A DNA stretch of 64,000 nt from [Archangium] primigenium (GTDB lineage Bacteria > Myxococcota > Myxococcia > Myxococcales > Myxococcaceae), in the NCBI RefSeq assembly GCF_016904885.1, contig NZ_JADWYI010000001.1, positions 7,433,224 to 7,497,223 of the forward strand. The letters are read 5' to 3'. The notes below the pieces were generated by a model. The model was not told the origin of the DNA. It made no database searches and was given only the letters and a program-made list of their open reading frames with translations. A program made the position numbers and the translations under genes. This document shows positions 1 through 64,000 of this stretch, one piece after another (positions within the stretch are counted from its first letter, which is position 1; each line of letters starts with the position of its first letter).

Positions 1-444
1 GCCCCGCGTGAGCGCGCCGTTCGTGAAGCCCGGTGCCTCGCCCCACAGGCTGAAGCCCCCACTGTGTCCGGACAGCACGAGCCGCGAGGGAACCACCCCG
101 CCCTTCTCCGCCCGGGCCCACACCTGGGCCAGCTGCGCGAGCTCGTCCCGGGCATCCGGCCCCGCGCTGGCGAGCGCCGCCACCACCCGCTGGCCCTGCG
201 CCCAGGGCAGCGCCAGACCCGCCACGAAGGACTGGAGGCCCGCCTCCGAGCGCAAGTCGTGGAGCCCCTGCCCGCCTCCCGCCCGCGCGCCCCGCACCTG
301 ATCGTCCCCCCAGGCACTGTCCCGGATCGTCGTGACCCGGGCCCCGGGATGGGACTTCTGGATCGCCTCGGCCTCCGCCTGGACATGGGGATTCATGCCC
401 AACACCAGGACATCGTCATTCCGGCCCACCGCCCCACGGCTCAT
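1..444 (-). CDS. Partial CDS running off the left edge: alpha/beta-hydrolase-like protein (GHSGG nucleophile-elbow motif), N-terminal ~147 aa only
   Basis: Same frame as the DmpA-like gene, downstream of its stop. Frame is open from 480 to position 1 with strong GC3 bias. ATG at 442-444 (MSRGAVGRNDDVLVLGMNPHVQ...LVLSGHSGGFSLWGE). Absent from the ORF track because no stop codon lies inside the window. Confidence 0.35.
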   Translation of the reverse strand, partial: MSRGAVGRNDDVLVLGMNPHVQAEAEAIQKSHPGARVTTIRDSAWGDDQVRGARAGGGQGLHDLRSEAGLQSFVAGLALPWAQGQRVVAALASAGPDARDELAQLAQVWARAEKGGVVPSRLVLSGHSGGFSLWGEAPGFTNGALTRG

Positions 445-624
445 GTGCCACCACCCCCTGGCCGCGGCACGCTCCCGGCTTCATGCACGGACGGCGCGCG
501 GCCTCCCCCACCAGGGCAAGCCCCGGGCCACGCCCTCCGTGCCCGTTCTCCGAGGGCACACGGCCCGGGCCTTCCGCCCCACGCGTCCCGAGGCGCGCGC
601 CGCATCCCCCGCGCGGGATGGACG

Positions 625-1848
625 TCAGGGCCCCGCGTGCCGGCGCACCGACTCGACGAGCCGGTCCGCGGGCAGGGCGAAGACCCGCACGCTGTTGTTG
701 CCCGTCATCGTCTCCGCGGCGAGCAGCGCGTTGAGGATGGCCTCCTGGGTGGCCTGCACCGTGGCCTCGAAGAGGGGATCGAGCGCGCCGTTGTCGAGCG
801 ACTCGACGCGCGCCACCCGGAGCCCCTGGGGTGCCTGGGTGGGCTGGGTGGAGAAGGCCAGGAAGAGGTCGCCCGAGGAGTCGCCGCCGATGCTGCCCAT
901 CTTCCCGAGCGCCAGGGGCACCCGCCGCGCGAGCCGCGCGAGCTGGTGGGGCAAGAGCGGCGCGTCGGTGGCCACGAGCACGATGATGGAGCCTTGGTCT
1001 CGGTTCAGCCGCTCGGGCACGGTCTTGGGGCTCTCGACGCACGGGCGCATGTCGGGGACGGAGGCCGGGGCCGCCGGGCCCGCGTAACAGGGCTGGAGGT
1101 CGGAGATCTCCCGGCCCACGGGCGCACCCTCCACGGTGAGCAGCCGGCGGACGCCGTAGTTGGCCTGCACCAGCACCCCGAGCGTGTAGCCCCCGTGCGC
1201 CTCCTCGAGCCGACGCGAGGCGGTGCCGATGCCGCACTTGAAGCCATGGCAGGTCATGCCCGTGCCGCCCCCGACATTGCCCTCGGCCACGGGCCCCCCG
1301 TGCGCGCCGTCGATGGCCCTCAGGGCATGCGTCGTCTGGATGGGGAAGGCGTTCACGTCGTTGAGCAGACCGTCATAGGTCTCCGCCGTCACCGGCAGGC
1401 CCAGCTCCCAGGCCAGGCCCCGCTGCGCGCCCCAGCGCACCACGGCATCGCGCACCACGCCCACGCTCTGGGTGGTGGTCAGCATGATGGGGCCCGTGAG
1501 CAGTCCGGACTCGTTCACCCAGTGCGTGCCCGTCATCTCCCCGTTGCCGTTGAGGTTGTAGGTGGCGGCGAAGAGGGGCTCGGCGATGCGCGCGCGGCCC
1601 CGGGGCAGCACGGCGGAGACGCCCGTGCGCACCGCGTGGGCGCCCACCCCGGCATGCAGCGTGGTGTGCCCCACCTCCACGCCGGGCACGTCGGTGATGG
1701 CGTTGAGGGGACCCGCCTGCCCTCCGAAGGTGATGCCCAGGTCACGCGCCCGGGGCCTGGCGGTCGGGGACTTCGGCGCCGGGGGGCTCGGATCGGCGGG
1801 CGCGAGGCCCAGCAGCAGCGCGGGGAGACAGGGCAGGAGGGGGTTCAT
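625..1848 (-). CDS. DmpA/ArgJ-like (peptidase S58, L-aminopeptidase D-Ala-esterase/amidase family) secreted protein
   Basis: 407-aa ORF with N-terminal signal peptide (MNPLLPCLPALLLGLAPA). DmpA-like motifs (GNVGGGTGMTCHGFKCGIGTASR). Confidence 0.75.
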   Translation of the reverse strand: MNPLLPCLPALLLGLAPADPSPPAPKSPTARPRARDLGITFGGQAGPLNAITDVPGVEVGHTTLHAGVGAHAVRTGVSAVLPRGRARIAEPLFAATYNLNGNGEMTGTHWVNESGLLTGPIMLTTTQSVGVVRDAVVRWGAQRGLAWELGLPVTAETYDGLLNDVNAFPIQTTHALRAIDGAHGGPVAEGNVGGGTGMTCHGFKCGIGTASRRLEEAHGGYTLGVLVQANYGVRRLLTVEGAPVGREISDLQPCYAGPAAPASVPDMRPCVESPKTVPERLNRDQGSIIVLVATDAPLLPHQLARLARRVPLALGKMGSIGGDSSGDLFLAFSTQPTQAPQGLRVARVESLDNGALDPLFEATVQATQEAILNALLAAETMTGNNSVRVFALPADRLVESVRRHAGP

Positions 1849-1929
1849 GCCCGGAGCCTACGAAAACGGCGGCCCCTCCTGACACACGGGAAGGGCCGCC
1901 GGGGAACGTCGGAGCAGAAGCGGGAAGGA

Positions 1930-3102
1930 CTACTCGGCGCGCTCGATGAGCGCCGCGGCGCCCATGCCACCGCCGATGCACATGGACACCACGCCGTAGC
2001 GGCCCTTGCGCCGACCCAGCTCGCTCAGGATGGTGGCCACCATGCGCGCGCCGGACACCCCCAGCGGGTGGCCCAGGGCGATGGCGCCGCCGTTGGGGTT
2101 GGCCTTCTCCAGCGGCACGCCCAGCTCGCGGATGCAGTGCAGCACCTGGGCGGCGAACGCCTCGTTGAGCTCGAAGACGTCGATGTCCTCGACCTTGAGG
2201 TTGTTCTTCGCCAGCAGCTTCTTCACCGCGGGCACGGGCCCGATGCCCATGATCTCCGGGGGCACGCCGGCCACCTGGAAGTCCACGAAGTAGCCCAGGG
2301 GCTTGATGCCCAGCTCCTTGGCCTTCTCCTCGCTCATCACCACCGCGGCGGCGGCGCCGTCGGTCAGCGGCGAGGCGTTACCGGCCGTCACCACGCCCTT
2401 CTGGTTGAAGGCGGGGCGCAGCTTGGCCAGACCCTCGAGCGTGGTCTCCGGGCGGAGGATGGTGTCCACGCTGACCGTCACCTGCCTGGCGTTGCCCTCG
2501 TCGTCGAAGACGGTGGTGGTGACGGGGAAGATCTCCTCGTTGAACTTGCCCTGCTCGCGCGCGGTGGCGGCGCGGCGCTGGCTCTCGTAGGCGAACTTGT
2601 CCGCGTCCTCGCGCGACACGCTGTAGCGCGAGGCGATGTTCTCCGCGGTCACGCCCATGGAGGAGTACACCTCGGGGTGCTTCTCCATGATCTCCGGGTT
2701 GGCGCTCACCTTGTTGCCGCCCATGGGCACCATGCTCATGGACTCGGTGCCACCGGCGATGGCCACGTCGATCATCCCCGACTTGATGGCCTGGGCCGCC
2801 TGGGCGATGGACTGCACGCCCGAGGAGCAGAAGCGGTTGATGGTCATGCCCGGCACGGTGTCCGGCAGACCCGCGAGCAGCGCGGCGTTGCGCGCCACGT
2901 TCATGCCCTGCTCCGCCTCGGGCATGGCGCAGCCGAGGATGACGTCCTCGACCAGCTCGGGCTTGAGGCCGGGCACGCGCGCCACGGCCTCCTTGATGGC
3001 GAGGGCCGCGAGCGTATCGGGCCGCGTATCCTTGAACTCTCCCTTGTTCGCGCGGGTGAACGGGGTGCGCACCGCGCTGGCAATCACGACTCGACCGGGC
3101 AT
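1930..3102 (-). CDS. fadA: Acetyl-CoA C-acyltransferase (3-ketoacyl-CoA thiolase)
   Basis: 390 aa. Thiolase signatures NRFCSSG (active-site Cys), GNASPLTDGAAA, NPNGGAIALGHPLGVSGARM, C-terminal CIGGGMGAA. Confidence 0.9.
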   Translation of the reverse strand: MPGRVVIASAVRTPFTRANKGEFKDTRPDTLAALAIKEAVARVPGLKPELVEDVILGCAMPEAEQGMNVARNAALLAGLPDTVPGMTINRFCSSGVQSIAQAAQAIKSGMIDVAIAGGTESMSMVPMGGNKVSANPEIMEKHPEVYSSMGVTAENIASRYSVSREDADKFAYESQRRAATAREQGKFNEEIFPVTTTVFDDEGNARQVTVSVDTILRPETTLEGLAKLRPAFNQKGVVTAGNASPLTDGAAAAVVMSEEKAKELGIKPLGYFVDFQVAGVPPEIMGIGPVPAVKKLLAKNNLKVEDIDVFELNEAFAAQVLHCIRELGVPLEKANPNGGAIALGHPLGVSGARMVATILSELGRRKGRYGVVSMCIGGGMGAAALIERAE

Positions 3103-3189
3103 CTGTCTAACTCCTGCCCGGGGCCACGCCCCGGGCGAAAGGACTCTGGAATCACTGGATGACGTGGGACTTCCCGTAACGCCGCCGCC

Positions 3190-5580
3190 TCAGTTGCGCA
3201 GCGGCTTGCCCTTCTCGAGCATGAACTGCAGCCGGTCCTGGGTCTTCTCCTCGCCGCACAGGCTCAGGAAGGCCTCCAGCTCCAGTTCCAGGAGCTTCTC
3301 CTCGGTGAGCAGCACGGAGGGGCTGGTGTCCCCGCCGGTGAGCACCCGGGCGAGCTTGCGGGCGATCTTCCGGTCGTGCGCCGACACCTGACCGTTGAGC
3401 TCCATGTCGTAGAGCATCATGTCGATGGTGGCGAAGCCGCTCGCGCCCGGCAGGCGGAAGCGCGAGGGGCGCGGCGCGCGGAAGCCCGCGTTGGCCATGC
3501 CCAGCACGCGCTGCTTGGCGTCGGACAGCAGGAAGTCGCGGTTGGCGCTGATGCCGTCCGCGGCGGTGAGGAAGCCCATGTCGCGGGCCTCCTCGGCGCT
3601 GGTGGCCACCTTGGCGGTGCCGATGTTGAGGAACGCCTTCTTGATGAAGGGGAAGGGATCGAAGTCCTTGTCCGCCGAGTAGTTCCCCATGATGTTGCGC
3701 AGGAGCATCATGGTGCCGCCGCCGCCGGGGATGAGGCCCACGCCCACCTCGACCAGGCCCATGTACGTCTCGGCCGAGGCCTGCATGGCGTTGCCGCCCA
3801 GGGACACCTCGGCGCCGCCGCCGAGCGCCAGGTTGAAGGGCGCGGTCACCACGGGCACCGGGCTGTAGCGCATGCGCTGGTTGGCCGCCTGGAGCGCGCC
3901 CGCCATCTTGCGCAGGGTGTCGAACTCGCCGCTGCGGGCCGCCCACAGCATGGAGAAGATGTTGGCGCCGGCCGAGAAGTTCGCCCCGTCGTTGCCCACC
4001 ACCAGGCCCCGGAAGTTCTTCTCCGTCTCGTCGAGCGCGCGGTTCATCATCTCGATGATGCCGTCGTCGATGGAGTTCATCTTCGTGTGGAACTCGAGCA
4101 GCGTGACGCCGTCGTTCATGTCCCAGAGCGTGGCGCTGTCATTGCCGGCGATCTTCTTGTTGCCCCGGCGCAGGTACTCCACGCGCGACGTGCGGGCGTT
4201 CTCCGGCACGCGCTTGACGGACCTGGTGGGGATGTCCCAGTACGTGTCCTTGCCGTCCTCCACGCCGTAGAAGGACGTGCGGCCCGCGGCCAGCATCTCC
4301 TCCACCCAGGCGGCGGGCTTGAGGCCCAGCTCCTTCATGCGCTCCACGCCCTGCTTCACGCCGTAGGCGTCCCAGGTCTCGAACGGGCCCAGGTCCCAGC
4401 CGAAGCCCCAGCGCATGGCGCGGTCCACGTTGACCACGTCGTCGGCGATCTCCGGAATCCGGCGGCTCGCGTAGGCGAGCGAGTCGAGCGTGGTGCGCTC
4501 GGCGAACTTGGCCGCCTTGTCCTGGCCGCGCATCACCACGGCCACGCGCTCGCGCACGTTCTCCACGTCCTTGGCGGCGCCCAGCGACTCGAAGCGCACC
4601 TTGTTCTGCGCCCGGTACTCCAGGGTGTTCAGGTCCAGCGCGAGGATGTCCTTGCCGCCCGCCGCGCGGTCCTTCTTGTAGAAGCCCCCGCCGCTCTTGT
4701 CGCCGAGCATGCCCTTCTCGACCATCTTCTTGAGGAAGTCGGGCGCGGCGAACACGCCCCGCTCCTCGTCATGGCCGAGCGTGTCGAAGCAGTTCTTGGC
4801 CACGTGGCTGAAGGTGTCCAGGCCCACGATGTCCGCGGTGCGGAACACGGCGGACTTGGGGCGGCCCATGGCGGGGCCGAAGATCTTGTCCACCTCCTCG
4901 ATGGACAGCTCCGCCTTCTGCATGTCCTGCAGGATGCGCATCATCCCGTAGGTGCCGATGCGGTTGGCGATGAAGTTGGTGGTGTCCTTGCCGTGGACGA
5001 TGCCCTTGCCGAGCACCTCCTCGCCAAAGCGGGCGATCGTCTGGACGACCTCGGGGGACGTCTCCGGGCCCGACACCAGCTCGAGCAGGCGCATGTAGCG
5101 CACGGGGTTGAAGAAGTGCGTCACCAGGAAGCGCTGGCGGAAGGACGCGCCGCGGCCCTCCAGCATGCCCTGGATGGACAGGCCCGAGGTGTTGGAGCTG
5201 ACGATGGCGTCCGCGCGCAGGTGCGGCTCCACCTTGGCGAACAAGGCCTGCTTGACGGCCAGGTCCTCCTTCACCACCTCCACCACCCAGTCACACTCGC
5301 CAATGCGGGCGATGTCGTCCTCGAGGTTGCCAATCTCGATGGCCCCCAGGGACGCCTCGGAGGTGATGGGGCTGGGCTTCTGCTTGCGCAGGTTGGCCAG
5401 GGCGCCCAGCGTGAACTTGTTGCGAAACGCCTTGCTGGCGGTGTCCTCGCCGGGCGCCGCCTTGGGCGGCACGATGTCCAGGAGGAGCGCACGAACGCCC
5501 GAGTTGGCCAGGTGGGCGGCGATGCCACTGCCCATCACGCCCGCGCCCAACACTGCCACTTTGCGGATCCGCGTCGTCAT
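3190..5580 (-). CDS. fadN: Bifunctional 3-hydroxyacyl-CoA dehydrogenase (N-terminal NAD-binding domain) / enoyl-CoA hydratase (C-terminal) fusion, FadN-type domain order
   Basis: Real start ATG at 5578-5580 (MTTRIRKVAVLGAGVMGSGIAAH Rossmann motif) with GGGAG ribosome-binding site 7 nt upstream. C-terminal crotonase-fold motifs (GGGAEVSLGGN). The 1422-aa ORF in the track is an artefactual upstream extension. Confidence 0.9.
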   Translation of the reverse strand: MTTRIRKVAVLGAGVMGSGIAAHLANSGVRALLLDIVPPKAAPGEDTASKAFRNKFTLGALANLRKQKPSPITSEASLGAIEIGNLEDDIARIGECDWVVEVVKEDLAVKQALFAKVEPHLRADAIVSSNTSGLSIQGMLEGRGASFRQRFLVTHFFNPVRYMRLLELVSGPETSPEVVQTIARFGEEVLGKGIVHGKDTTNFIANRIGTYGMMRILQDMQKAELSIEEVDKIFGPAMGRPKSAVFRTADIVGLDTFSHVAKNCFDTLGHDEERGVFAAPDFLKKMVEKGMLGDKSGGGFYKKDRAAGGKDILALDLNTLEYRAQNKVRFESLGAAKDVENVRERVAVVMRGQDKAAKFAERTTLDSLAYASRRIPEIADDVVNVDRAMRWGFGWDLGPFETWDAYGVKQGVERMKELGLKPAAWVEEMLAAGRTSFYGVEDGKDTYWDIPTRSVKRVPENARTSRVEYLRRGNKKIAGNDSATLWDMNDGVTLLEFHTKMNSIDDGIIEMMNRALDETEKNFRGLVVGNDGANFSAGANIFSMLWAARSGEFDTLRKMAGALQAANQRMRYSPVPVVTAPFNLALGGGAEVSLGGNAMQASAETYMGLVEVGVGLIPGGGGTMMLLRNIMGNYSADKDFDPFPFIKKAFLNIGTAKVATSAEEARDMGFLTAADGISANRDFLLSDAKQRVLGMANAGFRAPRPSRFRLPGASGFATIDMMLYDMELNGQVSAHDRKIARKLARVLTGGDTSPSVLLTEEKLLELELEAFLSLCGEEKTQDRLQFMLEKGKPLRN

Positions 5581-5694
5581 CGAATGAGGCTCCCGATTGA
5601 AAAGGGTGGCGGAAGACATCGCGCCGGTTGATTCAAATGTCAATCCGCGAGTGCGGCCCCTGCGTGGCCCCGGTGGAGGGTAAGGTAGGCACCC

Positions 5695-7449
5695 ATGGCC
5701 CGACGCGATCCGCACTCGTACAGCGATGACACCCAACCCGAGACCGAGCGCCTGAGTTGGAAGGCGCGCGTGGACTTCACCGAGCGTCGGTTGCACGCCG
5801 AGGTCACGCTCACCCTCAAGCAGGCCTCGGCCGGGCCGTTGGACCTGGACACGCGCGACCTGGAGGTGGACGCGGTGGTGGACGCGGACGGGCAGCCGCT
5901 GCACTTCCTCCTCTCGCCGCCCGAGCCCATCCTCGGCAGCCGCCTGCGGGTGGAGCTGCGCCCGGGAGTGAAACAGCTCACGGTCCGCTACCGGACATCC
6001 CCCCAGGCCAGCGCCCTGCAGTGGCTCACCCCGGCGCAGACGGCGGGAGGAAAGGCGCCCTACCTCTTCAGTCAGTGTCAGGCCATCCACGCGCGCGCCG
6101 TGGTGCCGCTGCAGGACACGCCCGGCCTGCGCATCCGCTACGACGCGGCGCTCACCGTGCCCCGGGCGCTCCGGGGCGTCATGGCCGCGGGCTTCCTCGG
6201 CCGCGAGGAGCACGGGGACGTGGCGGTGGAGCGCTACGCGATGCCCCAGCCCATTCCGCCCTACCTGCTGGCCTTCGCCGTGGGGAACCTCGAGGCCAGG
6301 GATCTCGGGCCGCGCTCGCGCGTGTGGGCGGAGCCGGAGGTGCTGGAGGCGGCCGCCCGGGAGTTCTCCGACGTGGACGCCATGCTGCGCGCGGCCGAGT
6401 CGCTCTTCGGGCCGTATGACTGGGAGCGCTTCGACCTGCTCACCATGCCGCCCTCCTTTCCCTACGGCGGCATGGAGAACCCGCGGCTCACCTTCCTCAC
6501 GCCCACGCTGCTCGCCGGGGACAAGAGCCTGGTGAGCGTGGTGGCGCACGAGCTGGCGCACTCGTGGACGGGCAACCTCGTCACCAACGCCACGGCCGAG
6601 CACTTCTGGCTCAACGAGGGCTTCACCGTGTTCGCCGAGCGGCGCATCGTCGAGGCGCTGTACGGCCCGGACGTGGCCGCGCTGCACGCCACCCTGGGCC
6701 GGCGCGCGCTCGAGGCCGCGGTACAGCACTTCAAGGCGCACCCCCAGCTCACCGCCCTGCGCACCCACCTGACGGGCGTGGACCCGGACGAGGCCTTCTC
6801 CCAGGTGCCCTACGAGAAGGGCTACCTCTTCCTGCGCGCGCTGGAGGACGCCGTGGGCCGGGGCGCCTTCGACACCTTCCTGCGCGCCTACCTGGACGCC
6901 CACCGCTTCCAGGCGCTCACCACCGAGCAGTTCACCGACTTCGTGGAGCGGCACCTGCCCGGCGCGCTCGCGAAGGTGGACGCCGACGCCTACCTGCACC
7001 GCCCGGGCATCCCCGCGAGCGCGCCCGGCGCCCACTCCGAGCGGCTCGAGCGCATGACGCGGCTCAAGGGCCAGGTGCCCTCGGCCGAGGACGTGAAGGA
7101 CTGGACGCCCGCGGAGTGGCAGCTCTTCATCGAGTGGATGCCGCACGACAGCTCGCGCCACACCCTGCGCCAGCTCGACGAGCGCTTCCACCTCACCCAG
7201 AGCCGCAACACCGAGGTGCTCGCCTCGTGGCTGTGCCTGGCCTTGCGCGCCGGGTGGGCGCCCGCGCTCGAGCGCGCCGAGTCCTTCCTCGGCGAGGTGG
7301 GCCGCATGAAGTACCTCAAGCCCCTGTACGGCGCGCTCGCCGCCTCGCCCGAGGGCAAGGCGCGCGCCCAGCGCCTCTTCCAGCGCTACGCCGAGCGCTA
7401 CCACCCCATCGCCCAGTCGGCCGTGGAGGGCATCCTCCAGCGGGCCTGA
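5695..7449 (+). CDS. M1-family zinc aminopeptidase (leukotriene A4 hydrolase-like)
   Basis: 584 aa. Gluzincin motif VVAHELAHSWTGN plus downstream WLNEGFTVF (second Glu ligand). LTA4H-like C-terminal helical domain. Confidence 0.85.
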   Translation: MARRDPHSYSDDTQPETERLSWKARVDFTERRLHAEVTLTLKQASAGPLDLDTRDLEVDAVVDADGQPLHFLLSPPEPILGSRLRVELRPGVKQLTVRYRTSPQASALQWLTPAQTAGGKAPYLFSQCQAIHARAVVPLQDTPGLRIRYDAALTVPRALRGVMAAGFLGREEHGDVAVERYAMPQPIPPYLLAFAVGNLEARDLGPRSRVWAEPEVLEAAAREFSDVDAMLRAAESLFGPYDWERFDLLTMPPSFPYGGMENPRLTFLTPTLLAGDKSLVSVVAHELAHSWTGNLVTNATAEHFWLNEGFTVFAERRIVEALYGPDVAALHATLGRRALEAAVQHFKAHPQLTALRTHLTGVDPDEAFSQVPYEKGYLFLRALEDAVGRGAFDTFLRAYLDAHRFQALTTEQFTDFVERHLPGALAKVDADAYLHRPGIPASAPGAHSERLERMTRLKGQVPSAEDVKDWTPAEWQLFIEWMPHDSSRHTLRQLDERFHLTQSRNTEVLASWLCLALRAGWAPALERAESFLGEVGRMKYLKPLYGALAASPEGKARAQRLFQRYAERYHPIAQSAVEGILQRA

Positions 7450-7513
7450 GAAAGACAACGGGCGGGCCCCCGTGTGAGGGCCCGCCCGGAGACTTCACCC
7501 GCTCAGCGGCGGC

Positions 7514-8875
7514 TCAGCGCCACTGGAAGGCGCGCACGTAGTCGACTTCCATGACCTGCGGCGTGCGGGCGATGAGGTCCGCGGTGGACTGCGGCACGCC
7601 CGGGTACGGGTAGGTCGCGCCGTTGACGCCCTGCGGGTAGCCGCCACCGACCGCCAGGTTGAGGATGATGTAGAAGGGGTGGTCGTACACGTAGGCGCCG
7701 TAGCGGGTCACCTCGGACTTGAGCACCGTCTTCACGAGCTGGCCGTCGATGAACCACTTGATGTCCGCGCTGGAGTACTCGGTGCGGTAGGTGTGCCAGT
7801 TGCTGATGGGGTTGTTGACGAACTGGGCCTTGAACTGGGCGTTGATGGGCGTGTTGCCCGAGTAGCCCGGGCCGTGCAGCGCGCCCGAGGTCCAGTCGCC
7901 GTAGCCCACGTTCTCCATGATGTCGAGCTCGCCGCACGCCGGCCAGCCCTTGGAGCCGATGTCATTGCCGAGCATCCAGAAGGCCGGCCAGAGGCCCGGG
8001 CCCACGGGCAGCTTGATGCGCGCCTCGACGGCGCCGTGGCTGAACTCGCGCTTGCCCGCGCTCTCCAGACGGCCCGAGGTGTAGGGGTAGCCGTTGGTGG
8101 GCTTGTAGCGCGCGATGAGCTTGAGCGTGCCGTTGCTCACCTGGACGTTCTCGGACGAGTTCGTGTACTGCTGCTGCTCGTTGTTCACGTGCACGGTGGT
8201 GTTGGGCGCCCAGTTGGACGTGTTGACGCTGGTGCCGTCGAACTCGTCGCTCCACACCTGCACCCAGCCGCTGCCCGAGGGAGGAGGCGTGGTGCCGCCG
8301 CCCTCCGCGCCCCAGGTGAAGGACTCCCACTGGCCCGCGGTCGCGCGGTCGGCGAACAGCGGCGCCTGGGCGCCCCGGTTGGTGTCCGTCACCACGAACT
8401 TGCCGGTGCTCTTGGCCTTCAGGCCGATGGAGCCGTTGCCGAAGTCCACCCAGAGGAACTGCTCCCACTCGCCCACCGCGGTGCGGAAGCCCGTCAGCTC
8501 ACCCGCGTTGTTCGGGTCCGCCGACACGTAGGCGCCCGTCTCCTGCACGCGCAGGGTGATGTAGTCCCCACCGGCGCTGCCCACCACGAACTTCTCCCAG
8601 CCCTGGGGCGCGTCGCGGTTGGCCACCAGCGGCGCGTTGCCGTTGATGTTGCGGTCCGCGGACACGATCTTCCCGTTCGTCCCGGCGCGCAGCCAGATGG
8701 TCTTGCCGATCGGCGCCACCGTGGCCCGCTGCTGGATCTCGACCGCCTCCGCGGCCGTCGCGGGAGCGGAGGGCTCGGCCGGCTGCCCACAGGCCGACGC
8801 CACCAGCATCACGCCTCCGAGCCCCAGCTTCGCCAGCCAGCGCATTCCCGCAGTCTTCCCAAGCTTCGCGTTCAT
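7514..8875 (-). CDS. Secreted GH16 beta-glucanase (laminarinase-like) with two N-terminal fascin-like/beta-trefoil lectin repeats
   Basis: Start MNAKLGKTAGMRWLAKLGLGGVMLVASACG (signal peptide, possible lipobox). Repeats GKIVSADRN..WEKFVV and GKFVVTDTN..WESFTW. GH16 core FWMLGNDIGSKGWPACGELDIMEN (ExDxxE catalytic motif). Confidence 0.8.
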   Translation of the reverse strand: MNAKLGKTAGMRWLAKLGLGGVMLVASACGQPAEPSAPATAAEAVEIQQRATVAPIGKTIWLRAGTNGKIVSADRNINGNAPLVANRDAPQGWEKFVVGSAGGDYITLRVQETGAYVSADPNNAGELTGFRTAVGEWEQFLWVDFGNGSIGLKAKSTGKFVVTDTNRGAQAPLFADRATAGQWESFTWGAEGGGTTPPPSGSGWVQVWSDEFDGTSVNTSNWAPNTTVHVNNEQQQYTNSSENVQVSNGTLKLIARYKPTNGYPYTSGRLESAGKREFSHGAVEARIKLPVGPGLWPAFWMLGNDIGSKGWPACGELDIMENVGYGDWTSGALHGPGYSGNTPINAQFKAQFVNNPISNWHTYRTEYSSADIKWFIDGQLVKTVLKSEVTRYGAYVYDHPFYIILNLAVGGGYPQGVNGATYPYPGVPQSTADLIARTPQVMEVDYVRAFQWR

Positions 8876-8934
8876 GTGTGTTCCTCGTGGTGTCGTCCCA
8901 GGGCTCGGAGCCATCCCGGCCAGGCGCGCGCAAG

Positions 8935-9000
8935 GTGACTTATCGGAAATTCTAGGAAAACGAAATAAAACGGTCCTGTTGGGTTTTCGACAGAATCGTG
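8935..9000. promoter_or_regulatory. AT-rich island in the divergent intergenic region between the GH16 gene and the sensor kinase (probable promoter region)
   Basis: cttatcggaaattctaggaaaacgaaataaaacggtcctgttgggttttcgacagaatcg, a local drop to well under 50% GC in a ~70% GC background. Confidence 0.3.
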
Positions 9001-9101
9001 GGGGCGCGCGGAGGAGGCTCCCGCTCGGCAGCCCGTCCGGCCGGGGATCGCCCGGCGAGACCCCGTGGACGAGGGGTCGGACGTCGCGCGGTTGAGAGGG
9101 T

Positions 9102-11855
9102 GTGCATACCGTCCCGGGCGCTCCCATCCGCCTCTCCTTCCAGCGCAAGCTGTTGCTCGCCTTCGCCGCGGTGCTGCTGCCCGTGTTGGTGCTGCTGGGC
9201 GCGGACATCGTCTCGGACGACCGCGGCACCCAGGAGACCTACCTGGAGGCGCAGAGCCTGACGGCGCACGCCGTGGCCGTGCAGGTCTCCGAGTCCTTCG
9301 ACGCGGCGATCGACCTGGGCTGGGCCGTGGCCAACGATCCGCTCGTGCGCATGCTGGACGCCCGGCAGTTGGATGACCACCTGCGGCGGCTCACGCGGGG
9401 GCTGTCGCGCTTCAACTCGATCGGCGTCTACGACGCGCGCGGACTGAATCAGGGCTGGGGCGATCCGGATTCCCCCGCCGAGCCCCGGCTGCGCATCGCC
9501 GACCGGCCCTACTTCCAGCGGGTCATGGCCACCAACGCGCCGGTCATCTCCGAGGTCATCGAGCTGCGGCGCCCCCTGCGCACCGCGATGATCATCTCCG
9601 TGCCCATCCGCGATGCCCGGGAGCAGCCCATGGGCGTGGTCAACGTGGTGATGGGCACCGACCTGCTCACCCAACGCTCCCTGCCGGCCCGGACCCACAC
9701 CCGGCAGGAAATCCTCCTCGTGGATCCCCACGGGCGGCTCGCCTTCCACACGGGCTACCCGTCCCTGCCCTTCTCCCGAGGCGGCGCCTTCGCGACCTTC
9801 CCCGCCGTGACCGCGGCGCTGGGGGGCCTGCCCACCCAGGTGGACCGGGCGCACGATCCCCTGGCGCCAGACACCCAGTTGCTCGGCGCCTTCGTGCCCA
9901 CGCCGCGCTACCACTGGGCCGTGGGCGTGGTGGCCTCGCGCGAGTCCGCCCTGGCGCCGCTCGCGGCCCGGCTCAACACGAAGCTGGCCGCCTTCGGGGG
10001 CATCCTGTTGTTCAGCGGCCTGATGGCCGCGTCGCTCGCGCGGATCCAGGCGCGGCCCGTGCGGCAGCTCCAGGCGCTCGCCCAGGCGCTGGGCCGGGGG
10101 GAGATGGGACAGCGGGCGCGCATCCGCACCGGCGACGAGATGGAGCGACTGGGCGAGGCGTTGAACCAGATGGCCGCGCAGATCGCCCAGCGCCAGCGGG
10201 AGGTGGACGCCCTGCGCGCCGAGGCCGAGTGCCATGCCCGCCAGCTCGGCGCCATCATCGCGAGCGTGCCGGATGCCATCTTCCTGGCCAGCCCCGACGA
10301 GCGGCTGAGCGACGCCAACCCCGCGGGGCTGCGGCTGCTCGGGTTGCCGGAGCGCGCGCGGCCCGACCTGACCCTGGACGCGTTCATCCAGCGCTACGGC
10401 CTGCGCCACGCGGATGGCCGCCCCCTGGCCCGCGACGAGCTGCCCCTCTTGCGCGCCCTGCGGGGCGAGACCTTCACCGACGTGGAGATGCGGCTGCGAA
10501 CGCTCTCGGGCGAGGAGCTGCTGGTGAGCGTCAACGGCGCGCCGGTGAAGGACGCCGCCGGCCGCATCATCCTGGGAGAGACCGTCCTCCACGACATCAC
10601 CGAGCGCCACCGCACCGAGCGCGAGCGCATCCGGCTGCTCGAGCGCGAGCGCGCCTTCGCCCGCATGGGCCAGGCCCTCGTCCGGGAGGTGGAGTTGGAG
10701 CGCGTCGCCCAGGCGGCGAGCGAGCAGTGCCTCCTCGCCCTGGGCGCGGACGCCGTGGGCCTGTGGATGGTGGAGGGCGAGCGTCCGGGCCTCGCCTTGA
10801 AGGCCTCGCAGGGCTTCACCAAGGCCGCCCGGGAGAAGCTCCGGGAGCTCCCCCTCGAGACGTCCTCCCCCACCGCGCGCGCCATCCGGCAGGAGTCGCT
10901 CCAGGTCATCGAGGATCTCTGGTGCGAGCCGGAGCCGGCCGAGTGCCAGATCCTCGCGACGCGCGAGGGCTTCCGGGGGCTCGTGGCCATTCCGCTGCAC
11001 TCGCGCGGACGGATGGTGGGGGTGCTCACCAGCCTGACCCGCGCCACCGTCACGCACTCCCCGCGCGACCTGGAGTACCACATGACCGTGGGCCAGCTCG
11101 TCGCCGTGGCGCTGGAGAAGGCCCGGCTGTTCCAGGAGGTGCGCGAGGCGCTGCGGCTGCGCGAGGAGTTCCTCTCGGCGGCGGCCCACGAGCTCAAGAC
11201 GCCGGTGACGACGCTGCAGACCTGGGCGGACATCCTCACCTGGAAGGAGGAGGGCACCGAGCGCCAGCGCAAGGGCCTGGCGGCGATCGCCCGGGGGGCC
11301 CGACGCCTGGGCCGGCTGGTGGAGCACCTGTTCACGGCCACGCGGCTCGCGCCGGGCGTCGCGAAGCTGGACCGGGGGCCGGTGGACCTGCGGGCCCTCG
11401 TGTCCGAGCGGGTCAGCAGCCTCGCGCTCAGCACCGACCACCCCATCCACCTGTGCTCCAGCGAGGGCGTCCCCCTGGTGAACGCCGACCCCCAGCGGAT
11501 GCGCGAGGTGATGCTCCACCTGCTGGAGAACGCCATCCGCTACTCGCCCCCCGCGCACCCCATCGAAGTGCGGCTGGAATGCGCGGAGAGTGAAGCGGTG
11601 GTGTCCGTGCACGACCAGGGCCCGGGCATTCCCCCCGAGCGACAGCCCCACGTCTTCGAGCCGCTCTACGAGCCACTGCCCTCGGGCGCCACGGGGTACG
11701 TGGGCATGGTGGGCCTGGGCCTGCACCTGAGCTCGCGCATCATCGAGGCCCATGGCGGCCGCATCTGGCTGGAGAGCGCCCCCGGCCAGGGCACCACGTT
11801 CCACTTCAGCCTGCCCCTGCAGCGGATGGAAGGTTCCCGGCACGCCAACGCCTGA
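9102..11855 (+). CDS. Sensor histidine kinase (N-terminal TM + periplasmic sensor, HAMP, PAS, GAF, HisKA, HATPase_c)
   Basis: GTG start preceded by GAGAGGG. TM segment LLLAFAAVLLPVLVLL. HAMP-like QLQALAQALGRGEMGQRARI. H-box FLSAAAHELKTPVTT. ATPase G-boxes DQGPGIP and GLGLHLS. Confidence 0.85.
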   Translation: MHTVPGAPIRLSFQRKLLLAFAAVLLPVLVLLGADIVSDDRGTQETYLEAQSLTAHAVAVQVSESFDAAIDLGWAVANDPLVRMLDARQLDDHLRRLTRGLSRFNSIGVYDARGLNQGWGDPDSPAEPRLRIADRPYFQRVMATNAPVISEVIELRRPLRTAMIISVPIRDAREQPMGVVNVVMGTDLLTQRSLPARTHTRQEILLVDPHGRLAFHTGYPSLPFSRGGAFATFPAVTAALGGLPTQVDRAHDPLAPDTQLLGAFVPTPRYHWAVGVVASRESALAPLAARLNTKLAAFGGILLFSGLMAASLARIQARPVRQLQALAQALGRGEMGQRARIRTGDEMERLGEALNQMAAQIAQRQREVDALRAEAECHARQLGAIIASVPDAIFLASPDERLSDANPAGLRLLGLPERARPDLTLDAFIQRYGLRHADGRPLARDELPLLRALRGETFTDVEMRLRTLSGEELLVSVNGAPVKDAAGRIILGETVLHDITERHRTERERIRLLERERAFARMGQALVREVELERVAQAASEQCLLALGADAVGLWMVEGERPGLALKASQGFTKAAREKLRELPLETSSPTARAIRQESLQVIEDLWCEPEPAECQILATREGFRGLVAIPLHSRGRMVGVLTSLTRATVTHSPRDLEYHMTVGQLVAVALEKARLFQEVREALRLREEFLSAAAHELKTPVTTLQTWADILTWKEEGTERQRKGLAAIARGARRLGRLVEHLFTATRLAPGVAKLDRGPVDLRALVSERVSSLALSTDHPIHLCSSEGVPLVNADPQRMREVMLHLLENAIRYSPPAHPIEVRLECAESEAVVSVHDQGPGIPPERQPHVFEPLYEPLPSGATGYVGMVGLGLHLSSRIIEAHGGRIWLESAPGQGTTFHFSLPLQRMEGSRHANA

Positions 11856-11872
11856 GCTAGACATCCGACCCC

Positions 11873-12964
11873 ATGTCCAGCCGACCTCCGTCCCGCGGCT
11901 ACGCCTACTCGCTGCTCGCGACCCTGCTCGCCACCGTCATCCAATGGCCCACGGTGGCGTGGCTCCAGGACACCACCCGCTCCGCCCTGCCCTTGCTGGT
12001 CGCGGGGCTCCTCTCGGTGCCCTACCTCGTCCAGCTGAGAAACCCCTGGCACCCCGCCCGACCCCGCTTCGTGGCGCACCTGGCCCTGGGCTGGTGGGTG
12101 ACGTGCCTGGTGTTCGACCTGCTGCTCACCCCCGCGAGCCTCGCCGTGCGCGCGGGGCTGTCCCCGCAGGTCGTCTGGGGCGTCGTGGGCGTGTTCGCGC
12201 TGGCCTCGGGGGTGAAGTCCGTGTTGGGCGAGCCGCGGCTGCGGCGGCGCGAGGTGCGCGTGGAGGGCCTGCCCCCGGCGCTGGACGGCTACCGCATCGG
12301 GCAGATCTCCGACGTGCACTGCGGCCCCGAGGTCTCCGAGCAGCGGGTGGCGCGCTGGGTGGCGCGCCTCAACGCGCTCGAGGTGGACCTGATGACGGTG
12401 ACGGGAGACCTCATCACCCATGGCGCCTCTCACGTGGAGGCGGTGGCGCGCGCCCTGGGCGGCCTGCGCGCGAAGGATGGCGTCTTCGCCTGCATGGGCA
12501 ACCACGACTACTTCACCGAGCCCGAGCACCTGGTGCGCGAGCTGGAGCGCCACGGACTCCAGGTGCTGCGCAACCAGGGCGTGGTGGTGGAGCGCGGCGA
12601 TGCGCGGCTGTACGTGGCGGGCGTGGATGACACGTGGACGTCGCGCAACGATCTCACCCGGGCGCTCGCGCGGCGGCCAGAGGGCGTGCCCACGGTGCTG
12701 CTCGCCCATGACCCGGACCTCTTTCCCATGGCCCACGCCCGGGGCGTCGAGCTGACGCTGTCGGGACACACGCACGGGGGCCAGCTCGCCGTGCCCGGCG
12801 TGCGCCGCCTGTCCCTGGCGCGCATCCTGACGTCCTGGACCGCGGGCATGTACCGCCGCGAGCGCTCGTGGCTGTACGTGAACCTCGGCGCGGGGACGAC
12901 GGGGCCGCCGGTGCGCTGGGGCGCTCCCGCGGAGCTGGTGGTGCTCACGCTGCGCCGGGCCTGA
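11873..12964 (+). CDS. Membrane-anchored calcineurin-like metallophosphoesterase
   Basis: N-terminal TM helices, then MPP motifs DVHCG, GDLITHG, GNHDY, GHTHGG. Confidence 0.8.
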   Translation: MSSRPPSRGYAYSLLATLLATVIQWPTVAWLQDTTRSALPLLVAGLLSVPYLVQLRNPWHPARPRFVAHLALGWWVTCLVFDLLLTPASLAVRAGLSPQVVWGVVGVFALASGVKSVLGEPRLRRREVRVEGLPPALDGYRIGQISDVHCGPEVSEQRVARWVARLNALEVDLMTVTGDLITHGASHVEAVARALGGLRAKDGVFACMGNHDYFTEPEHLVRELERHGLQVLRNQGVVVERGDARLYVAGVDDTWTSRNDLTRALARRPEGVPTVLLAHDPDLFPMAHARGVELTLSGHTHGGQLAVPGVRRLSLARILTSWTAGMYRRERSWLYVNLGAGTTGPPVRWGAPAELVVLTLRRA

Positions 12965-13058
12965 CCGGATTGTCCTCCGGGACGCGGGGCGAGCTGTGCC
13001 AAGGTGGCCACGGCACCTGAGGGGAGCCGCGCACGTCGCGGCCCCGGGAGAACAGCAC

Positions 13059-13421
13059 ATGGCGGAGACGAAGAAGTACGCGGGCGGCTGTCACTGCGGC
13101 AGGTTCACGTTCGAGGTGAACACGGACCTGGACACGGCCATTTCCTGCAACTGTTCCATCTGCACCAAGCGCGGGCTGGTGCTCACCATGGTGGGTCCCG
13201 AGCAGTTCGCCCTCACGAAGGGCACGCTGGGCGAGATGACGAAGTACCAGTTCAACAAGAAGGTGGTGGACCACCTGTTCTGCCCGGACTGTGGCGTGGA
13301 GGCCTTCGGCACCGGCCAGGCGCCCAACGGGCAGACGATGTTCGCCATCAACGTGCGCTGCCTGGAGGGCGTGGACGTCACCACCCTCAAGCCCAGGCCC
13401 GTCGACGGACGCAAGTACTAG
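13059..13421 (+). CDS. GFA family protein (glutathione-dependent formaldehyde-activating enzyme / CENP-V-like Zn-binding fold)
   Basis: ATG at 13059 with GGGAGA upstream. Cys ligand pattern CHCG...CNCSIC...CPDCG. The track ORF begins at an upstream GTG. Confidence 0.75.
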   Translation: MAETKKYAGGCHCGRFTFEVNTDLDTAISCNCSICTKRGLVLTMVGPEQFALTKGTLGEMTKYQFNKKVVDHLFCPDCGVEAFGTGQAPNGQTMFAINVRCLEGVDVTTLKPRPVDGRKY

Positions 13422-13493
13422 CACCGCCCGGAACGGACGGCGGCGGGCGCCTGGCGCTCCGCCGCCCACCCTGTCCCGGAGGCACCCGCGGGA

Positions 13494-13937
13494 CTACTCG
13501 GCGACGGACACCTTCACCTCGATGTTGCCGCGCGTGGCGTTGGAGTACGGGCACACCTGGTGGGCCGCCTCCATCAGCTTCTGCGCCTCCTCGTGGGGGA
13601 TGCCGGGCAGGATGCCCTGGAGCTCCACCGCGAGGCCGAAGCCGCCATCGGGCGTCTTGCCAATGGTGACGGCGGCCTTCACGCCGGCCTTCTCGTCCAG
13701 CTTCTTGCCCATCTTGCCCGCCACGAGCCGCAGCGCGCTCTCGAAGCAGGAGGAGAAGCCCGCGGCGAAGAGCTGCTCGGGGTTGGTGGCCGTCGTCTTG
13801 CCGGAGCCGCCCAGCTGCTTGGGCATCGCCAGCTCCAGGTTGTCCAGCGGGCTGTTCTCGAGCGACAGCTTGCCGTTGCGGCCGCCGTGGGTGGTGGCGG
13901 TGGTGGTGTAGAGCGGGCTGATCGTGACCGGGGCCAT
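13494..13937 (-). CDS. ohr: Organic hydroperoxide resistance protein Ohr (OsmC/Ohr family peroxidase)
   Basis: 147 aa. Start MAPVTISPLYTTT with AAGGAG ribosome-binding site. Conserved Cys in AAGFSSCFE and HQVCPYS. Confidence 0.9.
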   Translation of the reverse strand: MAPVTISPLYTTTATTHGGRNGKLSLENSPLDNLELAMPKQLGGSGKTTATNPEQLFAAGFSSCFESALRLVAGKMGKKLDEKAGVKAAVTIGKTPDGGFGLAVELQGILPGIPHEEAQKLMEAAHQVCPYSNATRGNIEVKVSVAE

Positions 13938-13978
13938 GGTGTTGCTCCTTCGCGGTGAGTGCTTCGGGTGTATGAGAA

Positions 13979-14413
13979 CTACTCGGAAACCTTCGTGAAC
14001 AGCCGCTGGATGGCCTCGCGCAACTTCCCGAGTTCCTCCAGCGTCAGGCCGGTACGGCGCAAAATGGCCTCGGGGATGCACTCCGCCTTGCGGCGCATCG
14101 TCCGGCCGCGCGGCGTGAGCGACACGCGCACCGAGCGCGCGTCTTCGGTGGAGCGCTCGCGGCGCACCAGCCCCAGCGTCTCCAACCGCTTGAGCAGGGG
14201 CGTGAGCGTGCCCGAGTCCAGGTACAGCTTCTCCCCCAACCCCTTCACCGTCATCCCATCCGTCTCCCACAGCACCAGCATCACCAGGTACTGCGGGTAC
14301 GTCAGCCCCAGCTCCTCCAACAGCGGCGTGTAGGCCTGCACCATCGCCCGCGACGCGGCGTAGAGCGAAAAGCACAGCTGCAGGTCCAGGCGGAGGAAGT
14401 CGTCCGACGACAT
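13979..14413 (-). CDS. ohrR: MarR-family transcriptional regulator, OhrR-like
   Basis: 144 aa, winged-HTH MarR fold with N-terminal Cys (LQLCFSLY) typical of OhrR. Sits directly upstream of ohr on the same strand with a 41-bp gap. Confidence 0.85.
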   Translation of the reverse strand: MSSDDFLRLDLQLCFSLYAASRAMVQAYTPLLEELGLTYPQYLVMLVLWETDGMTVKGLGEKLYLDSGTLTPLLKRLETLGLVRRERSTEDARSVRVSLTPRGRTMRRKAECIPEAILRRTGLTLEELGKLREAIQRLFTKVSE

Positions 14414-14445
14414 GGAGGATGTGTACCGCCGATTTCGATTGGACG

Positions 14446-14456
14446 CAATTGAATTG
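14446..14456. promoter_or_regulatory. Candidate OhrR/MarR operator: perfect inverted repeat CAATTgAATTG in the AT-rich divergent promoter region
   Basis: caattgaattg at 14446-14456 inside the 14414-14551 intergenic region between ohrR (-) and the RibD_C gene (+). OhrR operators are AT-rich inverted repeats. Confidence 0.35.
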
Positions 14457-14551
14457 TGAGCAATCAATCCCGCCGTCGATCTGTCGCCAAGGTGGCAGCG
14501 TGGCGCCGGGGCACCCACGTGGCCCCCGCGCGCCCTGCTATCTCCAGGGGA

Positions 14552-15295
14552 ATGACCAAGCCCTCCCGCCGGACCGCGTCCCGCCCTCACGTCACCTGCC
14601 ACATGCTCGGCTCAGTGGACGGTCGGATCGTCCAGAAGATCTGGGCCTTGAAGGACTCGGCGCGCTACTTCGAGGAGACCGCCGAGAAGATCAAGGTCGA
14701 TGCCTGGGTCGTCGGTCGCACGACGATGCAGGAGTTCTCGAGCAAGCGGCAGCGCCCGCGCACCGGCACGTTCGAGGTGCCACCCGGTGATTTCGTGGCG
14801 AAGAAGTCGAAGACCTACGCCGTGGCGATCGACCCGAGCGGCAAGTGCCGCTGGGACAGCGACATGGTCTCCACCGAGCACGTCATCGAGGTGCTGACCG
14901 AGCAGGTCCCCGCGGAGTACCTCCACCACCTGCGCTCCAAGGGCGTCTCCTACATCTTCGGAGGCAAGACCGAGCTCGATCTCGCGCTGGTGCTGCGCAA
15001 GCTCGGGGAACTCTTCGGCATGCGCCGGGTGCGCCTGGATGGCGGTGGCCACATGAATGGCACCTTCCTGAAGGCGGGCCTCGTGGATGAATTGAGCCTC
15101 GTGCTCGCGCCGCTCGCCGACGGCACCATCGGGACCCCTTCGGTGTTCGACGTGGAGGAAGGCTACGGCCGCCGCAAGGCGACGCACTTCCACCTGCGCT
15201 CCGTGCGCCGGTTCGAGAAGGACTTCCTCTGGATGCGCTACGAGGTCACCTCGTCCCGGTCCTCGTCGGCCAGCGCGAAGACCCCCCGGAAGTAA
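14552..15295 (+). CDS. RibD C-terminal domain / dihydrofolate-reductase-like reductase family protein
   Basis: ATG at 14552 with AGGGGA upstream. Motifs HVTCHMLGSVDGRI, GGKTELDLALV, LDGGGHMNGTFLKAGLVDEL. Confidence 0.7.
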   Translation: MTKPSRRTASRPHVTCHMLGSVDGRIVQKIWALKDSARYFEETAEKIKVDAWVVGRTTMQEFSSKRQRPRTGTFEVPPGDFVAKKSKTYAVAIDPSGKCRWDSDMVSTEHVIEVLTEQVPAEYLHHLRSKGVSYIFGGKTELDLALVLRKLGELFGMRRVRLDGGGHMNGTFLKAGLVDELSLVLAPLADGTIGTPSVFDVEEGYGRRKATHFHLRSVRRFEKDFLWMRYEVTSSRSSSASAKTPRK

Positions 15296-15444
15296 CCCTC
15301 AGCGCTTGCCCGCGCCGCCCATCTGGAGCGGCCCTCCGCGCTGGACGGCGCGCTCGCCTCATCCAGACGGCCCAGGTAGATGCCGAGGAGGAAGAAGGCG
15401 ACATGACGCGGCTCCTGGCGGAAACGCGCGTCGAGGCGGCGATC

Positions 15445-17787
15445 CTACGAGCCTGGGGGCACCGGCGTCATCCGCGTGCCTTCGAGCGCCCGGGCGGCGT
15501 AGGGCTCGCGGGACTCCCCCTGGAGTTCCTTGAGCCGGTCCACCAGCCACTGCTCGGGCGAGCCGAACCCCTTGCGCTGGAGCTGGACCGGCGAGGACTT
15601 GAACTGGGGCTGCTGGCTCACGGGATCGCGCGTGAACCACGTGTGCTGGTTGGCTCCCTGGCGCCCATGGCCGTAGTGGAAGGGAATGAAGAGTTCCCCG
15701 GGCCGCACCGTGTCCACCACCAGCGCGGGGCCCTCCCACGCGCCCTGCACCGAGGTGACCTCCACGATGTCTCCCAGTTGGATGCCCAGCCGCGCGGCGT
15801 CCTCGGGGTGCACTTCCACGTAGGCATGTGGCGCGCGCCGGTCCAGGGCCGGGGCACGTGCCGTCTTGGTCCGGGTATGCCAGTGATAGACCACCCGTCC
15901 CGTGGTGAGCGTGAACGGGTAGTCCTTCGTGGTGGGGTTGGGCATGCGCCGCCAGCGCGCGGGCTTGAGGAAGGCCTTGCCCTTCGGATCGATGCGCGAA
16001 TACTCGTCCCGCGTGTGCTTGTTGCCGGTGAGGAAGTCCGCGCCGTACGACTCGCAGTCGTCGATGCCCGTCCAGAACTTCAAGTCCTCGTAGAGCCGCT
16101 CGGAGCCCTCCGGGTGCTCGGCGTTCACCGGCCAGCGCACCGCGCCCTTCTCCAGGATGAGCTCGTAGGTGAGGCCCGAGTAGTCACACGGTCGGCCCTT
16201 GGACACCCGGCGCCACTCCTCGAAGGCCTCGCGCGTGTCCCGAAAAGGCAGCAGGGGCGCGCCATCCTTGTCCTTGAAGCCGAGCCGCTGGCCCACCTCC
16301 ACGAAGAGGTCGAAGTCCGTGCGCGCCTGGCCAGGAGGCTCCACGGCCTTGAGCAACAGGTTCACGGTCCGGTCCGCGTTGGTGATGCAGCCCGTCTTCT
16401 CGCCCCACATCGCCACCGGGAAGTAGATGTCGGCGATGTTCACCGTCTCCGTGTCGATGAAGGGATCCTGCACCACCAGGAACGTGCGCTGGAGGATGCG
16501 CGTGGTGCGGTTCTGGTCCGGCATGCTCACGAGCGGGTTGGTGCCGATGACCCACATGAACTCGATCTCGCCCCGCTCCGCCACCTCCATCATGGTGGTG
16601 ATGTCCTTGGGGACCTCGGAGTGGAACCGCTCGAAGTCGAGGTTCCACAGGTCGCACAGCTCCTTCATGTGCTTGGAGTTGTGCGGGTTGCGGTAGGCGG
16701 GATAGGAGCCGTCCGCGCCCGCCTCCCGGTTGGACATGGCCGAGGGCTGTCCCGCCATCAGCAGCGGCCCCGCTCCCGGCTTGCCAATGGCCCCGAGCAG
16801 CAGGTGCACCGAGTTGACCAGGGAGGAGGCCGCCGTGGCCTCCACGCTCTGGTAGAAGCCTTGCAGCACGGTGGAGACCATCCTCGGCGTGGTGCCGATC
16901 CACGTCGCGGCGAGCTCCAGGTCCTCCCGCCGGATGCCGCACAGCTCCGCGACGTACTCCGGCGGGTAGTCCCGGACGGTCGTCTCCATGTCCTCGAAGC
17001 CCACCGTGTAGCGGTCCACGAACGTCCGATCGATATGGCCCTCGCGGATGAGCAGGTGGATGAGCCCGTTCATCAGCGCGACGTTCGTGCCCAGCTTGAT
17101 CTGCAGATGCAGGTCCGCGCCCTGCCGCACGGTGGGACTCTTGCGCGGATCGACGACGAGGATGCGGCCCTGGTTCTTCCGCCGGGCCGCGAGCATCCGC
17201 TCCCAGAGCACCGTCTGGGTCTCCGCCACGTTGTGCCCATACAGACAGAGCAGCTCGGCCTGATCGATGTCCACGTAGGAGGCGACCGGCCCATCCGCGC
17301 CGAAGTTCGCCATGAGGCCCGTCGCGGACGTCGCCGTGCACAGCCGCGTGTTGCCGTCGATGTTCGAGGACTGGAGGCCCCCTCGCCACAGCTTGCTCAG
17401 GGCGTAGTACTCCTCCAGCATGAGCTGGCCCGAGTTGTAGCAGGCGAGGTTCTCGTGCCCCTTGTCCCAGGCCTCCTGGAACTTCTGGATGAAGAAGTCC
17501 ATGGCCTCCTTCCAGGAGACGGGCTCGAGCGGCGCGCCCTTCTCCCGGCGGATGTGCGGCTGGGTCCCCCGGCGCGGATGGTTGTTGGCCATCCAGCCGT
17601 GCTCGCCCTTGGGGCCCAGGTGCCCGAAGTTCACCGGGTGGCGGGCGCTGCCGCGCACCCCGACGATCTTCTCGTCCTTCACCGCGATGTCCAGGCCACA
17701 GCCGTTCGAACACAGGAGGCAAGCGGAGTGAACCCACCGGTCGGGTTCGCCTTCAATGCCCAGGTTCTCGTCGACGCGCGGTTCCAT
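15445..17787 (-). CDS. Molybdopterin-dependent oxidoreductase (MopB superfamily, assimilatory nitrate reductase/formate dehydrogenase-like) with N-terminal 4Fe-4S motif
   Basis: N-terminal HSACLLCSNGCGL cluster motif. MopB/molybdopterin-binding C-terminal domain (TGRVVYHWHTRTKT). Start taken as ATG 17787 (MEPRVDENL). An upstream in-frame start at 17844 is possible. Confidence 0.8.
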   Translation of the reverse strand: MEPRVDENLGIEGEPDRWVHSACLLCSNGCGLDIAVKDEKIVGVRGSARHPVNFGHLGPKGEHGWMANNHPRRGTQPHIRREKGAPLEPVSWKEAMDFFIQKFQEAWDKGHENLACYNSGQLMLEEYYALSKLWRGGLQSSNIDGNTRLCTATSATGLMANFGADGPVASYVDIDQAELLCLYGHNVAETQTVLWERMLAARRKNQGRILVVDPRKSPTVRQGADLHLQIKLGTNVALMNGLIHLLIREGHIDRTFVDRYTVGFEDMETTVRDYPPEYVAELCGIRREDLELAATWIGTTPRMVSTVLQGFYQSVEATAASSLVNSVHLLLGAIGKPGAGPLLMAGQPSAMSNREAGADGSYPAYRNPHNSKHMKELCDLWNLDFERFHSEVPKDITTMMEVAERGEIEFMWVIGTNPLVSMPDQNRTTRILQRTFLVVQDPFIDTETVNIADIYFPVAMWGEKTGCITNADRTVNLLLKAVEPPGQARTDFDLFVEVGQRLGFKDKDGAPLLPFRDTREAFEEWRRVSKGRPCDYSGLTYELILEKGAVRWPVNAEHPEGSERLYEDLKFWTGIDDCESYGADFLTGNKHTRDEYSRIDPKGKAFLKPARWRRMPNPTTKDYPFTLTTGRVVYHWHTRTKTARAPALDRRAPHAYVEVHPEDAARLGIQLGDIVEVTSVQGAWEGPALVVDTVRPGELFIPFHYGHGRQGANQHTWFTRDPVSQQPQFKSSPVQLQRKGFGSPEQWLVDRLKELQGESREPYAARALEGTRMTPVPPGS

Positions 17788-17892
17788 CTCGCCCCCATGA
17801 AATCGTCTGGGGGCGTTCTTCCAGAACCCGCACGCGCCGGGCAATCGGACCGCGGGGTGAGCGACGGCTCACCGACACTCCACGGACGGATG

Positions 17893-18492
17893 TCAGGGGC
17901 TCCCGGACGTCGTGAAGAGCTCGAGGCCCCGCGCGAGCCGCGTCTTCACGGCCTCGGGAACGGCATAGGCCCGCGCGTCGAGGGCGCCGCGCGCGTACAG
18001 CTCCTTCGCGCCGTCCGGGCTCCCGGGGATGGGCGCGCCCAGGAGCACCGTCTGCGGCGGAGCGGCCTCCCGGAAGATCTCGATGAGCACCGAGGGTGAG
18101 CGCGCGTCCAACTGGGCCTCGGTCGGCGCGCCCTCGAGGACCCGCGTCGCGCGCAGCGCGCCGAGCCACGCGAGCAGGGCCTCGGTCTGGGCGGCATCGA
18201 GCACGAAGCCCTCGGGCGGTGGTCGCGGCTCGATCAACACCCACTGCTCACCCTCGCGGGCGACGTGGACCGTGGTCGTGTCCGTGCGCACCTTGAACCG
18301 GGTGACCTTGGACTGGACGAAGCGCACCAGGCGCAGCTCGTCGGCCGGAGCCGGAGCGGCGCTCGCCGGGGCTTCCACCGGGGCCACCGCGGGCATGGGC
18401 GCCTCCGCCGTCTCACTGCCCCCCCGGAGGGCCAGGAACGCCACGAGCAGCAGGGCGAGGACGCCCAGGACGACGATCATTCGCTTGTTCAT
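17893..18492 (-). CDS. Hypothetical membrane-anchored protein (single N-terminal TM, Ala/Pro-rich linker)
   Basis: MNKRMIVVLGVLALLLVAFLAL TM helix. GC3-consistent frame. Likely co-transcribed upstream of the Mo-oxidoreductase. Confidence 0.5.
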   Translation of the reverse strand: MNKRMIVVLGVLALLLVAFLALRGGSETAEAPMPAVAPVEAPASAAPAPADELRLVRFVQSKVTRFKVRTDTTTVHVAREGEQWVLIEPRPPPEGFVLDAAQTEALLAWLGALRATRVLEGAPTEAQLDARSPSVLIEIFREAAPPQTVLLGAPIPGSPDGAKELYARGALDARAYAVPEAVKTRLARGLELFTTSGSP

Positions 18493-18540
18493 CGCCGTCG
18501 AGCTTGCCCCGACGAGGGGTGCAATCCAACATCACTCTTC

Positions 18541-19329
18541 GTGAGCGACTCCTCTTCCTCCCCTTCCTGGGCCTGGCCCGGACACCTGCATACGCTCGGA
18601 CCCTTCGAGGTGCCGGGCTTCCCCTCCCGAAAAGCCTCCGTCTACGTGCCAGGCGGAGACCCGACGCCGCTGCACGAGCGGCCGGTGCTCTACCTCTTCG
18701 ATGGCCAGAACTGCTGGACGGACTGGGGCAGCTACTCGGGCGGCTGGTACGCGCACGAGGCCGTCCAGGCGCTCGTGGGGGATGGGGCCTTCCGCGCGCC
18801 CGTCGTGGTGGGGCTCGAGCACGGAGGCGAGCGGCGCATCGACGAGCTGTCCGCGTGGGAGATGGGGCCCGGCCGGGGCGGCGGCGCGGAGCCTTTCTTC
18901 GAGTGGGTGGTGCACCACTTCATGCCGCACGTGCAGCACACCCTGGGGCTCGCGAGCGGGCCGCTGCACACCGTGATGGGCGGCTCGTCCATGGGCGGCC
19001 TCGCGGCGCTCTGGTCGCACTACCGCTACCCGCATGCCATTGGCGGCGCCCTCTGCATGTCGTCCGCCTTCGGCGTGGGCGGCAAGGCGCTCTTCCCCTT
19101 CGTGGAGTCGCGCGCCAAGCCGGCCATCAGCCGCGTGTACATCGACTGCGGAGGTCAGGAGGGCGGAGGCCGCATGCTCGCGACCTCCGAGGAGATGGTG
19201 CACCTGCTCGCCAGGAAGGGCTACCCGGAGGGCGGCCTGCTGTGGCGCCCGGACCCAGGGGCCGGGCACAACGAGCAGGCCTGGAGGCGCCGGTTGCCCG
19301 ACGCCCTGCGCTTCATGTTCCGGCGCTGA
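18541..19329 (+). CDS. Putative esterase (esterase/enterochelin-esterase-like alpha/beta hydrolase)
   Basis: GGSSMGG nucleophile motif, plus conserved His and Asp. Start uncertain: GTG at 18541 is the first in-frame candidate downstream of the divergent gene ending at 18492. The 354-aa track ORF extends through that gene. Confidence 0.6.
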   Translation: MSDSSSSPSWAWPGHLHTLGPFEVPGFPSRKASVYVPGGDPTPLHERPVLYLFDGQNCWTDWGSYSGGWYAHEAVQALVGDGAFRAPVVVGLEHGGERRIDELSAWEMGPGRGGGAEPFFEWVVHHFMPHVQHTLGLASGPLHTVMGGSSMGGLAALWSHYRYPHAIGGALCMSSAFGVGGKALFPFVESRAKPAISRVYIDCGGQEGGGRMLATSEEMVHLLARKGYPEGGLLWRPDPGAGHNEQAWRRRLPDALRFMFRR

Positions 19330-19339
19330 GCCGCGCGGC

Positions 19340-21463
19340 TCAGGCGGGGATGAGGTCCTTGTCGTGGCGGGCCCAGTGCCGGTGCTGGGCGATGGCCTCG
19401 ATGAACTTCTCGTTGAAGTCCGCGCCATCCACCACCACGCCCAGGGCCGGCGTGGACAGGCCGCCCGCCTTGAGCAGCTCGGCGGCGTCCTTGGTCACCC
19501 CGATGGGCTTGCAGTGGCGGTAGGCCTCCTGCACGAAGTGCAGCGAGTCGCCGTCCTTCTTGAGCACGGACACGCTCGCGGCGCCTCCGGGCACGAAGAC
19601 GGCGTCGTACTCGAACGAGCCCGTGGTGAGGGCGCTCTTGTCGACCTTGACCGACTGGCCGTCCGAGCCCTTCACCATGCCCAGGCGCCGGGAGATGAGC
19701 ACCAGCTCGCCGCCGGCCTTCTCGATGGCCGCCTTGGTGCTCTGGAGATCCGCGGCGTCGAAGCCGTCACCAATGAGCACGCCGATGCGCCGCGTCTTGA
19801 TGGAGTCCTTCTTCTGGTTCTCCATGCTCAGGGCGGGCGACTTGTCGATCTTCGGCACGCCGAGGCTCTCGGCCACCTTCTCCAGCTTGCCCTTGACCGC
19901 GGTCGCCGTGGGCACGCTGAGCCCCAGGCCCTCGGCCACCTCGGTGGCGAGCTCCGAGTCGATGTGCACGAGCACCGCGTCGATGACGCGCTTGCGCACC
20001 TCCTCGCGCTCCACCTTGCCCAGCTCGAACTGGAGCGCCTGGATGATGTGCTCGCGCTCGGGCTTGGACATGCTGCGGAAGAACAGGCCCGCCTGGCTGA
20101 AATGGTCCTGGAAGCTCTCGGCGCGCTTGCGGATCTTCTCGCCCGTCACCTTCTGCGGGAAGTGCCGGTAGCCGCCCTGCTCCTGCGAGGCGAGGAAGGG
20201 GCAGCCGCCACCGAGCGAGTTGGGGAAGTAGTTGACCTGCCCCACCGGGATGGAGTGCCGCTGGAAGCCGTCCTGCTGGAAGTTGTGGACCGGCGCCACC
20301 GGGCGGTTGATGGGGATCTGGTTGAAGTTCGGCCCGCCCAGGCGCGTGAGCTGGGTGTCCAGGTAGGAGAAGTTGCGCGCGTGCAGCAGCGGATCATCCG
20401 TGAAGTCGATGCCCGGCACGACGTTGGCGGTGCAGAAGGCCACCTGCTCGGTCTCGGCGAAGTAGTTCGTCGGGTTGCGGTTGAGCACCAGCTTGCCCAC
20501 CCGGCGCACGGGGACGAGCTCCTCGGGGATGAGCTTGGTGGAGTCCAACAGCTCGATGCCCAGCTTCTCCGCGTCCTCCTCCTCGATGATCTGCAGGCCG
20601 AGCTCCCACTCGGGGAAGTTGCCCTTCTCGATGGACTCGTAGAGGTCGCGGCGGTGGTAGTCCGGGTCCTTGCCCGCGAGCTTCTGGCTCTCGTCCCACA
20701 CGAGCGAGTGCACGCCGAGCAGCGGCTTCCAGTGGAACTTCACGAAGCGCGACTTGCCCTGGGCGTTGATGAGCCGGAAGGTGTGGACGCCGAAGCCCTC
20801 CATCATGCGGTAGCTGCGCGGGATGGCGCGGTCGGACATGATCCACATGATCATGTGGGCCGACTCCGGCACGAGCGACACGAAGTCCCAGAAGGAGTTG
20901 TGCGCGGTGGCGGCCTGGGGAATCTCGTGGTGCGGCTCGGGCTTGGCCGCGTGGACGACGTCCGGGAACTTGATGCCGTCCTGGATGAAGAAGACGGGGA
21001 TGTTGTTGCCCACCAGATCCCAGTTGCCCTCCTCCGTGTAGAACTTCACCGCGAAGCCGCGCACGTCACGCGCCGTGTCCGCCGAGCCGCGTGAGCCCGC
21101 CACGGTGGAGAAGCGCACGAAGACGGGCGTCTTCTTGGAGGGGTCCTGGAAGACCTTGGCGCGGGAGAACTCGGACAGCGACTCGTACATCTGGAAATAG
21201 CCATGCGCCGCGGCGCCCCGCGCGTGCACCACGCGCTCGGGAATGCGCTCGTGGTCGAAGCGCATGATCTTCTCGCGCAGGTGGAAGTCCTCGAGCAGCG
21301 TGGGCCCGCGCGCGCCCACCTTCAGCGAGTTGTCCGTGTCCTCGATGGGGACACCCGTGTCCGTCGTCAGGCGCTGGCCACTCGGGTCCGAGCGCTCCTT
21401 CTCCAGGGCCACGTCCTTGCTGCGCTCATTGATGCTCACCGTCTCCGGGGTCTTCTGGCTCAA
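19340..21463 (-). CDS. katE: Large-subunit catalase HPII with C-terminal DJ-1/PfpI-like domain
   Basis: Near-identical core to E. coli KatE ([39 protein letters not shown], haem-distal His and proximal Tyr motifs). Start called at TTG 21461-21463 with a perfect AGGAGG 6 nt upstream. An ATG at 21544 without a ribosome-binding site is the alternative. Confidence 0.9.
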
Positions 21464-21672
21464 AGCGCTTCCTCCTAGGGGTCCCCCGGGATAGGCACGG
21501 TGCGCGCGGGAGACGAGCACTTCGATGCAGGGCGCCCCCCCCATCTGCCCGTTGGCCAACGGTGCCGGGTGGAACGTGTCCGCTGGAAGGCATGAGGGCG
21601 AACGGGCGGACAGGCGCTCCCCGGCCCACGGGAAGGAGGCGAGCGCGCCGCCTCGCTAGACTCCCGCCCTTC

Positions 21673-22968
21673 ATGCCCTGGTCCCCCACCCGACTGCTGC
21701 TCCTCGCCGCGCTCTGCCTTCCCTTCGCGGCCGAGGCCTTTTCCGTGACGAACCACGAGTCGCTGACCCGGGCGGCCCTCGACGCGGCGCTCACCGACGA
21801 GGGCACGGCGTCGCTCGCGGCCCACCGCGAGGCGTTGGTGTCGGGCAGCCGCAAGGAGGACCTGAACCTGCACGTGAAGTGGACCGGGTGGAACCACTTC
21901 TTCCGGCCGGGAACGTCGCTCGACACGTCCATTCGCAAGGACTCCTCGGCGCGCGTGCGGGCGCTGTGGCGGGAGGTGGAGGAGGCCGCGAGCCACGGCG
22001 ACCTGGCGCGGGCGTATGGCCGCGTGGGGCACCTGGTGCACCACATCCAGGACATGGCCGTGCCCATGCACGTGGTGCCGGTGATGCACGACCTCTCGGA
22101 CCACTTCGAGCAGCGGCGCATCGGCCCCCAGGCCCTGGCGGCGCCCTCGGCGCGCCAGCTCGAGCCGATGTCCGGGGAGGAGGCGCAGGTGTCGCTCGCG
22201 CTGGAGACGCTGCTGGTGGTGCGCTCGGGCGTCCTGGAGGTGGAGGGTGGCACCCTGCCCTGGAGCGCGTTCTGGGCGGAGCCCACCGGCACCACGCCGG
22301 GCACGTTCGGCCACTACGGCGCGGCGGGCAACGCCTTCGGCCTGACCGAGGTCTCCTGGGAGGGGCGCACGTGGACGGTGAGCGCCGACACCTACGAGGC
22401 GTTCGTGACGGCGCGGGCCCGGGCGGCCCTGGACTACTCGCGCGCCTTCCTCGTCTGGGCGGCGCGGCGCATCTCCGCCCTGGACCAGGCCCGCGCGCCC
22501 GTGTCCCAGGCCGCCTGGACGCCTCCGCCCGCGCTCTCGCTGGAGGTGATGGGGGGCGCGGCCACGTCCGGCCGGGGCCTGGCGCCCGTGGCGGGCGCGC
22601 GGGCGCTGATTCCCCTGCCGTGGGCGATGGGGCTGTCCGCCAGCTATGCCCGGACCCTGGGGGGCCCGCTCCAGGCGGACGTGGGCGGCTCGTGGACCGT
22701 GGCGCTGCGCTCGCCGCCCCTGTGGACGGCACGGCTGGGGTACGCCAAGGGCCTGGACCTGCGCGCCACGGCCGGCGCGGGTCTGTCCTCGGTGGACGGC
22801 GCGCTGCACCCGGAACTGCCCGTGGGCTTGCGGCTGCACTCGCAGTGGGGCCAGCGCCTGTCGGTGAGCCTGGAGGCCCAGTACCGGGCCTTCGCGCCCA
22901 CGGCCGCGCCCTGGGCCCAAGGTGTCACCTTCCTGTTGGGCACGGGCTTCACCTGGGGTGATAACTGA
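21673..22968 (+). CDS. Secreted zinc-dependent phospholipase C / S1-P1 nuclease family protein with a C-terminal Gly/Ala-rich beta-rich domain
   Basis: Signal peptide MPWSPTRLLLLAALCLPFAAEA. Motifs NHESLTRAAL, WNHFFRPG (compare HFYDPD) and GRVGHLVHHIQDMAVPMH (compare H..GD..QPMH) match the Zn-ligand blocks of the PLC/P1 family. Confidence 0.55.
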   Translation: MPWSPTRLLLLAALCLPFAAEAFSVTNHESLTRAALDAALTDEGTASLAAHREALVSGSRKEDLNLHVKWTGWNHFFRPGTSLDTSIRKDSSARVRALWREVEEAASHGDLARAYGRVGHLVHHIQDMAVPMHVVPVMHDLSDHFEQRRIGPQALAAPSARQLEPMSGEEAQVSLALETLLVVRSGVLEVEGGTLPWSAFWAEPTGTTPGTFGHYGAAGNAFGLTEVSWEGRTWTVSADTYEAFVTARARAALDYSRAFLVWAARRISALDQARAPVSQAAWTPPPALSLEVMGGAATSGRGLAPVAGARALIPLPWAMGLSASYARTLGGPLQADVGGSWTVALRSPPLWTARLGYAKGLDLRATAGAGLSSVDGALHPELPVGLRLHSQWGQRLSVSLEAQYRAFAPTAAPWAQGVTFLLGTGFTWGDN

Positions 22969-22991
22969 GCCCCCTTCCCTGGAGCCGACCC

Positions 22992-24344
22992 ATGCCCCGT
23001 CCCCGCCCCGCCGTCCGTCTTCTGTCCTCGCTCGCGCTCACCGCGGGTCTGCTCGTGGGCCCCCTCGGCTGCGACGGCGATCAGGGCCCACCGGGCGCTC
23101 CGGGCGCTCCTGGTGGCGCGGGCCCCGAGGGACCGGCGGGCACGCCCCCCGGACCGGTGCGGCTCCTGGACGACAAGGTGGGCCGCTGGCTGCCGGACAA
23201 CCGCACCCGGCTCAACACGCTGCTGAGCACCCGGGGCATCGCCAGCGCCGCCTTCAACCCCCGTGACCGGCCCGTCGCCGTGTTCGACTGGGACAACACG
23301 GTGGTGAAGAACGACATGGGCGACGCGACCCTGTTCTGGATGCTCACGCACGACCAGGTGCTTCAGCCCGAGGGCCGGGACTGGGCCCGCACCAGCACCC
23401 ATCTGACCGCCGACGCGCGCGCGGCCCTCAACCGCGCCTGTGACAGCCTCGCCGCGCCGGGTGAGCCCCTGCCCACGAGCACCCAGGCGCCTTGCGCGGA
23501 CGAGATCGTCAGCATCTACACCGGCAACAAGACGCGCGCGGGCCAGGCCGCCTGGGACCAGGCCGTCACCCTGACGATGAACACGGCCTATGCCTGGGCG
23601 GCCCAGTTGCAGGCGGGCCACACGCCGGAGGCGCTGCGCGGCTTCGCCCGGGCCGCCTACGCGCAGAACGCCTTCAACCCCGTGGGGACGACGCAGACGG
23701 TGGGCACCACGTCCGGGCTCGCCTTCCACGTGAAGGTGTACGACGAGATGGTGGACCTCATCGAGACGATGCAGGCCAATGGCTTCGACGTGTGGGTGCT
23801 CACCGCCTCGCCCCAGTTCGTCGTGGACGCCCTCTCCGAGCAGCTCGTGGGCATCAAACCCCAGCGCGTGGTGGGCATCCGCACCGTCGCGGACGCGACC
23901 GGTCGCGTCACCGCGCGGCTCCAGGGCTGCGGCACCGTGGCCGATGGCGCCGACACGCTCATCACCTATGACCAGGGCAAGCGCTGCTGGATCAACAAGG
24001 CCATCTTCCACCTGCCGGCCGGGCAGCAGCAGGCGCGCGCCGCGGACGAGACCCGGCGGCCGGTGTTCGCCGCGGGCGACTCGGACACGGACCTGGCGTT
24101 CGTCCAGGATGCCACCGCGCTCAAGCTCGCCATCAACCGCAACCGCGTGCAGCTCATGTGCAACGCCTACGCGAACGCCGGGGGCCGCTGGCTCGTGCAG
24201 CCCATGTTCGTCGGGCCCCGCGGTCAGCAGGCCTCGCCCTATGCCTGCACCACCGCCCTGGACGCGGCGGGCCAGCCCATCACCGACGAGGCCGGCCAGC
24301 GCTTCACCCAGGACTACGCGGACAGTGTCTTCGCGCTGCCGTGA
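22992..24344 (+). CDS. HAD-superfamily (HAD-IB, phosphoserine-phosphatase-like) hydrolase lipoprotein with an N-terminal collagen-like Gly-X-Y tether
   Basis: Lipoprotein signal LLVGPLGC. GPPGAPGAPGGAGPEGPAGTPPGP (8 Gly-X-Y triplets). HAD motif I FDWDNTV and motif IV GDSDTD. Confidence 0.7.
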   Translation: MPRPRPAVRLLSSLALTAGLLVGPLGCDGDQGPPGAPGAPGGAGPEGPAGTPPGPVRLLDDKVGRWLPDNRTRLNTLLSTRGIASAAFNPRDRPVAVFDWDNTVVKNDMGDATLFWMLTHDQVLQPEGRDWARTSTHLTADARAALNRACDSLAAPGEPLPTSTQAPCADEIVSIYTGNKTRAGQAAWDQAVTLTMNTAYAWAAQLQAGHTPEALRGFARAAYAQNAFNPVGTTQTVGTTSGLAFHVKVYDEMVDLIETMQANGFDVWVLTASPQFVVDALSEQLVGIKPQRVVGIRTVADATGRVTARLQGCGTVADGADTLITYDQGKRCWINKAIFHLPAGQQQARAADETRRPVFAAGDSDTDLAFVQDATALKLAINRNRVQLMCNAYANAGGRWLVQPMFVGPRGQQASPYACTTALDAAGQPITDEAGQRFTQDYADSVFALP

Positions 24345-24354
24345 GCGCGTCCGC

Positions 24355-24903
24355 TCACGTCTTGAAGACGGGGTGCTGATCCAGCCAGGACACGAAGAGC
24401 GCGTCGGCGAACGTCTTGCCGGCGACGCTCAACCCGTGCGAGGCCTCACCCGACACGCGCAGGCCTCCGCCCGGCACGTAGGTGATGACGAGCTCGCCCC
24501 CCTCGGGCACGTCCTTGAGCGAGCCGAGCAGGCGATCCAACTCCTGGCGCATGGCCCCGCCCCGCAGCGCCGGGTTGGAGGCCAGTCCCTCCTCGAAGGC
24601 ATCCACGAGCTGCGCGCGGCTCACCTTGCGCAGGAAGCGGAACTGCAACCGTTTGACGCAGTTGGCGGAGATGGCCTCCGACTTCGCCCGGGGCTTCTGC
24701 TCCAGGTACAGCGACCAGACGTAGACCTTGAAGAAGAATTTCTCCTCCAGGTCCATGTGCGCCAGGGACAGGCTGCGCCCCTCCAGCGACAGCGAATCCG
24801 GCATCCTCACGCCGGCCATCTCTCGCGCCTGGGCCGGCGCCGCCCACAACATGAGCGCCATCGCCAGTCCCCCGACCCCCGCCCCCCACCCGTTCCGCGC
24901 CAT
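24355..24903 (-). CDS. Chalcone-isomerase-like fold protein, secreted
   Basis: Start MARNGWGAGVGGLAMALMLWAAPAQA (signal peptide). CHI-like family pattern (FFFKVYVWSLY, VSWLDQHP). Confidence 0.55.
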   Translation of the reverse strand: MARNGWGAGVGGLAMALMLWAAPAQAREMAGVRMPDSLSLEGRSLSLAHMDLEEKFFFKVYVWSLYLEQKPRAKSEAISANCVKRLQFRFLRKVSRAQLVDAFEEGLASNPALRGGAMRQELDRLLGSLKDVPEGGELVITYVPGGGLRVSGEASHGLSVAGKTFADALFVSWLDQHPVFKT

Positions 24904-25174
24904 CCCACCCCTCCCGTCACCTCGACCGGTATCCGCCAGGGTGTGCACGCTCGCGCCGCATGGCCACTGGTGCCGTTGAATTGTGGACGAAAGCCTGCCC
25001 TCGCGGAGCCCTCCGGCCTGGGAGCCCTTTGCCCTGCCCGACGGCCAGGAAAAGAACCCCTTGTTCCCCAGGCAGCCCAGGTGGAAAACAACGGCCTCGG
25101 GCTCCGTTCTTCCTTCTCTTGGAAGGAGGGGGTAGCAGTTTCATGGCAGACACTCCTCTCGACCCCCGCACCCC

Positions 25175-28100
25175 ATGAGTTCTCCCCTGCACGCCGGCCA
25201 CCGCCTCCCGACCCCCGCATCCGAGGATTCTCCCGCCCAGACCCGGAGAGACCGGGAGCGCCTGGACATGCTCGTCAACCAGGCGAGCGTGGGCATCTCC
25301 CAGCGCTCCCTGGATGGCACCCTGACGCTCGCCAACCAGCGCTTCTGCGACATCGTCGGGCGGCCGCTGGAGGGCGTGCTCGGCCAGACACATGCGTCCT
25401 TCACCCACCCGGAGGATCGGGACTCGAGCGCCGCCCAGTTCCAACGATTGCTGGAGACGGGCGAGGCCTTCACGGTGGAGAAGCGCTACCTGCGGCCGGA
25501 CGGCGCGACGGTGTGGGTCAACAACCACGTCTCGCTCGCCCGGGACGACGCGGGCCGGCCCGAGTTCATCATCTGCGTCACCCACGACATCTCCGACCGC
25601 AAGCGCGCCGAGCAGCGGCTCCAGGAAGGCGATGAGCGGCTGCGCCTGGCGCAGGAAGCGGGCGGCGTGGGCCTCTTCACCTACGAGTTGGCCACCCACC
25701 GCATCCACGTCACGCCGCAGTTCTGCCACCTGTTCGGCCTCGAGCCGGTGGAGTCCCTGCCCATCGCCGACGTGGAGGCGCTCATCCACCCCGAGGATCG
25801 CCACCTCGCCTCCACCGCGGAGATGCGCCTGAGTGGTCAGCTGACCACCGCCGTGGAGTACCGGATCCGCCAGGCGCGGACGGGCGCGGTGCGGTGGATC
25901 TCCCGGCGCGCGGACCTGTTCCGGGACACGAGCGGCAAGCCGCTGCGGTTGATCGGCGTCGTGCAGGACGTCACCGAGCACCGGGCCTCCGAGGACGCGC
26001 TGCGCCAGGCCAACGAGCAGATCCAGCTCGTGCTCAACTCGAGCGCGGTGATTGGCGCCTGGCAGTGGGACGTGCCCAACAACCGCATCACGGGAGACGA
26101 GCGCTTCGCCCAGTCGTTTGGCTTCACGCCCGAGCAGGCGGCCCAGGGCGCACCGCTCAAGGCCTTCGTGGAGTCCATCCATCCCGAGGACCGGGACCGG
26201 ACCGTGGCCCTGATCAGCCGCACCCTGGAGACGGGCGGCCCCTATCGCCATGAGTACCGCGTGCGGCACGCACGGGGCGAGTACCTGTGGGTGGAGGCCA
26301 CCGGGTACTGCGTCGTCGACGCCCAGGGCAAGCCGCTGCGCTTTCCCGGTCTGCTCATCGACATCGACGAGCGCAAGCAGGCGGAGCTGCGCCAGTCCGT
26401 CTTCATGGAGATCTCCGACCGGCTGCGCGACATGACGGACACGGCGGACATCGCCGGCGCCGTCATGCCGCGCGTGGGCAAGCTGTTCCACGCGTTGCGC
26501 GCGGGCTACGGCTCCATCGACTCCCAGCAGGAGCTGGTGAACATGGAGCGCGAGTGGGTGGCCGGGCCCGACGTCTCCAGCGTGGCGGGCATCCACCGCT
26601 TCTCCGACTACGGCGTCTTCATCGAGAACCTCAAGCGGGGCGAGACCATCGCCATCCCGGACATCGAGAAGGATCCGCGCACGGCGCCGGGGGCGGCCAA
26701 CCTGCTCGGCATTGGCATCCGGGCCCTGCTCAACGTGCCCTTGATGGAGCAGGGGCGCTTCGTGGCCGTGCTCTACGTGCACGACGCCCAGGCGCGGCGG
26801 TGGAACGAGGACGAGATCGAGTTCGTGCGCAACGTGGCCGATCGCATCTGGACGGCGAGCGAGCGCATCAAGGCCATGGAGCAGCTGCGGCGCGCCAACG
26901 AGACGCTGGAGCAGCGCGTGGAGGAGCGCACGCGCGAGCGCGATCGGGTCTGGAACGTGAGCCAGGATCTGCTGGTGGTGGCGGACTACGAGGGCCGCTT
27001 CGTCAGCGTCAACCCCGCCTGGAGCGCGATCCTGGGCTGGGAACCGGAGGAGCTGCTGGGCAAGAACTCCCAGTGGCTGGAGCATCCGGAGGACCACGAC
27101 AAGTCCCGGGCGGAGCGCGAGCACCTGTCCGCGGGCGAGCGCACGCAGCAGTTCGAGAACCGGCTGCGGCACAAGGATGGCACCTACCGGCTGTTGTCCT
27201 GGACGGCGGTGGCGGTGCCCGAGCGGCGGCTCGTGTACTCCTCCGCGCGCGACATCACCGAGCAGCGCAAGATCGAGGAGCAGCTGCGCCAGTCCCAGAA
27301 GATGGAGGCGGTGGGCAAGCTCACGGGCGGCGTGGCGCACGACTTCAACAACCTGCTGCAGGTCATCTCCGGCAACCTCCAGCTGTTGCAGCGCGACGTG
27401 GCGGGCAACGAGCGGGGCACGCGCCGGGTGCAGACCGCCATCGGCTCGGTGGAGCGCGGCGCCCGGCTCGCCTCCCAGCTCCTGGCGTTCGCCCGGCGGC
27501 AGCCGCTCGCGCCCGTGGTCATCCACCTGGGCCGACTGGTGCGGGGCATGGACGATCTCCTGCGCCGCTCGCTCGGCGAGGACATCGAGGTGGAGACCGT
27601 CATCAGCGGCGGCCTGTGGAACACCGCCGTGGATCCCAACCAGCTCGAGAACGTCATCCTCAACCTGGCCATCAACGCCCGGGACGCGATGCACAACACC
27701 GGCAAGCTGACGATCGAGGTCAGCAACGCCATGCTGGATGACCGCTACGCGCTGACGAACCCGGAGGTACAGCCCGGCCAGTACGTGCTGCTGGCCGTCT
27801 CCGACACGGGCGGCGGCATGACCCCCGAGGTGATGGAGCGCGCCTTCGAGCCCTTCTTCACCACCAAGGCCGAGGGCCGGGGCACGGGCCTCGGCCTGAG
27901 CATGGTGTACGGCTTCGTCAAGCAGAGCGGCGGCCACGTGAAGATCTACAGCGAGGTCGGCCATGGCACGACGCTGAAGATCTACCTGCCGCGCACGTTC
28001 GACTCCGAGCTGCCCCTGGCGGGCGACGTCGTCACCGGCCCCATCGAGGGCGGCCACGAGACCATCCTGGTGGTGGAGGACGACGCCGAGGTGCGGGGCA

Positions 28101-28861
28101 CGGTGGTGGAGATCCTCACGGAGCTGGGCTACCGCGTGCTCAAGGCGCAAGACGGACAGAGCGCGATGGCCATCCTCCAGAGCGGGCTGCTCGTGGACCT
28201 GCTCTTCACGGACGTGGTCATGCCCGGCCCGGTGCGCAGCCCGGACCTCGCCCGGCAGGCCAAGGCGCTGCTGCCGGACATCGAGGTGCTGTTCACCTCG
28301 GGGTACACGGAGAACGCCATCGTGCACGGCGGCCGGTTGGATCCCGGCGTGCACCTGTTGAGCAAGCCGCACCGCCGCGAGGACCTGGCGCGCAAGCTCC
28401 GGCAACTGCTCGACCAGCGCGCCGCGAAGCTGCGGGGCAAGGCGCCGACGCCGCCCCCCCTCCCCGCGCCGGCGCCCGTGGTGACGCCCAAGCCCGGGCC
28501 CCTGCGGGTGCTGCTCGTGGAGGACGACGAGGACATCCGCATGTCGGCGCTGGAGCTCATGGACCTGCTGGGCCATGAGGTGGTGGCGCTGCCGGACGCC
28601 GAATCGGCCATCCGGGACCTGCCGGGCCAGCGCTTCGACGTGCTGTTCACCGACGTGACCCTGCCCGGCAAGTCCGGCGTGGAGCTGGCGCGCGAGGTGC
28701 GGCAGCGCTACCCGGAGATGAAGATCATCATCGCCTCCGGCCACGGCCGCGCCGTGCTGAGCGCGGAGGACGCGCGGATGCCGAACCTGTGGGTGTTGCC
28801 CAAGCCCTACGCGCTGCCACAAATCCAGGAGGTGCTGCTCCAGGTGGCCCTGGCCTCCTGA
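25175..28861 (+). CDS. Hybrid sensor histidine kinase: multiple PAS/PAC domains + GAF + HisKA + HATPase_c + two receiver domains
   Basis: 1228 aa. Repeated PAS blocks ([55 protein letters not shown]). H-box [13 protein letters not shown]-box GTGLGLSMV. Receiver Asp motifs ILVVEDD...[10 protein letters not shown] and [10 protein letters not shown]...[13 protein letters not shown]. Confidence 0.85.
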
Positions 28862-28937
28862 GGGCGCGCCAGCGAGGGCACGCGCGAGGGCATGCGAAAG
28901 GGTTGCCCTCGGCGGGGGCGGACAGCAGGATTCCCCC

Positions 28938-29360
28938 ATGGCCGACAAACTGGTGTTGAGCGATGAGGACTGGAAGAAGCGTCTGACCCCCGAGGAGTAC
29001 CAGGTGCTGCGCCACCATGGGACCGAGCGGCCTGGCAGCGGCTGCTACCTCGGGACGAAGACGCCGGGGACCTACGTCTGCGCGGGGTGCGCCCAGCCGC
29101 TGTTCAAGTCGGGCGAGAAGTTCGACTCCGGCACGGGCTGGCCCTCCTTCACCCAGCCGCTCCAGGCGGACTCGGTGACGGAGTACCGGGACGTGTCCTA
29201 TGGCATGGTGCGCACCGAGGTGCGCTGCGGCCGGTGTGACGGCCACCTGGGCCATGTCTTCCCGGACGGTCCGCCCCCGACGGGCCTGCGCTACTGCATG
29301 AACTCGGTGGCGATGAAGCACGTGCCCGAGGGTCAGGTGCTCCCGCTCGCCACGAAGTGA
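28938..29360 (+). CDS. msrB: Peptide-methionine (R)-S-oxide reductase
   Basis: 140 aa. SelR/MsrB motifs: two CxxC pairs (CAGC...CGRC) and the catalytic RYCMNS. Confidence 0.9.
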
Positions 29361-29374
29361 ACCGGGCGCGGGCC

Positions 29375-30259
29375 TTAGCGGCTCGCGCGCTCGGCCTCGG
29401 CCAGGCGCTTCTTGGTCAGCGACAGGTAGTTGGCGTCCAGGTCGATGCCCACGTAGCGCCGGCCGAGCTTCATGGCCGCCACGCCGGTGGTGCCGCTGCC
29501 GTTGAACGGATCGAGGATGAGGGCGTCCTCGGGGGTGCTCGCCTCGATGACGCGCTCGAGCAGCGACACGGGCTTCTGCGTGGGGTGGCTGCCGTGCGCC
29601 TTCTCCTCGCGGCGCGGCGCCGTCATGGTCCACACCCGGCCGGCCTCGTCCGCCTCCAGCTCCTCCTCACCCGTGCGCGGCAGGGCCCACACGTCGCGCA
29701 TCTGCTTGCCGCCGTTGTCCTGCTTCATCTTCTTGTAATTGAAGGTGTGCTGGAGCTTGGCGGCCGGCTTGGGCGAGGCCCAGATGAGCAGCTCGGAGGA
29801 GTGCGTGAAGTAGCGGCAGGCGAGGTTGGGGCTCGCGTTGGGCTTGTACCAGGTGACGGTGTTGAGCAGCTTGTAGCCGAGCTTCTGCATCGCGAAGCCC
29901 ACCGAGAAGATGACGTGCTGGGTGCCGCTCACCCAGATGCTGCCCGTGGGCTTGAGCACGCGCTGGCACTCCTTGAGCCAGGCGCTGGTGAAGGCATGAT
30001 CCTCCTCCACGCCGCGCGACACGTCCCACTCGCCCTTGTTCACCGCGGCGCGCTTGCCGTTCTTGCAGGTGAAGCCGCCGTTGGACAGGAAGTACGGGGG
30101 ATCGGCGAACACCATGTCGAACGTGCCGGCCTCGAACTGCTTGAGCAGGGCCAGGCTGTCACCCTGGTAGAGCCGGTACGCGTCGCTCTTGGCGAAGAGG
30201 CTCTCACGCAGGGACGGCTGGACAAGCTTCAGGGCAGGGGCTGCGGCTTCGGCGGACAT
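29375..30259 (-). CDS. Beta-class (N6-adenine or N4-cytosine) DNA methyltransferase, apparently orphan
   Basis: 294 aa. Motif IV DPPY (FADPPYFLSNGG) precedes motif I FNGSGTTGVAA, the beta-group order. No restriction endonuclease candidate in the flanking genes. Confidence 0.85.
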   Translation of the reverse strand: MSAEAAAPALKLVQPSLRESLFAKSDAYRLYQGDSLALLKQFEAGTFDMVFADPPYFLSNGGFTCKNGKRAAVNKGEWDVSRGVEEDHAFTSAWLKECQRVLKPTGSIWVSGTQHVIFSVGFAMQKLGYKLLNTVTWYKPNASPNLACRYFTHSSELLIWASPKPAAKLQHTFNYKKMKQDNGGKQMRDVWALPRTGEEELEADEAGRVWTMTAPRREEKAHGSHPTQKPVSLLERVIEASTPEDALILDPFNGSGTTGVAAMKLGRRYVGIDLDANYLSLTKKRLAEAERASR

Positions 30260-30445
30260 CTCTCGCCTCCGTCAGAGGGGGTTCGTCGTGACGGGGGGCA
30301 ATGTGAGGGCAACACGGTGCTACGTCGAATTTCTCGCCTGTACTTTCCTGTAGCACGTGGAAGCACTCGGAAACTTGACGGGCCGCGCGCGCTGGTGCTT
30401 CGGCCTCGGGCGTGTCAGCGCCAAGGCTATGCTCCCGCGCAACGC

Positions 30446-31777
30446 ATGGCCTCTTCGACCCTGACCGTGGAACAAGTGCTCGCGCTCGCGCCGGATGCCT
30501 CGGCGGCGGCCGCGGGCCGGAAACTCGGCGCCGCGAGCCACTGGACGAATCCGGGCCGCGCCGCGCACGCGCTCTGGGGCGAGTGCCGGGGCAGTGCGCT
30601 GTACCAGGTGCGCGTCGACCTGGGAGACCTGTCCTCCAAGTGCTCGTGTCCGAGCCGCAAGTTTCCCTGCAAGCACGCCCTAGGGCTCCTGGTGCTCTTC
30701 GCCGGCGGCCACCTGCCCGAGGCCCCGCCGCCCGAGTGGGTCACCGAATGGCTGGAGCGCCGCGCCGCCTCGAGCGAGCGCAAGGAGAAGCGCAAGGCCA
30801 CGCTCGCCGAGGGCGCGCCCCCCGCCGACCCGCAGGCCCAGAGCCGCCGCGCGTCGGATCGCCAGGAGCGCGTGAGCCGGGGCCTGGAGGCGATGCGGGC
30901 CTGGATGGAGGACCTGGTGCGCATGGGCTTCGCCAGCCTGGAGCCGAACACGGACACGTGGAGCACCCAGGCGGCGCGGCTCGTGGATGCCCAGGCGCCG
31001 GGCATGGCCTCGCGGGTGCGGCGGCTCGCGGAGATTCCGGGCTCGGGTCCCGGCTGGCCCCGGCGCCTGCTGGACGCGCTGGGTCGGCTCGCGCTCGCCG
31101 CCGAGGCCTGGGGACGCCGGGACACGCTGCCCGCGCCGCTCCAGGAGGACCTGCGCACCCTGGTGGGCTTCTCCCTGCGCGAGGAGGAAGTCGAGGCCCG
31201 CGGCGAGCAGGTGCACGACACCTGGACCGTCCTGTCGCACGTGCAGGACGACGAGGAGCGCGTGCGCGTGCAGCGCACCTACTTGATGGGCACCACCACG
31301 GGCCGGATCGCGCTCGTGCTCCAGTTCGCGGCCGGGCGGGCCACCTTCACCGACAGCTTCCTGCCGGGCTCGGCGTTCGACGCGCGCTGCGTGTTCTGGC
31401 CGAGCGCGGTCCCCCGTCGCGCCAAGGTGCTCGAGCGGCGCGGCGAGGTCCACGCCTGGACGGGACCCCTGCCCACCCTGTCGATCGAGGACCTGGGCCA
31501 GCGCTTCGCCCAGGAGCTGTCCCAGAATCCCTTCCAGGACAGCACGCCGGTGCTGCTCGGTCCGGTCACGCCCCTGCGGGACGCGCACGCGCACTGGTGG
31601 CTGCGCGATGCCACGGGCGCGGCGGTGCGCCTGGCCGGAGAGAACCACTGGTCGCTGCTCGCGCTGTCCGGCGGTCAGCCGCTCGAGGTGTTCGGCGACT
31701 GGGACGGCGAGCGCCTGTGGCCCCTGGGCGCGCGCGTGGGGCAGCTCCTCCACCCCCTCCAGGGAGTCATGTCATGA
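30446..31777 (+). CDS. SWIM zinc-finger domain protein (first gene of the five-gene cluster)
   Basis: Start ATG 30446 (MASSTLTVEQVL). SWIM motif CSCPSRKFPCKH (CxCx6CxH). Long alpha-helical C-terminal region. The stop overlaps the next start as ATGA. Confidence 0.75.
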   Translation: MASSTLTVEQVLALAPDASAAAAGRKLGAASHWTNPGRAAHALWGECRGSALYQVRVDLGDLSSKCSCPSRKFPCKHALGLLVLFAGGHLPEAPPPEWVTEWLERRAASSERKEKRKATLAEGAPPADPQAQSRRASDRQERVSRGLEAMRAWMEDLVRMGFASLEPNTDTWSTQAARLVDAQAPGMASRVRRLAEIPGSGPGWPRRLLDALGRLALAAEAWGRRDTLPAPLQEDLRTLVGFSLREEEVEARGEQVHDTWTVLSHVQDDEERVRVQRTYLMGTTTGRIALVLQFAAGRATFTDSFLPGSAFDARCVFWPSAVPRRAKVLERRGEVHAWTGPLPTLSIEDLGQRFAQELSQNPFQDSTPVLLGPVTPLRDAHAHWWLRDATGAAVRLAGENHWSLLALSGGQPLEVFGDWDGERLWPLGARVGQLLHPLQGVMS

Positions 31778-33261
31778 GCGACGCCGACGTGCTGACCCAC
31801 CTCGCCTCGTTGGGCACCTCCCGCGCGCCCCAGGCCGATCCGCTCGACGGTCCGGAGGCCGCGGCGTTCCGCGCCCTCGAGGGCCAGTCGCTGGAGAAGC
31901 GGCTCCTGCTCGCCGCGGGCGTGCGCGCCATCACCCGGGCCGCGGGACAGCTCGCCGCCCGGCCCGAGGCCACCGAGCCGCCCGTGCCGCCGGAGACCCT
32001 GGAGGTCTGCCCGCCCCGCGTGAGCGCCCTGCTCCGGGAGTTGCTCGGAGGGGGCGACCCCGAGCGCGACGAGCTCCTGGCCGAGGTCTTCAAGCGCCTG
32101 GCCCGGGCCCGGCGCAGGCTGCCCCCGGAGTTGCTCGTCAGTGCCCTGAACCGGAGCAAGGGTCCCCTGCGCGCGAGCCTGGAGCCCGTGCTCGGGGAGC
32201 GGGGCCGCTGGCTCTCGCGCCTCGGTCCAGCGTGGCGGCCCTCCACGCCCTTGGAGGTCACCGAGGCCGAGCGTGTCTGGGCCGAGGGCACCTTCGACGC
32301 GCGACGCACGGCCCTGGAGGACATGCGACGGCTGGACCCGGCGCGCGCCCGCCAGTGGGTGATGGACACGTGGACGCAGGAGAAGGCCGAGCACCGGGCG
32401 CGCTTCCTCGCCTGTTTCGATCCGACCCTGTCGCCCGAGGACGAGCCCGCGCTGGAGCTGGGTCGGCAGGATCATCGCGCGCCCACGGTGCGTGAGGTGG
32501 CGCGCCACCTGCTCGCGCGGCTGCCCGGCTCGGCCTTCGCGCTGCGCATGCGCGAGCGGGCCCGGACCGTGCTGCTCTGGAATGGCACCACGCTGAGTGT
32601 GCGGCTGCCCGCCGCCTGGGATGCGGAGGCCGAGAAGGATGGCCTCGACAAGCCGCCCTCGGGCGTGGGCCAGAGCGAGCACTGGCTCACCCGGCTCCTG
32701 GAGTGTGTCCCGCTGCCGGAATGGGAGCGCGTCTTCCAGGCCCCGCCCCAGCGCATCGCCACCGAGGCCGCCCAGACGGACGACTTCGCCGCCCTCTCCG
32801 AGGGCTGGGCCCACGCCTTCCGGTTGGAGCCCTCGCTCGCGTGGGCCTCGGCGCTCCTGGACGTGTGGTCGGCGCAGCCCGCCCATCGGCTCACCGCCAC
32901 CCGCGCCCAGTCCCTGGCGCTCACCGTCTTCGAGCAACTGCCCGCCAGCGAGCGCACCGCGCACAGCCTGCGCCTGCTGCGCGGCACCGCCACCCTGCCC
33001 TGGCGGGAGCAGGCCCTGGCGCTGACCCCCGCGCCCTGGCCCCGGGAGCTGGGCATGGCGTGGCTCAACGCGCTGTACGACAACCCCAACACCGTGGGTC
33101 CGCTCTGGCGGGCCGTCCGGGCCCTGCCGCCCGAGTGTCTCCTCGCCGCGGCCAATGCTCCGCCCCCGCCGCTGCGGCTGTCCGCCTACCGTTCCGTCTT
33201 CGAGCGCTTCCAGCGGCTCGTCACCCTCTTTCGCATCCTCCACGAGGAGTTGAACCCGTGA
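31774..33261 (+). CDS. Helical-repeat protein of unknown function (DUF5691-like by architecture, name recalled not searched)
   Basis: 496 aa, Leu/Ala/Arg-rich alpha-helical repeats. ATG 31774 overlaps the SWIM stop (ATGA). GTG of the next gene overlaps its stop (GTGA). Confidence 0.55.
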   Translation: MSDADVLTHLASLGTSRAPQADPLDGPEAAAFRALEGQSLEKRLLLAAGVRAITRAAGQLAARPEATEPPVPPETLEVCPPRVSALLRELLGGGDPERDELLAEVFKRLARARRRLPPELLVSALNRSKGPLRASLEPVLGERGRWLSRLGPAWRPSTPLEVTEAERVWAEGTFDARRTALEDMRRLDPARARQWVMDTWTQEKAEHRARFLACFDPTLSPEDEPALELGRQDHRAPTVREVARHLLARLPGSAFALRMRERARTVLLWNGTTLSVRLPAAWDAEAEKDGLDKPPSGVGQSEHWLTRLLECVPLPEWERVFQAPPQRIATEAAQTDDFAALSEGWAHAFRLEPSLAWASALLDVWSAQPAHRLTATRAQSLALTVFEQLPASERTAHSLRLLRGTATLPWREQALALTPAPWPRELGMAWLNALYDNPNTVGPLWRAVRALPPECLLAAANAPPPPLRLSAYRSVFERFQRLVTLFRILHEELNP

Positions 33262-34343
33262 TCGCCTCCCCCGTTCTCCGCCAGCACGCCGAACACCAGT
33301 ACGCCGAGGAACTGGCCGCGCTCGCCCGGGTCGACGATCGGCCCCGGCCCCCGGGCTGGAAGCTGTCCCCGTGGGCCGTGCGCCTGTACCTGCTCGGAGG
33401 CACGCTCGCGGATGGCACCCCGGTGAGCGCCAAGTACATCGGCAACGCGCGGCTGGTGGAGATCGCCGTGGCCACGCTCGCCACCGACCGCGCCCTGCTG
33501 CTCTACGGCGTGCCGGGCACCGCCAAGTCCTGGCTGAGCGAGCACCTGGCGGCCGCCATCAGCGGGGACTCGACGCTGCTCGTGCAGGGGACGGCCGGCA
33601 CGGACGAGGCGGTGCTGCGCTATGGCTGGAACTACGCGCGGCTGCTCGCCGAGGGCCCCTCGGAGGGCGCCCTGGTGCCGAGCCCCGTGATGCGCGCCAT
33701 GCGCGAGGGCAAGCTCGCGCGCATCGAGGAGCTCACGCGCATGCCGAGCGAGGTGCAGGACGCGCTCATCACGCTCTTGAGCGAGAAGACGCTGCCCGTG
33801 CCGGAGCTGTCCAGCGAGGTGCAGGCCCGCGCGGGCTTCAACGTCATCGCCACGGCGAACAACCGGGACCGGGGCGTCAACGAGCTGTCGAGCGCGCTCT
33901 TGCGCCGCTTCAACACCGTGGTGCTGCCCACGCCCGACTCGCTGGAGCAGGAGGTGCGGATCGTCGAGAAGCGCGTGGCCGAGATGGGTCAGGCGCTCGC
34001 CCTGCCCGCGGAGAAGCCCGCCCTGGAGGAGATCCGCCGCGTGGTGACGCTGTTCCGCGAGCTGCGCGGGGGCGCCACGCTGGACGGGACGATGAAGCTC
34101 AAGACGCCCTCGGGCTCGCTGTCCACCGCCGAGGTCATCTCGGTGATGAACGGCGGGCTGGCCATGGCGGGCTACTACGGCGACGGCGTGCTGCGGGCGC
34201 CGGACCTGGCCGCGGGCCTCACCGGCGCCATCGTGAAGGATCCCGTGCAGGACCGGGTCGTGTGGCTCGAGTACCTCAAGACGGTGGTCAAGGAGCGCGA
34301 GGGGTGGAAGGACCTCTACCGCGCCTGCATGGAGGTGTTGTGA
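33258..34343 (+). CDS. MoxR-family AAA+ ATPase
   Basis: GTG start at 33258. Walker A GVPGTAKS, Walker B / sensor region KLARIEELTRMPSEVQDALITLLSEK. Typical MoxR length (~360 aa). Confidence 0.8.
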   Translation: MIASPVLRQHAEHQYAEELAALARVDDRPRPPGWKLSPWAVRLYLLGGTLADGTPVSAKYIGNARLVEIAVATLATDRALLLYGVPGTAKSWLSEHLAAAISGDSTLLVQGTAGTDEAVLRYGWNYARLLAEGPSEGALVPSPVMRAMREGKLARIEELTRMPSEVQDALITLLSEKTLPVPELSSEVQARAGFNVIATANNRDRGVNELSSALLRRFNTVVLPTPDSLEQEVRIVEKRVAEMGQALALPAEKPALEEIRRVVTLFRELRGGATLDGTMKLKTPSGSLSTAEVISVMNGGLAMAGYYGDGVLRAPDLAAGLTGAIVKDPVQDRVVWLEYLKTVVKEREGWKDLYRACMEVL

Positions 34344-36601
34344 GCGGTGGCGCGAGCACGGCGTCGGACGCCACGGTGCACGTGCTCGGGGTGCGGCACC
34401 ATGGCCCGGGCAGCGCGCGGGGCGTGCGGGCCGCGCTCGAGCAGCTCCAGCCGGACGTGGTGCTCATCGAGGGCCCCCCCGAGGCCGATGGCCTGCTCGC
34501 CCTCGCGGCCCACGCGGAGATGAAGCCGCCGGTGGCCCTGCTCGTCTACGCGGTGGAGGCGCCCGCGCGCGCCGTCTTCTACCCGTTCGCCGTCTTCTCG
34601 CCCGAGTGGCAGGCCCTCCAGTACGCGGTGGCGCGCGCCCTGCCCGTGCGCTTCATCGACCTGCCGCAGACGCACCAGCTCCTGCCCCCGGAGGAACTCG
34701 ACCCCGCGCCGGAGCCGACGGAGCCGGAGGACTCCCCTCGGAGGGATCCCCTCGGCGCGCTCGCGCGGGCGGCGGGGCACACGGACGGCGAGCGCTGGTG
34801 GGAGCACCTCATCGAGCAGCGCCAGGACGTGACGGGCGTCTTCGAGGCGGTGCTCGAGGCCATGAGCGCCCTGCGCGAGAACGAGTCGGCGCTGCCCGCC
34901 CGCGAGGCCCTGCGCGAGGCGTACATGCGCCGCTGCATCCGTCAGGCGAAGAAGGACGGCCACCAGCGGATCGCCGTCGTGTGTGGGGCCTGGCATGGAC
35001 CGGCGCTCGCCACGCCCCGGCCCGCGCGCGAGGACGATGCCCTGCTCAAGGGCCTGCCCAAGGCGAAGGTGGCCGCCACGTGGGTGCCCTGGACGTATGA
35101 CCGGCTGGGCTGGCGCAGCGGGTATGGCGCGGGCGTGGACTCTCCGGGCTGGTACGCGCACCTGTGGCTCACGCCCGAGCGGCCGGTGTCGACGTGGGCG
35201 GCGCGCATCGCCCACCTCCTGCGGGACGCGGGCATGGACGCCTCCTCCGCGAGTGTCATCGAGACGGTGCGACTTGCCGAGGCGCTGGCGGCGCTGCGCG
35301 AGCGCCACGTGGTGGGCCTGGACGAGCTGCGGGACGCGGCGCTCAGCGTGTTGTGCGAGGGAGACCCCACGCCGCTGCGGCTCATCCACGACAAGCTGGA
35401 GGTGGGCACGGGGCTGGGCGAGGTGCCCGCGGACGTGCCCTCCGTGCCGCTCGCGCGAGACCTCGCGGCCTGGCAGAAGACGCTGCGCCTGCCGCCCTCC
35501 GCGGAGAGCAAGCTCCTGGAGCTGGACCTGCGCAAGGCGCTGGACCGCGACCGCAGCCGGCTGCTCCACCGGCTGACCCTGCTCGACATCCCCTGGGGGG
35601 TGCTGGAGGAGAGCCAGAAGAAGACGACCGGCACGTTCCCCGAGACCTGGCGCATGCAATGGCAGCCCGTGCTGGCCGTGAACGTGGTCGAGGCCAGCCT
35701 GTTCGGCAACACGGTGGAGCTGGCGGCCGTGGGCCGGGTGGTGGCGCGCGCCGGCGAGGCCACGGAGCTCGGCACGCTCACCGACCTGCTCCTGGGCTCC
35801 CTGCCCGCGGAGCTGCCGCCCACGGCCATCGACACCGTGCTCCAGCACCTGCAAGCGCTCTCCAGTCGCTCGACGGACATCCTGGCGCTGATCGATGCCT
35901 ATCCCCAGCTCGCCAAGAGCCTCCGCCAGGGCACCGTCCGCGAGACGCCCACCGGGCCCATCCTCGCCATCGCCCATGGCCTCTTCGAGCGCATCATCAT
36001 CGGCCTGCCGGGCGCCTGTGTGTCGTTGGACGACGAGGCCGCGCTCCAGCGCCGCCAGCACCTGCGCACCATGCAGGAGGCCGTGAGACTGCTCGCGGAC
36101 AAGGAACGGGAGGCGGAATGGGCCCAGGCCCTGGAGGGGCTCGTGCATCGCGACGCCGTCCATGGGCTCGTGCGCGGCGCGGCGGTGCGACTGCGCCTGG
36201 AGCTGGGACGGGGACAGGACGCGGAGCTGGCCACCCTGGCCCAGCGCGCCCTCTCCCCGTCGGTCGCACCCAAGGACGCGGCGGCCTGGCTGGAGGGCCT
36301 CATCTCCGGCGATGCGCTGCTGCTGCTGCACCAGACCGGCCTGTGGGAGGCGCTCGACGGGTGGCTCCAGGGCCTGGCCCGGGAGTCCTTCGTCGAGCAG
36401 TTGCCGCTGATGCGGCGGGCCTTCTCCGGCTTCAAGGCGGCCGAGCGGCGCGACATGGCCGATCGGGTGCGGGACTTCTCGCCGTCCTCCACGGCCCGGC
36501 GGGAGGGCACCCCGCGGGAGACGCTGGATCCGAAGCGCGTGGCCCAGGTGTTGCCGGTGCTGTCCTCGTTGTTGGGAGTGAGGCTCGATGAAATCTCCTG
36601 A
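34340..36601 (+). CDS. Large (753 aa) protein of unknown function, DUF5682-like (name recalled not searched), conserved MoxR/vWA partner
   Basis: GTG 34340 overlaps the MoxR stop (GTGA). GC3-consistent frame. Mixed alpha/beta N-terminal half (HVLGVRHHGPGSARGVRAALE, VVCGAWHGPAL) and helical C-terminal half. The 1076-aa track ORF is an upstream frame extension. Confidence 0.55.
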   Translation: MSGGASTASDATVHVLGVRHHGPGSARGVRAALEQLQPDVVLIEGPPEADGLLALAAHAEMKPPVALLVYAVEAPARAVFYPFAVFSPEWQALQYAVARALPVRFIDLPQTHQLLPPEELDPAPEPTEPEDSPRRDPLGALARAAGHTDGERWWEHLIEQRQDVTGVFEAVLEAMSALRENESALPAREALREAYMRRCIRQAKKDGHQRIAVVCGAWHGPALATPRPAREDDALLKGLPKAKVAATWVPWTYDRLGWRSGYGAGVDSPGWYAHLWLTPERPVSTWAARIAHLLRDAGMDASSASVIETVRLAEALAALRERHVVGLDELRDAALSVLCEGDPTPLRLIHDKLEVGTGLGEVPADVPSVPLARDLAAWQKTLRLPPSAESKLLELDLRKALDRDRSRLLHRLTLLDIPWGVLEESQKKTTGTFPETWRMQWQPVLAVNVVEASLFGNTVELAAVGRVVARAGEATELGTLTDLLLGSLPAELPPTAIDTVLQHLQALSSRSTDILALIDAYPQLAKSLRQGTVRETPTGPILAIAHGLFERIIIGLPGACVSLDDEAALQRRQHLRTMQEAVRLLADKEREAEWAQALEGLVHRDAVHGLVRGAAVRLRLELGRGQDAELATLAQRALSPSVAPKDAAAWLEGLISGDALLLLHQTGLWEALDGWLQGLARESFVEQLPLMRRAFSGFKAAERRDMADRVRDFSPSSTARREGTPRETLDPKRVAQVLPVLSSLLGVRLDEIS

Positions 36602-37739
36602 AGAAGAGCGGCGGGAGCGCTGGCGGCTCGTGCTCGGAGAGCCCGCGCAGGAGCCCCTGGGCGTGCGGTTGGGAGACAACGAGCGGCGCATGGATCGCAC
36701 GCTCGAGGCGCTGTACGACGCCGAGCCCAAGGCGGGCCGCGAGGCCAGCATGCCCCACGTCTCGCGCTGGCTCGGGGACATCCGCGAGTACTTCCCCACA
36801 CCCGTCGTGCGCGTCATGCAGGGAGACGCGATCGCGCGGCTGGGGCTGCTCAAGATGCTGCAACAGCCGGAGGTCCTCGAGACCCTGGAGCCGGACGTGG
36901 AGCTGGTGGCCACGCTCTTGTCGTTCAGCCGGACCCTGCCCCAGAAGACGAAGGAGACGGCGCGTCGGGTGGTGCGCAAGGTGGTGGACGACCTGGAGCG
37001 GCGGCTGCGCGCGCCCACCGAGCGGGCCGTGCGGGGCGCCCTGTCCCGGGCCTCGCGCACGCGCCGTCCCCGCACGGCGGAGATCGACTGGGACCGGACG
37101 CTGCGCGCCAACCTGGGCAACTACCTGCCCGAGCGCAAATCCGTGGTGGTGGACACGCTCGTAGGCCATGGGCGCAAGCGCTCGAGCCTGCGCGACGTGG
37201 TGCTCTGCATCGACCAGAGTGGCTCCATGGCGACCTCGGTCGTCTACTCGAGCATCTTCGGCGCGGTGCTCGCCTCCCTGCGGGCGGTGACCACGCGCAT
37301 GGTCGTCTTCGACACGGCGGTGGCGGACCTGAGCGAGCACCTGTCGGATCCCGTGGAGCTGCTCTTCGGCACGCAGTTGGGCGGCGGCACGGACATCGCC
37401 AAGGCGCTCGCCTACTGTCAGCAAGTCATCACCCGACCGGCCCAGACCATCCTCGTGCTCATCACGGATCTCTTCGAGGGAGGCGACGCCCAGCGGATGC
37501 TCCAGCACGCCGCGTCGCTCGTGCACGGGGGCGTGACGGTCATCTGCCTCCTGGCGCTCAATGATCAAGGGACGCCCTCGCACGACCCCCAGCACGCCGC
37601 GCGGTTCGCGGCGCTCGGCATCCCCACCTTCGCCTGCACGCCGGACCTGTTCCCGGAGCTCATGGCGGCGGCGCTCCAGCGCCAGGATCTGACGGCCTGG
37701 GCCGCGCGGCGGGAGATTCAAGTGGCCCGCCCTGGATGA
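36588..37739 (+). CDS. von Willebrand factor A (vWA) domain protein with intact MIDAS
   Basis: ATG 36588 (GGGAGTGAGG ribosome-binding site) overlaps the previous gene by 14 nt. MIDAS DQSGSM...T(VVFDTAV)...D(ITDLFEGGD). CoxE-like vWA architecture. Confidence 0.8.
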
Positions 37740-37754
37740 GACAGGAGAGGGGGA

Positions 37755-37780
37755 GGCGGTTAGAGTCCGCCCGCTTTTCG
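37755..37780 (+). terminator. Candidate intrinsic terminator after the vWA gene
   Basis: GGCGG-ttagagt-CCGCC hairpin followed by the T-rich gcttttcgttcg. Confidence 0.35.
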
Positions 37781-37813
37781 TTCGTCCCCCTTTCATCCGA
37801 GGAAGACTCCCGC

Positions 37814-38314
37814 ATGAGCCAAGTGAAACTCTCGACGTCCAAGGGCGACATCGTCCTGGAGCTGGACTCCGCCAAGGCCCCGAAGACGGTCGCCAACTTC
37901 CTGGAGTACGTGAAGGCCGGTCACTACGACGGCACCATCTTCCACCGCGTCATCCCCCACTTCATGATCCAGGGCGGCGGCTTCGCGCCGGGCATGAAGC
38001 AGAAGCCCACCCGCGAGACCATCGAGAACGAGGCCGCCAACGGCCTGAAGAACGACACGTACACGGTGGCCATGGCGCGCACGTCCGCGCCCCACTCGGC
38101 CTCGGCGCAGTTCTTCATCAACGTGGCCGACAACGTCTTCCTCAACCACACCGCGCCCACGCAGCAAGGCTTCGGCTACGCCGTCTTCGGCAAGGTGGTG
38201 AAGGGCCAGGACGTCGTGGATCAGATCAAGGGCGTCCAGACGGGCAACAGCGGCATGCACCAGAACGTGCCGACCGAGGACGTGGTGATCACCAAGGCGG
38301 AAGTGATCGCCTAG
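37814..38314 (+). CDS. ppiB: Peptidyl-prolyl cis-trans isomerase, cyclophilin type
   Basis: 166 aa. Cyclophilin motifs [43 protein letters not shown]. Confidence 0.9.
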
Positions 38315-38326
38315 GCGCTGGAAACA

Positions 38327-38378
38327 CCACGGGCACGGTGGGAGGCCTCCTGCGAAGCGTCCAACACCGTGCCCGTGG
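38327..38378. terminator. Bidirectional hairpin between convergent ppiB and rpmE
   Basis: Perfect 14-bp inverted repeat CCACGGGCACGGTG (38327-38340) / CACCGTGCCCGTGG (38365-38378). The loop contains a nested palindrome GGAGGCCTCC. Confidence 0.55.
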
Positions 38379-38396
38379 GGAACCGCGTGACCGCTG

Positions 38397-38669
38397 TTAC
38401 TGCTTGGCGGCCTTCTCGGCCTCGGCCTTCTCGGCCTCGCCCGCCGCGGCGGCCAGACCGCCGATGGCGGCCTTGGCGCCGTACTTCTTGCGGAACTTGT
38501 CCACGCGGCCCGCGGTGTCGAGCAGCTTGTACTTGCCCGTGAAGAAGGGGTGGCAGTTCGAGCAGACTTCCACGGCGAACGAGCCGCGCGTGGACTTGGT
38601 CTCGACGACGCTCCCACACGCACAGGTGATGCGGGAGGGCGGGTACATCGGGTGCAGATCGGCCTTCAT
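38397..38669 (-). CDS. rpmE: 50S ribosomal protein L31
   Basis: [26 protein letters not shown]... with the zinc-ribbon CxC / CxxC...C arrangement. AGGAG ribosome-binding site 6 nt upstream. Confidence 0.9.
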
Positions 38670-38790
38670 GTTCGACTCCTGCGCCTTGCCCCCACGGCGA
38701 GGTGGGAGGTCTGGCGTTCTAAAGGTAGGTCGGCGCTTATAACGGCGCACCGGCCTGGGCACAAGACCCGAGACCGGGCCCTGCTTCCAT

Positions 38791-39909
38791 CTAATGAGAT
38801 GCGGACCCCGGCGGTTCGATTCGCTCCACCCGTGCTTTGATATCCGGATCGTCGGGAATGTCACTCCCCAGGGGGACATACGAGAAGCGGATCGCCCGCT
38901 CGCCTGCCTTGGCGCCCCCTGGCACGGACATGGGGCCGAGCTCCTTCTTGCGCTGCTCCAGACCGGCGATGGTCTCCCTCCAGGTGGCCTGGACCGACGC
39001 ATCGCGGGCGGCGGCGAGGCTCTTGCGGGCCTGCGCGAGGTTGTCCTCGACAATCTTCAGGCTCTGTTGGGCGCGATCCTGCTGGGACAGGTCCACGAAG
39101 GGCCCGCGGGGGCCTTGCACGGTGAGCTGCGCCCGGGCGAGCTGCCGCCCCCGATCCCCCGCCGTCATGAACAGGGCGTAGTCGTCCCGCTGGGCGAGCG
39201 TGGACACGCGCCCGTCATGGGATTGCAGGATGAGGTCCAGCGCCTTGCCGGACTGGAGCGACAGCGTGGAGGCCTCCAGGGACGGCAGGGCCGCGAGCAC
39301 CACCACCACGTCCACCTTGTCCTTCTCGCGCAGGCGGCGGGCCTCGGCGAGCACCGCGGGCAGCGCGGGCTGGCCCGTCAGCCCGTCCTGGCGCGGCACG
39401 GGCCCCGAGGGCGACACGCCCACGATGCCGAACTTCACCCCGCCCACGCTCACCACCGTGGACGCGTCGAAGAGCCGCTTGCCCGCGCCATCCACGAGGT
39501 TGGCGGACAGGAGCTTCATCTTCCCCTTCTTCTGGAAGGCGCGCAGGAAGTCCGCGCCCAGGATCAGATCCCGGGCGCCCACGGCCATGGCCGTGGTCCC
39601 CAAGGCGTCCATCTCCTCGAGCAACAGCTGCGCCCGCGCCTTCTCCTGGGGGTCTCCCCCCGCGAAGGTCGTCTTGAACAGAGCGTTTCCGGCATCCAGC
39701 ACCAGCACCGGCCCCTTCGCGCGCTCCCGCGAGAAGACCGTCTTTCGTCTGGCCAGACCGCCAGACGGGTTGTGGCGTCAACCACAGGGGGCGATTTCGC
39801 CCCCGTTGTCTCCGGAGAAGAGCAGCACCACGGACTTGGGCGCCGCGCTCGCCGCCCGGGGCAGGAGCATCAGCGTCATCGACGCGAGCAGCAATGAACG
39901 GCGGTTCAT
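38791..39909 (-). CDS. 5'-nucleotidase/metallophosphatase-like lipoprotein with an in-frame TGA (codon 44), a candidate selenoprotein; alternatively a pseudogene
   Basis: ATG 39909 overlaps the cpoB-like stop (ATGA). Signal peptide [22 protein letters not shown]. The reading frame continues unchanged through TGA at 39778-39780 (…[25 protein letters not shown]…[12 protein letters not shown]…). The downstream body resembles the 5'-NT N-terminal domain (LLDAGN..F / [17 protein letters not shown] versus LLDAGDQFQG / AMNALGYDAMALGNHEFD) but the GNHE catalytic motif is degenerate. Confidence 0.5.
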
Positions 39910-40760
39910 TTCCGACCCTTCTTCGCCTTGTCCAGCTCCGCGAGCCGGCTCTTGGCCGTCTTGGCCGCGTCGGACTTGGGGTAGCCCTTGACGAGCTCCT
40001 CGAGCGCCAGCCGCGACTCCTCCTGCATCTTGAGTTTCTTGAAACACTCCGAGGAGCGCAAGTAGGCGTTCGGCGTGGACTCCGACTTGGGGTACTCCTG
40101 CAGGAGCTTGCCGTACTCGAACAGGGCCTCGCGGCACTTGTCCTCGGCGAAGTAGCTCTCGCCCAGCCCGAAGTGGGCGTCCGCCGTGAGGGCGTCCTTG
40201 GGCCACTTCTTGATGAACTCGTTGTAGAGCTGGCGGGCCACGGGCACCTCGCCCCCCTTGGCCTTGGACTGGGCCAGGGCGAGGAACTCCTTCTTGTCCG
40301 TGGGGCGCTTGAGCTCCTCGGCCTTCTTGCGGGCCTCGGCTTCCTTCTGGGCCTCCTCACCCTTGAGCGCCAGGAAGCGCTGATTGGTGTCATCGCTGGT
40401 GCGGCTGAGCGCCGACTCCAGCTCGCCAATCTTGTAGACGTACGTCTCCACCTGGCCGCGCAGCTGGGCCAGGTCCTCCACCGTCTTCTGCAGCTGGATG
40501 CCGATGTCCGCGCCCGAGCGGCGCGACGCCGTGTCCAGGCCCTGCAGGGCCTTGGAGACCTCGGCGATCTTCTCGTCGATGCGCGGCAGCGTGGCGTCGA
40601 GCTCCGCGCGCGTGCGCTTGAGCTCCTCCTGGACCTGGGCCTGGGCGGTGTCGAGCCGGTCGAGCCGGGACTCCAGGGCCTTGCCCCGATTGGCGGGATA
40701 GAAGCACCCGGAGAGGGCGAGCGGCAGGACGAGGAGGGCGAGCCTTCGCATAGGGGGCAC
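39906..40760 (-). CDS. cpoB: Tol-Pal system protein CpoB/YbgF-like lipoprotein (coiled-coil + TPR)
   Basis: Lipobox LALSGC. Long coiled coil, then YbgF-type TPR (ARQLYNEFIKKWPKDALTADAHFGLGESYF, ALFEYGKLLQEYPKS). Confidence 0.7.
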   Translation of the reverse strand: MPPMRRLALLVLPLALSGCFYPANRGKALESRLDRLDTAQAQVQEELKRTRAELDATLPRIDEKIAEVSKALQGLDTASRRSGADIGIQLQKTVEDLAQLRGQVETYVYKIGELESALSRTSDDTNQRFLALKGEEAQKEAEARKKAEELKRPTDKKEFLALAQSKAKGGEVPVARQLYNEFIKKWPKDALTADAHFGLGESYFAEDKCREALFEYGKLLQEYPKSESTPNAYLRSSECFKKLKMQEESRLALEELVKGYPKSDAAKTAKSRLAELDKAKKGRK

Positions 40761-40795
40761 ATCCTAAGGGCAAAGCCCCTGGGATGCGTGGGCTT

Positions 40796-42040
40796 TCACC
40801 CCGGCCGAGGGCCGCCCGCTCGCTCCAGGCGCTCGATGGCCCGGGCACACGCCACCTGGAGCCGGGCGTTGTTGAGGAAGAAGGGCGTGGAGCGGGCCCT
40901 TCCCTCCTCCAGCGAGCGCAGCGCGCGGCGGTATTCACTCAGCGCATCACCCGGAGCGTTGCGCTGCTCGCACACCATGGCGAGCAGGTAGCGGGCCGCG
41001 GCGAGATCCGGATCCAACCGCAGGCAGCGCCGCAGCGTCTCCTCGGTCTGGGGGCCCGGCTGGGTGTGCGAGGTGGCCCAGCCGAGCACCTGGCTGAAGA
41101 GCGAGTCCGCCTCCTCGTAGGCCAGGGTGGTGGGCGGAGGAGGCGGCGGCGGAGGCGCCACGTCCAGCGGAGCCCCGGGCGTGCCCACCGCCGCGAACCG
41201 GCCCGAGCCCACCGTCGCGAACCGGCCCGAGCCCGAACCCACCGTCGCGAACCGGCCCGAGCCCGAGGACGGAGGCACGGGGGGCGCGGGGGGCTCCGGC
41301 GGCGCGCGGCCGTAGAAGAAGGCCTCGTCGAAGCGCAGGGTGCGCAGGCCGGGCGGCGTGTTCAGCAGGGGCTCGGTGGAGGAGAGCACCAGGAGCCCCT
41401 CGGGCGCGAGCCGCTCGCCGAAGGAGGACACCACGCGGGTGAAGGACTCGGGGCTGAAGTAGATGAGGACGTTGCGGCAGACGATGATGTCGAAGCCCCG
41501 GCGCTCCACGGGCGAGGGGTACACCGAGTCCATCAGGTTGTGGCACAGGAAGCTGCCGCGCTCCTTGAGCGCGGGCACCAGGCCGTGACGGCCCGGCCCC
41601 ACGGACACGAACCAGCGCTCGCGCAGCGCGGGGGGCACCCGCTGCAGTTGCTCGGCGCTGAACCACCCCTCGCGGGCGCGCTGGATGGCCGTCTCGGAGA
41701 TGTCCGTGCCCAGCACCGTGCTGGCGGGATCCGCGCCCACCTCGGCCAGCAGCACGAGCAGCGTGGCCACCTCCTCGCCCGTGGCGCAGCCCGCGCTCCA
41801 CACCCGCAGGGGCCGCCGCTCGCGCGCCACCAGGGGCGCCAGCACGTGCGCGCGCAGCGCCTCCAGTTGGGCCTCGTCCCGGAACAGCTCCGTCTTCTGC
41901 ACGGTGATGGCGTCGATGAGCTCGGCCAGCTCCGCGGAGCCCTCTGGGGACTGCAGGTGCAGCAGCCGCTGGACGCTCGAGCCCCCCCACCCCGCGAGCT
42001 TCTCGTCCAGCCGGCGGCACTGCAGGTCGCTCAAGGCCAT
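40796..42040 (-). CDS. cheR: Chemotaxis protein methyltransferase CheR with C-terminal TPR domain
   Basis: Start MALSDLQCRRLDEKL (CheR N-terminal helical domain). SAM-binding VWSAGCATGEE and VCRNVLIYF. Pro-rich linker, TPR tail. Confidence 0.8.
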   Translation of the reverse strand: MALSDLQCRRLDEKLAGWGGSSVQRLLHLQSPEGSAELAELIDAITVQKTELFRDEAQLEALRAHVLAPLVARERRPLRVWSAGCATGEEVATLLVLLAEVGADPASTVLGTDISETAIQRAREGWFSAEQLQRVPPALRERWFVSVGPGRHGLVPALKERGSFLCHNLMDSVYPSPVERRGFDIIVCRNVLIYFSPESFTRVVSSFGERLAPEGLLVLSSTEPLLNTPPGLRTLRFDEAFFYGRAPPEPPAPPVPPSSGSGRFATVGSGSGRFATVGSGRFAAVGTPGAPLDVAPPPPPPPPTTLAYEEADSLFSQVLGWATSHTQPGPQTEETLRRCLRLDPDLAAARYLLAMVCEQRNAPGDALSEYRRALRSLEEGRARSTPFFLNNARLQVACARAIERLERAGGPRPG

Positions 42041-42109
42041 GCCCGTGCGACGCGCCACGAGCGCGTGGACGGGGTGGAAGCGGGCCGGATAGGAGGGCGG
42101 CACCGCGGT

Positions 42110-43165
42110 TCAGCGCCCCACGGCCAGGGATTCGCCGCGCACCAGGCGCATCAGCGTGCCCGCCACGTCGTCGCCATGGACGAGGTGGTCCACCGCCTTG
42201 CGCCCCACCGCGGCGCCCGGCATGCCGAACACCACGCACGACTCCTCGTTCTGCGCGAGCGTCAGGCCCCCGCCCTGCTTGATGGCGAGCAGGCCCTCCG
42301 CGCCATCCTCGCCCATGCCGGTGAGGATGAGCCCGAGGGCGCGCCGCCCGTAGGCCTTGGCCGCGCTCTCCAGCAGCACCGTGCCCGAGGGCATGTGCCC
42401 GTCGCGCTCCACGCCCGGCTTGAGCGCCACGCGGCCCCGGAACGGAATGGCCATGTGCTGGCCGGGCGGCGCGATGAGCACGTTGCCGGGCAGGAGCTGC
42501 TCGCCATCCTGCGCCAGCCGCACCTTGAGCTTCGAGGAGTTGGCGAGCCAGCCCGCGAGCGACTCGGCGAAGGCGGCGTTGATGTGCTGCACGATGACGA
42601 TGGGCGTGGGGAAGTCCGCGGGCAGCTCGGACAACATCCGGAAGAGCACCTGCGGGCCGCCCGTGGAGCTGGCCACCGCCAGCACGCCATAGGGCATGCC
42701 CACGGGCGCGGGCGTGGTGCCCCCACCGGGCAGGGGCGGCCGACGCTTGCTGTGGATGTGGCGGATGACGCGCACCGAGGACAAGAGCTTCACCTCGCGC
42801 GACAGGTTCCACGCCTCCAGCCCCGCGTCGATGGACGGCTTGATCTGCAGCGCCAGGGCGCCGATCTCCAGCGCCCGGCACGTGAGCTCTGGCGCCTGCT
42901 GCCGCGGGTCCGCCGTGAGCATCAGGATGGGCGTGGGGACCTCGGCCATGATGTGCTCGACGGCCGTCAGCCCGTCCATCACGGGCATCTCCACGTCCAT
43001 GGTGATGACCTGGGGCCGGAGCTCTCGCGCCGCGTCGAGGGCTTCCTTGCCGTTGGTGCAAGTGCCGACCACTTCCAGATCCGGATCCCGGCTCAGTGCT
43101 TCACAGATCAGCTGTCGGCAGATGTGCGAGTCGTCGACGACCAGCACCGACACTTTCTTGCCCAT
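42110..43165 (-). CDS. cheB: Chemotaxis response regulator protein-glutamate methylesterase
   Basis: Receiver VLVVDDS...[12 protein letters not shown]. Methylesterase catalytic region VASSTGGPQ / HINA / FGMPGAAV. Confidence 0.9.
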
Positions 43166-43234
43166 GTGGCTTCCATACTCCGTGCGCGCCCCCTGGAATA
43201 TACCGAATGTGACCGGTCTTGACTCGCCGGTTCA

Positions 43235-45682
43235 TCAACCCAGGAGCCGCCGCACCACGTCGACCAGGTCTTGACGCACCAGGTCACCCTTGGTGATGTA
43301 GCCATCCGCCCCGGCGGCCAGCCCTCGCCGCCGGTCATCCTCCCCGCCCCGGGTGGTGAGGATGACGACGGGGAGGACCTTGTGGGTGGGGTGCGCCTTG
43401 AGCCGGCGCGTCAGCTCCAGGCCGTCCGCCCGGGGCATCTCCAGGTCGGTGCACACCAGGTCCACCTGCGTATTGACGAGCAGATCCAGGGCCTCCAGGC
43501 CGTCGGTGGCCATGACGACGTCGTAGCCCACCGCCTCCAGCAGCGCGCCGATGAGCTCGCGCGTGAGGGGGGAGTCGTCCACCACGAGGATGCGGCGGCG
43601 GGGGGGCGGCGCGGGACGGGGCGTGACGGCCGAGGCCCGGCTGCCCCGGAAGCCCGACAGGCCCCGGGCGTTCGCGATGAGGTGCGCGGCGGACAGCACC
43701 ATGGACAGCCGGCCATCCGCGAGCGTGGTGGCCCCCGTGAGGTGGGGGAAGTGCCCGAGCAGGCCCTTGAGGGGGAGGATGGCCTGGACGCTCTCCTCCA
43801 GCACCCGGTCCACCGCCAGGGCGGCCATGGAGCCCTGGCTGCGCACGACGAGCACGAGCGCCCCCTCCCCGGCCTCCTGCTCCGGGCTCAGGCCCAGGAG
43901 GGCGCCCAGCGAGGCGAAGGGCATGGGCTGCTCGTCCACCTCCAGCACCCCGCGCCCGGCCACCTCCTTGATCTGCGAGGACTCCACCCGGAGCGCGCGC
44001 GACACATGGGCCGCGCTCAGGCACAGGGTCTCCTCGGCCACCTTCACGAAGAGCAGCGGGGCCACGGTGAGCGACACCGGAACCCGCAGCTCGAAGCGCG
44101 TGCCCTGGTTGCCATGGGACGCCACCACCACGTCGCCGCCCAGCGCCCGGAGCGAGCTGCGCACGGCGTCCAGGCCCACGCCCCGGCCGGAGATGTCCGT
44201 GGCCACCTCGCGCGAGGTGAAGCCGGACAGGAAGATGAGCTCGCGCGCCGCTTGATCCGTCAGGCCCGAGGCGGCGGCCTCATCCAGGAAGCCCTTGCGC
44301 ACCGCGGCGCGGCGCAGCACCGAGGGCTCCAGGCCCACGCCGTCGTCCTCCACCCGCAGGACCAGCCGGTTGCCATCCCGCGCGGCGCTCAAGGTCAGCC
44401 GGCCCCGCGGGTGCTTGCCCGCGGCCACCCGGTCCACGCGCGACTCCAGCCCGTGATCGAGCGCGTTGCGCACCAGGTGCAGCAGCGAGTCGCGCAGCGC
44501 CTCCACCACCGCCCGGTCCGCGCGGGTGTCCTCGCCGTCCACCACCAGCTCCACTTCCTTGCCCAGCTCGCGCGCCAGGTCCCGCACCATGCGCGGGTAG
44601 GGCTCGAAGAGCACGGACAGCGGCAACATGCGCAGGCGCTGCACCTCGTCGGCCACGTAGCCCAGGTCGCGCAGCTCCTCGTTGGCCAGCAGCTTCTCCT
44701 CGCGGTGCAGGCCGGCCGCCAGCTCCTTGGCGCGCCCCAGCCGCTCGGCCAGCAGCATCGCCGCCGGGCCCAGGTCCTCCGCGGCGCGCGCGAGCAGGCT
44801 CAGCTCCCGCGCCAGGTCCAGACGCCGGGTGGTGGCCAGCTCCCGGCGACGCGACACCTGGGTGAGGTTGGTCACCGCGCTGGTGAGCCGGTCCAGACTC
44901 GCCACGCCGATGCGCACCGAGCCATCCGCGCGATCCGCCGTGCGGACCGCGGCCGTCACGGGCGAGGGCCGGGGCGGCTCGGGCACCGCGGGCGGCATGC
45001 GGGCGATGGAGGTGGCGACCGTGACGGAGGCCGGAGGCGCCGCGCGCGGCGGCTCCAGGCTCGAGGCCCGTCCCGGCGGCGGGGGGCGCGTCGAGGACGA
45101 GGCCGGGGCGATGGCGGGAGGCACCGGCGGCGCCGAGCGGGACACGAGCGAGGGCGACGCCGCGCTCAGGGACACCGAGCCCCAGGCGGGGGTGGTCTCC
45201 TCGGCCGAATCCTCCACGGACTCGCGGCGCGCGATGGGCGGACCCGCGCGCGGGGTCGCCACGGGCGGCGGCGGCGCGGCGGCGCCCAGGCCGGTGATCT
45301 CCGCCCGGGTGCACTCCTGGAGTCCGCGCACCAGCTTGCCCACCTCGGGGGGAGACTGGACGGGCTCCTGCCCCGCGGCGCCGGACAACACCAGCACGGC
45401 GTCCGCCGCCCGGAGCAGCGCGTCGATGGAGTCCGCGGACAGCGCATGCTCGGCGCGCTCGGTGGAGCGCACCAGTTCCTCCATCTCGTGGACGACGGTG
45501 TTGATGGTGTCGAACCCCATCATCCGCGCCTCGCCCTTGAGGCCGTGCAGCTCGCGCAGCACCGTGCGGCCCGCGTCGGGACTGGCGCCCGCCTCCAGCT
45601 CCACGATGCGACGGTTGATGCGCTCCAGGCGCACCCCCACCAGTTCCCGGAACTGCTTGAGCAGCTTCTCCCGCCCGCTCAC
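43235..45682 (-). CDS. cheA: Chemotaxis histidine kinase CheA with fused C-terminal receiver (CheA-REC hybrid)
   Basis: GTG start overlapping the MCP stop (GTGA). Hpt LRELHGLKGEARMMGF. HATPase LLHLVRNALDHG / GRGVGLD. CheW-like domain. Receiver ILVVDDSPLTREL...VCTDLEMPRADG. Confidence 0.9.
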   Translation of the reverse strand: MSGREKLLKQFRELVGVRLERINRRIVELEAGASPDAGRTVLRELHGLKGEARMMGFDTINTVVHEMEELVRSTERAEHALSADSIDALLRAADAVLVLSGAAGQEPVQSPPEVGKLVRGLQECTRAEITGLGAAAPPPPVATPRAGPPIARRESVEDSAEETTPAWGSVSLSAASPSLVSRSAPPVPPAIAPASSSTRPPPPGRASSLEPPRAAPPASVTVATSIARMPPAVPEPPRPSPVTAAVRTADRADGSVRIGVASLDRLTSAVTNLTQVSRRRELATTRRLDLARELSLLARAAEDLGPAAMLLAERLGRAKELAAGLHREEKLLANEELRDLGYVADEVQRLRMLPLSVLFEPYPRMVRDLARELGKEVELVVDGEDTRADRAVVEALRDSLLHLVRNALDHGLESRVDRVAAGKHPRGRLTLSAARDGNRLVLRVEDDGVGLEPSVLRRAAVRKGFLDEAAASGLTDQAARELIFLSGFTSREVATDISGRGVGLDAVRSSLRALGGDVVVASHGNQGTRFELRVPVSLTVAPLLFVKVAEETLCLSAAHVSRALRVESSQIKEVAGRGVLEVDEQPMPFASLGALLGLSPEQEAGEGALVLVVRSQGSMAALAVDRVLEESVQAILPLKGLLGHFPHLTGATTLADGRLSMVLSAAHLIANARGLSGFRGSRASAVTPRPAPPPRRRILVVDDSPLTRELIGALLEAVGYDVVMATDGLEALDLLVNTQVDLVCTDLEMPRADGLELTRRLKAHPTHKVLPVVILTTRGGEDDRRRGLAAGADGYITKGDLVRQDLVDVVRRLLG

Positions 45683-47493
45683 CCCGTGCCCCCCGTTCCC
45701 GAGGACTCGATCTGGAAGCGCTCCACCACCACGCGCAAGTCCCTCGCCAGGGTGGACAGGTCACCATTGGCGCTGATGACCTGCTTGGTGGCGTTGTGGC
45801 TCTGCTGGGTGATGCGCAGGATGTCCGCCATGGCCTCGGCCAGCAGGTCCGTGCCGCCCTGCTGCTGCTGGGTGGCCAGGGAGATGGCCCGCACCGCGTC
45901 CGAGGTGCGTCCCGCCAGCTCCACGATCTGCCGCAGCGACTCGGACACCTGCTGCGCCAGCCCCGTGCCCAGCTCCGTGGCGCGCACGCCGCCCTCGGTG
46001 GCCATCACCGCGCCGCCCGAGGCGTCCCGCACCTCCTCGATGAGCCCCTCGATCTCCTTGGTGGACTCGATGACGTTCTCCGCGAGGCGCCGCATCTCCG
46101 CGGCCACCAGCGAGAAGCCCTGCCCCACCTCGCCCGCCTTGGTGCCCTCCAGCTCGGCGTTGAGCGCGAGCAGGTCCGACTTGTCGGCCACGCCGTTGAT
46201 GAACTCGACGATCTTGCCGATCTGCTGCACGCGCTTGTTGAGCCGGACCACCGCCGCGGCGATGGCCTGGTTGTCGTGGCGCATGCGGTTCATCGTCTCC
46301 ATGAACGACTCGGAGCTGGCCTGACCCGCCTTGGCCGCCGCGAGCGTCTTGTGGGCGATCTCCGCCACCGAGCCCGCGTTCTCGGCGATCTGCCGCGCCG
46401 AGCGCGCGAGTTCCTCCGTGGTGGCGCTCGTCTGATCCAACGAGCTGGCCTGCTCGGCGGCCCCGGCCTCATAGCGCGAGGAAGTGGAGAGGATCTCCTC
46501 GGTGGTGGTGCCGATGCGGCTGCCGGCGCGCTGCAACTGCGAGAGCACGCCCGCCAGGTGCGTGCGCATGGTGGAGAAGGCGGCGGAGACGGCCCACACC
46601 TCGTCCTCGGCGGGGATGATGCGCTGCTGGCTCAAATCCCCTTCGGCGATGTGGTGGGCCGCCTCGCCCAGCTGCCGCATCGGCCGGCCCAGGATGGTGC
46701 CCCCCACATAGGCGGCCGCCAGGGCCACGCCGAAGATGAGCAGGCACAACACACTGCCGGACACGAGCGACTCGTGGCGCAGCGACTCGGCCAGCTCCGC
46801 CTGCCGCGCCGGACTGGACGCGGTGAGGATCTGATCGAAGGCGCGATCGCTGAGCACCGTGGACACGTCCCAGATGAGCACCGCGGGCGTCATCACCACG
46901 ATGGCGGTGAAGACCACGAGCCGCAGCCGGATCTGCGAGCGCCGGGGCGCGATGCTGATGGCGAGCTGGGGCGTGAGTCCCAGGGAGGACATGTCCTGCA
47001 GCACCCCGCGCGACTGCAGGGTCACCAGGCAGTAGGCCAGCAGCGCGGCGAGGGGCCCGAAGACGAAGCTCGGCCAGCTCGTGCTCACCATCTGCGTGAA
47101 GCTGTTGAAGGGCCCATGGGCCCAGAGCCCCACGATGAAGAGCCCCGCGAGCACCCAGGCCCCGAGCGTGGCGGCGAAGGCGAAGTCGGCCAGCCGATGC
47201 ACCTCGAGCACCGCGTGGGCCAGCCGGTTCGGCATCACCATGCCCTCGTCCAGCTCCACGTCGCGCAGCGCGCGCAGGTGGCGCAGGCACAAGAGCCAGA
47301 CGATGAGGAAGGAGGTGACCGACAGCACGGCCAGCAGCGTGCGGTAGAGGGCGTGATCCTCCAGCCCCGAGGCGAGGGTGAGCTGCAGGTAGCGCGCCTC
47401 GAGCAGGGCCGTGAGGAAGTTGGCGCCGAGCACGGCGCGCAACAGTCGGCGGCTGAAGGGGCGGCGCGCGCGCAGGATGCGAGGGCGATCCAT
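45679..47493 (-). CDS. Methyl-accepting chemotaxis protein (membrane, HAMP + MCP signalling domain)
   Basis: Start MDRPRIL with GGAGGAG ribosome-binding site. TM helices. Highly conserved MCP tip ADKSDLLALNAELEGTKAGEVGQGFSLVAAEMRRLAE. Confidence 0.85.
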   Translation of the reverse strand: MDRPRILRARRPFSRRLLRAVLGANFLTALLEARYLQLTLASGLEDHALYRTLLAVLSVTSFLIVWLLCLRHLRALRDVELDEGMVMPNRLAHAVLEVHRLADFAFAATLGAWVLAGLFIVGLWAHGPFNSFTQMVSTSWPSFVFGPLAALLAYCLVTLQSRGVLQDMSSLGLTPQLAISIAPRRSQIRLRLVVFTAIVVMTPAVLIWDVSTVLSDRAFDQILTASSPARQAELAESLRHESLVSGSVLCLLIFGVALAAAYVGGTILGRPMRQLGEAAHHIAEGDLSQQRIIPAEDEVWAVSAAFSTMRTHLAGVLSQLQRAGSRIGTTTEEILSTSSRYEAGAAEQASSLDQTSATTEELARSARQIAENAGSVAEIAHKTLAAAKAGQASSESFMETMNRMRHDNQAIAAAVVRLNKRVQQIGKIVEFINGVADKSDLLALNAELEGTKAGEVGQGFSLVAAEMRRLAENVIESTKEIEGLIEEVRDASGGAVMATEGGVRATELGTGLAQQVSESLRQIVELAGRTSDAVRAISLATQQQQGGTDLLAEAMADILRITQQSHNATKQVISANGDLSTLARDLRVVVERFQIESSGTGGTG

Positions 47494-49295
47494 CAGGCGT
47501 CTCCTCCGCGGTCGGCCACGTGGAAGCGCTGCACCGTGGCCTTCAAATCGCTCGCCAGCAGCGACAGATCCGTGTTCGCGGCCACCATCTGCTGCGTGGC
47601 CTCGGCGTTCTCCTCGGTGACGCGCAGGATGTCTCCCATGGCGGCGGCGAGTTGGTCCGTACCCGTCTGCTGCTGCTGGGTGGCCAGGGAGATGGAGCGC
47701 ACGGCATGGGACGTCTGCCGCGCCAGCTCGAGGATGAGCCCCAGGCTGGCGTCCACCTGCGCCGCGAGCGACGCGCCCCGCTCGGTCGTCTTGAGGCCCG
47801 CCTCGGTGGCCATCACCGCGGCCTGGGTGGCGTCGCGGATTTCGTCGATGAGCCGCTCGATGGCCAGGGTGGAGGACAGCACGTTCTCCGCGAGGCGCCG
47901 CATCTCCGCGGCCACCAGCGAGAAGCCCCGGCCGGGCTCGCCCGCCTTGGTGCCCTCCAGCTCGGCGTTGAGCGCGAGCAGGTCCGACTTGTCGGCGATC
48001 TCGTTGATGAACTCCACCACCTTGCCGATCTGCTGCACGCGCTTGTTGAGCCGCACCACCGCGTCGGCGATGGCCTGGTTGTCGCCCTTCATGCGGTGCA
48101 TGGCGGCGAGGAAGGCCGCCGCGCTGCGCTGGCCACTCTGCGCCGCGCCGAAGGTGGTCTCCGCCATGGCGGACACCGACTCGGCGTTGACGGCGATCTG
48201 CTGCGCCGAGCGCGCCAGCTCCTCGGTGGTGGCGCGCGTCTCGTTGAGGGAGATGGCCTGCTCGCCCGCGCCCGACTCCTGATCCGCCGAGGTGGCCACG
48301 AGCTGCTCGGTGGTGGAGGAGATCTGCAGGCCCGCGCGCTGCAATTGCACGAGCGCCTGGGCGAGCTGCGCCTGCATGCGCGTGAAGGCGGCCGACACGG
48401 CCCACACCTCGTCCTCGGCGGGGATGAAACGGGGCGTGCGCACCTCGCCCTGGGCGATGCGCGTGGCGTCCTCGGACAGCACCCGGAGGGGCTCGGCGAT
48501 CACCGTGCCCGCCACGTAGGCCGTGCCCATCACCAGGAGCACCACCAGCCCCGCGAGCGCGCCGAGCGGCAGGCCCGTGGCATGGCGCGCCCGGCGCACC
48601 ACCTCGCGCTGCGTGGTGGGATCCTTCGACTCGAGGATCTGATCGAAGGTGCTCACGGTGCGGCTCACCGACACGTCGAGGATGAAGACGGAGGGCGAGA
48701 GCACCGCCACCGCGGTGAACAACACCAGGCGCTTGCGCAGCCGCAGCCGGTCCGAGGGCAGCGCCGAGATGACCTCCTGGGGCGACAGGCCATTGGCCGC
48801 GATGCGCTCGGCGGCCAGTCGGCTGCGGCGCACCACCAGCAGGTACACGAGCATGGCGGACAGCGGTCCGAGCGACACGCCGACGAGCCCGATGCGCATG
48901 CCCAGGGTCCACGACGCGCCCGCCAGGGGCGTGTACGTGGCCGCCAGCATCAACGCGCCCCCCAGCCAGCCCTGCAGGGTGAACCAGAACGAGCGGCCGG
49001 GGACCCGCCGCACCTCCTGCAGCGCGCGCCGCAGGTTGTCCGGTCCGGGCGTCAGCCGCCCTTCCTCCAGCGCCCGCAGCACCCGCAGGGCGTGGCGCTC
49101 CTGGGCACAGGACAGCACGCTGTTCATCAGCAGCACGCTCGCGAGCAGGCCCAGGAACAGCCAGATGCCCTCGCGCGGCAGCGAGTGCGTGACGCGTCCG
49201 TAGAGCAGCGCCAGCACCAGCCCCAGCGTGCCCCCCCACCAGGAGGGCCGGGTGGTCCAGAGCGACAATCCCTCGAGTTCCCGCGACACCGTCAC
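47493..49295 (-). CDS. Methyl-accepting chemotaxis protein, second paralogue
   Basis: GTG start 49293-49295 with GGGAGG upstream, overlapping the CheW-like stop (GTGA). MCP tip ADKSDLLALNAELEGTKAGEPGRGFSLVAAEMRRLAE. The 713-aa track ORF carries a spurious N-terminal extension. Confidence 0.8.
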   Translation of the reverse strand: MTVSRELEGLSLWTTRPSWWGGTLGLVLALLYGRVTHSLPREGIWLFLGLLASVLLMNSVLSCAQERHALRVLRALEEGRLTPGPDNLRRALQEVRRVPGRSFWFTLQGWLGGALMLAATYTPLAGASWTLGMRIGLVGVSLGPLSAMLVYLLVVRRSRLAAERIAANGLSPQEVISALPSDRLRLRKRLVLFTAVAVLSPSVFILDVSVSRTVSTFDQILESKDPTTQREVVRRARHATGLPLGALAGLVVLLVMGTAYVAGTVIAEPLRVLSEDATRIAQGEVRTPRFIPAEDEVWAVSAAFTRMQAQLAQALVQLQRAGLQISSTTEQLVATSADQESGAGEQAISLNETRATTEELARSAQQIAVNAESVSAMAETTFGAAQSGQRSAAAFLAAMHRMKGDNQAIADAVVRLNKRVQQIGKVVEFINEIADKSDLLALNAELEGTKAGEPGRGFSLVAAEMRRLAENVLSSTLAIERLIDEIRDATQAAVMATEAGLKTTERGASLAAQVDASLGLILELARQTSHAVRSISLATQQQQTGTDQLAAAMGDILRVTEENAEATQQMVAANTDLSLLASDLKATVQRFHVADRGGDA

Positions 49296-49663
49296 GCGAC
49301 CTCCCGCGACGAGGGCGCCAAGAAGCGCCCGAATTCCACCAACGACATGACGGGCCAGAGCGCGCCGCGCACCTGGATGAAGCCCTTGAGGCTGCACCCG
49401 GCCAGCCGCGCGAGCACCACCGGCGCGGGCAGCAGCGCGCGCGGCTCGGCATCGATCTCCAGGGTGTCCACGCCCACGCCCTCCCCCGAGATCGCCACGA
49501 GGATGCGGCCGGTGACGGACGCCTCGCGGAAGGCGTGGCTGGCCGAGCCCGCCAGCCCACCGAACGTGGAGGGAGACTCGATGGTGGCCACCTCCTGCGC
49601 GACGAAGGCGACCCGATTGTCGCCCGCGCGGCACAAGAGCGTGCCCGAGAGCCGGCCGCTCAT
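49292..49663 (-). CDS. CheW-like coupling protein (second, divergent paralogue)
   Basis: 123 aa, CheW-domain-sized. Lies between cheW and the first MCP. Weaker conservation than the cheW-1 gene. Confidence 0.65.
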   Translation of the reverse strand: MSGRLSGTLLCRAGDNRVAFVAQEVATIESPSTFGGLAGSASHAFREASVTGRILVAISGEGVGVDTLEIDAEPRALLPAPVVLARLAGCSLKGFIQVRGALWPVMSLVEFGRFLAPSSREVA

Positions 49664-49666
49664 CCG

Positions 49667-50101
49667 TCAGTTCCCCTGACTGAGGTGATCGAACAGCCCC
49701 TCGGGGTCGATGACCGCCACGTCTCGCTGGGCACTGCGGGCGGGGCCGCGCAGGTGCAGGTGCACCCCGTTGGCGCCCAGGGGCTCGAGGCGTCCATCCA
49801 CCTGGGACACCCCCGCCACCCGGCTGGCCGTGAGCGCCAGGGTGCCGCGGCCCAGGCGCACCAGGACGGCCCGGCGGGTGGACTCACTCGCGCCGGACAC
49901 CAGCATGCTCATGTCCACGACCGGGATGACTTCTCCGCGGTGGGCGAACACGCCGAGCAGGTGGCCCGGCGCACCGGGCACCCGCGTCAATTCCGGGAAG
50001 CTGACGACTTCCGCCGCGCACTCAGCGGGCACGGCGTACCAGCTGCTTCCACAGGCGAACACCAGGTAGGACTGCCGAGTCTCGGTCTCGATGGAGGCCA
50101 T
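49667..50101 (-). CDS. cheW: Chemotaxis coupling protein CheW
   Basis: 144 aa. CheW fold pattern (YLVFACGSSWYAVP, VIPVVDMSMLV). Confidence 0.8.
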   Translation of the reverse strand: MASIETETRQSYLVFACGSSWYAVPAECAAEVVSFPELTRVPGAPGHLLGVFAHRGEVIPVVDMSMLVSGASESTRRAVLVRLGRGTLALTASRVAGVSQVDGRLEPLGANGVHLHLRGPARSAQRDVAVIDPEGLFDHLSQGN

Positions 50102-50128
50102 CGCGCGGCAGCCTACCTCAAAGACCGG

Positions 50129-50884
50129 CTAACGGTTGAATTCGACGCGACGGTTGGCCGCCCAGGCCTCTTCCGAGGAACCCTGCTCGAGCGGCCGGTT
50201 CTCGCCGTAGCCCACCGTCTTGAGCTGGTTGGCCGGGATTCCCAGGTCCACCAGGTACTTCTTCACCGAGGCGGCGCGCTTCTGGGACAGCTGGAGGTTG
50301 TACTCCTCGGTGCCCCGCTCGTCCGCATGCCCGGCGAGCTCGATGCGGCCCGAACCGGCGCCCTTGATGCACTGGGCGAGATCCGACAGACGGCTCTGGG
50401 CCTCGGAGGACAGGGTGGCCTCGTTGAAGCCGAAGCGCAGCGGCTCCCAGCTGCACTCGGACTTGGTGGCGGCGGCCACGCACTTGTTCTGCTGGCACTC
50501 CTGGCCCCCGGCGCAGTCGGCGCTGTCGTTGCAGGAGCCCGGCGGCAGCACGCAGCGGCCCTTCTGGCACTCCTGGGCCCCCGCGCACTGGCTCTTGGAG
50601 GTGCACTGCGGCGCGGCGCACTTGCCGCCCTGGCAGATCTGCCCGCCCGTGCACTGCTCATCCCGCGAGCACTCCGGCCCCTTGGGCACGCACTTGTTGC
50701 CCTGGCACGCGAAGCCTTCCTTGCAGTTGGCGTCGGTGGCGCACTCCTGGCACGACCCGTTGACGCAGACCTCGCCCTTCTCCTGGCAGGTCTCGTCGCT
50801 CTTGCAGTTGGGGTAGGTCGGCGGGCAGCCGGCGAGCACCGCAACAGCGAGGGCGAGCCCCGCGACCATCGAGATCCGACGCAT
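50129..50884 (-). CDS. OmpA/MotB-domain peptidoglycan-associated lipoprotein (Pal-like) with an N-terminal Cys-rich repeat module
   Basis: Start MRRISMVAGLALAVAVLAGC (lipoprotein) with GGAGG ribosome-binding site. About eight C-x5-8-C repeats (CQEKGEVCVNGSCQEC..., CTGGQICQGGKC...). C-terminal OmpA-like motifs NLQLSQKRAASV, NRRVEF. Confidence 0.75.
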   Translation of the reverse strand: MRRISMVAGLALAVAVLAGCPPTYPNCKSDETCQEKGEVCVNGSCQECATDANCKEGFACQGNKCVPKGPECSRDEQCTGGQICQGGKCAAPQCTSKSQCAGAQECQKGRCVLPPGSCNDSADCAGGQECQQNKCVAAATKSECSWEPLRFGFNEATLSSEAQSRLSDLAQCIKGAGSGRIELAGHADERGTEEYNLQLSQKRAASVKKYLVDLGIPANQLKTVGYGENRPLEQGSSEEAWAANRRVEFNR

Positions 50885-50999
50885 TGGTCCTCCAGCGAAA
50901 TTGATCATGAAAACGAGTAGCTCAGCGCGTCCGCCTCTAGCCCGCCATGCAACGCGGAGTCAAAGCCTTTTGTCCCCCCCCAGGCCTCGTGCCCGCGCC

Positions 51000-51374
51000 T
51001 TAACGGGCGCGACATTCGCCCCCTTCCCACCGCAACCGGGGCACCCGTGTCAGTCCACAGTTGGACGCTTGTGATTCCTCTCGTTGCCAGGCCCGCTCGG
51101 CCTCCTCGAGCGCCTCGAGCCGGGCCTTCAGCGCGGCCCCGTCCGTCGTCCGGGAACAGTAGGCGACATGGGTCCTGGGTCCTCCACAGGACTTGAGCCC
51201 GAGTCCCACCAGCTCGCACTCCTCCACCTTCTCGCACCCCTTGGGATTGGCGAGCGCGCGCGCCTCGCGCTCGAGCCGTTCCACCCGCTGCTTGCCCGCG
51301 GAGCCCGTGGCCCCCGCGAGGCTCCCGCCCAGCAGGACGAGCCCCACCCACCCCACGCTCCGCCACCGCATCGC
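51000..51374 (-). CDS. Hypothetical small secreted Cys-containing protein
   Basis: Start MRWRSVGWVGLVLLGGSLAGA (signal peptide). GC3-consistent frame. No recognisable family. Confidence 0.4.
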   Translation of the reverse strand, partial: AMRWRSVGWVGLVLLGGSLAGATGSAGKQRVERLEREARALANPKGCEKVEECELVGLGLKSCGGPRTHVAYCSRTTDGAALKARLEALEEAERAWQREESQASNCGLTRVPRLRWEGGECRAR

Positions 51375-51518
51375 GCACCTCCCGGCGTTCGGGACACGCG
51401 CCCCAAACGACGAACGCGCTGGTGGGGAGATCCCACCAGCGCGTTCAAGCTTCAACAGACCTGGGAAGAGGTCAACCCGGTGGAGCGCTCAGCTCCACCC
51501 GGTCACTCTCCCGCCGTC

Positions 51519-54500
51519 TCAGGCGGCCATGCGGCGGCGGCGCGAGACGACGTAGCCGACGACGAACAGGCCGAGGTAGACGCTGGCGTCAGCGCCCGAG
51601 GCGGCGCTGCAGCCACCACCGGCGGGGCCCGCGGGGCCCTGGGCACCGGTGTCGCCCTTGTCGCCCTTCTCGCCAGGAGCGCCCGCGTCGCCCGTGTCGC
51701 CCTTCTCGCCAGGGGCACCAGGAGCGCCCGTGTCGCCCTTGTCGCCCTTCTCGCCAGGGGCACCAGGAGCGCCGGTGTCACCCTTGTCGCCCTTGTCGCC
51801 CTTCTCGCCAGGGGTGCCAGGAGCACCGGTGTCACCCTTGTCGCCCTTGTCACCCTTGTCGCCCTTGTCGCCCTTGTCGCCCTTGTCACCACCGCCCGTG
51901 GAGCCGATGGAGAAGGCGGCGGAGGTGGCGGAGGTCAGGCCGGACGAGGCGGCCACGAGCGTGTAGCCCGAGCCCGACTTGTCGATGGACAGACCGGTGA
52001 AGGTCGCCACGCCATCGACGGCGGTGGCCGTCGTGGTGCCCGACAGGATGGCGCCCGCGGCATTGCCGAGCGTCAGCGTGATGGAGGGCGTCGCGCCAGT
52101 GATGGTGTTGCCGAAGGCATCCTGCGCGGCCACGCTCACCGAGAACGTCGCACCCGGGGCCGTGCCGGCCGGAGGCGTGGTGAGGAAGACGAGCTTGGAG
52201 ACCGCACCGGCCGTCACGTTGAAGCCGACGCTCGTGTCCAGACGCGTACCGCTCGCGCCCGCCACCAGGGTGAAGTTGACGCCAGCGCGGTTGACGCGCA
52301 GGGCGCTGAAGGTGGCCACACCGTTCACCGCGTTCACGGTGGTGGTGCCGCTCAGGGTCGCGCCCGCCTCGTTGTAGCCGAGGGAGACGGTCACCGGGGC
52401 GTTGGACTGGGTCGCCAGGTTGCCGAACTGGTCATACAGGGTGACCTCGACCGCCGGGGTGATGATGGCGCCCGCCGCCGTATTGGACGGCTGCTTCGTG
52501 ATGGCCGAGCGGTAGATGGCCGCCGCGGTCACGTTGAAGGTGGTGCTCGCCGCGCCCGTGAGGGTGCCGGAGCTCGCCGCCAGCTTGTAGCCCGTGCCCA
52601 CCTTGGTGGCCGTCAGGTCGGAGAAGGTCGCCACGCCGTCCACCGCCGCCACCGTGAGGGTGCCGGTGATGCCGCCCGTGGGGCCCGCCGTCTGGGCCAG
52701 CGTGACGTTGGCCGTGGAGGCCGTCTGCACGTTGTCGAAGCTGTCCAGGACCGCCACGCGCACCGCCGGCGTCACCACACCCGCCGCGGTCGTCGCCGGG
52801 GGCTGGGTGAGGAAGGCGAGCTTGCTGGCCGCCGCCGCCGAGATGGTGAAGCTGGAGCTGGTGCCCTCGTCCAGACCGGACACGGTCGCCTTCAGGGTGT
52901 AGCCCACGCCCGTCTTGTTCAGGGACAGGTTGGTGAAGGTCGCCACACCGGAGGAGGTGGTCGCCGTGGTCGTGCCGGACAGCGTCGCGCCACCCGGGTT
53001 GTTCGCCAGGGACAGCGTGACGGTGTAGGAGCCCGTGGTCACCGTGGCACCGCTCGCGTCCTGGATGGCGACGCGCACCGTGCCGAGCGAGGCGCCCGCC
53101 GCGGCGTTGGCCGGCTGACCGGTGAAGCCCACCTTGGACGCCGAGGTCACCAGGGTGCTGGCGCTGGCGGTGATGCTGCCGCCCGTGGCCGTGATGGACT
53201 GGGTGCCCAGCGTGCCGAAGGTCACCGAGAGGCCGTTGGCCACACCCGCCGTGAACGTCGCGGCGGAGGGAGCGAACGTGGCCGCCGGGTCGGAGCTGGT
53301 GAGCGCCGCCGTGCCGGAGTAGCCCGTGGCGATCTGGCCCACGTTGTCATACGCCGTCAGGGAGAAGGCGATGGGCTGCGAGACGCGCGAGGCGGCCGGC
53401 AGACCCGTCAGGCGGTAGGACACCGCCGCGCCCGCGGGAGGCGTGTTCGTGGTGCAGGCGTTCGCCGAGTCCGACGTGATGCGCACGTCGTCCACGTACA
53501 TGCCCTCGGCCACGGTGATGGAGTCGGAGTAGAAGCGGAAGCCGAACCACACCTTCTGGCCGTTGAGCGCGCTCAGGTTGACCGTCACCGCCTTGAGCGA
53601 GCCGTTGGCGCCGCTGTTGGTGCTGGTCCAGATGCGCGTCGTGGGGGTGCTCTGCAGCGTGTTGTCGTAGCCGCCCGCGGTGATGTACGGGGCGCCCGCG
53701 GTCACCGCGTCGTTGACGTTGATCCAGGGGCCCGTGGCGCCCGTGGTGCTGTAGACCAGCCAGGCGCCGTCATACCGGGCCTCGAAGGCGTACCACAGGT
53801 TGAACGACATCGAGGGCGAGCCATCCGCGCTGAAGACGTTGAAGCCGTTGATGCTCGGGGACACGGTGCCGTCGCCGCCCAGCGCCAGGGTCAGGTTCTG
53901 GCTGTTGGCGTAGGAGCCCGCGCACTCGGTGTTCGTCGCGCCGAAGCGGTAGGCGTTCGTCGCCGACTGGTAGTGGCAACCCGACACGATGTTCAGCGCC
54001 GTGACGGAGCCGGCCGTGGCCGACGGGGTCCAGTACGCCGAGGCGTTGGCCGGACGGCTGCCATCGAAGTTGTCGAAGAACGTGGCGCCGCCCGAGATGA
54101 TCGAGCCCGTGGGGGTGGCCGAGCGCTGCACCGTGTTCTTGTCCTCGTTCGTCGCGGAGCTCACCTCGGTGGCACGCACCACGTAGAAGTAGGGCGAGTT
54201 GCTGGTGAGGTTCAGGTTGTCCGAGAACGTCGTGCCGGTGATGCCGGTGGCGATCCGGTTGGCCGCGGAGGGCGTGAAGCCCGCCGTGGTGGAGCGGTAG
54301 ACCGAGTAGGTCAGCGAGCCGCCGCAGGCCGCCTGGGCCGCGGACCACGACAGGGTCGTGGAGCAGGTGCTGGCCGCCGCGTTGCTGGCCGAGGTCAGAC
54401 CCTCGAACGTCGGGGCATCCTTGCACACGCCGGTCGCGGTGGCGGAGGCCTCGTTGGAGTTCGGGGACTCGGCGCACAGCACGCCGCGCACCACGTAGTA

Positions 54501-57179
54501 GTAGGTGCCGCCACCGGAAACCTCGGTGTCCACGAAGGGCGAGGTCACCGCCGTACCCACGCGGGTGTACGGGCCACCGGCCGTCTTGGAGCGGTAGATG
54601 TTGTAGGAGGACGCGCCGTTCTCCGTGAAGCTCACGGCGATCCGGTTGTCACCCGCCACGACGGCCGACACGCCCGTGGGGGAGGCCGGGGCCGTGTTGC
54701 AGGCGTTGTAGACCACCAGCGCGAAGTCCTGGTCGAGCGCCGTGCTGTTGTTGGGCACGCCGTCCGAGTTGATGTTCGTCGCCGTCACCGTCACGGTGAA
54801 GGGACCGGACACGCCCGCGGGCAGGTACACGCTCTCCACGTTGTTCATCAGGTCAGCCGAGCCACCGGACGTGGAGACGTCCTTGGTGAACACGTTGCCC
54901 TTGTACGTGGTGGTGCCCACCGTCACGGTGAGGTCCAGGTTGTTCTTGTAGGCCGCGCCCGACGTCGCACCCGGCGCGTCCGTCCACGCCAGCGTCACGC
55001 GGAAGGGCTTGGTGGAGTCGGAGATGGAGCCCGCGAAGGTGCGGGTCTGGCCGGTCGCGGTGAACAGGCTGGTCGTCGCCTGGTCCTCGAGCTTGCGCGG
55101 GGTGCCGTCGAACGCCATCCCCAGGTCCATCAAGCCCATGCCCTGGCTGTTGGAGTAGAGGTTGTCGTTGGCGCCCACGCCCGTGAGGTAGCGCGCCGAG
55201 TTCATCAGGTACGCCTTGGTCATCGCCGGGCTCGGCGCCGCCATGCCCTGGTTGATGAAGTACTGGCGCACGAGGGCCGCACCGCCCGCGACCGCGGGGG
55301 TCGAGTGGCTCGTGCCCGAGGAGGCCGAGTACCACTGCTGGGTGGTGGGGAAGAAGTTGCTGCCGCTCGGACCACCGCACACACCCGAGCCGTCGAAGCA
55401 CGAGAGCGCGGAGCCAAGGGCCGCGGCGGGCGGCTCGGCCTTCTGGCCGGCCGTCTGGGCCACGCCGCCGGTCACGTGCGTGCCGGGGGCCACGATGTCC
55501 GGCTTCTTGCGGCCGTCGGACGTGGGGCCGCGGCTGGAGAAGCTGATGATGTCGTTGAGGTTGTCCGCGCCCGTGTCGGCGATGGCGCAGTTGTCCGCGC
55601 CGCCGAACGGATGCACGTTCTCCGACGCACCCACCGTGATGACGTTCTTGGCCGTGGAGGGGCTGCCCACGGTGTTCGCCCCGGAGCCGGAGTTGCCGGC
55701 CGCGAAGGCGATGACCATCTCCTGGTTGCCGTCGGCGGGCACCGCCGCGGTGGACGGCTGCGCGTCACGCACCAGGCCGTCGTACGTCTGCGAGTCGGCG
55801 GTGTACGCGTTGCTGGTGGAGCCCCAGCTGTTGCTGCTGATGCGGATGTTGTCGCGGTAGCCGCGCGACAGCATGTTCGGGTAGTTGGGGCGCGTGAAGG
55901 TGCCCGGGTCGAACACGACCGAGGAGCCGAGCTTCACGAAGGGCGCCACACCCAGGCCGTACGAGTAGCCGGCCGCGTCCGTGTAGGGCGCGCCCGACTT
56001 GGTGTTGAAGCCACCGACGATGTGGCTGTTGAGCGTACCGTGGCCGTCGCAGCCCTGGATGGTGCTGCTGGCGTTGGGCGTGCCTTCCAGACGGTTGAAG
56101 ATCACGCGGCTCTGGCCGTTGATGTCGCCAGCGACGTACAGACCGAAGTGGTTGGGCGTCGGGGTGCCGTTGTCCAGGCCGCTGTCCGTCACGTCCACGC
56201 CGAAGCCGGACGTCGAGAACTGCTCCTGGGTGAAGCCCTTGGAGGCCAGCCACGCGAGGTAGCCCGGACCCGAGGGACCGTTGCCGGTGATGGCGCCGGA
56301 GATGATGCGGTTCTGCCGCTCATCCAGCTTGACCGGCACGACGTACGGCTGCACGGACACGACGTCCGGACGCTGCACGATCTGGTCGAGCGCGTCGCGG
56401 TTCACCGCGGCCTTGATGTTCACGTAGCCCAGCGCGCGCTCGGACACGTTCTCGCGCGACTGCAGCTTGGCGATGAGCGCCAGCGTGGCCGCGTTCGTCT
56501 CGGAGTCCTCCACCAGCTGGATGGAGTACTCGGCCACGACGGCCTTGTTCACGGACGGGTCCAGCTTGTAGTCCGGCAGGTACTCGCCGTCCCACTGGAT
56601 GGACTTGGCCGAGGACATGTGGTTCTGCAGCCGCTGGAGCGACGCCGAATCACCGTACACGAGGTAGGTGTTGTTCGGGATGTACGTCACGACCCGGACA
56701 CCGGTCTCCTCGAGCGCCTTGTACCACTCGGGGCGCACGGGACCGGAGAACTGCACCAGGTGCATGCTCTTGCCCGAGGACGTCTTGCGGATGCCCCGCA
56801 TCGACTGCGCGCGCTCGGACGCGGTGTCGATCGTGCCGGCGTTGAGCAGGATGTTGTTGTAGTCGTCGCGCAGCTCCACGCCCGCCTCGGCGGGAAGCGT
56901 GGACAGCACGGACTCTTCCAGGTGCATCAGCTTGAAGGAGCCGTAGTCCGCCAGGACCTTGGCGCCCCGCTTCTCCAGCTCGGCGGCCTGCTGCGCGTTG
57001 ACCTGCACCTTGTGCAGGACCGCGCTCGCGCGCACACCCTCTCCTCCGGACCGCGCCTGCGCCGACGTCTCCGGCGAGTTGCCGCACGCCAGTGCGGTCG
57101 CGAGCCACGCTACTCCAAGCACTCTCGCGGGGACGCCGCGAGCGCGCATACCGGTCGTCCGGTACGCTGATTGCGCCAT
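51519..57179 (-). CDS. Giant (~1886 aa) cell-surface protein: N-terminal subtilisin-like S8 peptidase, fibronectin-III-like, ~8 Ig-like (Big) repeats, collagen-like Gly-X-Y region, and MYXO-CTERM sorting tail
   Basis: Start [16 protein letters not shown]...ALACG. S8 His block [14 protein letters not shown] and Ser block [16 protein letters not shown]. Repeated ~95-aa units (…GVATFT/FS…GYTL/GYKL…). (GDKGDK)n / GAPGEKGD collagen triplets. C-terminal [33 protein letters not shown] (MYXO-CTERM). Confidence 0.85.
51625..51905 (-). repeat. Coding 9-bp tandem repeat array (gtcgcccttgtcgcccttctcgcc...) encoding the collagen-like GDK/GEK/GAP triple-helix region of the giant protein
   Basis: About 30 near-perfect Gly-X-Y codon triplets at the DNA level. 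Coding, not a CRISPR array: no spacers, and in frame within the CDS. Confidence 0.75.
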
Positions 57180-57634
57180 GATCTTCTTGCCCCTTGATAC
57201 GGGCGAGAGCCCTTGGGTTCGGGTCCCCGCCCGGATGAATGCCAGCGGTGGTTGCGCCTGGTCCGTTCCCCCCAGAACTGCGGGAGTCCATCCCTCACGA
57301 TTGTCCGCCGGAGCGTGCCAGATATCACGGAGTAGCAAAGACTGACAAGCAGCCGACAAAATCAGGGATTCTTCTTTCGTCTCAGCTGTCTTGGCTTTTG
57401 AGAATCCTGGCCGCTTGCTCTGGAATGGTGCACCACACCCGGGTGGCTTTCCCCGTAAATTCCGGGAAGACAGGCATTGGTTGTCTTTAAACCAGGAGTT
57501 CTGGTTTCACGTGCTTGCACGTGTCTTCAAGACAGAGCCGGGGCGAAATGCCCCGAATCCTTGATCATCCCGCGCGTTTCCGAGACGGTGGGGCTCCGCG
57601 CCACTTCCGGGCGCGCCCCCGAGGTGCCGCCGAC

Positions 57635-59089
57635 ATGCCCGCGTCCGTGCTCATCGTCGACGATGAGAAGAACATCCTGCTGACGCTCCAGACCTCCCTG
57701 CAGCTGGCGGGCTACCACGTGGAGCTCGCGGCCAACGGCCAGGTCGCCCTGGACGTGGTGTCCGCGCGCCCCGTGGACGCCGTGCTCATGGACGTGAAGA
57801 TGCCGGACATGGACGGGCTGACGGTGCTGGCGAAGGTCATGGAACTCAAACCAGAGCTGCCCGTCATCATGATGTCCGGTCACGGCACCATCGACACGGC
57901 GGTGAAGGCCACCCAACTGGGCGCGCGCGATTTCCTGGAGAAGCCCATCGCGCGGGAGCGGCTGCTCGTGGCCCTGCGCAACGCGCTCAAGCACCAGGCC
58001 GCCCTGGAGGAGCTGCGGGCCCTGCGCGCGGAGCACGGCCGCTACGACATGGTGGGCGGCGGCGCGGCCATGCAGCGCATCTTCTCGCTCATCCAGCGCA
58101 CCGCGCCCTCGGAGGGACGCGTGCTCATCACCGGCGAGAACGGCACTGGCAAGGAGCTCATCGCGCGCGCCCTGCACCAGCACTCGCGGCGCAAGGGCTC
58201 GCCCTTCGTGAAGCTCAACTGCGCGGCGGTGCCCCACGAGCTCATCGAGAGCGAGCTGTTCGGTCACGAGAAGGGCGCCTTCACCGGCGCGGTGAGCGTG
58301 CGCCGGGGCAAGTTCGAGCTGGCGCACGAGGGCACGCTCTTCCTCGACGAGATTGGCGACATGCCCCAGGCCATGCAGACCAAGCTCCTGCGTGTCTTGC
58401 AAGAGGGAGAGCTGGAGCGCGTGGGCGGCGCCGAGACGATCAAGGTCGACGTGCGGGTCATCGCCGCCACCAACAAGAACCTCGAGCGGGAGATCGAGGC
58501 GGGCCGCTTCCGGGAGGATCTCTACTACCGGGTCAACGTGGTGCAGATCCACTCGCCGCCCCTGCGCGAGCGGCGCGAGGATCTCCCCGCGCTCATCGAC
58601 ACCTTCCTGCGCGAGGCGTGCACGCGCAACGGGCGACGTCCCCTGTCCTTGTCACCCGAGGCCTTGTCCGTCATGGCCGCCTATTCCTATCCAGGCAACG
58701 TGCGTGAGCTGCGCAATCTGGTGGAACGTCTGGCCATTCTTTGCGAGGGCCCCGGCGTCTCGGGCGCCGATGCCCAGGAATTGCTGCCCCGCTCCCGGGG
58801 ACAGGCGCCCTCGACCAGCAGCGAGCCCGCCCCCCTCCCGCTCAAGCCCCTGCCCTCCCCCGCCCCCCCGACGGGCTTCCGCCCCCGGGTGGACCGGACC
58901 TTCCGCGAGCAGGTGGAGGACGCCGAGCGGGACATCCTCCAGCACACGCTCGCGCATACCCAGGACAACGTCACCGAGGCCGCGCGGCTGCTCGATCTGG
59001 AGCGCGGCCACTTCTATAAAAAACTGAAGGCCCTGGGCATCAAGCGCGGCGAGAAGGACGGCCCGCCCCCGGGCAACGAGGGCGGGTGA
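57635..59089 (+). CDS. Sigma-54-dependent response regulator (NtrC family: REC + AAA+ sigma-54 activator + HTH)
   Basis: Start MPASVLIVDDEKN (Asp54 equivalent in LMDVKMPDMDG). Walker A GENGTGKE, GAFTGA motif, Walker B LFLDEIGD, ESELFGHEKGAFTGA. C-terminal Fis-type HTH. Confidence 0.85.
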   Translation: MPASVLIVDDEKNILLTLQTSLQLAGYHVELAANGQVALDVVSARPVDAVLMDVKMPDMDGLTVLAKVMELKPELPVIMMSGHGTIDTAVKATQLGARDFLEKPIARERLLVALRNALKHQAALEELRALRAEHGRYDMVGGGAAMQRIFSLIQRTAPSEGRVLITGENGTGKELIARALHQHSRRKGSPFVKLNCAAVPHELIESELFGHEKGAFTGAVSVRRGKFELAHEGTLFLDEIGDMPQAMQTKLLRVLQEGELERVGGAETIKVDVRVIAATNKNLEREIEAGRFREDLYYRVNVVQIHSPPLRERREDLPALIDTFLREACTRNGRRPLSLSPEALSVMAAYSYPGNVRELRNLVERLAILCEGPGVSGADAQELLPRSRGQAPSTSSEPAPLPLKPLPSPAPPTGFRPRVDRTFREQVEDAERDILQHTLAHTQDNVTEAARLLDLERGHFYKKLKALGIKRGEKDGPPPGNEGG

Positions 59090-59099
59090 CGTCCCGGGT

Positions 59100-61112
59100 C
59101 TAGCGGGTGATGCTCAGCGCGGTGTCATCGAGGAAGAAGCTCGTCTTGTACGAGCTGTCCTCGGTGCCCTTGAAGGACACGCGGACGGTCTGGCCCTTGT
59201 AGGCGCTCAGGTCGAAGGACTTCTGCACGTAGTCGGTGGACTTGTTCACGTTGCTGTAGGTGGCCAGCGTGGCCAGGGCCGTGCCCGCGCTGTTGAGCAC
59301 CTGCACCGTGAGCTTGTCGTAGGCCGTGGTGGTCGTGGTCTCCGAGGTGACGATCTTCACCCAGAAGGACAGCGTCGCCGCGCAGGCCGTGGAGGGGAGG
59401 GTCACCTGCTGGGAGAGCGTCTCCGTGTTGGTGGCGCCCACGCCGTTGAGCCACGCCTTGTAGCTGCCCGTGCGCGCCGTGCTGCCCGAGGTCGTCCCGT
59501 CGATGACGCCCGTGGACTGTGTCCAGCCGGTGGCGCCGCTCTCGAAGCCCGCGTTGAGCAGGAGCTGCTCGGTGGTGGAGCAGGTGCCGCCCGTGCCATT
59601 GCGCACCGTCACGGACACCGCGGACGAGGTGCCCACGTTGCCCGCCGCGTCATAGGCCTTGGTGGTGAGCGCGTAGGTGCCATCGGCCAGGGCCGAGGTG
59701 TTCCAGCTCGCGCTGTAGGGCGCCGCGGTGGCGCTGCCCACCAGGCTCGTGCCCACGTAGAACTCCACCTTGGTCACGCCCACGTCGTCCGAGGCGGAAG
59801 CGCTCAGGGTCGTGGTGCCGCTCACCGTGGCGCCGCCCGCCGGCGACGTGAGGGTGGTGGAGGGCGCCGTGGTGTCCGCCGTGCCGCCTCCGCTGGTGAT
59901 GAACATCGAGTAGAGCAGGAGGTTGGGCGAGCCCGTGCCGGGGCTGCCCACCCGGCCCGTCGTCGCGCCGGCCGTCAGCGCCGCCGTCACCTGGGCCGGC
60001 GTGGCCGAGGGGTTGGCCTCCAGGTAGAGCGCCGCCACGCCCGCCACGTGCGGCGAGGCCATGGACGTGCCGCTCATGGAGGTGGTGGACGTGTTGCCCG
60101 AGTACGAGGCGGAGGTGATGTTCGAGCCCGGCGCGAAGATGTCCAGACACGTGCCGAAGTTGGAGTACGAGGCGCGCGCGTCGCTCGTCGTGGTGGCGCC
60201 CACGGTGATGGCGTTGGGCGTGCGCGCCGGGGAGTAGTTGCAGCCGTTGGAGCTGTCATTGCCCGCGGCGACCGCGACCACCACGCCCGCGGCGATGGTG
60301 CGCTCCACCGCGTCATCCAGCGCCTGCGACGCGTCACCGCCCAGGCTCATGTTGGCCACGGCCGGCTTGATGTGGTTGGCCGTCACCCAGTCCAGGCCGG
60401 CGATGACCTGCTCGTCCGAGCCGTAGCCCGTGCAGTCCAGCACGCGCACCGGGTGCAGCGTCACCTTCTTCGCGATGCCGTGCGTGGTGCCGCCCACCGT
60501 GCCGCCCACGTGCGTGCCGTGGCCGTGGCAGTCCGCGGCCGTCCCGCCCGCGGTGATGGAGTCGAAGCCGTTGCCCAGGCGCCCGGTGAACTGCGAGTGC
60601 GTGAGGCGCATGCCCGTGTCGATGATGTACGCGTGCACCCCCGTGCCATCGAAGTTGTAGCTGTACGTGGAGTTGAGCGGCAGGGTGCGCTGATCCGTGC
60701 GGTCCAGGCCCCACGTCGCGCTCGACTGGCTGCCCGAGCCCGACACCGACTTCACGCCGTTCTCCTCGATGTACGCCACGCGCGGATCCGCCAGCAGCTC
60801 GCGCACGCGCTCCTCGCTCAGGCGCGCCGAGAAGCCCTTGAGCACGTGCTGGTAGGTGTGCAGCACGTCACCGCCGCGCGTGCGCACCATCTCCTCGGCC
60901 AGCTGCGAGGGACTGACCCGGGCCACGCCCTTCACGTCCTCGCGCAGCACGACGATGTACTCGCCCCGCACCGCGTTGGGCTTGCGCAGCAGCTGGGCCA
61001 GCTGCCCCACCTCCTTCGACCCGATGACCTGCTCCGGCTCCTCGGCCGGGGGCGCTCCGCACGCGGACACACCCAACACACCACAGGCGAGCAGCATCCG
61101 ATTCAGCTTCAT
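59100..61112 (-). CDS. Secreted subtilisin-like serine protease (S8, proteinase-K-like) with I9 propeptide and C-terminal beta-sandwich domains
   Basis: Start MKLNRMLLACGVLGVSACG with GGAGG ribosome-binding site. Asp block AYIIDTG, His block HGHGTHVGG, Ser block GTSMASPHVAG. C-terminal Big/PPC-like domains. Confidence 0.85.
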   Translation of the reverse strand: MKLNRMLLACGVLGVSACGAPPAEEPEQVIGSKEVGQLAQLLRKPNAVRGEYIVVLREDVKGVARVSPSQLAEEMVRTRGGDVLHTYQHVLKGFSARLSEERVRELLADPRVAYIEENGVKSVSGSGSQSSATWGLDRTDQRTLPLNSTYSYNFDGTGVHAYIIDTGMRLTHSQFTGRLGNGFDSITAGGTAADCHGHGTHVGGTVGGTTHGIAKKVTLHPVRVLDCTGYGSDEQVIAGLDWVTANHIKPAVANMSLGGDASQALDDAVERTIAAGVVVAVAAGNDSSNGCNYSPARTPNAITVGATTTSDARASYSNFGTCLDIFAPGSNITSASYSGNTSTTSMSGTSMASPHVAGVAALYLEANPSATPAQVTAALTAGATTGRVGSPGTGSPNLLLYSMFITSGGGTADTTAPSTTLTSPAGGATVSGTTTLSASASDDVGVTKVEFYVGTSLVGSATAAPYSASWNTSALADGTYALTTKAYDAAGNVGTSSAVSVTVRNGTGGTCSTTEQLLLNAGFESGATGWTQSTGVIDGTTSGSTARTGSYKAWLNGVGATNTETLSQQVTLPSTACAATLSFWVKIVTSETTTTTAYDKLTVQVLNSAGTALATLATYSNVNKSTDYVQKSFDLSAYKGQTVRVSFKGTEDSSYKTSFFLDDTALSITR

Positions 61113-61205
61113 GACCAAGACCTCCAGGACAGCAGGGGGAAAAGGGGGAAACACCGATTTAGGCGCCTCCCCGTAGGAGCCGTCAATACCGGGACTCCCT
61201 TTTTC

Positions 61206-61685
61206 CTACATGCCGGGCGCCACGTTCGCGCCGATGCCCACGGCCAGCACGGGCAGCACGCGCCACTGCTTCCAATCGGGACGCGCCCAGGTGGCCGCGG
61301 TCGAGAGGCTCGCGCCGCCGCCCACCCGCAGGGGGCCCACCCGCCACGCCAGACCCGCGTGCGCGCCGTAGGGCAGCAGCAGCCGCGTGTGCAGGCTCGT
61401 CGTCCACACGAGGCCCCGGCCCTCCTGCGAGCGCCACAACATCCCCTCGTAGGACAGCGACTGCGAGGCGTAGGACACCCCCGCGTACAGCCCCACGGGC
61501 AGGGCGGCCACCACCTTCACCTGCTGGAGGAAGCTCAGCGCCACCTCGGGCGTGTACGCGCCGGCCAGGGGCATGTCGTAGTGGAGGAAGGTTCCGGCAT
61601 CCTCGCTCAGCAGATCCACCCGGTCGAAGCGCACGGGCGCGGCCAGCGTCACGCTCGCGGCCACCACGGACAGCATCAACGGCAC
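61206..61685 (-). CDS. Hypothetical small protein, possibly outer-membrane beta-barrel-like
   Basis: 159 aa, signal-like N-terminus, alternating hydrophobic pattern. GC3-consistent. No recognisable motif. Confidence 0.35.
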   Translation of the reverse strand: MPLMLSVVAASVTLAAPVRFDRVDLLSEDAGTFLHYDMPLAGAYTPEVALSFLQQVKVVAALPVGLYAGVSYASQSLSYEGMLWRSQEGRGLVWTTSLHTRLLLPYGAHAGLAWRVGPLRVGGGASLSTAATWARPDWKQWRVLPVLAVGIGANVAPGM

Positions 61686-61706
61686 GGTCCACGCTCCATG
61701 TCGGGG

Positions 61707-63323
61707 CTAAAGGGCACGGGGTTCATCGGGGGTGGGCCTCACGGCGCGCGCGGGGACGAAGGACATGGCCCGCTCGGCCAGCGCGGTGATGGTGAGCGAG
61801 GGATTGACGCCCGGGTTGGCGGAAATGGCCGAGCCATCGATGACATAGAGCCCCGGGTAGCCAAAGAGCCGATGCTGACTGTCGATGACGCCCGTCTCCG
61901 GGGAGTCGCCCATGCAACAGCCGCCCAGGATGTGCGCCGTGGTGGGGATGCCCATGAGCGTCTCGGAGGCCAGGGTCATGGGCAGGCCCTCCAGCTTGTC
62001 CGCCACCCGCCGGGCCAGGTCCGTGGCCTCGGGCATGTGCGCGGTGGGCGCGGGTCCCGCCTGGAGCGCCGTCATCAGTCCCGAGCGCCCTCCCGTGAGC
62101 ACGCCCCGGCCCCGCCGCATGCGCAGGTGCCCGTCCAGCGTGCGCATGTAGAGGAGGATCATCGAGCGCCGCGCGAAGCCCCGCGTGAACCAGGGGCGCA
62201 GGGCCTTGAGCGGATGGCGCAGGAAGAGGCCCACCAGCCCCGCCAGCCGGGACAGGGCCGTGGCGCCCCCCACGTGCGGCGCCATCAGCGCGCGGAAGAA
62301 GTCCGAGCCGTCCGCGTAGCGCACCGGCTCCAGGTGCGAGTGCGCATCCGTGTGGAGGATGGAGCCGATGGCGATGCCCTTGGACAGATCCTGGTCCGCG
62401 AAGCGCTTGCCGGCCACCACGCCGATGAGGGCCTCGGAGTTGGTGCGCACGCCATCGCCCAGCCGATCCGACAGCCGGGGCAGACCGTCCGCCGAGGCCT
62501 TGAGCTTGAGCAGCAGCTCCACCGAGCCCAGCACCCCGCCCGCGAAGACGACCTGGCGCGCGGTGAACGTCCGGGCCTGGCGGGACCGCCGGGTCGTGCC
62601 TTCCAGGGCTTGGACTTCATAGCCCCCCTCGGGCAGGGGCCGCACCCAGGTGACCTCGGTGTCCGCGTGCAGCCGCAGCCCGCGCTTCTCCGCCAGGTAG
62701 AGGTAGTTCTTGTCCAACGAGTTCTTCGCGTTGTGCCGACAGCCCGTCATGCACCCGCCACAGGCCGTGCAGCCGGTGCGCGCGGGCCCCTCGCCGCCGA
62801 AGTACGGGTCCGGCACCGTCTGGCCAGGCGTGCCGAAATAGACGGAGACCGTGGCGGGCTGGAAGTCCTCGCGGCCCAGTTCCTTGCCCACCTGCTGGAG
62901 GATGTCGTCGGGCAGCGTGCGCAGCGGATTCACCGTGGCGCCCAGCATCCGGCGCGCGGTGGCGTAGTGCGGCGCCAATTCCTCGCGCCACTTCGCGAGC
63001 CCTCCCCAGGAGGGCGCCTGGAAGAAGGCGTCCTTCGGCAGGGGCAGCGTGTTGGCGTACACCAGCGAGCCCCCGCCCACGCCCACGCCCGAGAGCACCG
63101 TGACGTGCCGGAAGAGCGTCATCTTGAAGAGGCCCCGCCAGCCCAGCCACGGCATCCACAGCCACTTCTTCAAGTCCCAGTTCGTCTTGGGAAAGTCCTC
63201 GCCCGCGAGCCGCCGGCCCTTCTCCAACAACACCACCCGGTAGCCCTTCTCCGTCAGGCGCAGCGCGCTCACGCTGCCGCCAAAGCCCGAGCCGATGATG
63301 AGCCAGTCGCAGTCGAAATCCAT
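61707..63323 (-). CDS. GMC-family FAD-dependent oxidoreductase (cholesterol-oxidase-like)
   Basis: N-terminal FAD motif DWLIIGSGFGGSVSALRL. GMC C-terminal signature region GLYVIDGSAISANPGVNPSLTITALAERA. Confidence 0.8.
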   Translation of the reverse strand: MDFDCDWLIIGSGFGGSVSALRLTEKGYRVVLLEKGRRLAGEDFPKTNWDLKKWLWMPWLGWRGLFKMTLFRHVTVLSGVGVGGGSLVYANTLPLPKDAFFQAPSWGGLAKWREELAPHYATARRMLGATVNPLRTLPDDILQQVGKELGREDFQPATVSVYFGTPGQTVPDPYFGGEGPARTGCTACGGCMTGCRHNAKNSLDKNYLYLAEKRGLRLHADTEVTWVRPLPEGGYEVQALEGTTRRSRQARTFTARQVVFAGGVLGSVELLLKLKASADGLPRLSDRLGDGVRTNSEALIGVVAGKRFADQDLSKGIAIGSILHTDAHSHLEPVRYADGSDFFRALMAPHVGGATALSRLAGLVGLFLRHPLKALRPWFTRGFARRSMILLYMRTLDGHLRMRRGRGVLTGGRSGLMTALQAGPAPTAHMPEATDLARRVADKLEGLPMTLASETLMGIPTTAHILGGCCMGDSPETGVIDSQHRLFGYPGLYVIDGSAISANPGVNPSLTITALAERAMSFVPARAVRPTPDEPRAL

Positions 63324-63334
63324 GGGCGTCGCCT

Positions 63335-64000
63335 CTACGTCCGAACCACCAGGGACAGCTTGTCACGCGCGCTCTCCCGGCGCTTCGCGCGCGCCTTGCC
63401 CGCCACCTGGAGCAACAGCCGGTCCCGCTCCCAGCGCTCACGCGTCGTGACGTCCACCCGCTCCCAGAGCGGGGCCAGGGCCTCGAGTTGGCCCCTCAGC
63501 AGGTCCATCGCGCCCGCGAGCGCCAGGTGGGTCTCGGGCGCGGCGGGGTGGGCCAGGGCGAGCCCTCGCAGCATCACTCCCAGGGCGAGCAGCCCCTCCC
63601 GCGTCTCGTCCGGCCACCCCGAGCGCCGCGCCACCTGGAGCAGCCAGCCGAGCACCGCCGCGAACACGTGGCAGTCCTCCACCGTCCGGAACGGTTTGAC
63701 GAAGCGCTCGTACCCGTCGCCGGGCAGCACCTCCCCGGGCCGGACCTCCACCGCCTCCAACCGCAGCTCGGCATGGGGAAGCTCCGGCACGAAGGGCGGC
63801 GGCGGCAGGTCGCTCAGGCTCACCCCCGCGCGCCGGGCATCGAGCCGCACCAGCCGCAACCGGTTGCGGCCCCGCTCGTCCTGACCCTCGGTGGCCACCA
63901 CGAGCAGTTCGTCCGCCGCCCGACCCAGGGTGACGAACGTCTTGGTGCCCTCCAGTCGCCAGGGGCCTCCGCTCGGGCCGGAGAGCCGCGTGGCCATGGC
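63335..64000 (-). CDS. Partial CDS at the right edge: hypothetical protein (acyl-CoA-dehydrogenase-C-terminal-like helical fragment)
   Basis: 220-aa track ORF starting at an ATG 3 nt from the window end. Likely the C-terminal part of a longer gene. GC3-consistent. Confidence 0.35.
   Translation of the reverse strand, partial: AMATRLSGPSGGPWRLEGTKTFVTLGRAADELLVVATEGQDERGRNRLRLVRLDARRAGVSLSDLPPPPFVPELPHAELRLEAVEVRPGEVLPGDGYERFVKPFRTVEDCHVFAAVLGWLLQVARRSGWPDETREGLLALGVMLRGLALAHPAAPETHLALAGAMDLLRGQLEALAPLWERVDVTTRERWERDRLLLQVAGKARAKRRESARDKLSLVVRT

Follow-up and report, generated by a model that had tools for sequence, protein, structure and literature searches.

What do five overlapping genes of Archangium primigenium do, and do their products work as one system? 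The genes occupy positions 30446–37739 of the window (the whole stretch of DNA analysed, 64,000 nucleotides), all on the plus strand, as are the other features located below, and encode in this order a SWIM zinc-finger protein, a DUF5691 protein, an AAA_5 MoxR ATPase, a DUF5682 protein and a CoxE-type vWA protein; the Pfam profile search called for in a first-pass annotation matched all five families. The coordinates given there yield a clean translation for 5/5 open reading frames, and the overlaps reported are exact: ATGA at 31774–31777, GTGA at 33258–33261, GTGA at 34340–34343 and 14 nt at 36588–36601. The gene starts are supported by NCBI-derived homologues of equal length, P0001 (753 aa, 100% identical) and P0214 (443 aa). 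The same annotation had spoken of stoichiometric co-translation; the overlaps stand, and the co-translation read from them was overstated. The operon promoter is presumed, from position only, to lie in the divergent intergenic region between a CcrM-like methyltransferase gene and gene 1 (30260..30445), in which a sigma-70-like site was not found.

The SWIM-DUF5691-MoxR-DUF5682-vWA neighbourhood named in the first-pass annotation is real and co-conserved across phyla. Related loci were fetched in a number of 80, and co-conservation was counted over the 63 having enough flank: all five genes are colinear, on one strand and in the same order in 52 of them, from at least nine phyla, and the estimated junction gaps in this comparison have a median of zero or less at three of the four junctions. 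A Rhizobium etli plasmid carries the identical order, overlaps included. Four-base start/stop overlaps are frequent in high-GC genomes and operons, and those of the cluster are kept across phyla. The five genes are one tightly packed operon, from myxobacteria to E. coli, with a uniform architecture, no effector fusions found, and a core trio MoxR-DUF5682-vWA that is invariant, E. coli and Agrobacterium included. The description of the cluster as self-contained also holds, since a further conserved gene was not found in the flanks of the 80 loci. Its closest relatives are those of myxobacteria, Ktedonobacteria, planctomycetes and cyanobacteria. In a minority of loci, DUF5682 occurs with or without MoxR and vWA, SWIM and DUF5691 genes both missing from the sequence retrieved, which is a point against the reading as one complex. 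Median identity across loci is 76% for MoxR, 61% for vWA, 42% for SWIM and 33% for DUF5691, the fastest-evolving component. The literature searched holds no function assignment for the cluster, in agreement with the earlier remark that none had been demonstrated.

The SWIM protein (gene 1, 30446..31777, 443 aa; Pfam SWIM PF04434, 3.5e-7) is formed by a small beta domain that holds the SWIM finger (aa ~30–90), a helical bundle (97–252) and two OB-like beta-barrels at the C-terminal end (254–437), the N-terminus being ZSWIM8-like. Its motif CSCPSRKFPCKH (CxCx6CxH, aa 66–77, 30641..30676) has C66, C68, C75 and H77 invariant in alignment A4. Gene 2 (31774..33261; Pfam DUF5691, 5e-100, full length) encodes 495 aa rather than the 496 first counted, and was rightly taken for a helical-repeat protein: it is HEAT-like, with weak HEAT / HEAT_2 matches in 8–9/42 DUF5691 members. 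Gene 3 (33258..34343, 361 aa; Pfam AAA_5, 1.4e-37) is a MoxR-family AAA+ ATPase of the YehL subfamily, whose nearest solved relatives are the Midasin AAA modules (1e-17) and NorQ (4e-6). The Walker A GVPGTAKS (aa 84–91, 33507..33530) is kept in 66 homologues including YehL, and motif reading gives a sensor-1 IATANN (33846–33863) and an Arg-finger region LLRRF (33897–33911). The SWIM, Walker A and MIDAS motifs cited earlier are all present; the "MoxR-type Walker B" is present as a region (ARIEELTR, 33717..33740), and its wording needs correction, as it reads R-x-E-E-L-T-R, with Glu-Glu in place of Asp-Glu, conserved family-wide. Gene 5 (36588..37739, 383 aa; Pfam VWA_CoxE, 4.9e-48) combines a helical N-terminal region (aa 1–190, with the motif RWRLVLG at 36618–36638) and a vWA domain without C-terminal extension, and its MIDAS elements, DQSGS (DxSGS, 37212..37226), the Thr within GGGTD (37380–37394) and the Asp within ITDLFEGG (37461–37484), are kept in 69 homologues, YehP among them. 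Both the ATPase and the MIDAS motifs are intact, and remain so throughout the family. The likeness to eukaryotic ZSWIM8 (a Cullin-RING substrate receptor) and Rea1/Midasin is limited to single domains, cullin, ubiquitin-like and ribosome-assembly components being absent.

Gene 4 (34340..36601, 753 aa) encodes a DUF5682 protein (Pfam, 9.5e-255, full length), a homologue of YehM that matches a protein of Archangium primigenium with 100% identity and belongs to a family of 4268 representatives at 50% identity. It had been described as lacking catalytic motifs. This should be revised, because a strictly invariant candidate His/Glu set lies in its N-terminal alpha/beta domain (aa ~10–296, 34367..35227), which resembles TIKI/TraB proteins in the AF2 model (pLDDT 87.1). 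The candidate active site is built from GVRHHG (34388–34405), LIEGPP (34463–34480), SPEW (34598–34609) and CGAWH (34982–34996); across 152 diverse sequences, H20, E44, E89, D107, E159, R192/E193 and H219 are invariant, H21 is kept in 146/147 and C215 in 148/152. DUF5682 shares with the TIKI / TraB / PrgY / GumN / ChaN / erythromycin-esterase superfamily (Tiki, RRSP, EreB) an alpha/beta fold built on a parallel sheet, the strand-end order His ... Glu ... (Glu) ... His and two G-x-x-H motifs. In that superfamily, a set of two His and two Glu at strand ends carries out ester or peptide hydrolysis (PMC6254334). For this assignment, Pfam gave a weak TraB match and nothing that passed the threshold, and profile searches gave no significant result. 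Differently from the superfamily, the domain is fused to a helical bundle (aa ~300–385, 35237..35494) that looks like the AAA+ lid of Mg-chelatase / MoxR ATPases (BchI-type), with recurring weak AAA_lid_2 matches, and to a C-terminal alpha-solenoid (aa ~444–745, 35669..36574) that carries the conserved segment RRxF...ERR (36413–36451), and it sits inside a MoxR-vWA operon, where the literature searched places no other member of the superfamily. A Foldseek search with the model returned 7w5z_E, a Tetrahymena complex IV chain of nearly equal length (prob 0.97). A hydrolase active site, protease-like in kind, seems to be hidden in the N-terminal domain; alternatively, the conserved residues might serve as a metal or cofactor site without catalysing hydrolysis.

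A permuted relative of the operon is yehL-yehM-yehP-yehQ of E. coli K-12, in which MoxR, DUF5682 and CoxE-type vWA genes overlap in the window's order (identities of 43% for YehL, 32% for YehM and 34% for YehP) and a SWIM gene belongs to the operon. The differences are that this SWIM gene is placed last and its 614 aa product is longer, without detectable similarity to the window's beyond the zinc finger, and that DUF5691 is missing, DUF4132 proteins (YehI, MolR) and a WGR fragment being encoded upstream instead. This second architecture, with DUF4132 (MolR-like) in place of DUF5691, is also that of Agrobacterium, whose cluster has DUF4132 embedded within it. The yehLMPQ block is found in 5353/5426 complete E. 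coli genomes, with a median of one copy, on the chromosome. It is under purifying selection (dN/dS 0.02–0.19), its synonymous divergence is 2–4 fold above that of the flanks, yehQ/yehI are its most divergent genes, and it is bound and silenced by H-NS, dispensable and sometimes pseudogenised.

Taking these features together, the reading that we favour, with a probability of roughly 40%, is that a TIKI-like hydrolase is gated by a MoxR-vWA remodeller in the cytoplasm, and that clients are received by the SWIM/OB and HEAT-like proteins. The five products would form one soluble cytoplasmic complex, a YehL class of MoxR-vWA systems. By the general mechanism described for other MoxR-vWA pairs (PMC7159879, PMC3893208), a MoxR hexamer would act with the CoxE-type vWA adaptor, the MIDAS capturing an acidic residue of the partner and ATP hydrolysis altering the conformation of the latter. 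The partner may well be DUF5682, always encoded between the MoxR and vWA genes; its lid-like bundle and solenoid would dock motor and adaptor, although we can only infer who binds whom. The TIKI-like domain would act as a hydrolase, in all likelihood a site-specific peptidase and possibly metal-dependent, which the motor activates or supplies with substrate. Client selection might fall to a receptor module made of the SWIM/OB protein and the HEAT-like DUF5691, the client being either a protein or one bound to nucleic acid, and DUF4132 would take the receptor place of DUF5691 in the E. coli / Agrobacterium type. We judge this client to be cellular (related to stress, damage or assembly), not viral. 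The points that are new here are the TIKI/TraB-like site of DUF5682, the ZSWIM8/OB-like SWIM protein, the HEAT-like DUF5691 and the DUF4132 architecture.

A rival reading is an NTP-dependent anti-phage or anti-plasmid conflict system, with SWIM/OB sensing invader nucleic acid or protein, MoxR-vWA setting the activation threshold and the TIKI-like domain as an effector protease arresting or killing the cell. Four conflict systems with MoxR-vWA cores have been described (VMAP, iSTAND, FtsH and beta-propeller types; Kaur et al. 2020, PMC7159879); as here, they join MoxR and a vWA co-chaperone to dedicated components, begin the vWA protein with a CoxE-like helical region and are biased to large-genome, often multicellular bacteria. 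Moreover, the cluster's closest relatives are lineages rich in such systems, the putative sensors (SWIM and DUF5691) evolve fastest, TIKI-family toxins such as RRSP act as effectors (PMC6254334), and the H-NS binding, dispensability, pseudogenes and raised synonymous divergence in E. coli also fit an accessory or conflict locus. However, all four third components by which those systems are defined are absent and no variable effector is fused to the C-terminus of the vWA protein; the ATPase scores 24.7 with the bpMoxR Pfam model, below the cut-off of 27, and SWIM, YehL and TraB are not mentioned in PMC7159879. The general defence role suggested earlier is also not supported by PADLOC, which gave no match for four proteins and only noise for the ATPase, or by the flanks, which share no recurrent defence genes. 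The orphan methyltransferase that had been taken as a hint of defence or DNA-directed action is CcrM-like (E 2.7e-52), is 93–95% identical in Cystobacter fuscus and adjoins the cluster only in two C. fuscus loci among the 80. Phage and plasmid matches amount to 1/50,697 and 43/72,556 records; of the plasmid matches, many are megaplasmids or chromosomes under a wrong label, and 32 are predicted not to be mobilizable. Because the block is near-universal, single-copy and chromosomal in E. coli, unlike patchy defence islands, with dN/dS well under 1, and because MoxR is so similar across phyla, the architecture uniform, mobile-element matches scarce and all five proteins devoid of hydrophobic segments, we prefer a cellular role and hold the conflict reading to be unlikely.

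Just as improbable, in our opinion, is chelatase-like or metallocentre maturation, in which DUF5682, as the large subunit, would take up a metal or cofactor at its His/Glu/Cys site, and MoxR-vWA would drive insertion into a target enzyme. The CoxD-CoxE-CoxF, NorQ-NorD, CbbQ-CbbO and BchI-BchD-BchH / CobS-CobT-CobN systems have, like the cluster, an AAA+ motor of MoxR or chelatase type, a MIDAS vWA adaptor and a third protein acted upon, and the CoxE-type vWA, the NorQ and Midasin relatives and the BchI-type bundle all speak for such a likeness. A metal site could plausibly be built from H20, H21, C215, H219, E44 and E89; ChaN belongs to the TIKI superfamily (PMC6254334), and ChaN-type members bind metal or cofactor. 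A further hint is that the E. coli neighbour molR was first described as required for molybdate utilisation (cited in PMC8533742), an old and indirect link. In contrast to those systems, CODH, NOR, Rubisco and tetrapyrrole genes are absent nearby, as is a BchH/CobN homologue, the third protein is TIKI/TraB-like, and the SWIM/OB and HEAT-like partners are without counterpart in known chelatases. Besides, the flanks of the 80 loci share no conserved gene for a target enzyme or for cofactor biosynthesis, and the NCBIfam chelatase and GvpN scores lie far under the cut-offs.

Still more doubtful is a surveillance of DNA damage or nucleic acids, where SWIM/OB (type A) or WGR-DUF4132 with SWIM (type B) would detect damage in DNA or a stalled nucleoprotein complex, to be removed or cleaved by the MoxR-vWA-DUF5682 core. 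The OB-like barrels, DUF4132 inside the Agrobacterium cluster and the WGR and DUF4132 genes immediately upstream of yehLMPQ are consistent with it, as are a LexA-box-like site, CTGGATAAAATTACAG, 10 nt ahead of yehF and the membership of molR in the LexA regulon and of WGR/DUF4132 genes in the D. radiodurans DdrO regulon (PMC8533742). Yet OB folds bind proteins and sugars too, type A is without a WGR domain, no repair genes recur in the flanks, LexA-like sites in L001 are not above chance, and the region 30260..30445 has no match to the myxobacterial LexA-box consensus.

That the genes are unrelated neighbours, overlapping only through compact high-GC packing, would suit the frequency of four-base overlaps and a similar overlap of gene 5 with a cyclophilin frame that is not co-conserved, yet it is effectively refuted by the co-conservation of the five families, the Rhizobium plasmid and the permuted E. 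coli operon. This sixth frame (37736–38314) shares an ATGA with gene 5 and stands beside the cluster in 0/80 related loci. A terminator-like hairpin with a T-rich tail (37755..37771), 16 nt past the gene 5 stop, is the probable end of the operon; terminator-like sites in the region are no more numerous than in shuffles, its position alone being suggestive. The cyclophilin probably starts past this hairpin, at the internal Met at 37814.

The cluster consists of five uninterrupted open reading frames on the plus strand, which encode a SWIM protein (gene 1, 30446-31777; Pfam SWIM PF04434, 3.5e-7), a DUF5691 protein (gene 2, 31774-33261; full-length Pfam match, 5e-100), a MoxR ATPase (gene 3, 33258-34343; AAA_5, 1.4e-37), a DUF5682 protein (gene 4, 34340-36601; full-length PF18934, 9.5e-255) and a CoxE-type vWA protein (gene 5, 36588-37739; VWA_CoxE PF05762, 4.9e-48). 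Each product is matched by the Pfam family that the first-pass annotation had expected for it, and the junctions described there (ATGA, GTGA, GTGA and a 14-nt overlap) are exact when the sequence is read again, the ATPase gene being joined by a GTGA overlap to the DUF5682 gene directly downstream. The motifs that had been named (SWIM CxCx6CxH, Walker A GVPGTAKS and MIDAS DQSGS...T...D) are also all there, and are kept in 32-69 homologues. In gene 1 the SWIM signature CxCxnCxH reads CSCPSRKFPCKH, with C66, C68, C75 and H77 invariant. Walker A, Walker B, the sensor and the Arg finger are all intact in the MoxR ATPase; these motifs are conserved in the family, in which Walker B is R-x-E-E-L-T-R throughout, and the nearest solved relatives of the ATPase are the Midasin AAA modules and NorQ. 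Sequence searches detected no relative of solved structure for the SWIM, DUF5691, DUF5682 or vWA proteins, and DUF5691 gives weak HEAT or HEAT_2 matches in 8-9 of 42 members. The MIDAS of the vWA protein is complete and conserved among homologues, E. coli YehP included, and the window protein stops about 27 residues past the vWA domain. All five products lack hydrophobic segments and are therefore predicted to be soluble. The G+C content of the window is about 70%, and the composition is unbroken across the cluster. The gene 4 product shows 100% identity to an Archangium primigenium protein, which places the window in that species.

A search with DUF5682, using one genome per species, gave 351 relatives, the best 80 of which were fetched with their loci and compared by tblastn with the window proteins. 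Among these 80, the order SWIM-DUF5691-MoxR-DUF5682-vWA on one strand is found in 52 of the 63 loci whose flanks are long enough, in Myxococcota, Chloroflexota, Planctomycetota, Gemmatimonadota, Cyanobacteria, Pseudomonadota, Deinococcales, Acidobacteriota and Verrucomicrobia; the neighbourhood given in the first-pass annotation was accurate. The median estimated gaps at the four junctions are -19, -4, -1 and +18 nt across loci, and a Rhizobium etli plasmid carries the identical five-gene set, overlapping and with the same annotations. At least one of the five genes is missing in the other 11 loci; several of them yielded nothing but DUF5682, alone or accompanied by its MoxR and vWA. In loci without SWIM and DUF5691 the neighbours are unrelated genes, so these partners are probably encoded elsewhere or absent. 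The median identity to the window across loci is 76% for MoxR, 61% for vWA, 48% for DUF5682, 42% for SWIM and 33% for DUF5691. The top 80 loci are rich in lineages of multicellular habit, a ranking biased by the myxobacterial query, and carriers of the cluster also include E. coli, Rhizobium, Fusobacterium and Hymenobacter. The cluster is real and is a typical member of a catalogued class; the window is an ordinary, clean example of the family with nothing unique otherwise.

All-against-all clustering of the flanking ORFs in the best 80 of the 351 loci gave no further conserved partner. The recurring flank clusters comprised only shadow ORFs, histidine kinases and ABC ATPases, and were not accepted as such. 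In Cystobacter fuscus and several Ktedonobacteria, the vWA gene is closely followed by a same-strand gene for a two-NBD ABC ATPase (at 13271-14974 in the C. fuscus locus L009, 14187-15614 in locus L012, about 13950-15600 in loci L014-L016 and 15653-17332 in locus L024), that of L012 being ABC-F-like and having ABC_tran_Xtn as well; the independent cases are too few for an association to be called. In Archangium minus, Vitiosangium and an Archangium MAG (L003, L005 and L006), about 800 bp separate SWIM (~6616) from DUF5691 (~7423). A ~235-aa ORF in this gap is common to L003 and L005, and the insertion is absent from the window and the other loci.

The same core is present in E. coli K-12, in which yehL-yehM-yehP-yehQ encode an AAA_5 MoxR, a DUF5682 (PF18934 in YehM, 2.4e-98), a VWA_CoxE and a SWIM protein. 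YehL, YehM and YehP are 43%, 32% and 34% identical, respectively, to the core trio of the window. Both operons contain a SWIM PF04434 protein, although its position and its sequence outside the finger differ; homology of the window SWIM protein to YehQ was not detected beyond the zinc finger, nor was any of DUF5691 to YehI/DUF4132 or YehQ, and no DUF5691-like gene was found in the yeh locus of E. coli. Upstream of yehLMPQ, K-12 has yehF (WGR), the molR/yehH pseudogene and yehI (DUF4132); both DUF4132 genes are intact in strain MS20653, whereas molR is disrupted in K-12. In Agrobacterium vitis the DUF4132 gene lies inside the cluster, in the order AAA-DUF5682-DUF4132-VWA-SWIM. These layouts define two architectures around one core: type A has SWIM and DUF5691 in front of the core, and type B has DUF4132 and a different SWIM protein behind it. 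The yehLMPQ genes occur in 5353 of 5426 complete E. coli genomes, with a median of one copy, on the chromosome. Seven MoxR subfamilies are recognised, YehL among them (PMC3893208). No functional study of yehLMPQ, DUF5682 or DUF5691, or of MoxR combined with SWIM and vWA or with TraB/Tiki, was found in the searchable literature, in which the yeh block is described as dispensable in the reduced strain DGF-298 and a swarming phenotype is reported for yehP. A +1 ribosomal frameshift site is reported just past the MIDAS GGGT of yehP (11968-13104 in the K-12 locus), with a product 75 aa shorter (PMC2790909). The equivalent region of the window is at about 37380-37420.

Ahead of the profile and fold searches, GVRHHG and CGAWH of DUF5682 had been noted to resemble the pair of G-x-x-H motifs that marks the TIKI/TraB superfamily. 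In an alignment of 152 sequences (150 representatives of at most 50% mutual identity, YehM and the window protein), R19, H20, E44, S87-P88-E89, D107, E159, R192-E193, G216 and H219 are invariant, with H20 in 147/147 sequences and E44, E89 and H219 each in 152/152; H21 is found in 146/147. In a structure model, the conserved residues sit at the C-terminal ends of strands 12-18, 40-43 and 210-216. TIKI-family hydrolases carry their catalytic 2His/2Glu set (G-x-x-H twice, plus Glu) at strand ends (PMC6254334), and the N-terminal domain of DUF5682 has the 2His/2Glu strand-end arrangement of the TIKI/TraB/ChaN/Ere superfamily. Profile-level confirmation failed. Among 12 DUF5682 N-terminal fragments, Pfam TraB_PrgY_gumN matched one (E 0.065, below the gathering score); another 10 sequences had no match. 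The probability from hhalign with E. coli YbaP was 0.2%, and both phmmer and a profile search against PDB were negative. The YbaP relatives taken from metagenomes were too similar to one another for a useful profile. Foldseek returned a Tetrahymena protein (apparently 7w5z_E) with probability 0.97 but E 0.11. We therefore call the domain TIKI/TraB-like, and not a proven member of the superfamily. From its invariant His and Glu residues and their modelled placement, it probably holds a candidate active site, which revises the first-pass view that gene 4 has no catalytic motifs. Unusually long DUF5682 proteins have expanded inserts only, with no informative domain fusions.

In MoxR-vWA pairs, the MIDAS captures a peptide or an acidic residue of a partner, which is then remodelled by the ATPase ring (PMC3893208, PMC7159879). 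As DUF5682 is always encoded between motor and adaptor, it would be the partner on which the MoxR-vWA pair acts, and its TIKI-like site would be a hydrolase that the motor gates. The receptor module would consist of the SWIM/OB protein (SWIM finger plus OB-like barrels) and the HEAT-like protein, a pair exchangeable for DUF4132 and another SWIM protein. We give a probability of about 0.4 to this reading of a MoxR-vWA motor that gates a DUF5682 hydrolase under a SWIM/OB and HEAT-like receptor module. More tentatively, and with some doubt, the YehL-class operon as a whole may be an unrecognised AAA+-regulated hydrolase, in which a TIKI-family protease domain in DUF5682 would be gated by the MoxR-vWA motor and SWIM/OB with HEAT-like or DUF4132 proteins would select the client; it would then give bacteria a new way to process chosen proteins, perhaps in connection with DNA damage or the surveillance of nucleoproteins. 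If the hydrolase reading is true, a new class would join the few ATP-gated proteolytic or processing machines of bacteria. The family is large, with 4268 representatives at 50% identity (E <= 1e-3) in many phyla; almost all E. coli genomes carry it, and it is under strong purifying selection. That such a cluster exists would not surprise a specialist. In our opinion, the candidate site in DUF5682, the domain parse of the SWIM protein and the swappable DUF5691/DUF4132 modules turn an opaque set of DUFs into one that is testable in E. coli.

An alternative is that the YehL-class operon is a conflict system, which we consider unlikely. Several features of the yeh locus agree with it: between K-12 and MS20653, one strain pair, dS is 0.14-0.25 in the yeh block against 0.05-0.09 in the flanks, and in the yehI-yehQ block (4280-14945 in the K-12 locus) synonymous divergence is 2-4 fold above that of the flanking yehR-mlrA genes. 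Moreover, divergence within the block is highest in yehQ and yehI, the MS20653 annotation marks yehM as frameshifted, and H-NS binding is reported at yehL/yehM. However, dN/dS for this strain pair is 0.02 for yehL, 0.06 for yehP, 0.10 for yehQ, 0.13 for yehM and 0.19 for yehI, which indicates purifying selection, and the operon is near-universal, single-copy and chromosomal in E. coli. The MoxR-vWA ternary conflict systems of Kaur et al. 2020 have a defining third component and diverse effectors fused to vWA, whereas the operon has neither. Of the third-component types (VMAP, inactive-STAND, FtsH and beta-propeller) none is present, and beside the motor and adaptor Pfam identifies just SWIM, DUF5691 and DUF5682 (Pfam nSTAND6 gave E 0.0074, below threshold, and bpMoxR scored 24.7 against a cut-off of 27). 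The vWA protein lacks a variable C-terminal effector, its homologues being uniform in length with a single Pfam domain, and the architecture does not vary across the family, its unusually long members included. The conflict-system paper mentions neither SWIM, YehL nor TraB (PMC7159879). The defence role hinted at in the first-pass annotation is not supported by defence and mobile-element data either: PADLOC-DB 2.0 gave zero matches for four of the proteins and only P-loop-level ones, to IetA and mad8 (E 5e-4 to 1e-2), for the ATPase. Matches were present in 1 of 50,697 phage records, an unannotated faecal contig, and in 43 of 72,556 plasmid records; many of these 43 are megaplasmids or mislabelled chromosomes, and for 32 the prediction is non-mobilizable.

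That hint had come from the divergent N6/N4 DNA methyltransferase (29375-30259, minus strand), to which CcrM is the closest protein of solved structure (E 2.7e-52). In the 80 fetched loci it adjoins the cluster only in C. fuscus, where it is 93-95% identical, far above the hybrid kinase (70%) and SWIM (53%). Its conservation, much higher than that of its neighbours, suggests a housekeeping orphan methylase in Archangiaceae. Being CcrM-like and next to the cluster in C. fuscus only among these loci, it was rejected as a functional partner and does not support the defence hint.

It is likewise improbable that the cluster is a chelatase-like machine or one for metallocentres, with a metal bound at the His/Glu/Cys site of DUF5682. 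With the Mg- and Co-chelatases (BchI-BchD-BchH and CobS-CobT-CobN), DUF5682 shares a lid-like bundle alone. Those systems comprise BchH/CobN and an AAA-vWA D/T fusion, whereas the proteins of the cluster have no Pfam or NCBIfam match to either, the cobaltochelatase model scoring 18 bits against a cut-off of 779. CoxD-CoxE-CoxF is sited in the cox (CODH) gene cluster, unlike the genes of the window, which have as neighbours a hybrid histidine kinase, the CcrM-like methyltransferase, a cyclophilin and che genes.

A variant in which the system surveys DNA damage is still more doubtful. The presumed promoter region of the operon has no match to the myxobacterial LexA consensus used, and the number of LexA-like sites in the K-12 locus is no greater than chance. 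On the other side, a LexA-box-like CTGGATAAAATTACAG is found there at 450-465, 10 nt upstream of yehF (the WGR 5' part of molR), which concerns type B only; molR is stated to be in the LexA regulon, and WGR and DUF4132 genes in the DdrO regulon of D. radiodurans (PMC8533742). The site before yehF fits the published statement on molR. A canonical 20-mer LexA box was sought in the E. coli locus, with none upstream of yehL and a one-mismatch core site before yehF only. Mere adjacency of unrelated genes, finally, is effectively excluded for a set that keeps its order in so many phyla.

Downstream of the MoxR-vWA operon, a cyclophilin ORF (37736-38314, plus strand) was considered as a sixth coupled gene and rejected, despite its ATGA overlap with gene 5. 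Its Pfam domain starts at residue 30, and translation most likely starts at an internal Met at 37814, which is separated from the stop of gene 5 by a terminator-like hairpin and its T-rich tail (37755-37771, plus strand). The cyclophilin is beside the cluster in none of the best 80 of the 351 related loci; for these three reasons we place it outside the system. On the other side, the hybrid histidine kinase (1228 aa, 25175-28861, plus strand) has multiple PAS domains, one GAF domain, HisKA/HATPase and two receiver domains, and is syntenic with the cluster in C. fuscus only. Between it and the methyltransferase is a 140-aa ORF (28938-29360, plus strand) that is conserved in place in the two C. 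fuscus loci, L009 and L013. Further downstream, the long ORFs scanned from both strands at 38.8-43.2 kb of the window gave no Pfam match. Chemotaxis-type genes occupy 42110-45682 on the minus strand, with a CheB methylesterase (42110-43165) and a CheA-like kinase (43235-45682) formed by Hpt, HATPase, CheW and receiver domains. The 17-mer CAACAAGCGCGTGCAGC occurs twice, identically, at 46224-46240 and 48032-48048 (minus strand), 1.8 kb apart; both copies are inside a long minus-strand ORF (45679-49560), and the pair may mark an internal repeat of this gene.

What the first reader, a model, noticed from the sequence alone, without database searches (positions are those of the whole stretch)
38791..39909. 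In-frame TGA followed by a SECIS-like hairpin: candidate selenocysteine codon in a 5'-nucleotidase-like lipoprotein (motif PCG-U)
Seen in sequence: the reading frame that starts at ATG 39909 (signal peptide, then [12 protein letters not shown]) meets TGA at 39778-39780. It continues in the same frame with GC3 bias intact: [23 protein letters not shown], then [12 protein letters not shown], to the stop at 38791. Ten nucleotides after the TGA, an 8-bp perfect stem CGUCUGGC / GCCAGACG (39760-39767 and 39746-39753 on the + strand) closes a 6-nt loop GGUCUG at +19..+24 from the UGA. The E. coli fdhF SECIS also has GGUCUG at exactly +19..+24.
Established knowledge: bacterial Sec insertion needs a hairpin about 11 nt downstream of the UGA, with G and U exposed in the apical loop. 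Sec usually pairs with a nearby Cys (here C-G-U).
Inference: this is a selenoprotein rather than a pseudogene, and the canonical 5'-NT metal/catalytic motifs (DxH, GNHE) are degenerate (GARDL). That suggests a redox rather than phosphatase function. The alternative is a true nonsense mutation, or a gene that starts at GTG 39708 with a separate upstream 43-aa ORF.
Basis: partly seen in the sequence, partly recalled or inferred. Interest (0 to 1): 0.7.

Follow-up and report, generated by a model that had tools for sequence, protein, structure and literature searches.

The report
Real selenocysteine codon, known protein family
The in-frame TGA is a genuine selenocysteine codon in an exported enzyme-like protein of a selenoprotein family described in 2008, so public annotation that starts the gene after the TGA is wrong, here and in about 50 related myxobacterial species.

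Summary
On the minus strand, ATG 39909 reads in frame through TGA 39780-39778 to TAG 38791. An 8-bp hairpin with loop GGUCUG sits at the same distance from the UGA as in E. coli fdhF.

Comparative evidence shows it is functional. In 49 other Myxococcaceae genomes the syntenic orthologue has TGA at the same codon, with a nearly invariant hairpin. 27 homologous loci (26 paralogues elsewhere, one syntenic orthologue) have TGC (Cys) there, encode the same peptide with other codons, and lack the conserved hairpin.

The protein (372 aa, Archangium primigenium) belongs to the published 'UshA-like, CxU/PCGU' selenoprotein family (Zhang & Gladyshev 2008; NCBIfam NF041198). It is a short form: it scores 172.8 bits against a cutoff of 275 and lacks the C-terminal tetraheme cytochrome c domain of canonical members. 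That probably explains the truncated 305-aa GenBank call.

Most metal ligands of 5'-nucleotidases are lost. Cys42 and Sec44 are the only Cys/Sec residues. Together with the heme-fused relatives, this favours a redox role.

It has a plain signal peptide and is not a lipoprotein. The sel genes of this genome could not be checked.

The parts
38791..39909 (-). Complete selenoprotein gene: 372 codons including Sec44, plus the TAG stop. It is a short-form UshA-like PCGU protein.
   Evidence: Translation. Colinear with 369-376-aa Cys homologues. NF041198 hit, E 1e-50.
39844..39909 (-). Signal peptide, residues 1-22, predicted cleavage ASA|AP. There is no lipobox Cys.
   Evidence: Read directly from the sequence. 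N-termini of the same type in the orthologues.
39796..39813 (-). Remnant of phosphoesterase motif I, GDNGGE (residues 33-38). It lies upstream of the TGA.
   Evidence: The profile alignment places it on UshA TNDHHG: the Asp is kept and His43 is lost. G33, D34, G37 and E38 are invariant.
39778..39789 (-). P-C-G-U motif (residues 41-44). C42 and U44 are the only Cys/Sec residues in the protein.
   Evidence: The GOS family reads show DPCGU.
39778..39780 (-). UGA selenocysteine codon (codon 44).
   Evidence: TGA in 50 of 77 homologous loci (window included) and TGC in the other 27.
39746..39767 (-). SECIS hairpin: 8-bp stem with apical loop GGUCUG. It lies on the codons for P-S-G-G-L-A-R-R.
   Evidence: Fold. 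92.7% of cells paired over 29 distinct sequences, with 2 compensated pairs. Third-position conservation 0.93 against 0.71 in the Cys homologues. Same spacing as fdhF.
39706..39708 (-). GTG (Val68), used as the start codon in the truncated 305-aa GenBank annotation. It is not the real start.
   Evidence: P0001 is 100% identical and covers 82% of the protein, starting [11 protein letters not shown].
39100..39837 (-). Calcineurin-like (5'-nucleotidase N-terminal) fold with degenerate metal ligands, residues about 25-270.
   Evidence: AF2 model, pLDDT 87.4. Foldseek to E. coli UshA, E 4.5e-18. Ligand alignment.
38794..39087 (-). C-terminal region, residues 275-372: long helical hairpin, a strand, a helix and the conserved tail [10 protein letters not shown]. 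It stands where canonical members carry the cytochrome domain.
   Evidence: Secondary structure. NF041198 profile matched only at positions 7-374 of 519. Tail conservation.
39906..40760 (-). Upstream partner gene: a CpoB/YbgF-like coiled-coil plus TPR protein. Its stop overlaps the selenoprotein start (ATGA).
   Evidence: TIGR02795, 83.4 bits against a cutoff of 90.1. Pfam TPR_6. Found immediately upstream in all 49 Sec loci. ATGA or GTGA overlap in at least 32 of the 50 Sec genes, window included.

Best explanation
The gene at 38791-39909 (minus strand) encodes one 372-residue exported selenoprotein.

Decoding (inferred from the established bacterial mechanism): when the ribosome reaches UGA 39780-39778, SelB carrying Sec-tRNA(Sec) binds the hairpin at 39767-39746. 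Its apical loop GGUCUG presents G23/U24 at the same distance as in E. coli fdhF. Selenocysteine is inserted as residue 44.

Export (inferred from sequence): the product goes through the Sec pathway and its signal peptide is cut after Ala22.

Family (shown): the protein is a short form of the published UshA-like 'PCGU' selenoprotein family.

Chemistry (inferred): the domain has the 5'-nucleotidase fold but has lost most dimetal ligands and the catalytic His-Asp pair. In their place, a loop inserted just after motif I carries Cys42-Gly-Sec44. This pair most likely works as a selenenylsulfide or selenol redox or chalcogen-transfer centre in the periplasm, probably together with the translationally coupled CpoB-like TPR protein.
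For: 1. Homologues of 369-376 aa align end to end across the TGA and have an invariant Cys there, in GDNxGEIxxCGC.
2. Of 77 homologous loci, window included, 50 have TGA and 27 TGC at that codon. They span Archangium, Cystobacter, Vitiosangium, Hyalangium, Myxococcus (M. xanthus included), Corallococcus, Pyxidicoccus and MAGs.
3. All 49 other TGA loci share the CpoB-like TPR gene immediately upstream. 40 of them also carry CheB and CheR-TPR upstream, and 39 have rpmE downstream. So they are orthologues and not independent accidents.
4. Across the TGA genes the 22-nt hairpin is nearly invariant. Third-codon-position conservation is 0.93 there against 0.71 in the Cys homologues, which encode the same P-x-G-G-L-A-R-R with other codons. 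The Sec genes use AGA and CGA for Arg where the Cys homologues use CGG, CGC or AGG.
5. Divergent lineages keep a hairpin by other solutions. L067 has ACGGGC/GCCCGU (two compensated pairs). L073 has a shifted 7-bp stem that even changes Ala to Pro. GGUCU is always in the loop.
6. The spacing equals that of E. coli fdhF.
7. The best family hit is NF041198 'UshA_like_PCGU' at E 1e-50. Published GOS reads of the family read ...DPCGUKKNPLGGLSRK...ILDAGDLLF. The family is listed with motif CxU.
8. Strand beta1 and motif I lie upstream of the TGA, so the annotated 305-aa product would lack its signal peptide and part of the fold.
9. For a redox role: of the UshA ligands D41, H43, D84, N116, H217, H252 and Q254, only D41 and H252 have counterparts, and the catalytic H117/D120 pair is gone. 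C42 and U44 are the only Cys/Sec residues, and Cys homologues have exactly two Cys. Canonical NF041198 members carry four CxxCH heme motifs at the C-terminus.
10. Relatives are published Sec users.
Against: - selA, selB, selC and selD of A. primigenium itself were not seen. None lies in the window or in the 77 loci, and the rest of the genome could not be searched.
- There is no experimental evidence of selenium in any member of this family.
- Covariation in the hairpin is thin. Only 3 cells in 2 pairs carry compensatory changes, and sliding the partners by +2 gives a similar covariation score. The RNA argument therefore rests mainly on conservation measured against the Cys homologues.
- The E. 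coli SECIS has a bulged U17, which this hairpin lacks.
- The protein scores below the NF041198 curated cutoff, 172.8 against 275.
- The redox function is an inference. The AF2 loop around residues 43-46 has low confidence, and I could not measure distances in the model.
Confidence: 0.9

Rival explanations
1. The GenBank model is right. TGA terminates a 43-codon upstream ORF, and the real gene starts at GTG 39708, giving a 305-aa '5'-nucleotidase'.
For: This is how the gene is annotated in A. primigenium (P0001) and in dozens of relatives with 303-313-aa calls. A GAAGGGG stretch lies a few bases upstream of the GTG.
Against: - The 'upstream ORF' carries the signal peptide, strand beta1 and motif I of the same fold, and is colinear with full-length Cys homologues.
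- GC3 continues across the TGA.
- The GTG is simply the conserved Val of PVLVLDAG.
- A 305-aa product would be cytoplasmic and would lack part of the domain.
- The truncated calls are what gene finders produce at any Sec codon.
Confidence: 0.04
2. The TGA is decoded, but not as Sec in this particular genome. This could be near-cognate read-through, for example as Cys or Trp, if A. primigenium has lost the Sec machinery.
For: The sel genes of this genome were not verified.
Against: - The first 42 nt from the TGA, hairpin included, are identical to those of 12 other species.
- The one syntenic orthologue that uses Cys carries TGC at this codon and has lost the conserved hairpin sequence (L068).
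- Close relatives are listed as Sec users.
Confidence: 0.05
3. The TGA is a nonsense mutation (pseudogene) or a sequencing error.
For: None beyond the stop codon itself.
Against: - The same TGA occurs in 49 independently sequenced genomes of at least 7 genera.
- Amino-acid conservation is intact on both sides.
- GC3 is high on both sides.
Confidence: 0.01

Closest known systems
UshA-like (seleno)protein, motif CxU / 'PCGU' (COG0737 UshA-like selenoprotein of Zhang & Gladyshev 2008, PMC2398784; NCBIfam NF041198)
   Same: - Sec sits at the same position in the same motif, P-C-G-U, and is followed by xxNPxGGL(A/S)R(R/K) and (L/I)LDAG(N/D)xLF. Compare the GOS reads.
- Same degenerate 5'-nucleotidase N-domain.
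- Sec/Cys homologue pairs exist.
- It is the best NCBIfam hit, E 1e-50.
   Different: - It scores 172.8 bits, below the curated cutoff of 275, and matches only profile positions 7-374 of 519.
- Canonical members (P0235, P0215, P0247; 298-568 bits) are 519-534 aa long and end in a tetraheme cytochrome c domain with four CxxCH motifs. The window protein has no heme motif; it ends in a helical hairpin and the tail [10 protein letters not shown].
- It is always paired with a CpoB-like TPR gene.
[quoted passage not shown]
   Same: Distantly related degenerate UshA-like domain, with a weak hit at E 5e-13.
   Different: 49 bits against a cutoff of 140, and the motif there is CxxU, not CxU.
E. coli UshA / CD73 5'-nucleotidases (PDB 1ush, 1oie, 4h2i)
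   Same: The fold of the N-terminal metallophosphoesterase domain is shared: Foldseek E 4.5e-18, about 276 aligned columns, 17-18% identity. Both are periplasmic.
   Different: - There is no C-terminal nucleotide-binding domain.
- Metal ligands H43, N116 and H217 are replaced by non-ligand residues, D84 aligns with Asn75, Q254 has no evident counterpart, and the catalytic H117/D120 pair is lost.
- The CGU loop is an insertion that UshA lacks.
SoxB thiosulfohydrolase (PDB 2wdc, 4uwq; TIGR04486)
   Same: Same superfamily fold, TM about 0.63, and a weak HMM hit. SoxB is a periplasmic enzyme acting on sulfur bound to a carrier-protein cysteine, which makes it a precedent for sulfur chemistry on this fold.
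   Different: From established knowledge, SoxB uses a dimanganese centre, and those ligands are absent here. The score is 31.6 bits against a cutoff of 550. SoxB has no Cys-x-Sec motif.
E. coli fdhF SECIS element
   Same: A hairpin directly downstream of the UGA, with GGUCUG at +19..+24, so G23/U24 lie in the apical loop at the same distance.
   Different: Here the stem is a perfect 8 bp with a 6-nt loop and no bulged U17. Otherwise the sequences are unrelated. No Rfam family matched.

Membership tests
Bacterial selenoprotein gene (generic) | In-frame UGA aligned with Cys in homologues | tested here: met
   Cys in all 62 full-length homologues aligned. TGC in 27 loci and TGA in 50.
Bacterial selenoprotein gene (generic) | SECIS hairpin just downstream of the UGA with G/U in the apical loop, conserved in orthologues | tested here: met
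   Spacing identical to fdhF.
Bacterial selenoprotein gene (generic) | selA, selB, selC and selD present in the same genome | not testable with these tools
   Only the 64-kb window is held, and no sel gene or tRNA lies in it or in the 77 loci. Relatives are listed as Sec-utilizing by Peng et al. 2016, Table S2.
Bacterial selenoprotein gene (generic) | Selenium shown in the protein | not testable with these tools
   Needs 75Se labelling or mass spectrometry.
UshA-like PCGU (seleno)protein, literature family (COG0737, CxU) | C-x-U motif in a COG0737/UshA-like N-terminal domain | tested here: met
   P-C-G-U at residues 41-44. The GOS family reads carry the same DPCGU...GGLSRK...LDAGD context. UshA fold.
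NCBIfam NF041198 UshA_like_PCGU (equivalog) | HMM score at or above the curated cutoff of 275 bits | tested here: not met
   172.8 bits. Control members P0235, P0215 and P0247 score 298-568 bits.
NCBIfam NF041198 UshA_like_PCGU (equivalog) | Full-length architecture of about 519 aa with a C-terminal tetraheme cytochrome c domain | tested here: not met
   The profile is matched only at positions 7-374 of 519. The window protein has no CxxCH motif; canonical members have four.
5'-nucleotidase / UshA family (active enzymes) | Dimetal ligands (DxH, GD, GNH[ED], H, GH) and the catalytic His-Asp pair | tested here: not met
   GDNGGE, DAGN, GARD and LAA replace them. Only D34 and H231 are kept.
5'-nucleotidase / UshA family (active enzymes) | C-terminal nucleotide-binding domain | tested here: not met
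   No Pfam hit. The Foldseek alignment to UshA covers only about 276 columns of the N-domain.
Bacterial lipoprotein | Lipobox with an invariant Cys at the signal-peptide cleavage site | tested here: not met
   There is no Cys before residue 42, and the signal peptide ends ASA|AP.

The most novel reading that the evidence does not exclude
The heme-less short form and its translationally coupled CpoB/YbgF-like TPR partner would form a distinct two-gene periplasmic selenoprotein module specific to Myxococcaceae. Its Cys-Gly-Sec centre would act on a cell-envelope substrate or on a partner protein. Its fixed position directly after the Frz-like chemosensory genes would reflect a functional tie to envelope or motility physiology, not mere synteny.
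Probability: 0.12. Interest if true: 0.5.

Novelty: new member of a known kind. Interest (0 to 1): 0.3.

Why it matters
1. Annotation. The gene is truncated to 305 aa in GenBank for A. primigenium. Among the best 120 database hits, every orthologue is likewise truncated to 276-313 aa. About half of the closest metagenomic cluster representatives look like calls restarted after the TGA. The likely cause is that the myxobacterial short form scores below the NF041198 cutoff. A subfamily model or a lower cutoff could restore the full selenoprotein in at least 50 species, including the model organism M. xanthus.

2. Biology. The function of the UshA-like PCGU family is unknown. The myxobacterial form has one domain, exactly one Cys and one Sec, natural Cys paralogues in the same genomes, and occurs in a genetically tractable aerobe. 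That makes it a convenient system for finding out what the family does.

None of this would surprise a selenoprotein specialist.

Tried and rejected
- Pfam gives no hit for the read-through protein.
- Rfam at gathering thresholds finds nothing in the window, and ARAGORN finds no tRNA.
- tblastn with E. coli SelA, SelB and SelD against the window plus 77 loci (0.99 Mb) finds nothing.
- Literature searches for myxobacterial Sec machinery gave nothing direct. Only Table S2 of Peng et al. 2016 helped.
- My first guess was that the upstream TPR gene marks a tol-pal cluster. I rejected it: the genes further upstream are CheR-TPR, CheB and CheA-CheY.
- The look-up of encoding contigs found no record for the A. 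primigenium Cys paralogue P0074. The neighbourhood of the Cys homologue P0005 (an SH3_3 protein upstream, an unknown 374-aa gene downstream) gave no functional clue.
- The mini-hairpin that places the UGA in its own loop is not conserved, so I dropped it.
The model was built with X at residue 44, so the key loop has low confidence.

Full report
**Observation.** On the minus strand the frame opened by ATG 39909 meets TGA at 39780-39778 and continues without a further stop to TAG 38793-38791, 372 codons in all. Ten nucleotides after the TGA, CGUCUGGC (39767-39760) pairs perfectly with GCCAGACG (39753-39746) around the loop GGUCUG (39759-39754). RNAfold places this hairpin in the minimum-energy structure. 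GC3 is 0.86 before the TGA, 0.83 between the TGA and GTG 39708, and 0.90 after, against 0.47-0.73 in the other frames. Taken alone the feature is weak: the folding z-score is -2.2, and TGA-N18-GGTCTG occurs once against 0.56 expected. Its significance comes from comparison with other genomes.

**Source and current annotation.** The downstream part is 100% identical to a 305-aa '5'-nucleotidase' of Archangium primigenium, annotated from GTG 39708, which is Val68 of the full frame. Among the best 120 database hits, every orthologue (58-73% identity) is truncated in the same way to 276-313 aa. All full-length proteins of 367-378 aa are less similar homologues, at 59% identity or below.

**The TGA aligns with an invariant Cys.** Full-length homologues align from signal peptide to C-terminus. 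They read GDNxGEIxxCGC where the window reads [14 protein letters not shown] (A1; 62 homologues in A3/A4). So the region upstream of the TGA belongs to the same protein, and the stop sits on a conserved Cys of a C-G-C motif.

**Orthologues keep the TGA and the hairpin.**
- A scan of one genome per GTDB species returned 77 loci, all from Myxococcaceae-like organisms.
- Counting the window, 50 loci have TGA at this codon and 27 have TGC.
- All 49 other TGA loci have the CpoB-like TPR gene immediately upstream. 40 of them also show CheB and CheR-TPR upstream, and 39 have ribosomal protein L31 downstream.
- 26 TGC loci lie elsewhere in the genome, so they are paralogues. L068 is syntenic but carries TGC.
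- In the TGA genes the sequence CCGUCUGGC-GGUCUG-GCCAGACG is almost invariant. Third-codon-position conservation in the hairpin is 0.93, against 0.71 in the Cys homologues, which encode the same P-x-G-G-L-A-R-R with other codons (CGG, CGC or AGG in place of AGA and CGA). The mean MFE of the segment is -14.6 against -10.2 kcal/mol.
- Over 29 distinct sequences, 92.7% of cells are paired. Two pairs carry compensatory changes.
- L067 changed UCU/AGA to ACG/CGU. L073 has a shifted 7-bp stem that costs an Ala-to-Pro change. GGUCU stays in the loop in both.
- Covariation is thin because the element is so conserved, and one slid control reaches a similar covariation score. The contrast with the Cys homologues is therefore the stronger argument.

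**It is a known family.**
- Zhang & Gladyshev (2008, PMC2398784) list 'COG0737, UshA-like' as a selenoprotein family with motif CxU: 76 selenoprotein sequences in the GOS data and 92 Cys homologues.
- Their supplementary reads show ...GQLDPCGUKKNPLGGLSRK...ILDAGDLLF, the same motif context as here.
- Reviews from 2022 and 2026 list the family under COG0737 and NF041198. Peng et al. 2016 count it in 12 organisms.
- With U replaced by C, the window protein hits NF041198 'UshA_like_PCGU' at E 1e-50. The score is only 172.8 bits against a curated cutoff of 275, and only profile positions 7-374 of 519 are matched.
- Control proteins of 519-534 aa pass the cutoff at 298-568 bits. Their extra C-terminal part matches cytochrome c554-like models and contains four CxxCH motifs.
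- The myxobacterial protein is therefore a short, heme-less branch of the family. Because it falls below the equivalog cutoff, annotation pipelines probably do not rescue the Sec codon. That link is my inference.

**What the protein is.**
- AlphaFold2 with 63 sequences gives pLDDT 87.4. The loop at residues 43-46 has low confidence, because residue 44 had to be entered as X.
- Foldseek matches residues up to about 275 to the N-terminal metallophosphoesterase domain of E. coli UshA (E 4.5e-18), CD73 and SoxB.
- After that come a long helical hairpin (275-328), a strand and a helix. There is no nucleotide-binding C-domain.
- The profile alignment to UshA gives these correspondences: TNDHHG aligns with GDNGGE (Asp kept, His43 lost). 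The bridging Asp84 aligns with Asn75. GNHEFD aligns with GARDLI (Asn116, His117 and Asp120 lost). His217 aligns with Ala. Only His252 has a counterpart, His231.
- The CGU sits in a 3-residue insertion directly after motif I, which in real 5'-nucleotidases lies at the metal site. That placement rests on established knowledge; I could not measure it in the model.
- The protein has exactly one Cys (C42) and one Sec (U44). Short-form Cys homologues have exactly two Cys.
- The signal peptide ends ASA|AP with no lipobox Cys, so the protein is exported but is not a lipoprotein.

**Most likely mechanism.**
- Shown: one reading frame, a Cys/Sec homologue pair, a conserved hairpin, family membership in the broad sense, and loss of the phosphoesterase ligands.
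- Inferred: SelB-dependent insertion of Sec44, export, and a Cys42-Sec44 selenenylsulfide or selenol centre doing redox or chalcogen-transfer chemistry in the periplasm.
- Support for the redox reading: the long-form relatives carry a fused tetraheme cytochrome. The short form would need a separate electron partner.
- The CpoB/YbgF-like TPR gene (TIGR02795, 83.4 bits against a cutoff of 90.1) is immediately upstream in every Sec locus, including distant MAGs that lack the che genes. It overlaps the start codon by ATGA or GTGA in at least 32 of the 50 Sec genes. This suggests translational coupling and a physical partnership.

**Evolution.** In a midpoint-rooted NJ tree without bootstrap, the Archangium 'HCGCGQ' Cys paralogues nest inside the Sec clade, and the syntenic TGC locus L068 nests among distant Sec forms. 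This suggests repeated Sec-to-Cys replacement with loss of the hairpin.

**Sec machinery.** No tRNA, selA, selB or selD lies in the window or in the 77 loci. This says nothing about the other 9.4 Mb. Peng et al. 2016 define Sec users by SelD, SelA and SelB. [quoted passage not shown] Conservation of TGA plus hairpin across these genera is indirect evidence that the machinery works in this lineage.

**Rivals.**
- The annotated two-ORF model fails because the upstream part carries the signal peptide, strand beta1 and motif I of the same domain.
- A pseudogene or sequencing error is excluded by 49 independent genomes.
- Strain-specific loss of Sec decoding remains formally open, but it is unlikely given the intact hairpin.

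**Verdict.** The element is a genuine Sec codon with its SECIS. However, it belongs to a selenoprotein family known since 2008, and the literature surveys searched M. xanthus and C. fuscus, so they may already have counted this branch. What is new is modest: a mis-annotated gene, a short heme-less subfamily below the NCBIfam cutoff, and its fixed pairing with a CpoB-like gene. Interest 0.3; novelty: new member of a known kind.

Noticed in passing
window 40796-45682 (-): Frz-like chemosensory genes lie directly upstream of the TPR/selenoprotein pair: a CheA-CheY hybrid (43235-45682), CheB (42110-43165) and CheR with a TPR tail (40796-42103). CheB and CheR-TPR are both detected upstream, in the same order, in 40 of the 49 other Sec loci. 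They are not detected in the distant MAG loci L065-L076.
   Followed up: partly
window 39906-40760 (-): A CpoB/YbgF-like coiled-coil plus TPR gene scores just under the TIGR02795 cutoff (83.4 against 90.1 bits). It is outside a tol-pal cluster, and its stop overlaps the selenoprotein start as ATGA. It is conserved upstream of every Sec orthologue.
   Followed up: partly
window 38794-38823 (-); C-termini in L001-L076: The extreme C-terminus R[IV]EPPGSA[SAG]H-COOH, ending in His, is conserved in most Sec orthologues and in weaker form in the Cys paralogues. Its function is unknown; it could be a metal-binding or recognition tail.
   Followed up: no
L014, L016, L017, L019-L021, L024, L026 (Cys paralogues); L068: In an NJ tree the Archangium 'HCGCGQ' Cys paralogues nest within the Sec clade. 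L068 is a syntenic orthologue with TGC. This suggests repeated Sec-to-Cys switches accompanied by loss of the hairpin.
   Followed up: partly
proteins P0121-P0270: About half of the 150 closest 50%-identity cluster representatives are 290-320 aa long and begin at MNPxGGLxRR or xLDAGNALF. These look like gene calls restarted after a TGA, so Sec forms of this short subfamily appear common in metagenomes and are routinely truncated.
   Followed up: partly
proteins P0235, P0215, P0247, P0212, P0223, P0246; P0178, P0192, P0198: Canonical NF041198 proteins carry four CxxCH heme motifs in their last 130 residues or so. Some relatives of about 1200 aa also end in four CxxCH motifs and match the family profile in two stretches.
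   Followed up: partly
window 39771-39785 (-): A 5-bp mini-hairpin, GUGGU/UGAC/GCCAC, presents the UGA in its loop. It is not conserved in the Myxococcus and Pyxidicoccus orthologues, so it is probably incidental.
   Followed up: yes
window 38397-38669 (-), 37736-38314 (+), 33371-37739 (+): Downstream neighbours are ribosomal protein L31 (rpmE), then on the other strand a cyclophilin-type PPIase, a VWA CoxE-like protein and a 1076-aa DUF5682 protein.
   Followed up: no
L048 and L075: The reading frames of these two homologues end early, at 302 and 275 aa with unrelated C-termini. This may reflect frameshifts or assembly errors in those genomes.
   Followed up: no

Follow-up and report, generated by a model that had tools for sequence, protein, structure and literature searches.

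The gene on the minus strand at positions 51,519 to 57,179 of the window (the whole 64,000-nucleotide stretch of [Archangium] primigenium DNA analysed here) probably encodes a KP-43-type subtilisin, made as a zymogen, which after export and processing would be held out from the cell surface by a long stalk. Archangium-like myxobacteria have a large family of MYXO-CTERM S8 peptidases, as yet uncharacterised, of which this protein is a member; its homologues at E<=1e-5 number 1574. The family is ordinary, but the collagen variant carried by this member is unusual within it. Judging from gene order in related genomes, the protease gene has been inserted between crdA and crdB, and the neighbouring regulator belongs to a separate, already known signalling system.

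The 1886-aa gene proposed in the preliminary description is real, as indicated by the open reading frame, a third-position GC fraction of 0.93 and a conserved ATG at 57179 whose start codon and first residues are shared with Archangium orthologues. A plus-strand open reading frame of 2028 codons (51084-57170) was rejected as a shadow of the minus-strand protease gene. Reading from the N-terminus, the protein comprises a probable lipoprotein signal, a three-unit propeptide-like region and a KP-43-type S8 subtilase with its jelly roll. A pair of FN3-like domains comes next, then a jelly roll of MAM-like type, a run of five Ig-like domains, the 31 G-X-Y triplets and the MYXO-CTERM tail (Table 1). 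This agrees with the domain order described previously, apart from the repeat counts. Four further features, namely the lipobox at Cys32, the KP-43-type jelly roll, the MAM-like domain at about residues 1031-1240 and the small downstream gene, had gone without mention.

Table 1. Coordinates of the protease gene, its encoded domains and its neighbours within the window.
Feature	Position	Strand	Basis or remark
CrdB orthologue, OmpA-domain lipoprotein, first Che3 gene	50129..50908	-	Pfam OmpA, gene order
Small secreted six-cysteine protein, 123 aa	51000..51371	-	directly downstream of protease gene
Whole CDS, 1886 aa + stop	51519..57179	-	ORF/translation, GC3, homologues, conserved start
MYXO-CTERM-type tail, residues 1855-1886	51522..51617	-	TIGR03901.2, TIGR03382, homologue tails
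Collagen-like segment, residues 1764-1856	51612..51890	-	triplet count, Pfam Collagen, TRF
Five tandem Ig-like domains, residues 1252-1759	51903..53426	-	repeat profile, AlphaFold2, Foldseek
MAM-like / choice-of-anchor-J-like jelly roll, ~residues 1031-1240	53460..54089	-	Pfam, model
Two FN3-like domains, residues 829-915 and 918-1026	54102..54695	-	PDB match, hhalign
KP-43-type C-terminal beta jelly roll, ~residues 700-825	54705..55082	-	KP-43/SubHal alignment, model
S8 catalytic domain, ~residues 325-690, D332/H380/N496/S624	55110..56207	-	PF00082, PDB, Foldseek
Propeptide-like region, ~residues 50-290, three beta-alpha-beta-beta-alpha-beta units	56310..57032	-	AlphaFold2
Probable lipoprotein signal peptide, residues 1-32, LATALA/C32	57084..57179	-	read from sequence
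Conserved block TTGTCA-N16-GATATC, candidate promoter, ~140 nt before start codon	57321..57348	-	intergenic alignment
CrdA orthologue, NtrC-type sigma-54 activator (bEBP)	57635..59089	+	domains, identity, synteny
Second S8 protease	59100..61112	-	Pfam, NCBIfam

In the catalytic head, Pfam Peptidase_S8 (PF00082) covers residues 325-682 with an E-value of 7.7e-44, and the S8 blocks that had been noted earlier are present as CDGHGT at 377-382 and GTSHSTP at 622-628. The triad D332/H380/S624 and the oxyanion residue N496 are invariant across 31 homologues, a pattern that makes the enzyme look active. Among known structures, SubHal (5fax) matches the catalytic domain in sequence at E 2.8e-42 and KP-43 (1wmd) at E 3.8e-40, the latter also with a target-normalised Foldseek TM-score of 0.81. 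A second aligned stretch to both proteins covers query residues 606-803, and the jelly-roll region is all-beta in an AlphaFold2 model of residues 33-830 (pLDDT 82, pTM 0.90). In the same model the propeptide-like N-terminus packs against the catalytic domain, and the fold match to ProN-Tk-SP (3afg) covers both parts. KP-43-subfamily peptidases with a C-terminal sorting domain have self-cleaving inhibitory propeptides (PMC11982257). The low-confidence linker at about residues 286-294 of the model may be the processing site.

Both ends of the protein carry putative export or anchoring signals. Of 31 sequences, at least 90% keep Cys32, and the N-terminal pattern of a hydrophobic stretch followed by Cys is repeated in homologues. 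The C-terminal tail (GGGCS...RRRRMAA) was found as described previously, with Cys1857, an uncharged hydrophobic stretch and RRRR. It has a single Cys, unlike the common GCGC, and resembles the canonical GCGCGATSG...RRR tails that occupy the same C-terminal position in nearly all homologues; about 100 relatives have canonical tails, and several of these are named MYXO-CTERM or TIGR03382 by JGI. Formal membership in the MYXO-CTERM models is borderline. Scanned alone, the tail scores 23.6 bits with TIGR03901.2 (cut-off 20) and 23.4 with TIGR03382 (cut-off 15.85), but longer contexts fall just under the cut-offs: with the last 300 aa as query, TIGR03901 gives 19.3 versus 20; for the whole protein this model is unlisted and TIGR03382 reaches 15.5 versus 15.85. 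A tail of this type would imply surface anchoring, and MrtX cleavage and T2SS-dependent surface display have been reported for MYXO-CTERM proteins (PMC11980579).

We envisage the following route, which has been demonstrated in its MrtX/T2SS part for TraA of M. xanthus and would apply to this protease by analogy. The protein would be exported by Sec and lipidated at Cys32, with the MYXO-CTERM helix retaining it in the inner membrane. Cys1857 would then be modified and the helix, along with the Arg cluster, cut away by the housekeeping myxosortase MrtX; transport of the protein to the outer face would fall to the type II secretion system. The three-unit N-terminal region would serve as both intramolecular chaperone and inhibitor until autoprocessing strips it away, together with the N-terminal lipid, leaving the mature enzyme anchored by its C-terminus only. 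The order of these events for a lipobox and a MYXO-CTERM tail on one protein is a guess.

Between head and tail lies the putative stalk, formed by the two FN3-like domains, the MAM-like domain, the five Ig-like domains and the 31 collagen triplets. At full extension the catalytic head would stand about 50-60 nm from the membrane. The FN3 assignment made earlier holds for two domains: the first matches PDB 3mpc ('Fn3-like protein', E 5.3e-12), and hhalign shows the second to be its homologue (97.9% probability, E 4e-13). The MAM-like region, scanned as an isolated segment, scores 27.2 bits with Pfam InhA-like_MAM against a cut-off of 26.9, matches the corresponding part of rhombosortase- and myxosortase-dependent M36 peptidase models, and is all-beta with pLDDT of about 70-94 in an AlphaFold2 model. 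The estimate of about eight Ig-like repeats was too high. Scanning with a repeat-derived profile gave four clear copies of about 100 aa (1349-1759, 129-152 bits) and a weak match to a fifth, divergent copy at 1252-1348; the GVATF motif occurs exactly four times. The Ig-like region is modelled with pLDDT >90, and its top Foldseek matches are tandem Ig chains from titin I65-I70, contactins and the S-layer proteins SbsC and EA1.

The collagen-like segment is an unusual part of the stalk. The identification as collagen stands, with 46.8 bits from Pfam Collagen (cut-off 27.2), but its length is 93 aa rather than the 96 residues first reported. It consists of 31 uninterrupted G-X-Y triplets, including GDK ten times, GAP six times, GDT five times and GEK four times, with nine prolines in all. 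The expected 9-bp tandem array is also evident in the DNA, as TRF reports period 9 at 51650-51887 with 26.4 copies and only 72% matches, plus higher-order periods of 45 and 54 bp. The suggestion that the array is prone to length variation is borne out by the 98%-identical Melittangium boletus allele, which differs by 27 bp in frame. In addition, a 1-bp insertion in the M. boletus allele cuts the protein short ahead of the stalk; should this be genuine and not an artefact of sequencing, that organism can do without the gene. The array was present in 2 of 121 sequences examined and absent from 119 of the 120 homologues listed, and thus to all appearance is lineage-specific.

Whether this segment forms a triple helix is a matter on which the evidence divides. 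It may trimerise, and we view it as a lineage-specific spacer whose 9-bp array would expand and contract. There is a real possibility, somewhat short of an even chance, that it is simply a disordered low-complexity spacer, equivalent to the linkers ahead of other MYXO-CTERM tags, with collagen periodicity that arose by chance and no triple helix. No adjoining trimerisation domain is recognisable in Pfam domain scans, and an array this short may act as a flexible linker. In relatives the equivalent position is taken by short Gly/Asp-rich linkers, and a disordered region adjacent to MYXO-CTERM has been reported (PMC11980579). Such a spacer would less readily account for an unbroken triplet frame kept in both alleles despite the 27-bp indel, or for a Pfam score above threshold. 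K-G-D and K-G-E pairs stabilise hydroxyproline-free bacterial triple helices, and the abundance of GDK and GEK triplets supplies many such pairs.

The displayed protease would likely digest prey, matrix or environmental proteins outside the cell while remaining bound to it, and this attachment would keep the products near the producer. It is unlikely that the protein is instead foremost an adhesin comparable to Scl1, Scl2 and Lcl, in which case its Ig/collagen stalk would join the FN3 and MAM-like domains in binding surfaces of prey, matrix or kin, and the protease head would be secondary or a mere maturation device. Adhesins often have tandem Ig, FN3 and MAM-like domains, and the collagen segment does match the collagen stretches of the models for Scl1, Scl2 and Lcl. 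However, these scores fall far under the cut-offs (67 versus 400 and 50 versus 500), and only G-X-Y aligns. Furthermore, the head is the best-conserved part of the family across phyla (53-75% identity, triad intact), whereas stalk length varies freely among relatives and nearly all of them are without collagen.

The genomic surroundings point to a different partner for the protease than those proposed initially. In 15 loci, one of them a Stigmatella locus (L002) where the genome context is different, a gene for a small six-cysteine protein lies 85-310 bp past the stop codon of the protease gene, and this recurrence makes it probably a better partner than either the activator or the second S8 protease. 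The small protein has no match in Pfam, NCBIfam or PDB, and belongs with 606 representative clusters at E<=1e-3.

The activator, 80% identical to CrdA of M. xanthus DK1622, is best placed in the Che3/CrdS system, since crdB and the che3 genes follow the protease gene and the arrangement is syntenic with M. xanthus and Stigmatella. The Che3 cluster extends from crdB to about 40796 (CheW, MCPs, CheA-RR, CheB, CheR) in matching order, and in those two taxa crdA lies directly opposite crdB-cheW3-mcp3A-mcp3B-cheA3, with no large protease beside crdA. The insertion site is conserved in three genera (Melittangium/A. primigenium, Archangium and Vitiosangium), which could be taken to mean that the protease is functionally tied to this pathway. 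The protease/small-gene cassette might be read through into crdB-che3, all on one strand with no terminator-like site predicted between 51700 and 50800, or the cassette might produce or eliminate an envelope signal that CrdB and Che3 detect, CrdB having been proposed as a sensor of envelope stress (PMC3147164). We regard such a tie as distinctly improbable. Position by itself is weak evidence, the same cassette sits in the unrelated Stigmatella context, several paralogues occur elsewhere, and crdB retains its own proximal conserved element (about 50957-50976) downstream of the insertion.

The coordinates and strands given earlier for the activator and the second S8 protease are correct, but the regulated proteolytic module that they were proposed to form with the large protease is unsupported. 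No sigma-54 -24/-12 element was found upstream of either protease gene (starts at 57179 and 61112; best candidates 4/11 mismatches), and such matches across the window are no more frequent than chance. What is conserved upstream of the large protease gene looks like a candidate sigma-70-type promoter: the TTGTCA-N16-GATATC block, which here scores 8/12 and under the scanning tool's threshold, is together with a nearby CTTGTCAG...GTGATAT run among the best-conserved stretches in eight orthologous loci. Some observations do favour a module: the large protease gene, the activator and the second S8 gene lie side by side, the activator is encoded divergently across 455 bp from the large gene and still adjoins it in Archangium and Vitiosangium, and CrdA target genes were stated as unknown in 2011 (PMC3147164), so that CrdA might regulate the inserted gene. 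Even so, a single module for contact-dependent predation is very hard to credit when the activator is a CrdA orthologue equally conserved where no large protease adjoins it, and when the second S8 gene, convergent with crdA, is missing from the ~8 kb of flank on the far side of crdA in seven Archangium/Vitiosangium loci where the large protease gene neighbours crdA. This second protease has an architecture of its own (lipobox, I9 propeptide, S8, Big_7 and choice-of-anchor-J domain), and Stigmatella encodes a protein of the same architecture about 4 kb from crdA.

The large protease is a variant, distinguished by a collagen-like spacer, within a large family that is annotated and unstudied. Searches returned 1574 relatives, the best of which are 55-66% identical, span 1900-3100 residues and come from Hyalangium, Vitiosangium, Archangium, Stigmatella and Melittangium, with more than one family copy in several genomes. 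Their annotation goes no further than 'S8 family serine peptidase'. The head module (residues ~50-830) is also found at 53-60% identity in Verrucomicrobiota, Planctomycetota and Acidobacteriota, where it is joined to quite different C-terminal parts. Because the head is conserved across phyla while the C-terminal parts differ, we regard the protease as the conserved, selected part of the molecule and the stalk as free to vary. Many of the Verrucomicrobiota copies (within the set of distant-phylum loci L033-L081) end in a recurring ...(R/Q)(F/Y)YR(V/A)(R/K)xxP, which we could link to no known sorting signal.

The reading frame is secure. The window has a G+C content of about 70%, and a third-position G+C of 0.93 in the minus-strand ORF marks this, at such a genome composition, as the true frame. 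The start ATG and the first residues, M-x-x-S-A-Y-R-x-T-G-M-R-A-R-G, recur in Archangium orthologues, and an AAGGGG motif lies just 5' of the start. An equally long plus-strand ORF at 51084-57170 was rejected as a gene, given that its Arg/Gly/Ala-rich repetitive translation holds no recognisable domain and that it mirrors the real gene as a shadow. The exact 1886-aa protein has no identical entry in a collection of 15 billion sequences, in which CrdA, the product of the divergent activator gene, is present at 100% (Archangium primigenium); perhaps the source record is masked, leaves the large protease gene without annotation or marks it as a pseudogene. The preliminary description holds for the most part, although it overlooked several features; the motifs quoted in it are all present, namely CDGHGT (377-382), GTSHSTP (622-628) and the tail GGGCS...RRRRMAA.

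Features of the large protease gene, its product and the neighbouring DNA (positions are those of the window unless given as residues of the large protease)
Feature	Position	Strand	Basis or remarks
Large protease gene	51519-57179	-	ATG at 57179, stop at 51519; 1886 aa
Probable lipoprotein signal, LATALA/C32	residues 1-32		hydrophobic stretch ending in Cys, likewise in homologues; C32 at least 90% conserved
Three beta-alpha-beta-beta-alpha-beta units, propeptide-like	residues ~55-279		AlphaFold2 model of 33-830, pLDDT 82, pTM 0.90
S8 catalytic domain	residues 325-690		Pfam Peptidase_S8 325-682, E 7.7e-44
KP-43-type beta jelly roll	residues ~700-825		two-stretch alignment to KP-43 and SubHal
Two FN3-like domains	residues 829-915, 918-1026		PDB 3mpc, E 5e-12; hhalign 97.9%, first versus second
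MAM-like / choice-of-anchor-J-like jelly roll	residues ~1031-1240		weak Pfam and NCBIfam matches
Five Ig-like domains	residues 1252-1759		model and Foldseek
31 G-X-Y triplets	residues 1764-1856		Pfam Collagen and triplet count
Collagen DNA array	51650-51887		TRF: period 9 at 72% matches; higher-order periods 45 and 54
MYXO-CTERM-type tail	residues 1855-1886 (51522-51617)	-	TIGR03901.2 and TIGR03382 scans
Small secreted protein gene, 123 aa	51000-51371	-	signal peptide, six cysteines; 147 bp past the protease stop codon
Conserved element proximal to crdB	~50957-50976		GAGTCAAAGC...TTTGTCCC
Che3-type cluster: crdB, cheW, 123-aa ORF, two MCPs, cheA-receiver hybrid, cheB, cheR	40796-50908	-
Conserved block TTGTCA-N16-GATATC/T	57321-57348	-	~140 nt 5' of the large protease start
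Activator gene (crdA)	57635-59089	+	NtrC-type sigma-54 activator
Second S8 protease gene	59100-61112	-	lipoprotein, I9 propeptide, S8, Big_7 and choice-of-anchor-J domain (Pfam/NCBIfam)
159-aa ORF	61206-61685	-	between GMC oxidoreductase and second S8 protease genes

On the basis of its sequence, we assign the head to the S8 family and to its KP-43 subgroup. The PF00082 score is 150.6 bits (cut-off 21.8), and the residues D332 (DSG), H380 (DGHGT), N496 (AAGNSG) and S624 (GTSHSTP) supply the catalytic order Asp-His-Ser together with the oxyanion Asn, all four being invariant among 31 aligned homologues. The catalytic domain and the next ~125 residues match the KP-43/SubHal subtilases (1wmd, 5fax) with sequence E values of 1e-40 to 1e-42, an alignment that takes in the jelly roll LAWTDAPG...NNVE...FALV. 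In the AlphaFold2 model of residues 33-830 the N-terminal units pack against the catalytic domain, and the best fold matches are KP-43 (Foldseek target-normalised TM-score 0.81; 0.80-0.81 for KP-43 and SubHal together), SubHal itself and the propeptide-bearing ProN-Tk-SP. The head has the look of an active zymogen.

The catalytic domain, the C-terminal beta jelly roll and the D-H-S order are common to KP-43, SubHal and the large protease. However, KP-43 and SubHal are free, secreted Bacillus enzymes of ~430 residues. The large protease differs from them in its 240-residue N-terminal region of three units, in having additional catalytic-domain loops and in being carried on a ~1000-residue stalk with a membrane anchor. 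Another parallel is provided by SpBcA/B/C of Bergeyella cardium, which combine a KP-43-type head, an inhibitory propeptide that they remove by self-cleavage and a C-terminal signal that sorts the protein to the surface (PMC11982257). KP-43-subfamily peptidases with a C-terminal sorting domain self-activate by cutting their inhibitory propeptide (PMC11982257). The Bergeyella proteins differ in being sorted through a T9SS CTD rather than by the MYXO-CTERM/MrtX/T2SS route expected for the large protease, and in lacking a long stalk of Ig-like and collagen-like segments. Moreover, activity has been demonstrated for them, whereas it is inferred here.

Beyond the head, the first FN3-like domain matches PDB 3mpc over residues 829-911 (E 5.3e-12), and Pfam fn3 has no match in the large protease, whether the whole protein or isolated segments are scanned. 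For the Ig-like repeats Pfam offers only weak hints of Invasin_D3 and Big_1, and searches of PDB sequences with the Ig-like and MAM-like segments returned no match, so that fold prediction was needed instead. The AlphaFold2 model of stalk residues 1031-1770 (pLDDT 90) is all-beta, with Ig-like beta-sandwiches strung one after another like beads, and its Foldseek matches are tandem Ig chains such as those of titin, contactins and S-layer proteins (E 1e-16 to 1e-10). The repeat profile delineates four clear copies of ~100 residues (1349-1759) preceded by one divergent copy (1252-1348); the 'about eight' repeats first proposed were an overcount.

A MYXO-CTERM is defined by a Cys that is invariant, then a helix containing neither charged residues nor proline, and finally an Arg cluster (PMC11980579; bioRxiv 10.1101/2023.06.07.544157). 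The C-terminal tail of the large protease (GGGC1857...) has a Cys, an uncharged and proline-free hydrophobic stretch and an Arg cluster at the extreme C-terminus, with a single Cys rather than GCGC. When the 45-residue tail is scanned alone, it scores 23.6 with TIGR03901.2 (cut-off 20) and 23.4 with TIGR03382 (cut-off 15.85). These values fall to 19.3 and 18.5 for the last 300 residues, and for the whole protein TIGR03382 scores 15.5 and TIGR03901.2 is not listed. Since the score declines with the length of sequence scanned, the HMM criterion is borderline. An annotation pipeline that works on whole proteins would miss this tail. Homology is probably a better guide to its MYXO-CTERM identity than these scores are: in about 100 of the 120 relatives listed, a terminal GCGCGATSGxDASxYLGLxxLARYxxxRRR occupies the same C-terminal position; conservation of C1857 and of the Arg residues in the 31 aligned homologues is 90% or more; and several relatives carry the JGI names MYXO-CTERM or TIGR03382.

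For MYXO-CTERM proteins, cleavage by MrtX and delivery to the surface via the T2SS are documented (PMC11980579). No CPBP protease was found among the window genes scanned. TraA, MXAN_4924 and the NCBIfam 'myxosortase-dependent M36 metallopeptidase' (NF038112) likewise place a C-terminal Cys/helix/Arg tag on a large multidomain surface protein of Myxococcota, and the part that matches M36 models of the NF038112 type is the MAM-like domain. Compared with this cargo, the large protease has an enzyme of another class, a single-Cys tail and an extra N-terminal lipobox, and a collagen-like array stands where other MYXO-CTERM cargo has a disordered linker. Vibrio cholerae VesB (cited in PMC11980579) embodies the same concept of a serine protease kept on a Gram-negative surface by a processed C-terminal tag. 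However, VesB has a GlyGly-CTERM tag sorted by rhombosortase and the T2SS, an unrelated trypsin-like fold and no stalk.

Taken as a prediction from sequence, the reading of the large protease as a surface protease is well supported. The protein would be exported, tethered at both ends, processed at its C-terminus and then moved to the surface, and autoprocessing would release the enzyme from its lipidated N-terminal propeptide. Its C-terminal anchor would then hold the mature enzyme at the end of a stalk whose length we put at roughly 50-60 nm (standard domain sizes, with 0.286 nm for each collagen residue), and the enzyme might degrade extracellular protein close to the cell. Myxobacteria live by digesting other microbes and proteins outside the cell, and the means by which they retain enzymes and products near the producer are of practical interest. 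The large protease is a clear candidate for a protease retained at the surface through the recently defined myxosortase pathway, and its family, present in several copies per genome in Archangium-like species, has never been studied. Existing ideas are not overturned by this assignment, and the gain is incremental.

An unusual part of the stalk is its collagen-like segment, in which 31 G-X-Y triplets, mainly GDK, GAP, GDT and GEK, follow one another without interruption and score 46.8 bits with Pfam Collagen (PF01391; cut-off 27.2). It is nearly unique. Among the 120 relatives listed, only the metagenomic P0096 has a run, of 7 triplets, before its Cys, and in most, additional Ig-like repeats and a Big_7 domain take the place of the array. 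When the collagen and tail segment was used as a query for homologues, the matches were all small collagen-like proteins of a generic kind, lacking a MYXO-CTERM-type tail, so that this search was uninformative. The closest DNA, with 98% identity over 6.3 kb, is that of Melittangium boletus (CP185340), whose array is three triplets longer through a 27-bp in-frame indel. This indel is in keeping with the 9-bp tandem repeats detected by TRF and bears out the length variation that had been predicted for the array. The spacer is rare, and its length changes between near-identical strains, which makes it a natural experiment on the effect of stalk length on a surface enzyme. At ~position 13739 of the M. 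boletus locus (L001) there is one extra G, which shifts the frame at ~codon 1296, and the annotated protein consequently has 1534 aa and ends in a nonsense tail without stalk, collagen or anchor. Either the extra G is a sequencing error or the M. boletus gene is a genuine pseudogene.

Scl1 and Scl2 of Streptococcus and Lcl of Legionella also have unbroken G-X-Y arrays, rich in charge and free of hydroxyproline, whose length differs from strain to strain and which adjoin a surface anchor. In contrast to the large protease, the Scl and Lcl proteins are adhesins that have a head domain which trimerises and no enzyme, and they are attached through LPXTG or peripheral association rather than by a MYXO-CTERM lipid anchor. 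Only the G-X-Y part aligns with the Scl1, Scl2 and Lcl models (67.1 versus 400, 44.9 versus 325 and 50.2 versus 500). A full-length match to these adhesins, covering head domain, collagen and anchor, was thus lacking, with scores 8-10 times under the cut-offs.

Whether the array forms a true triple helix is a separate matter. The uninterrupted register and the richness in K-G-D/E would favour one, whereas the short length of the segment and the lack of any recognisable trimerisation domain beside it argue for a mere spacer. A bolder proposal, which we consider unlikely, is that a true collagen triple helix starts from the 31-triplet array at the membrane, giving a lipid-anchored trimer with three subtilase heads on a ~50-60 nm stalk, that 9-bp slippage tunes stalk length between strains, and that the small six-cysteine protein is a dedicated partner serving as inhibitor, chaperone or receptor. 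To our knowledge, and as far as our searches reached, no enzyme-bearing bacterial collagen has been described before; if the triple-helix trimer were real, it would be the first.

The small secreted protein encoded just past the large protease gene is a better candidate partner for it than either the sigma-54 activator or the second S8 protease. Its homologues lie 85-310 bp past the protease gene in 15 loci, one of which, from Stigmatella, lies in unrelated surroundings, with genes for TamB and a cytochrome on the upstream side. The small gene is missing from about half of the myxobacterial paralogue loci. Searches of Pfam, NCBIfam and PDB with the small protein and ten relatives matched no known family, and the family itself, with 606 representative clusters, is sizeable and unannotated. 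Possible roles include those of an inhibitor, a chaperone or a receptor.

The preliminary description had suggested that the activator, the large protease and the second S8 protease may form one regulated proteolytic module, an attractive idea that the neighbourhood does not sustain. Over 98% of its length the activator shares 80% identity with the Myxococcus xanthus DK1622 protein named CrdA, and it is 100% identical to an Archangium primigenium protein. By this homology the activator is CrdA of the Che3 developmental pathway, which corrects the tempting inference that an adjacent activator regulates the protease. In M. xanthus and Stigmatella, crdA stands directly opposite crdB, the gene for an OmpA-domain lipoprotein, and next to crdB come cheW, a 123-codon ORF, two MCP genes and a hybrid cheA; this arrangement is the Che3 cluster (PMC3147164). 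A complete set of Che3-type genes, extended by cheB and cheR and in the same order, occupies the region 3' of the large protease gene in the window, and crdA lies beyond the protease's other side. Since crdA and crdB are directly opposed in M. xanthus and Stigmatella and are split here, the protease and small genes represent an insertion of ~6.2 kb between them, one common to the window and seven Archangium/Vitiosangium loci. Furthermore, crdB keeps its own conserved proximal element, also found 5' of crdB in Stigmatella. When the region between crdA and the protease gene is compared with the crdA-crdB intergenic regions of M. xanthus and Stigmatella, the sole common element is a 20-nt block that lies 5' of crdB, not of the protease.

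Promoter searches point the same way as regards sigma-54. No match to TGGCAC-N5-TTGCW with two or fewer mismatches occurs in 57180-57634 or 61113-61300, matches to the consensus across the window number 20 against 27.9 expected by chance, and a scan anchored on GG/GC in the four upstream regions concerned gave candidates with 4/11 mismatches at best. The sigma-54 promoter sought 5' of 57179 and of 61112 is therefore not recognisable at either protease gene. Among the best-conserved stretches of the 455-bp intergenic region in eight orthologous loci is a TTGTCA-N16-GATATC/T block, which from its sequence is sigma-70-like. This block is known only from the orthologue alignment, and it scores below the threshold of the scanning tool in the window. 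A promoter and terminator tool reported neither a sigma-70 match at its threshold nor a minus-strand terminator in 57100-57700 or 50800-51700. A TGGCAC adjoins the block in the window and is not conserved in Archangium.

The second S8 protease was rejected as a paralogue or partner: its I9 propeptide and proteinase-K-like character place it in another S8 subgroup, and its gene is not conserved together with the large one, being absent from the ~8 kb flank beyond crdA in the seven Archangium/Vitiosangium loci. Stigmatella encodes a protein of the same domain architecture ~4 kb from crdA, next to a GMC oxidoreductase, a position that points to old regional synteny rather than to a functional module. 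In this Stigmatella aurantiaca locus (L083, 12668-21506) the genes 3' of crdA encode a dCache histidine kinase, a 669-aa I9-S8-Big_7 protease and the GMC oxidoreductase; the protease and oxidoreductase are kept in the window, and the kinase between them and crdA is missing. The 159-aa ORF between the GMC oxidoreductase and second S8 protease genes, for which no family match was found, is 99% conserved in M. boletus.
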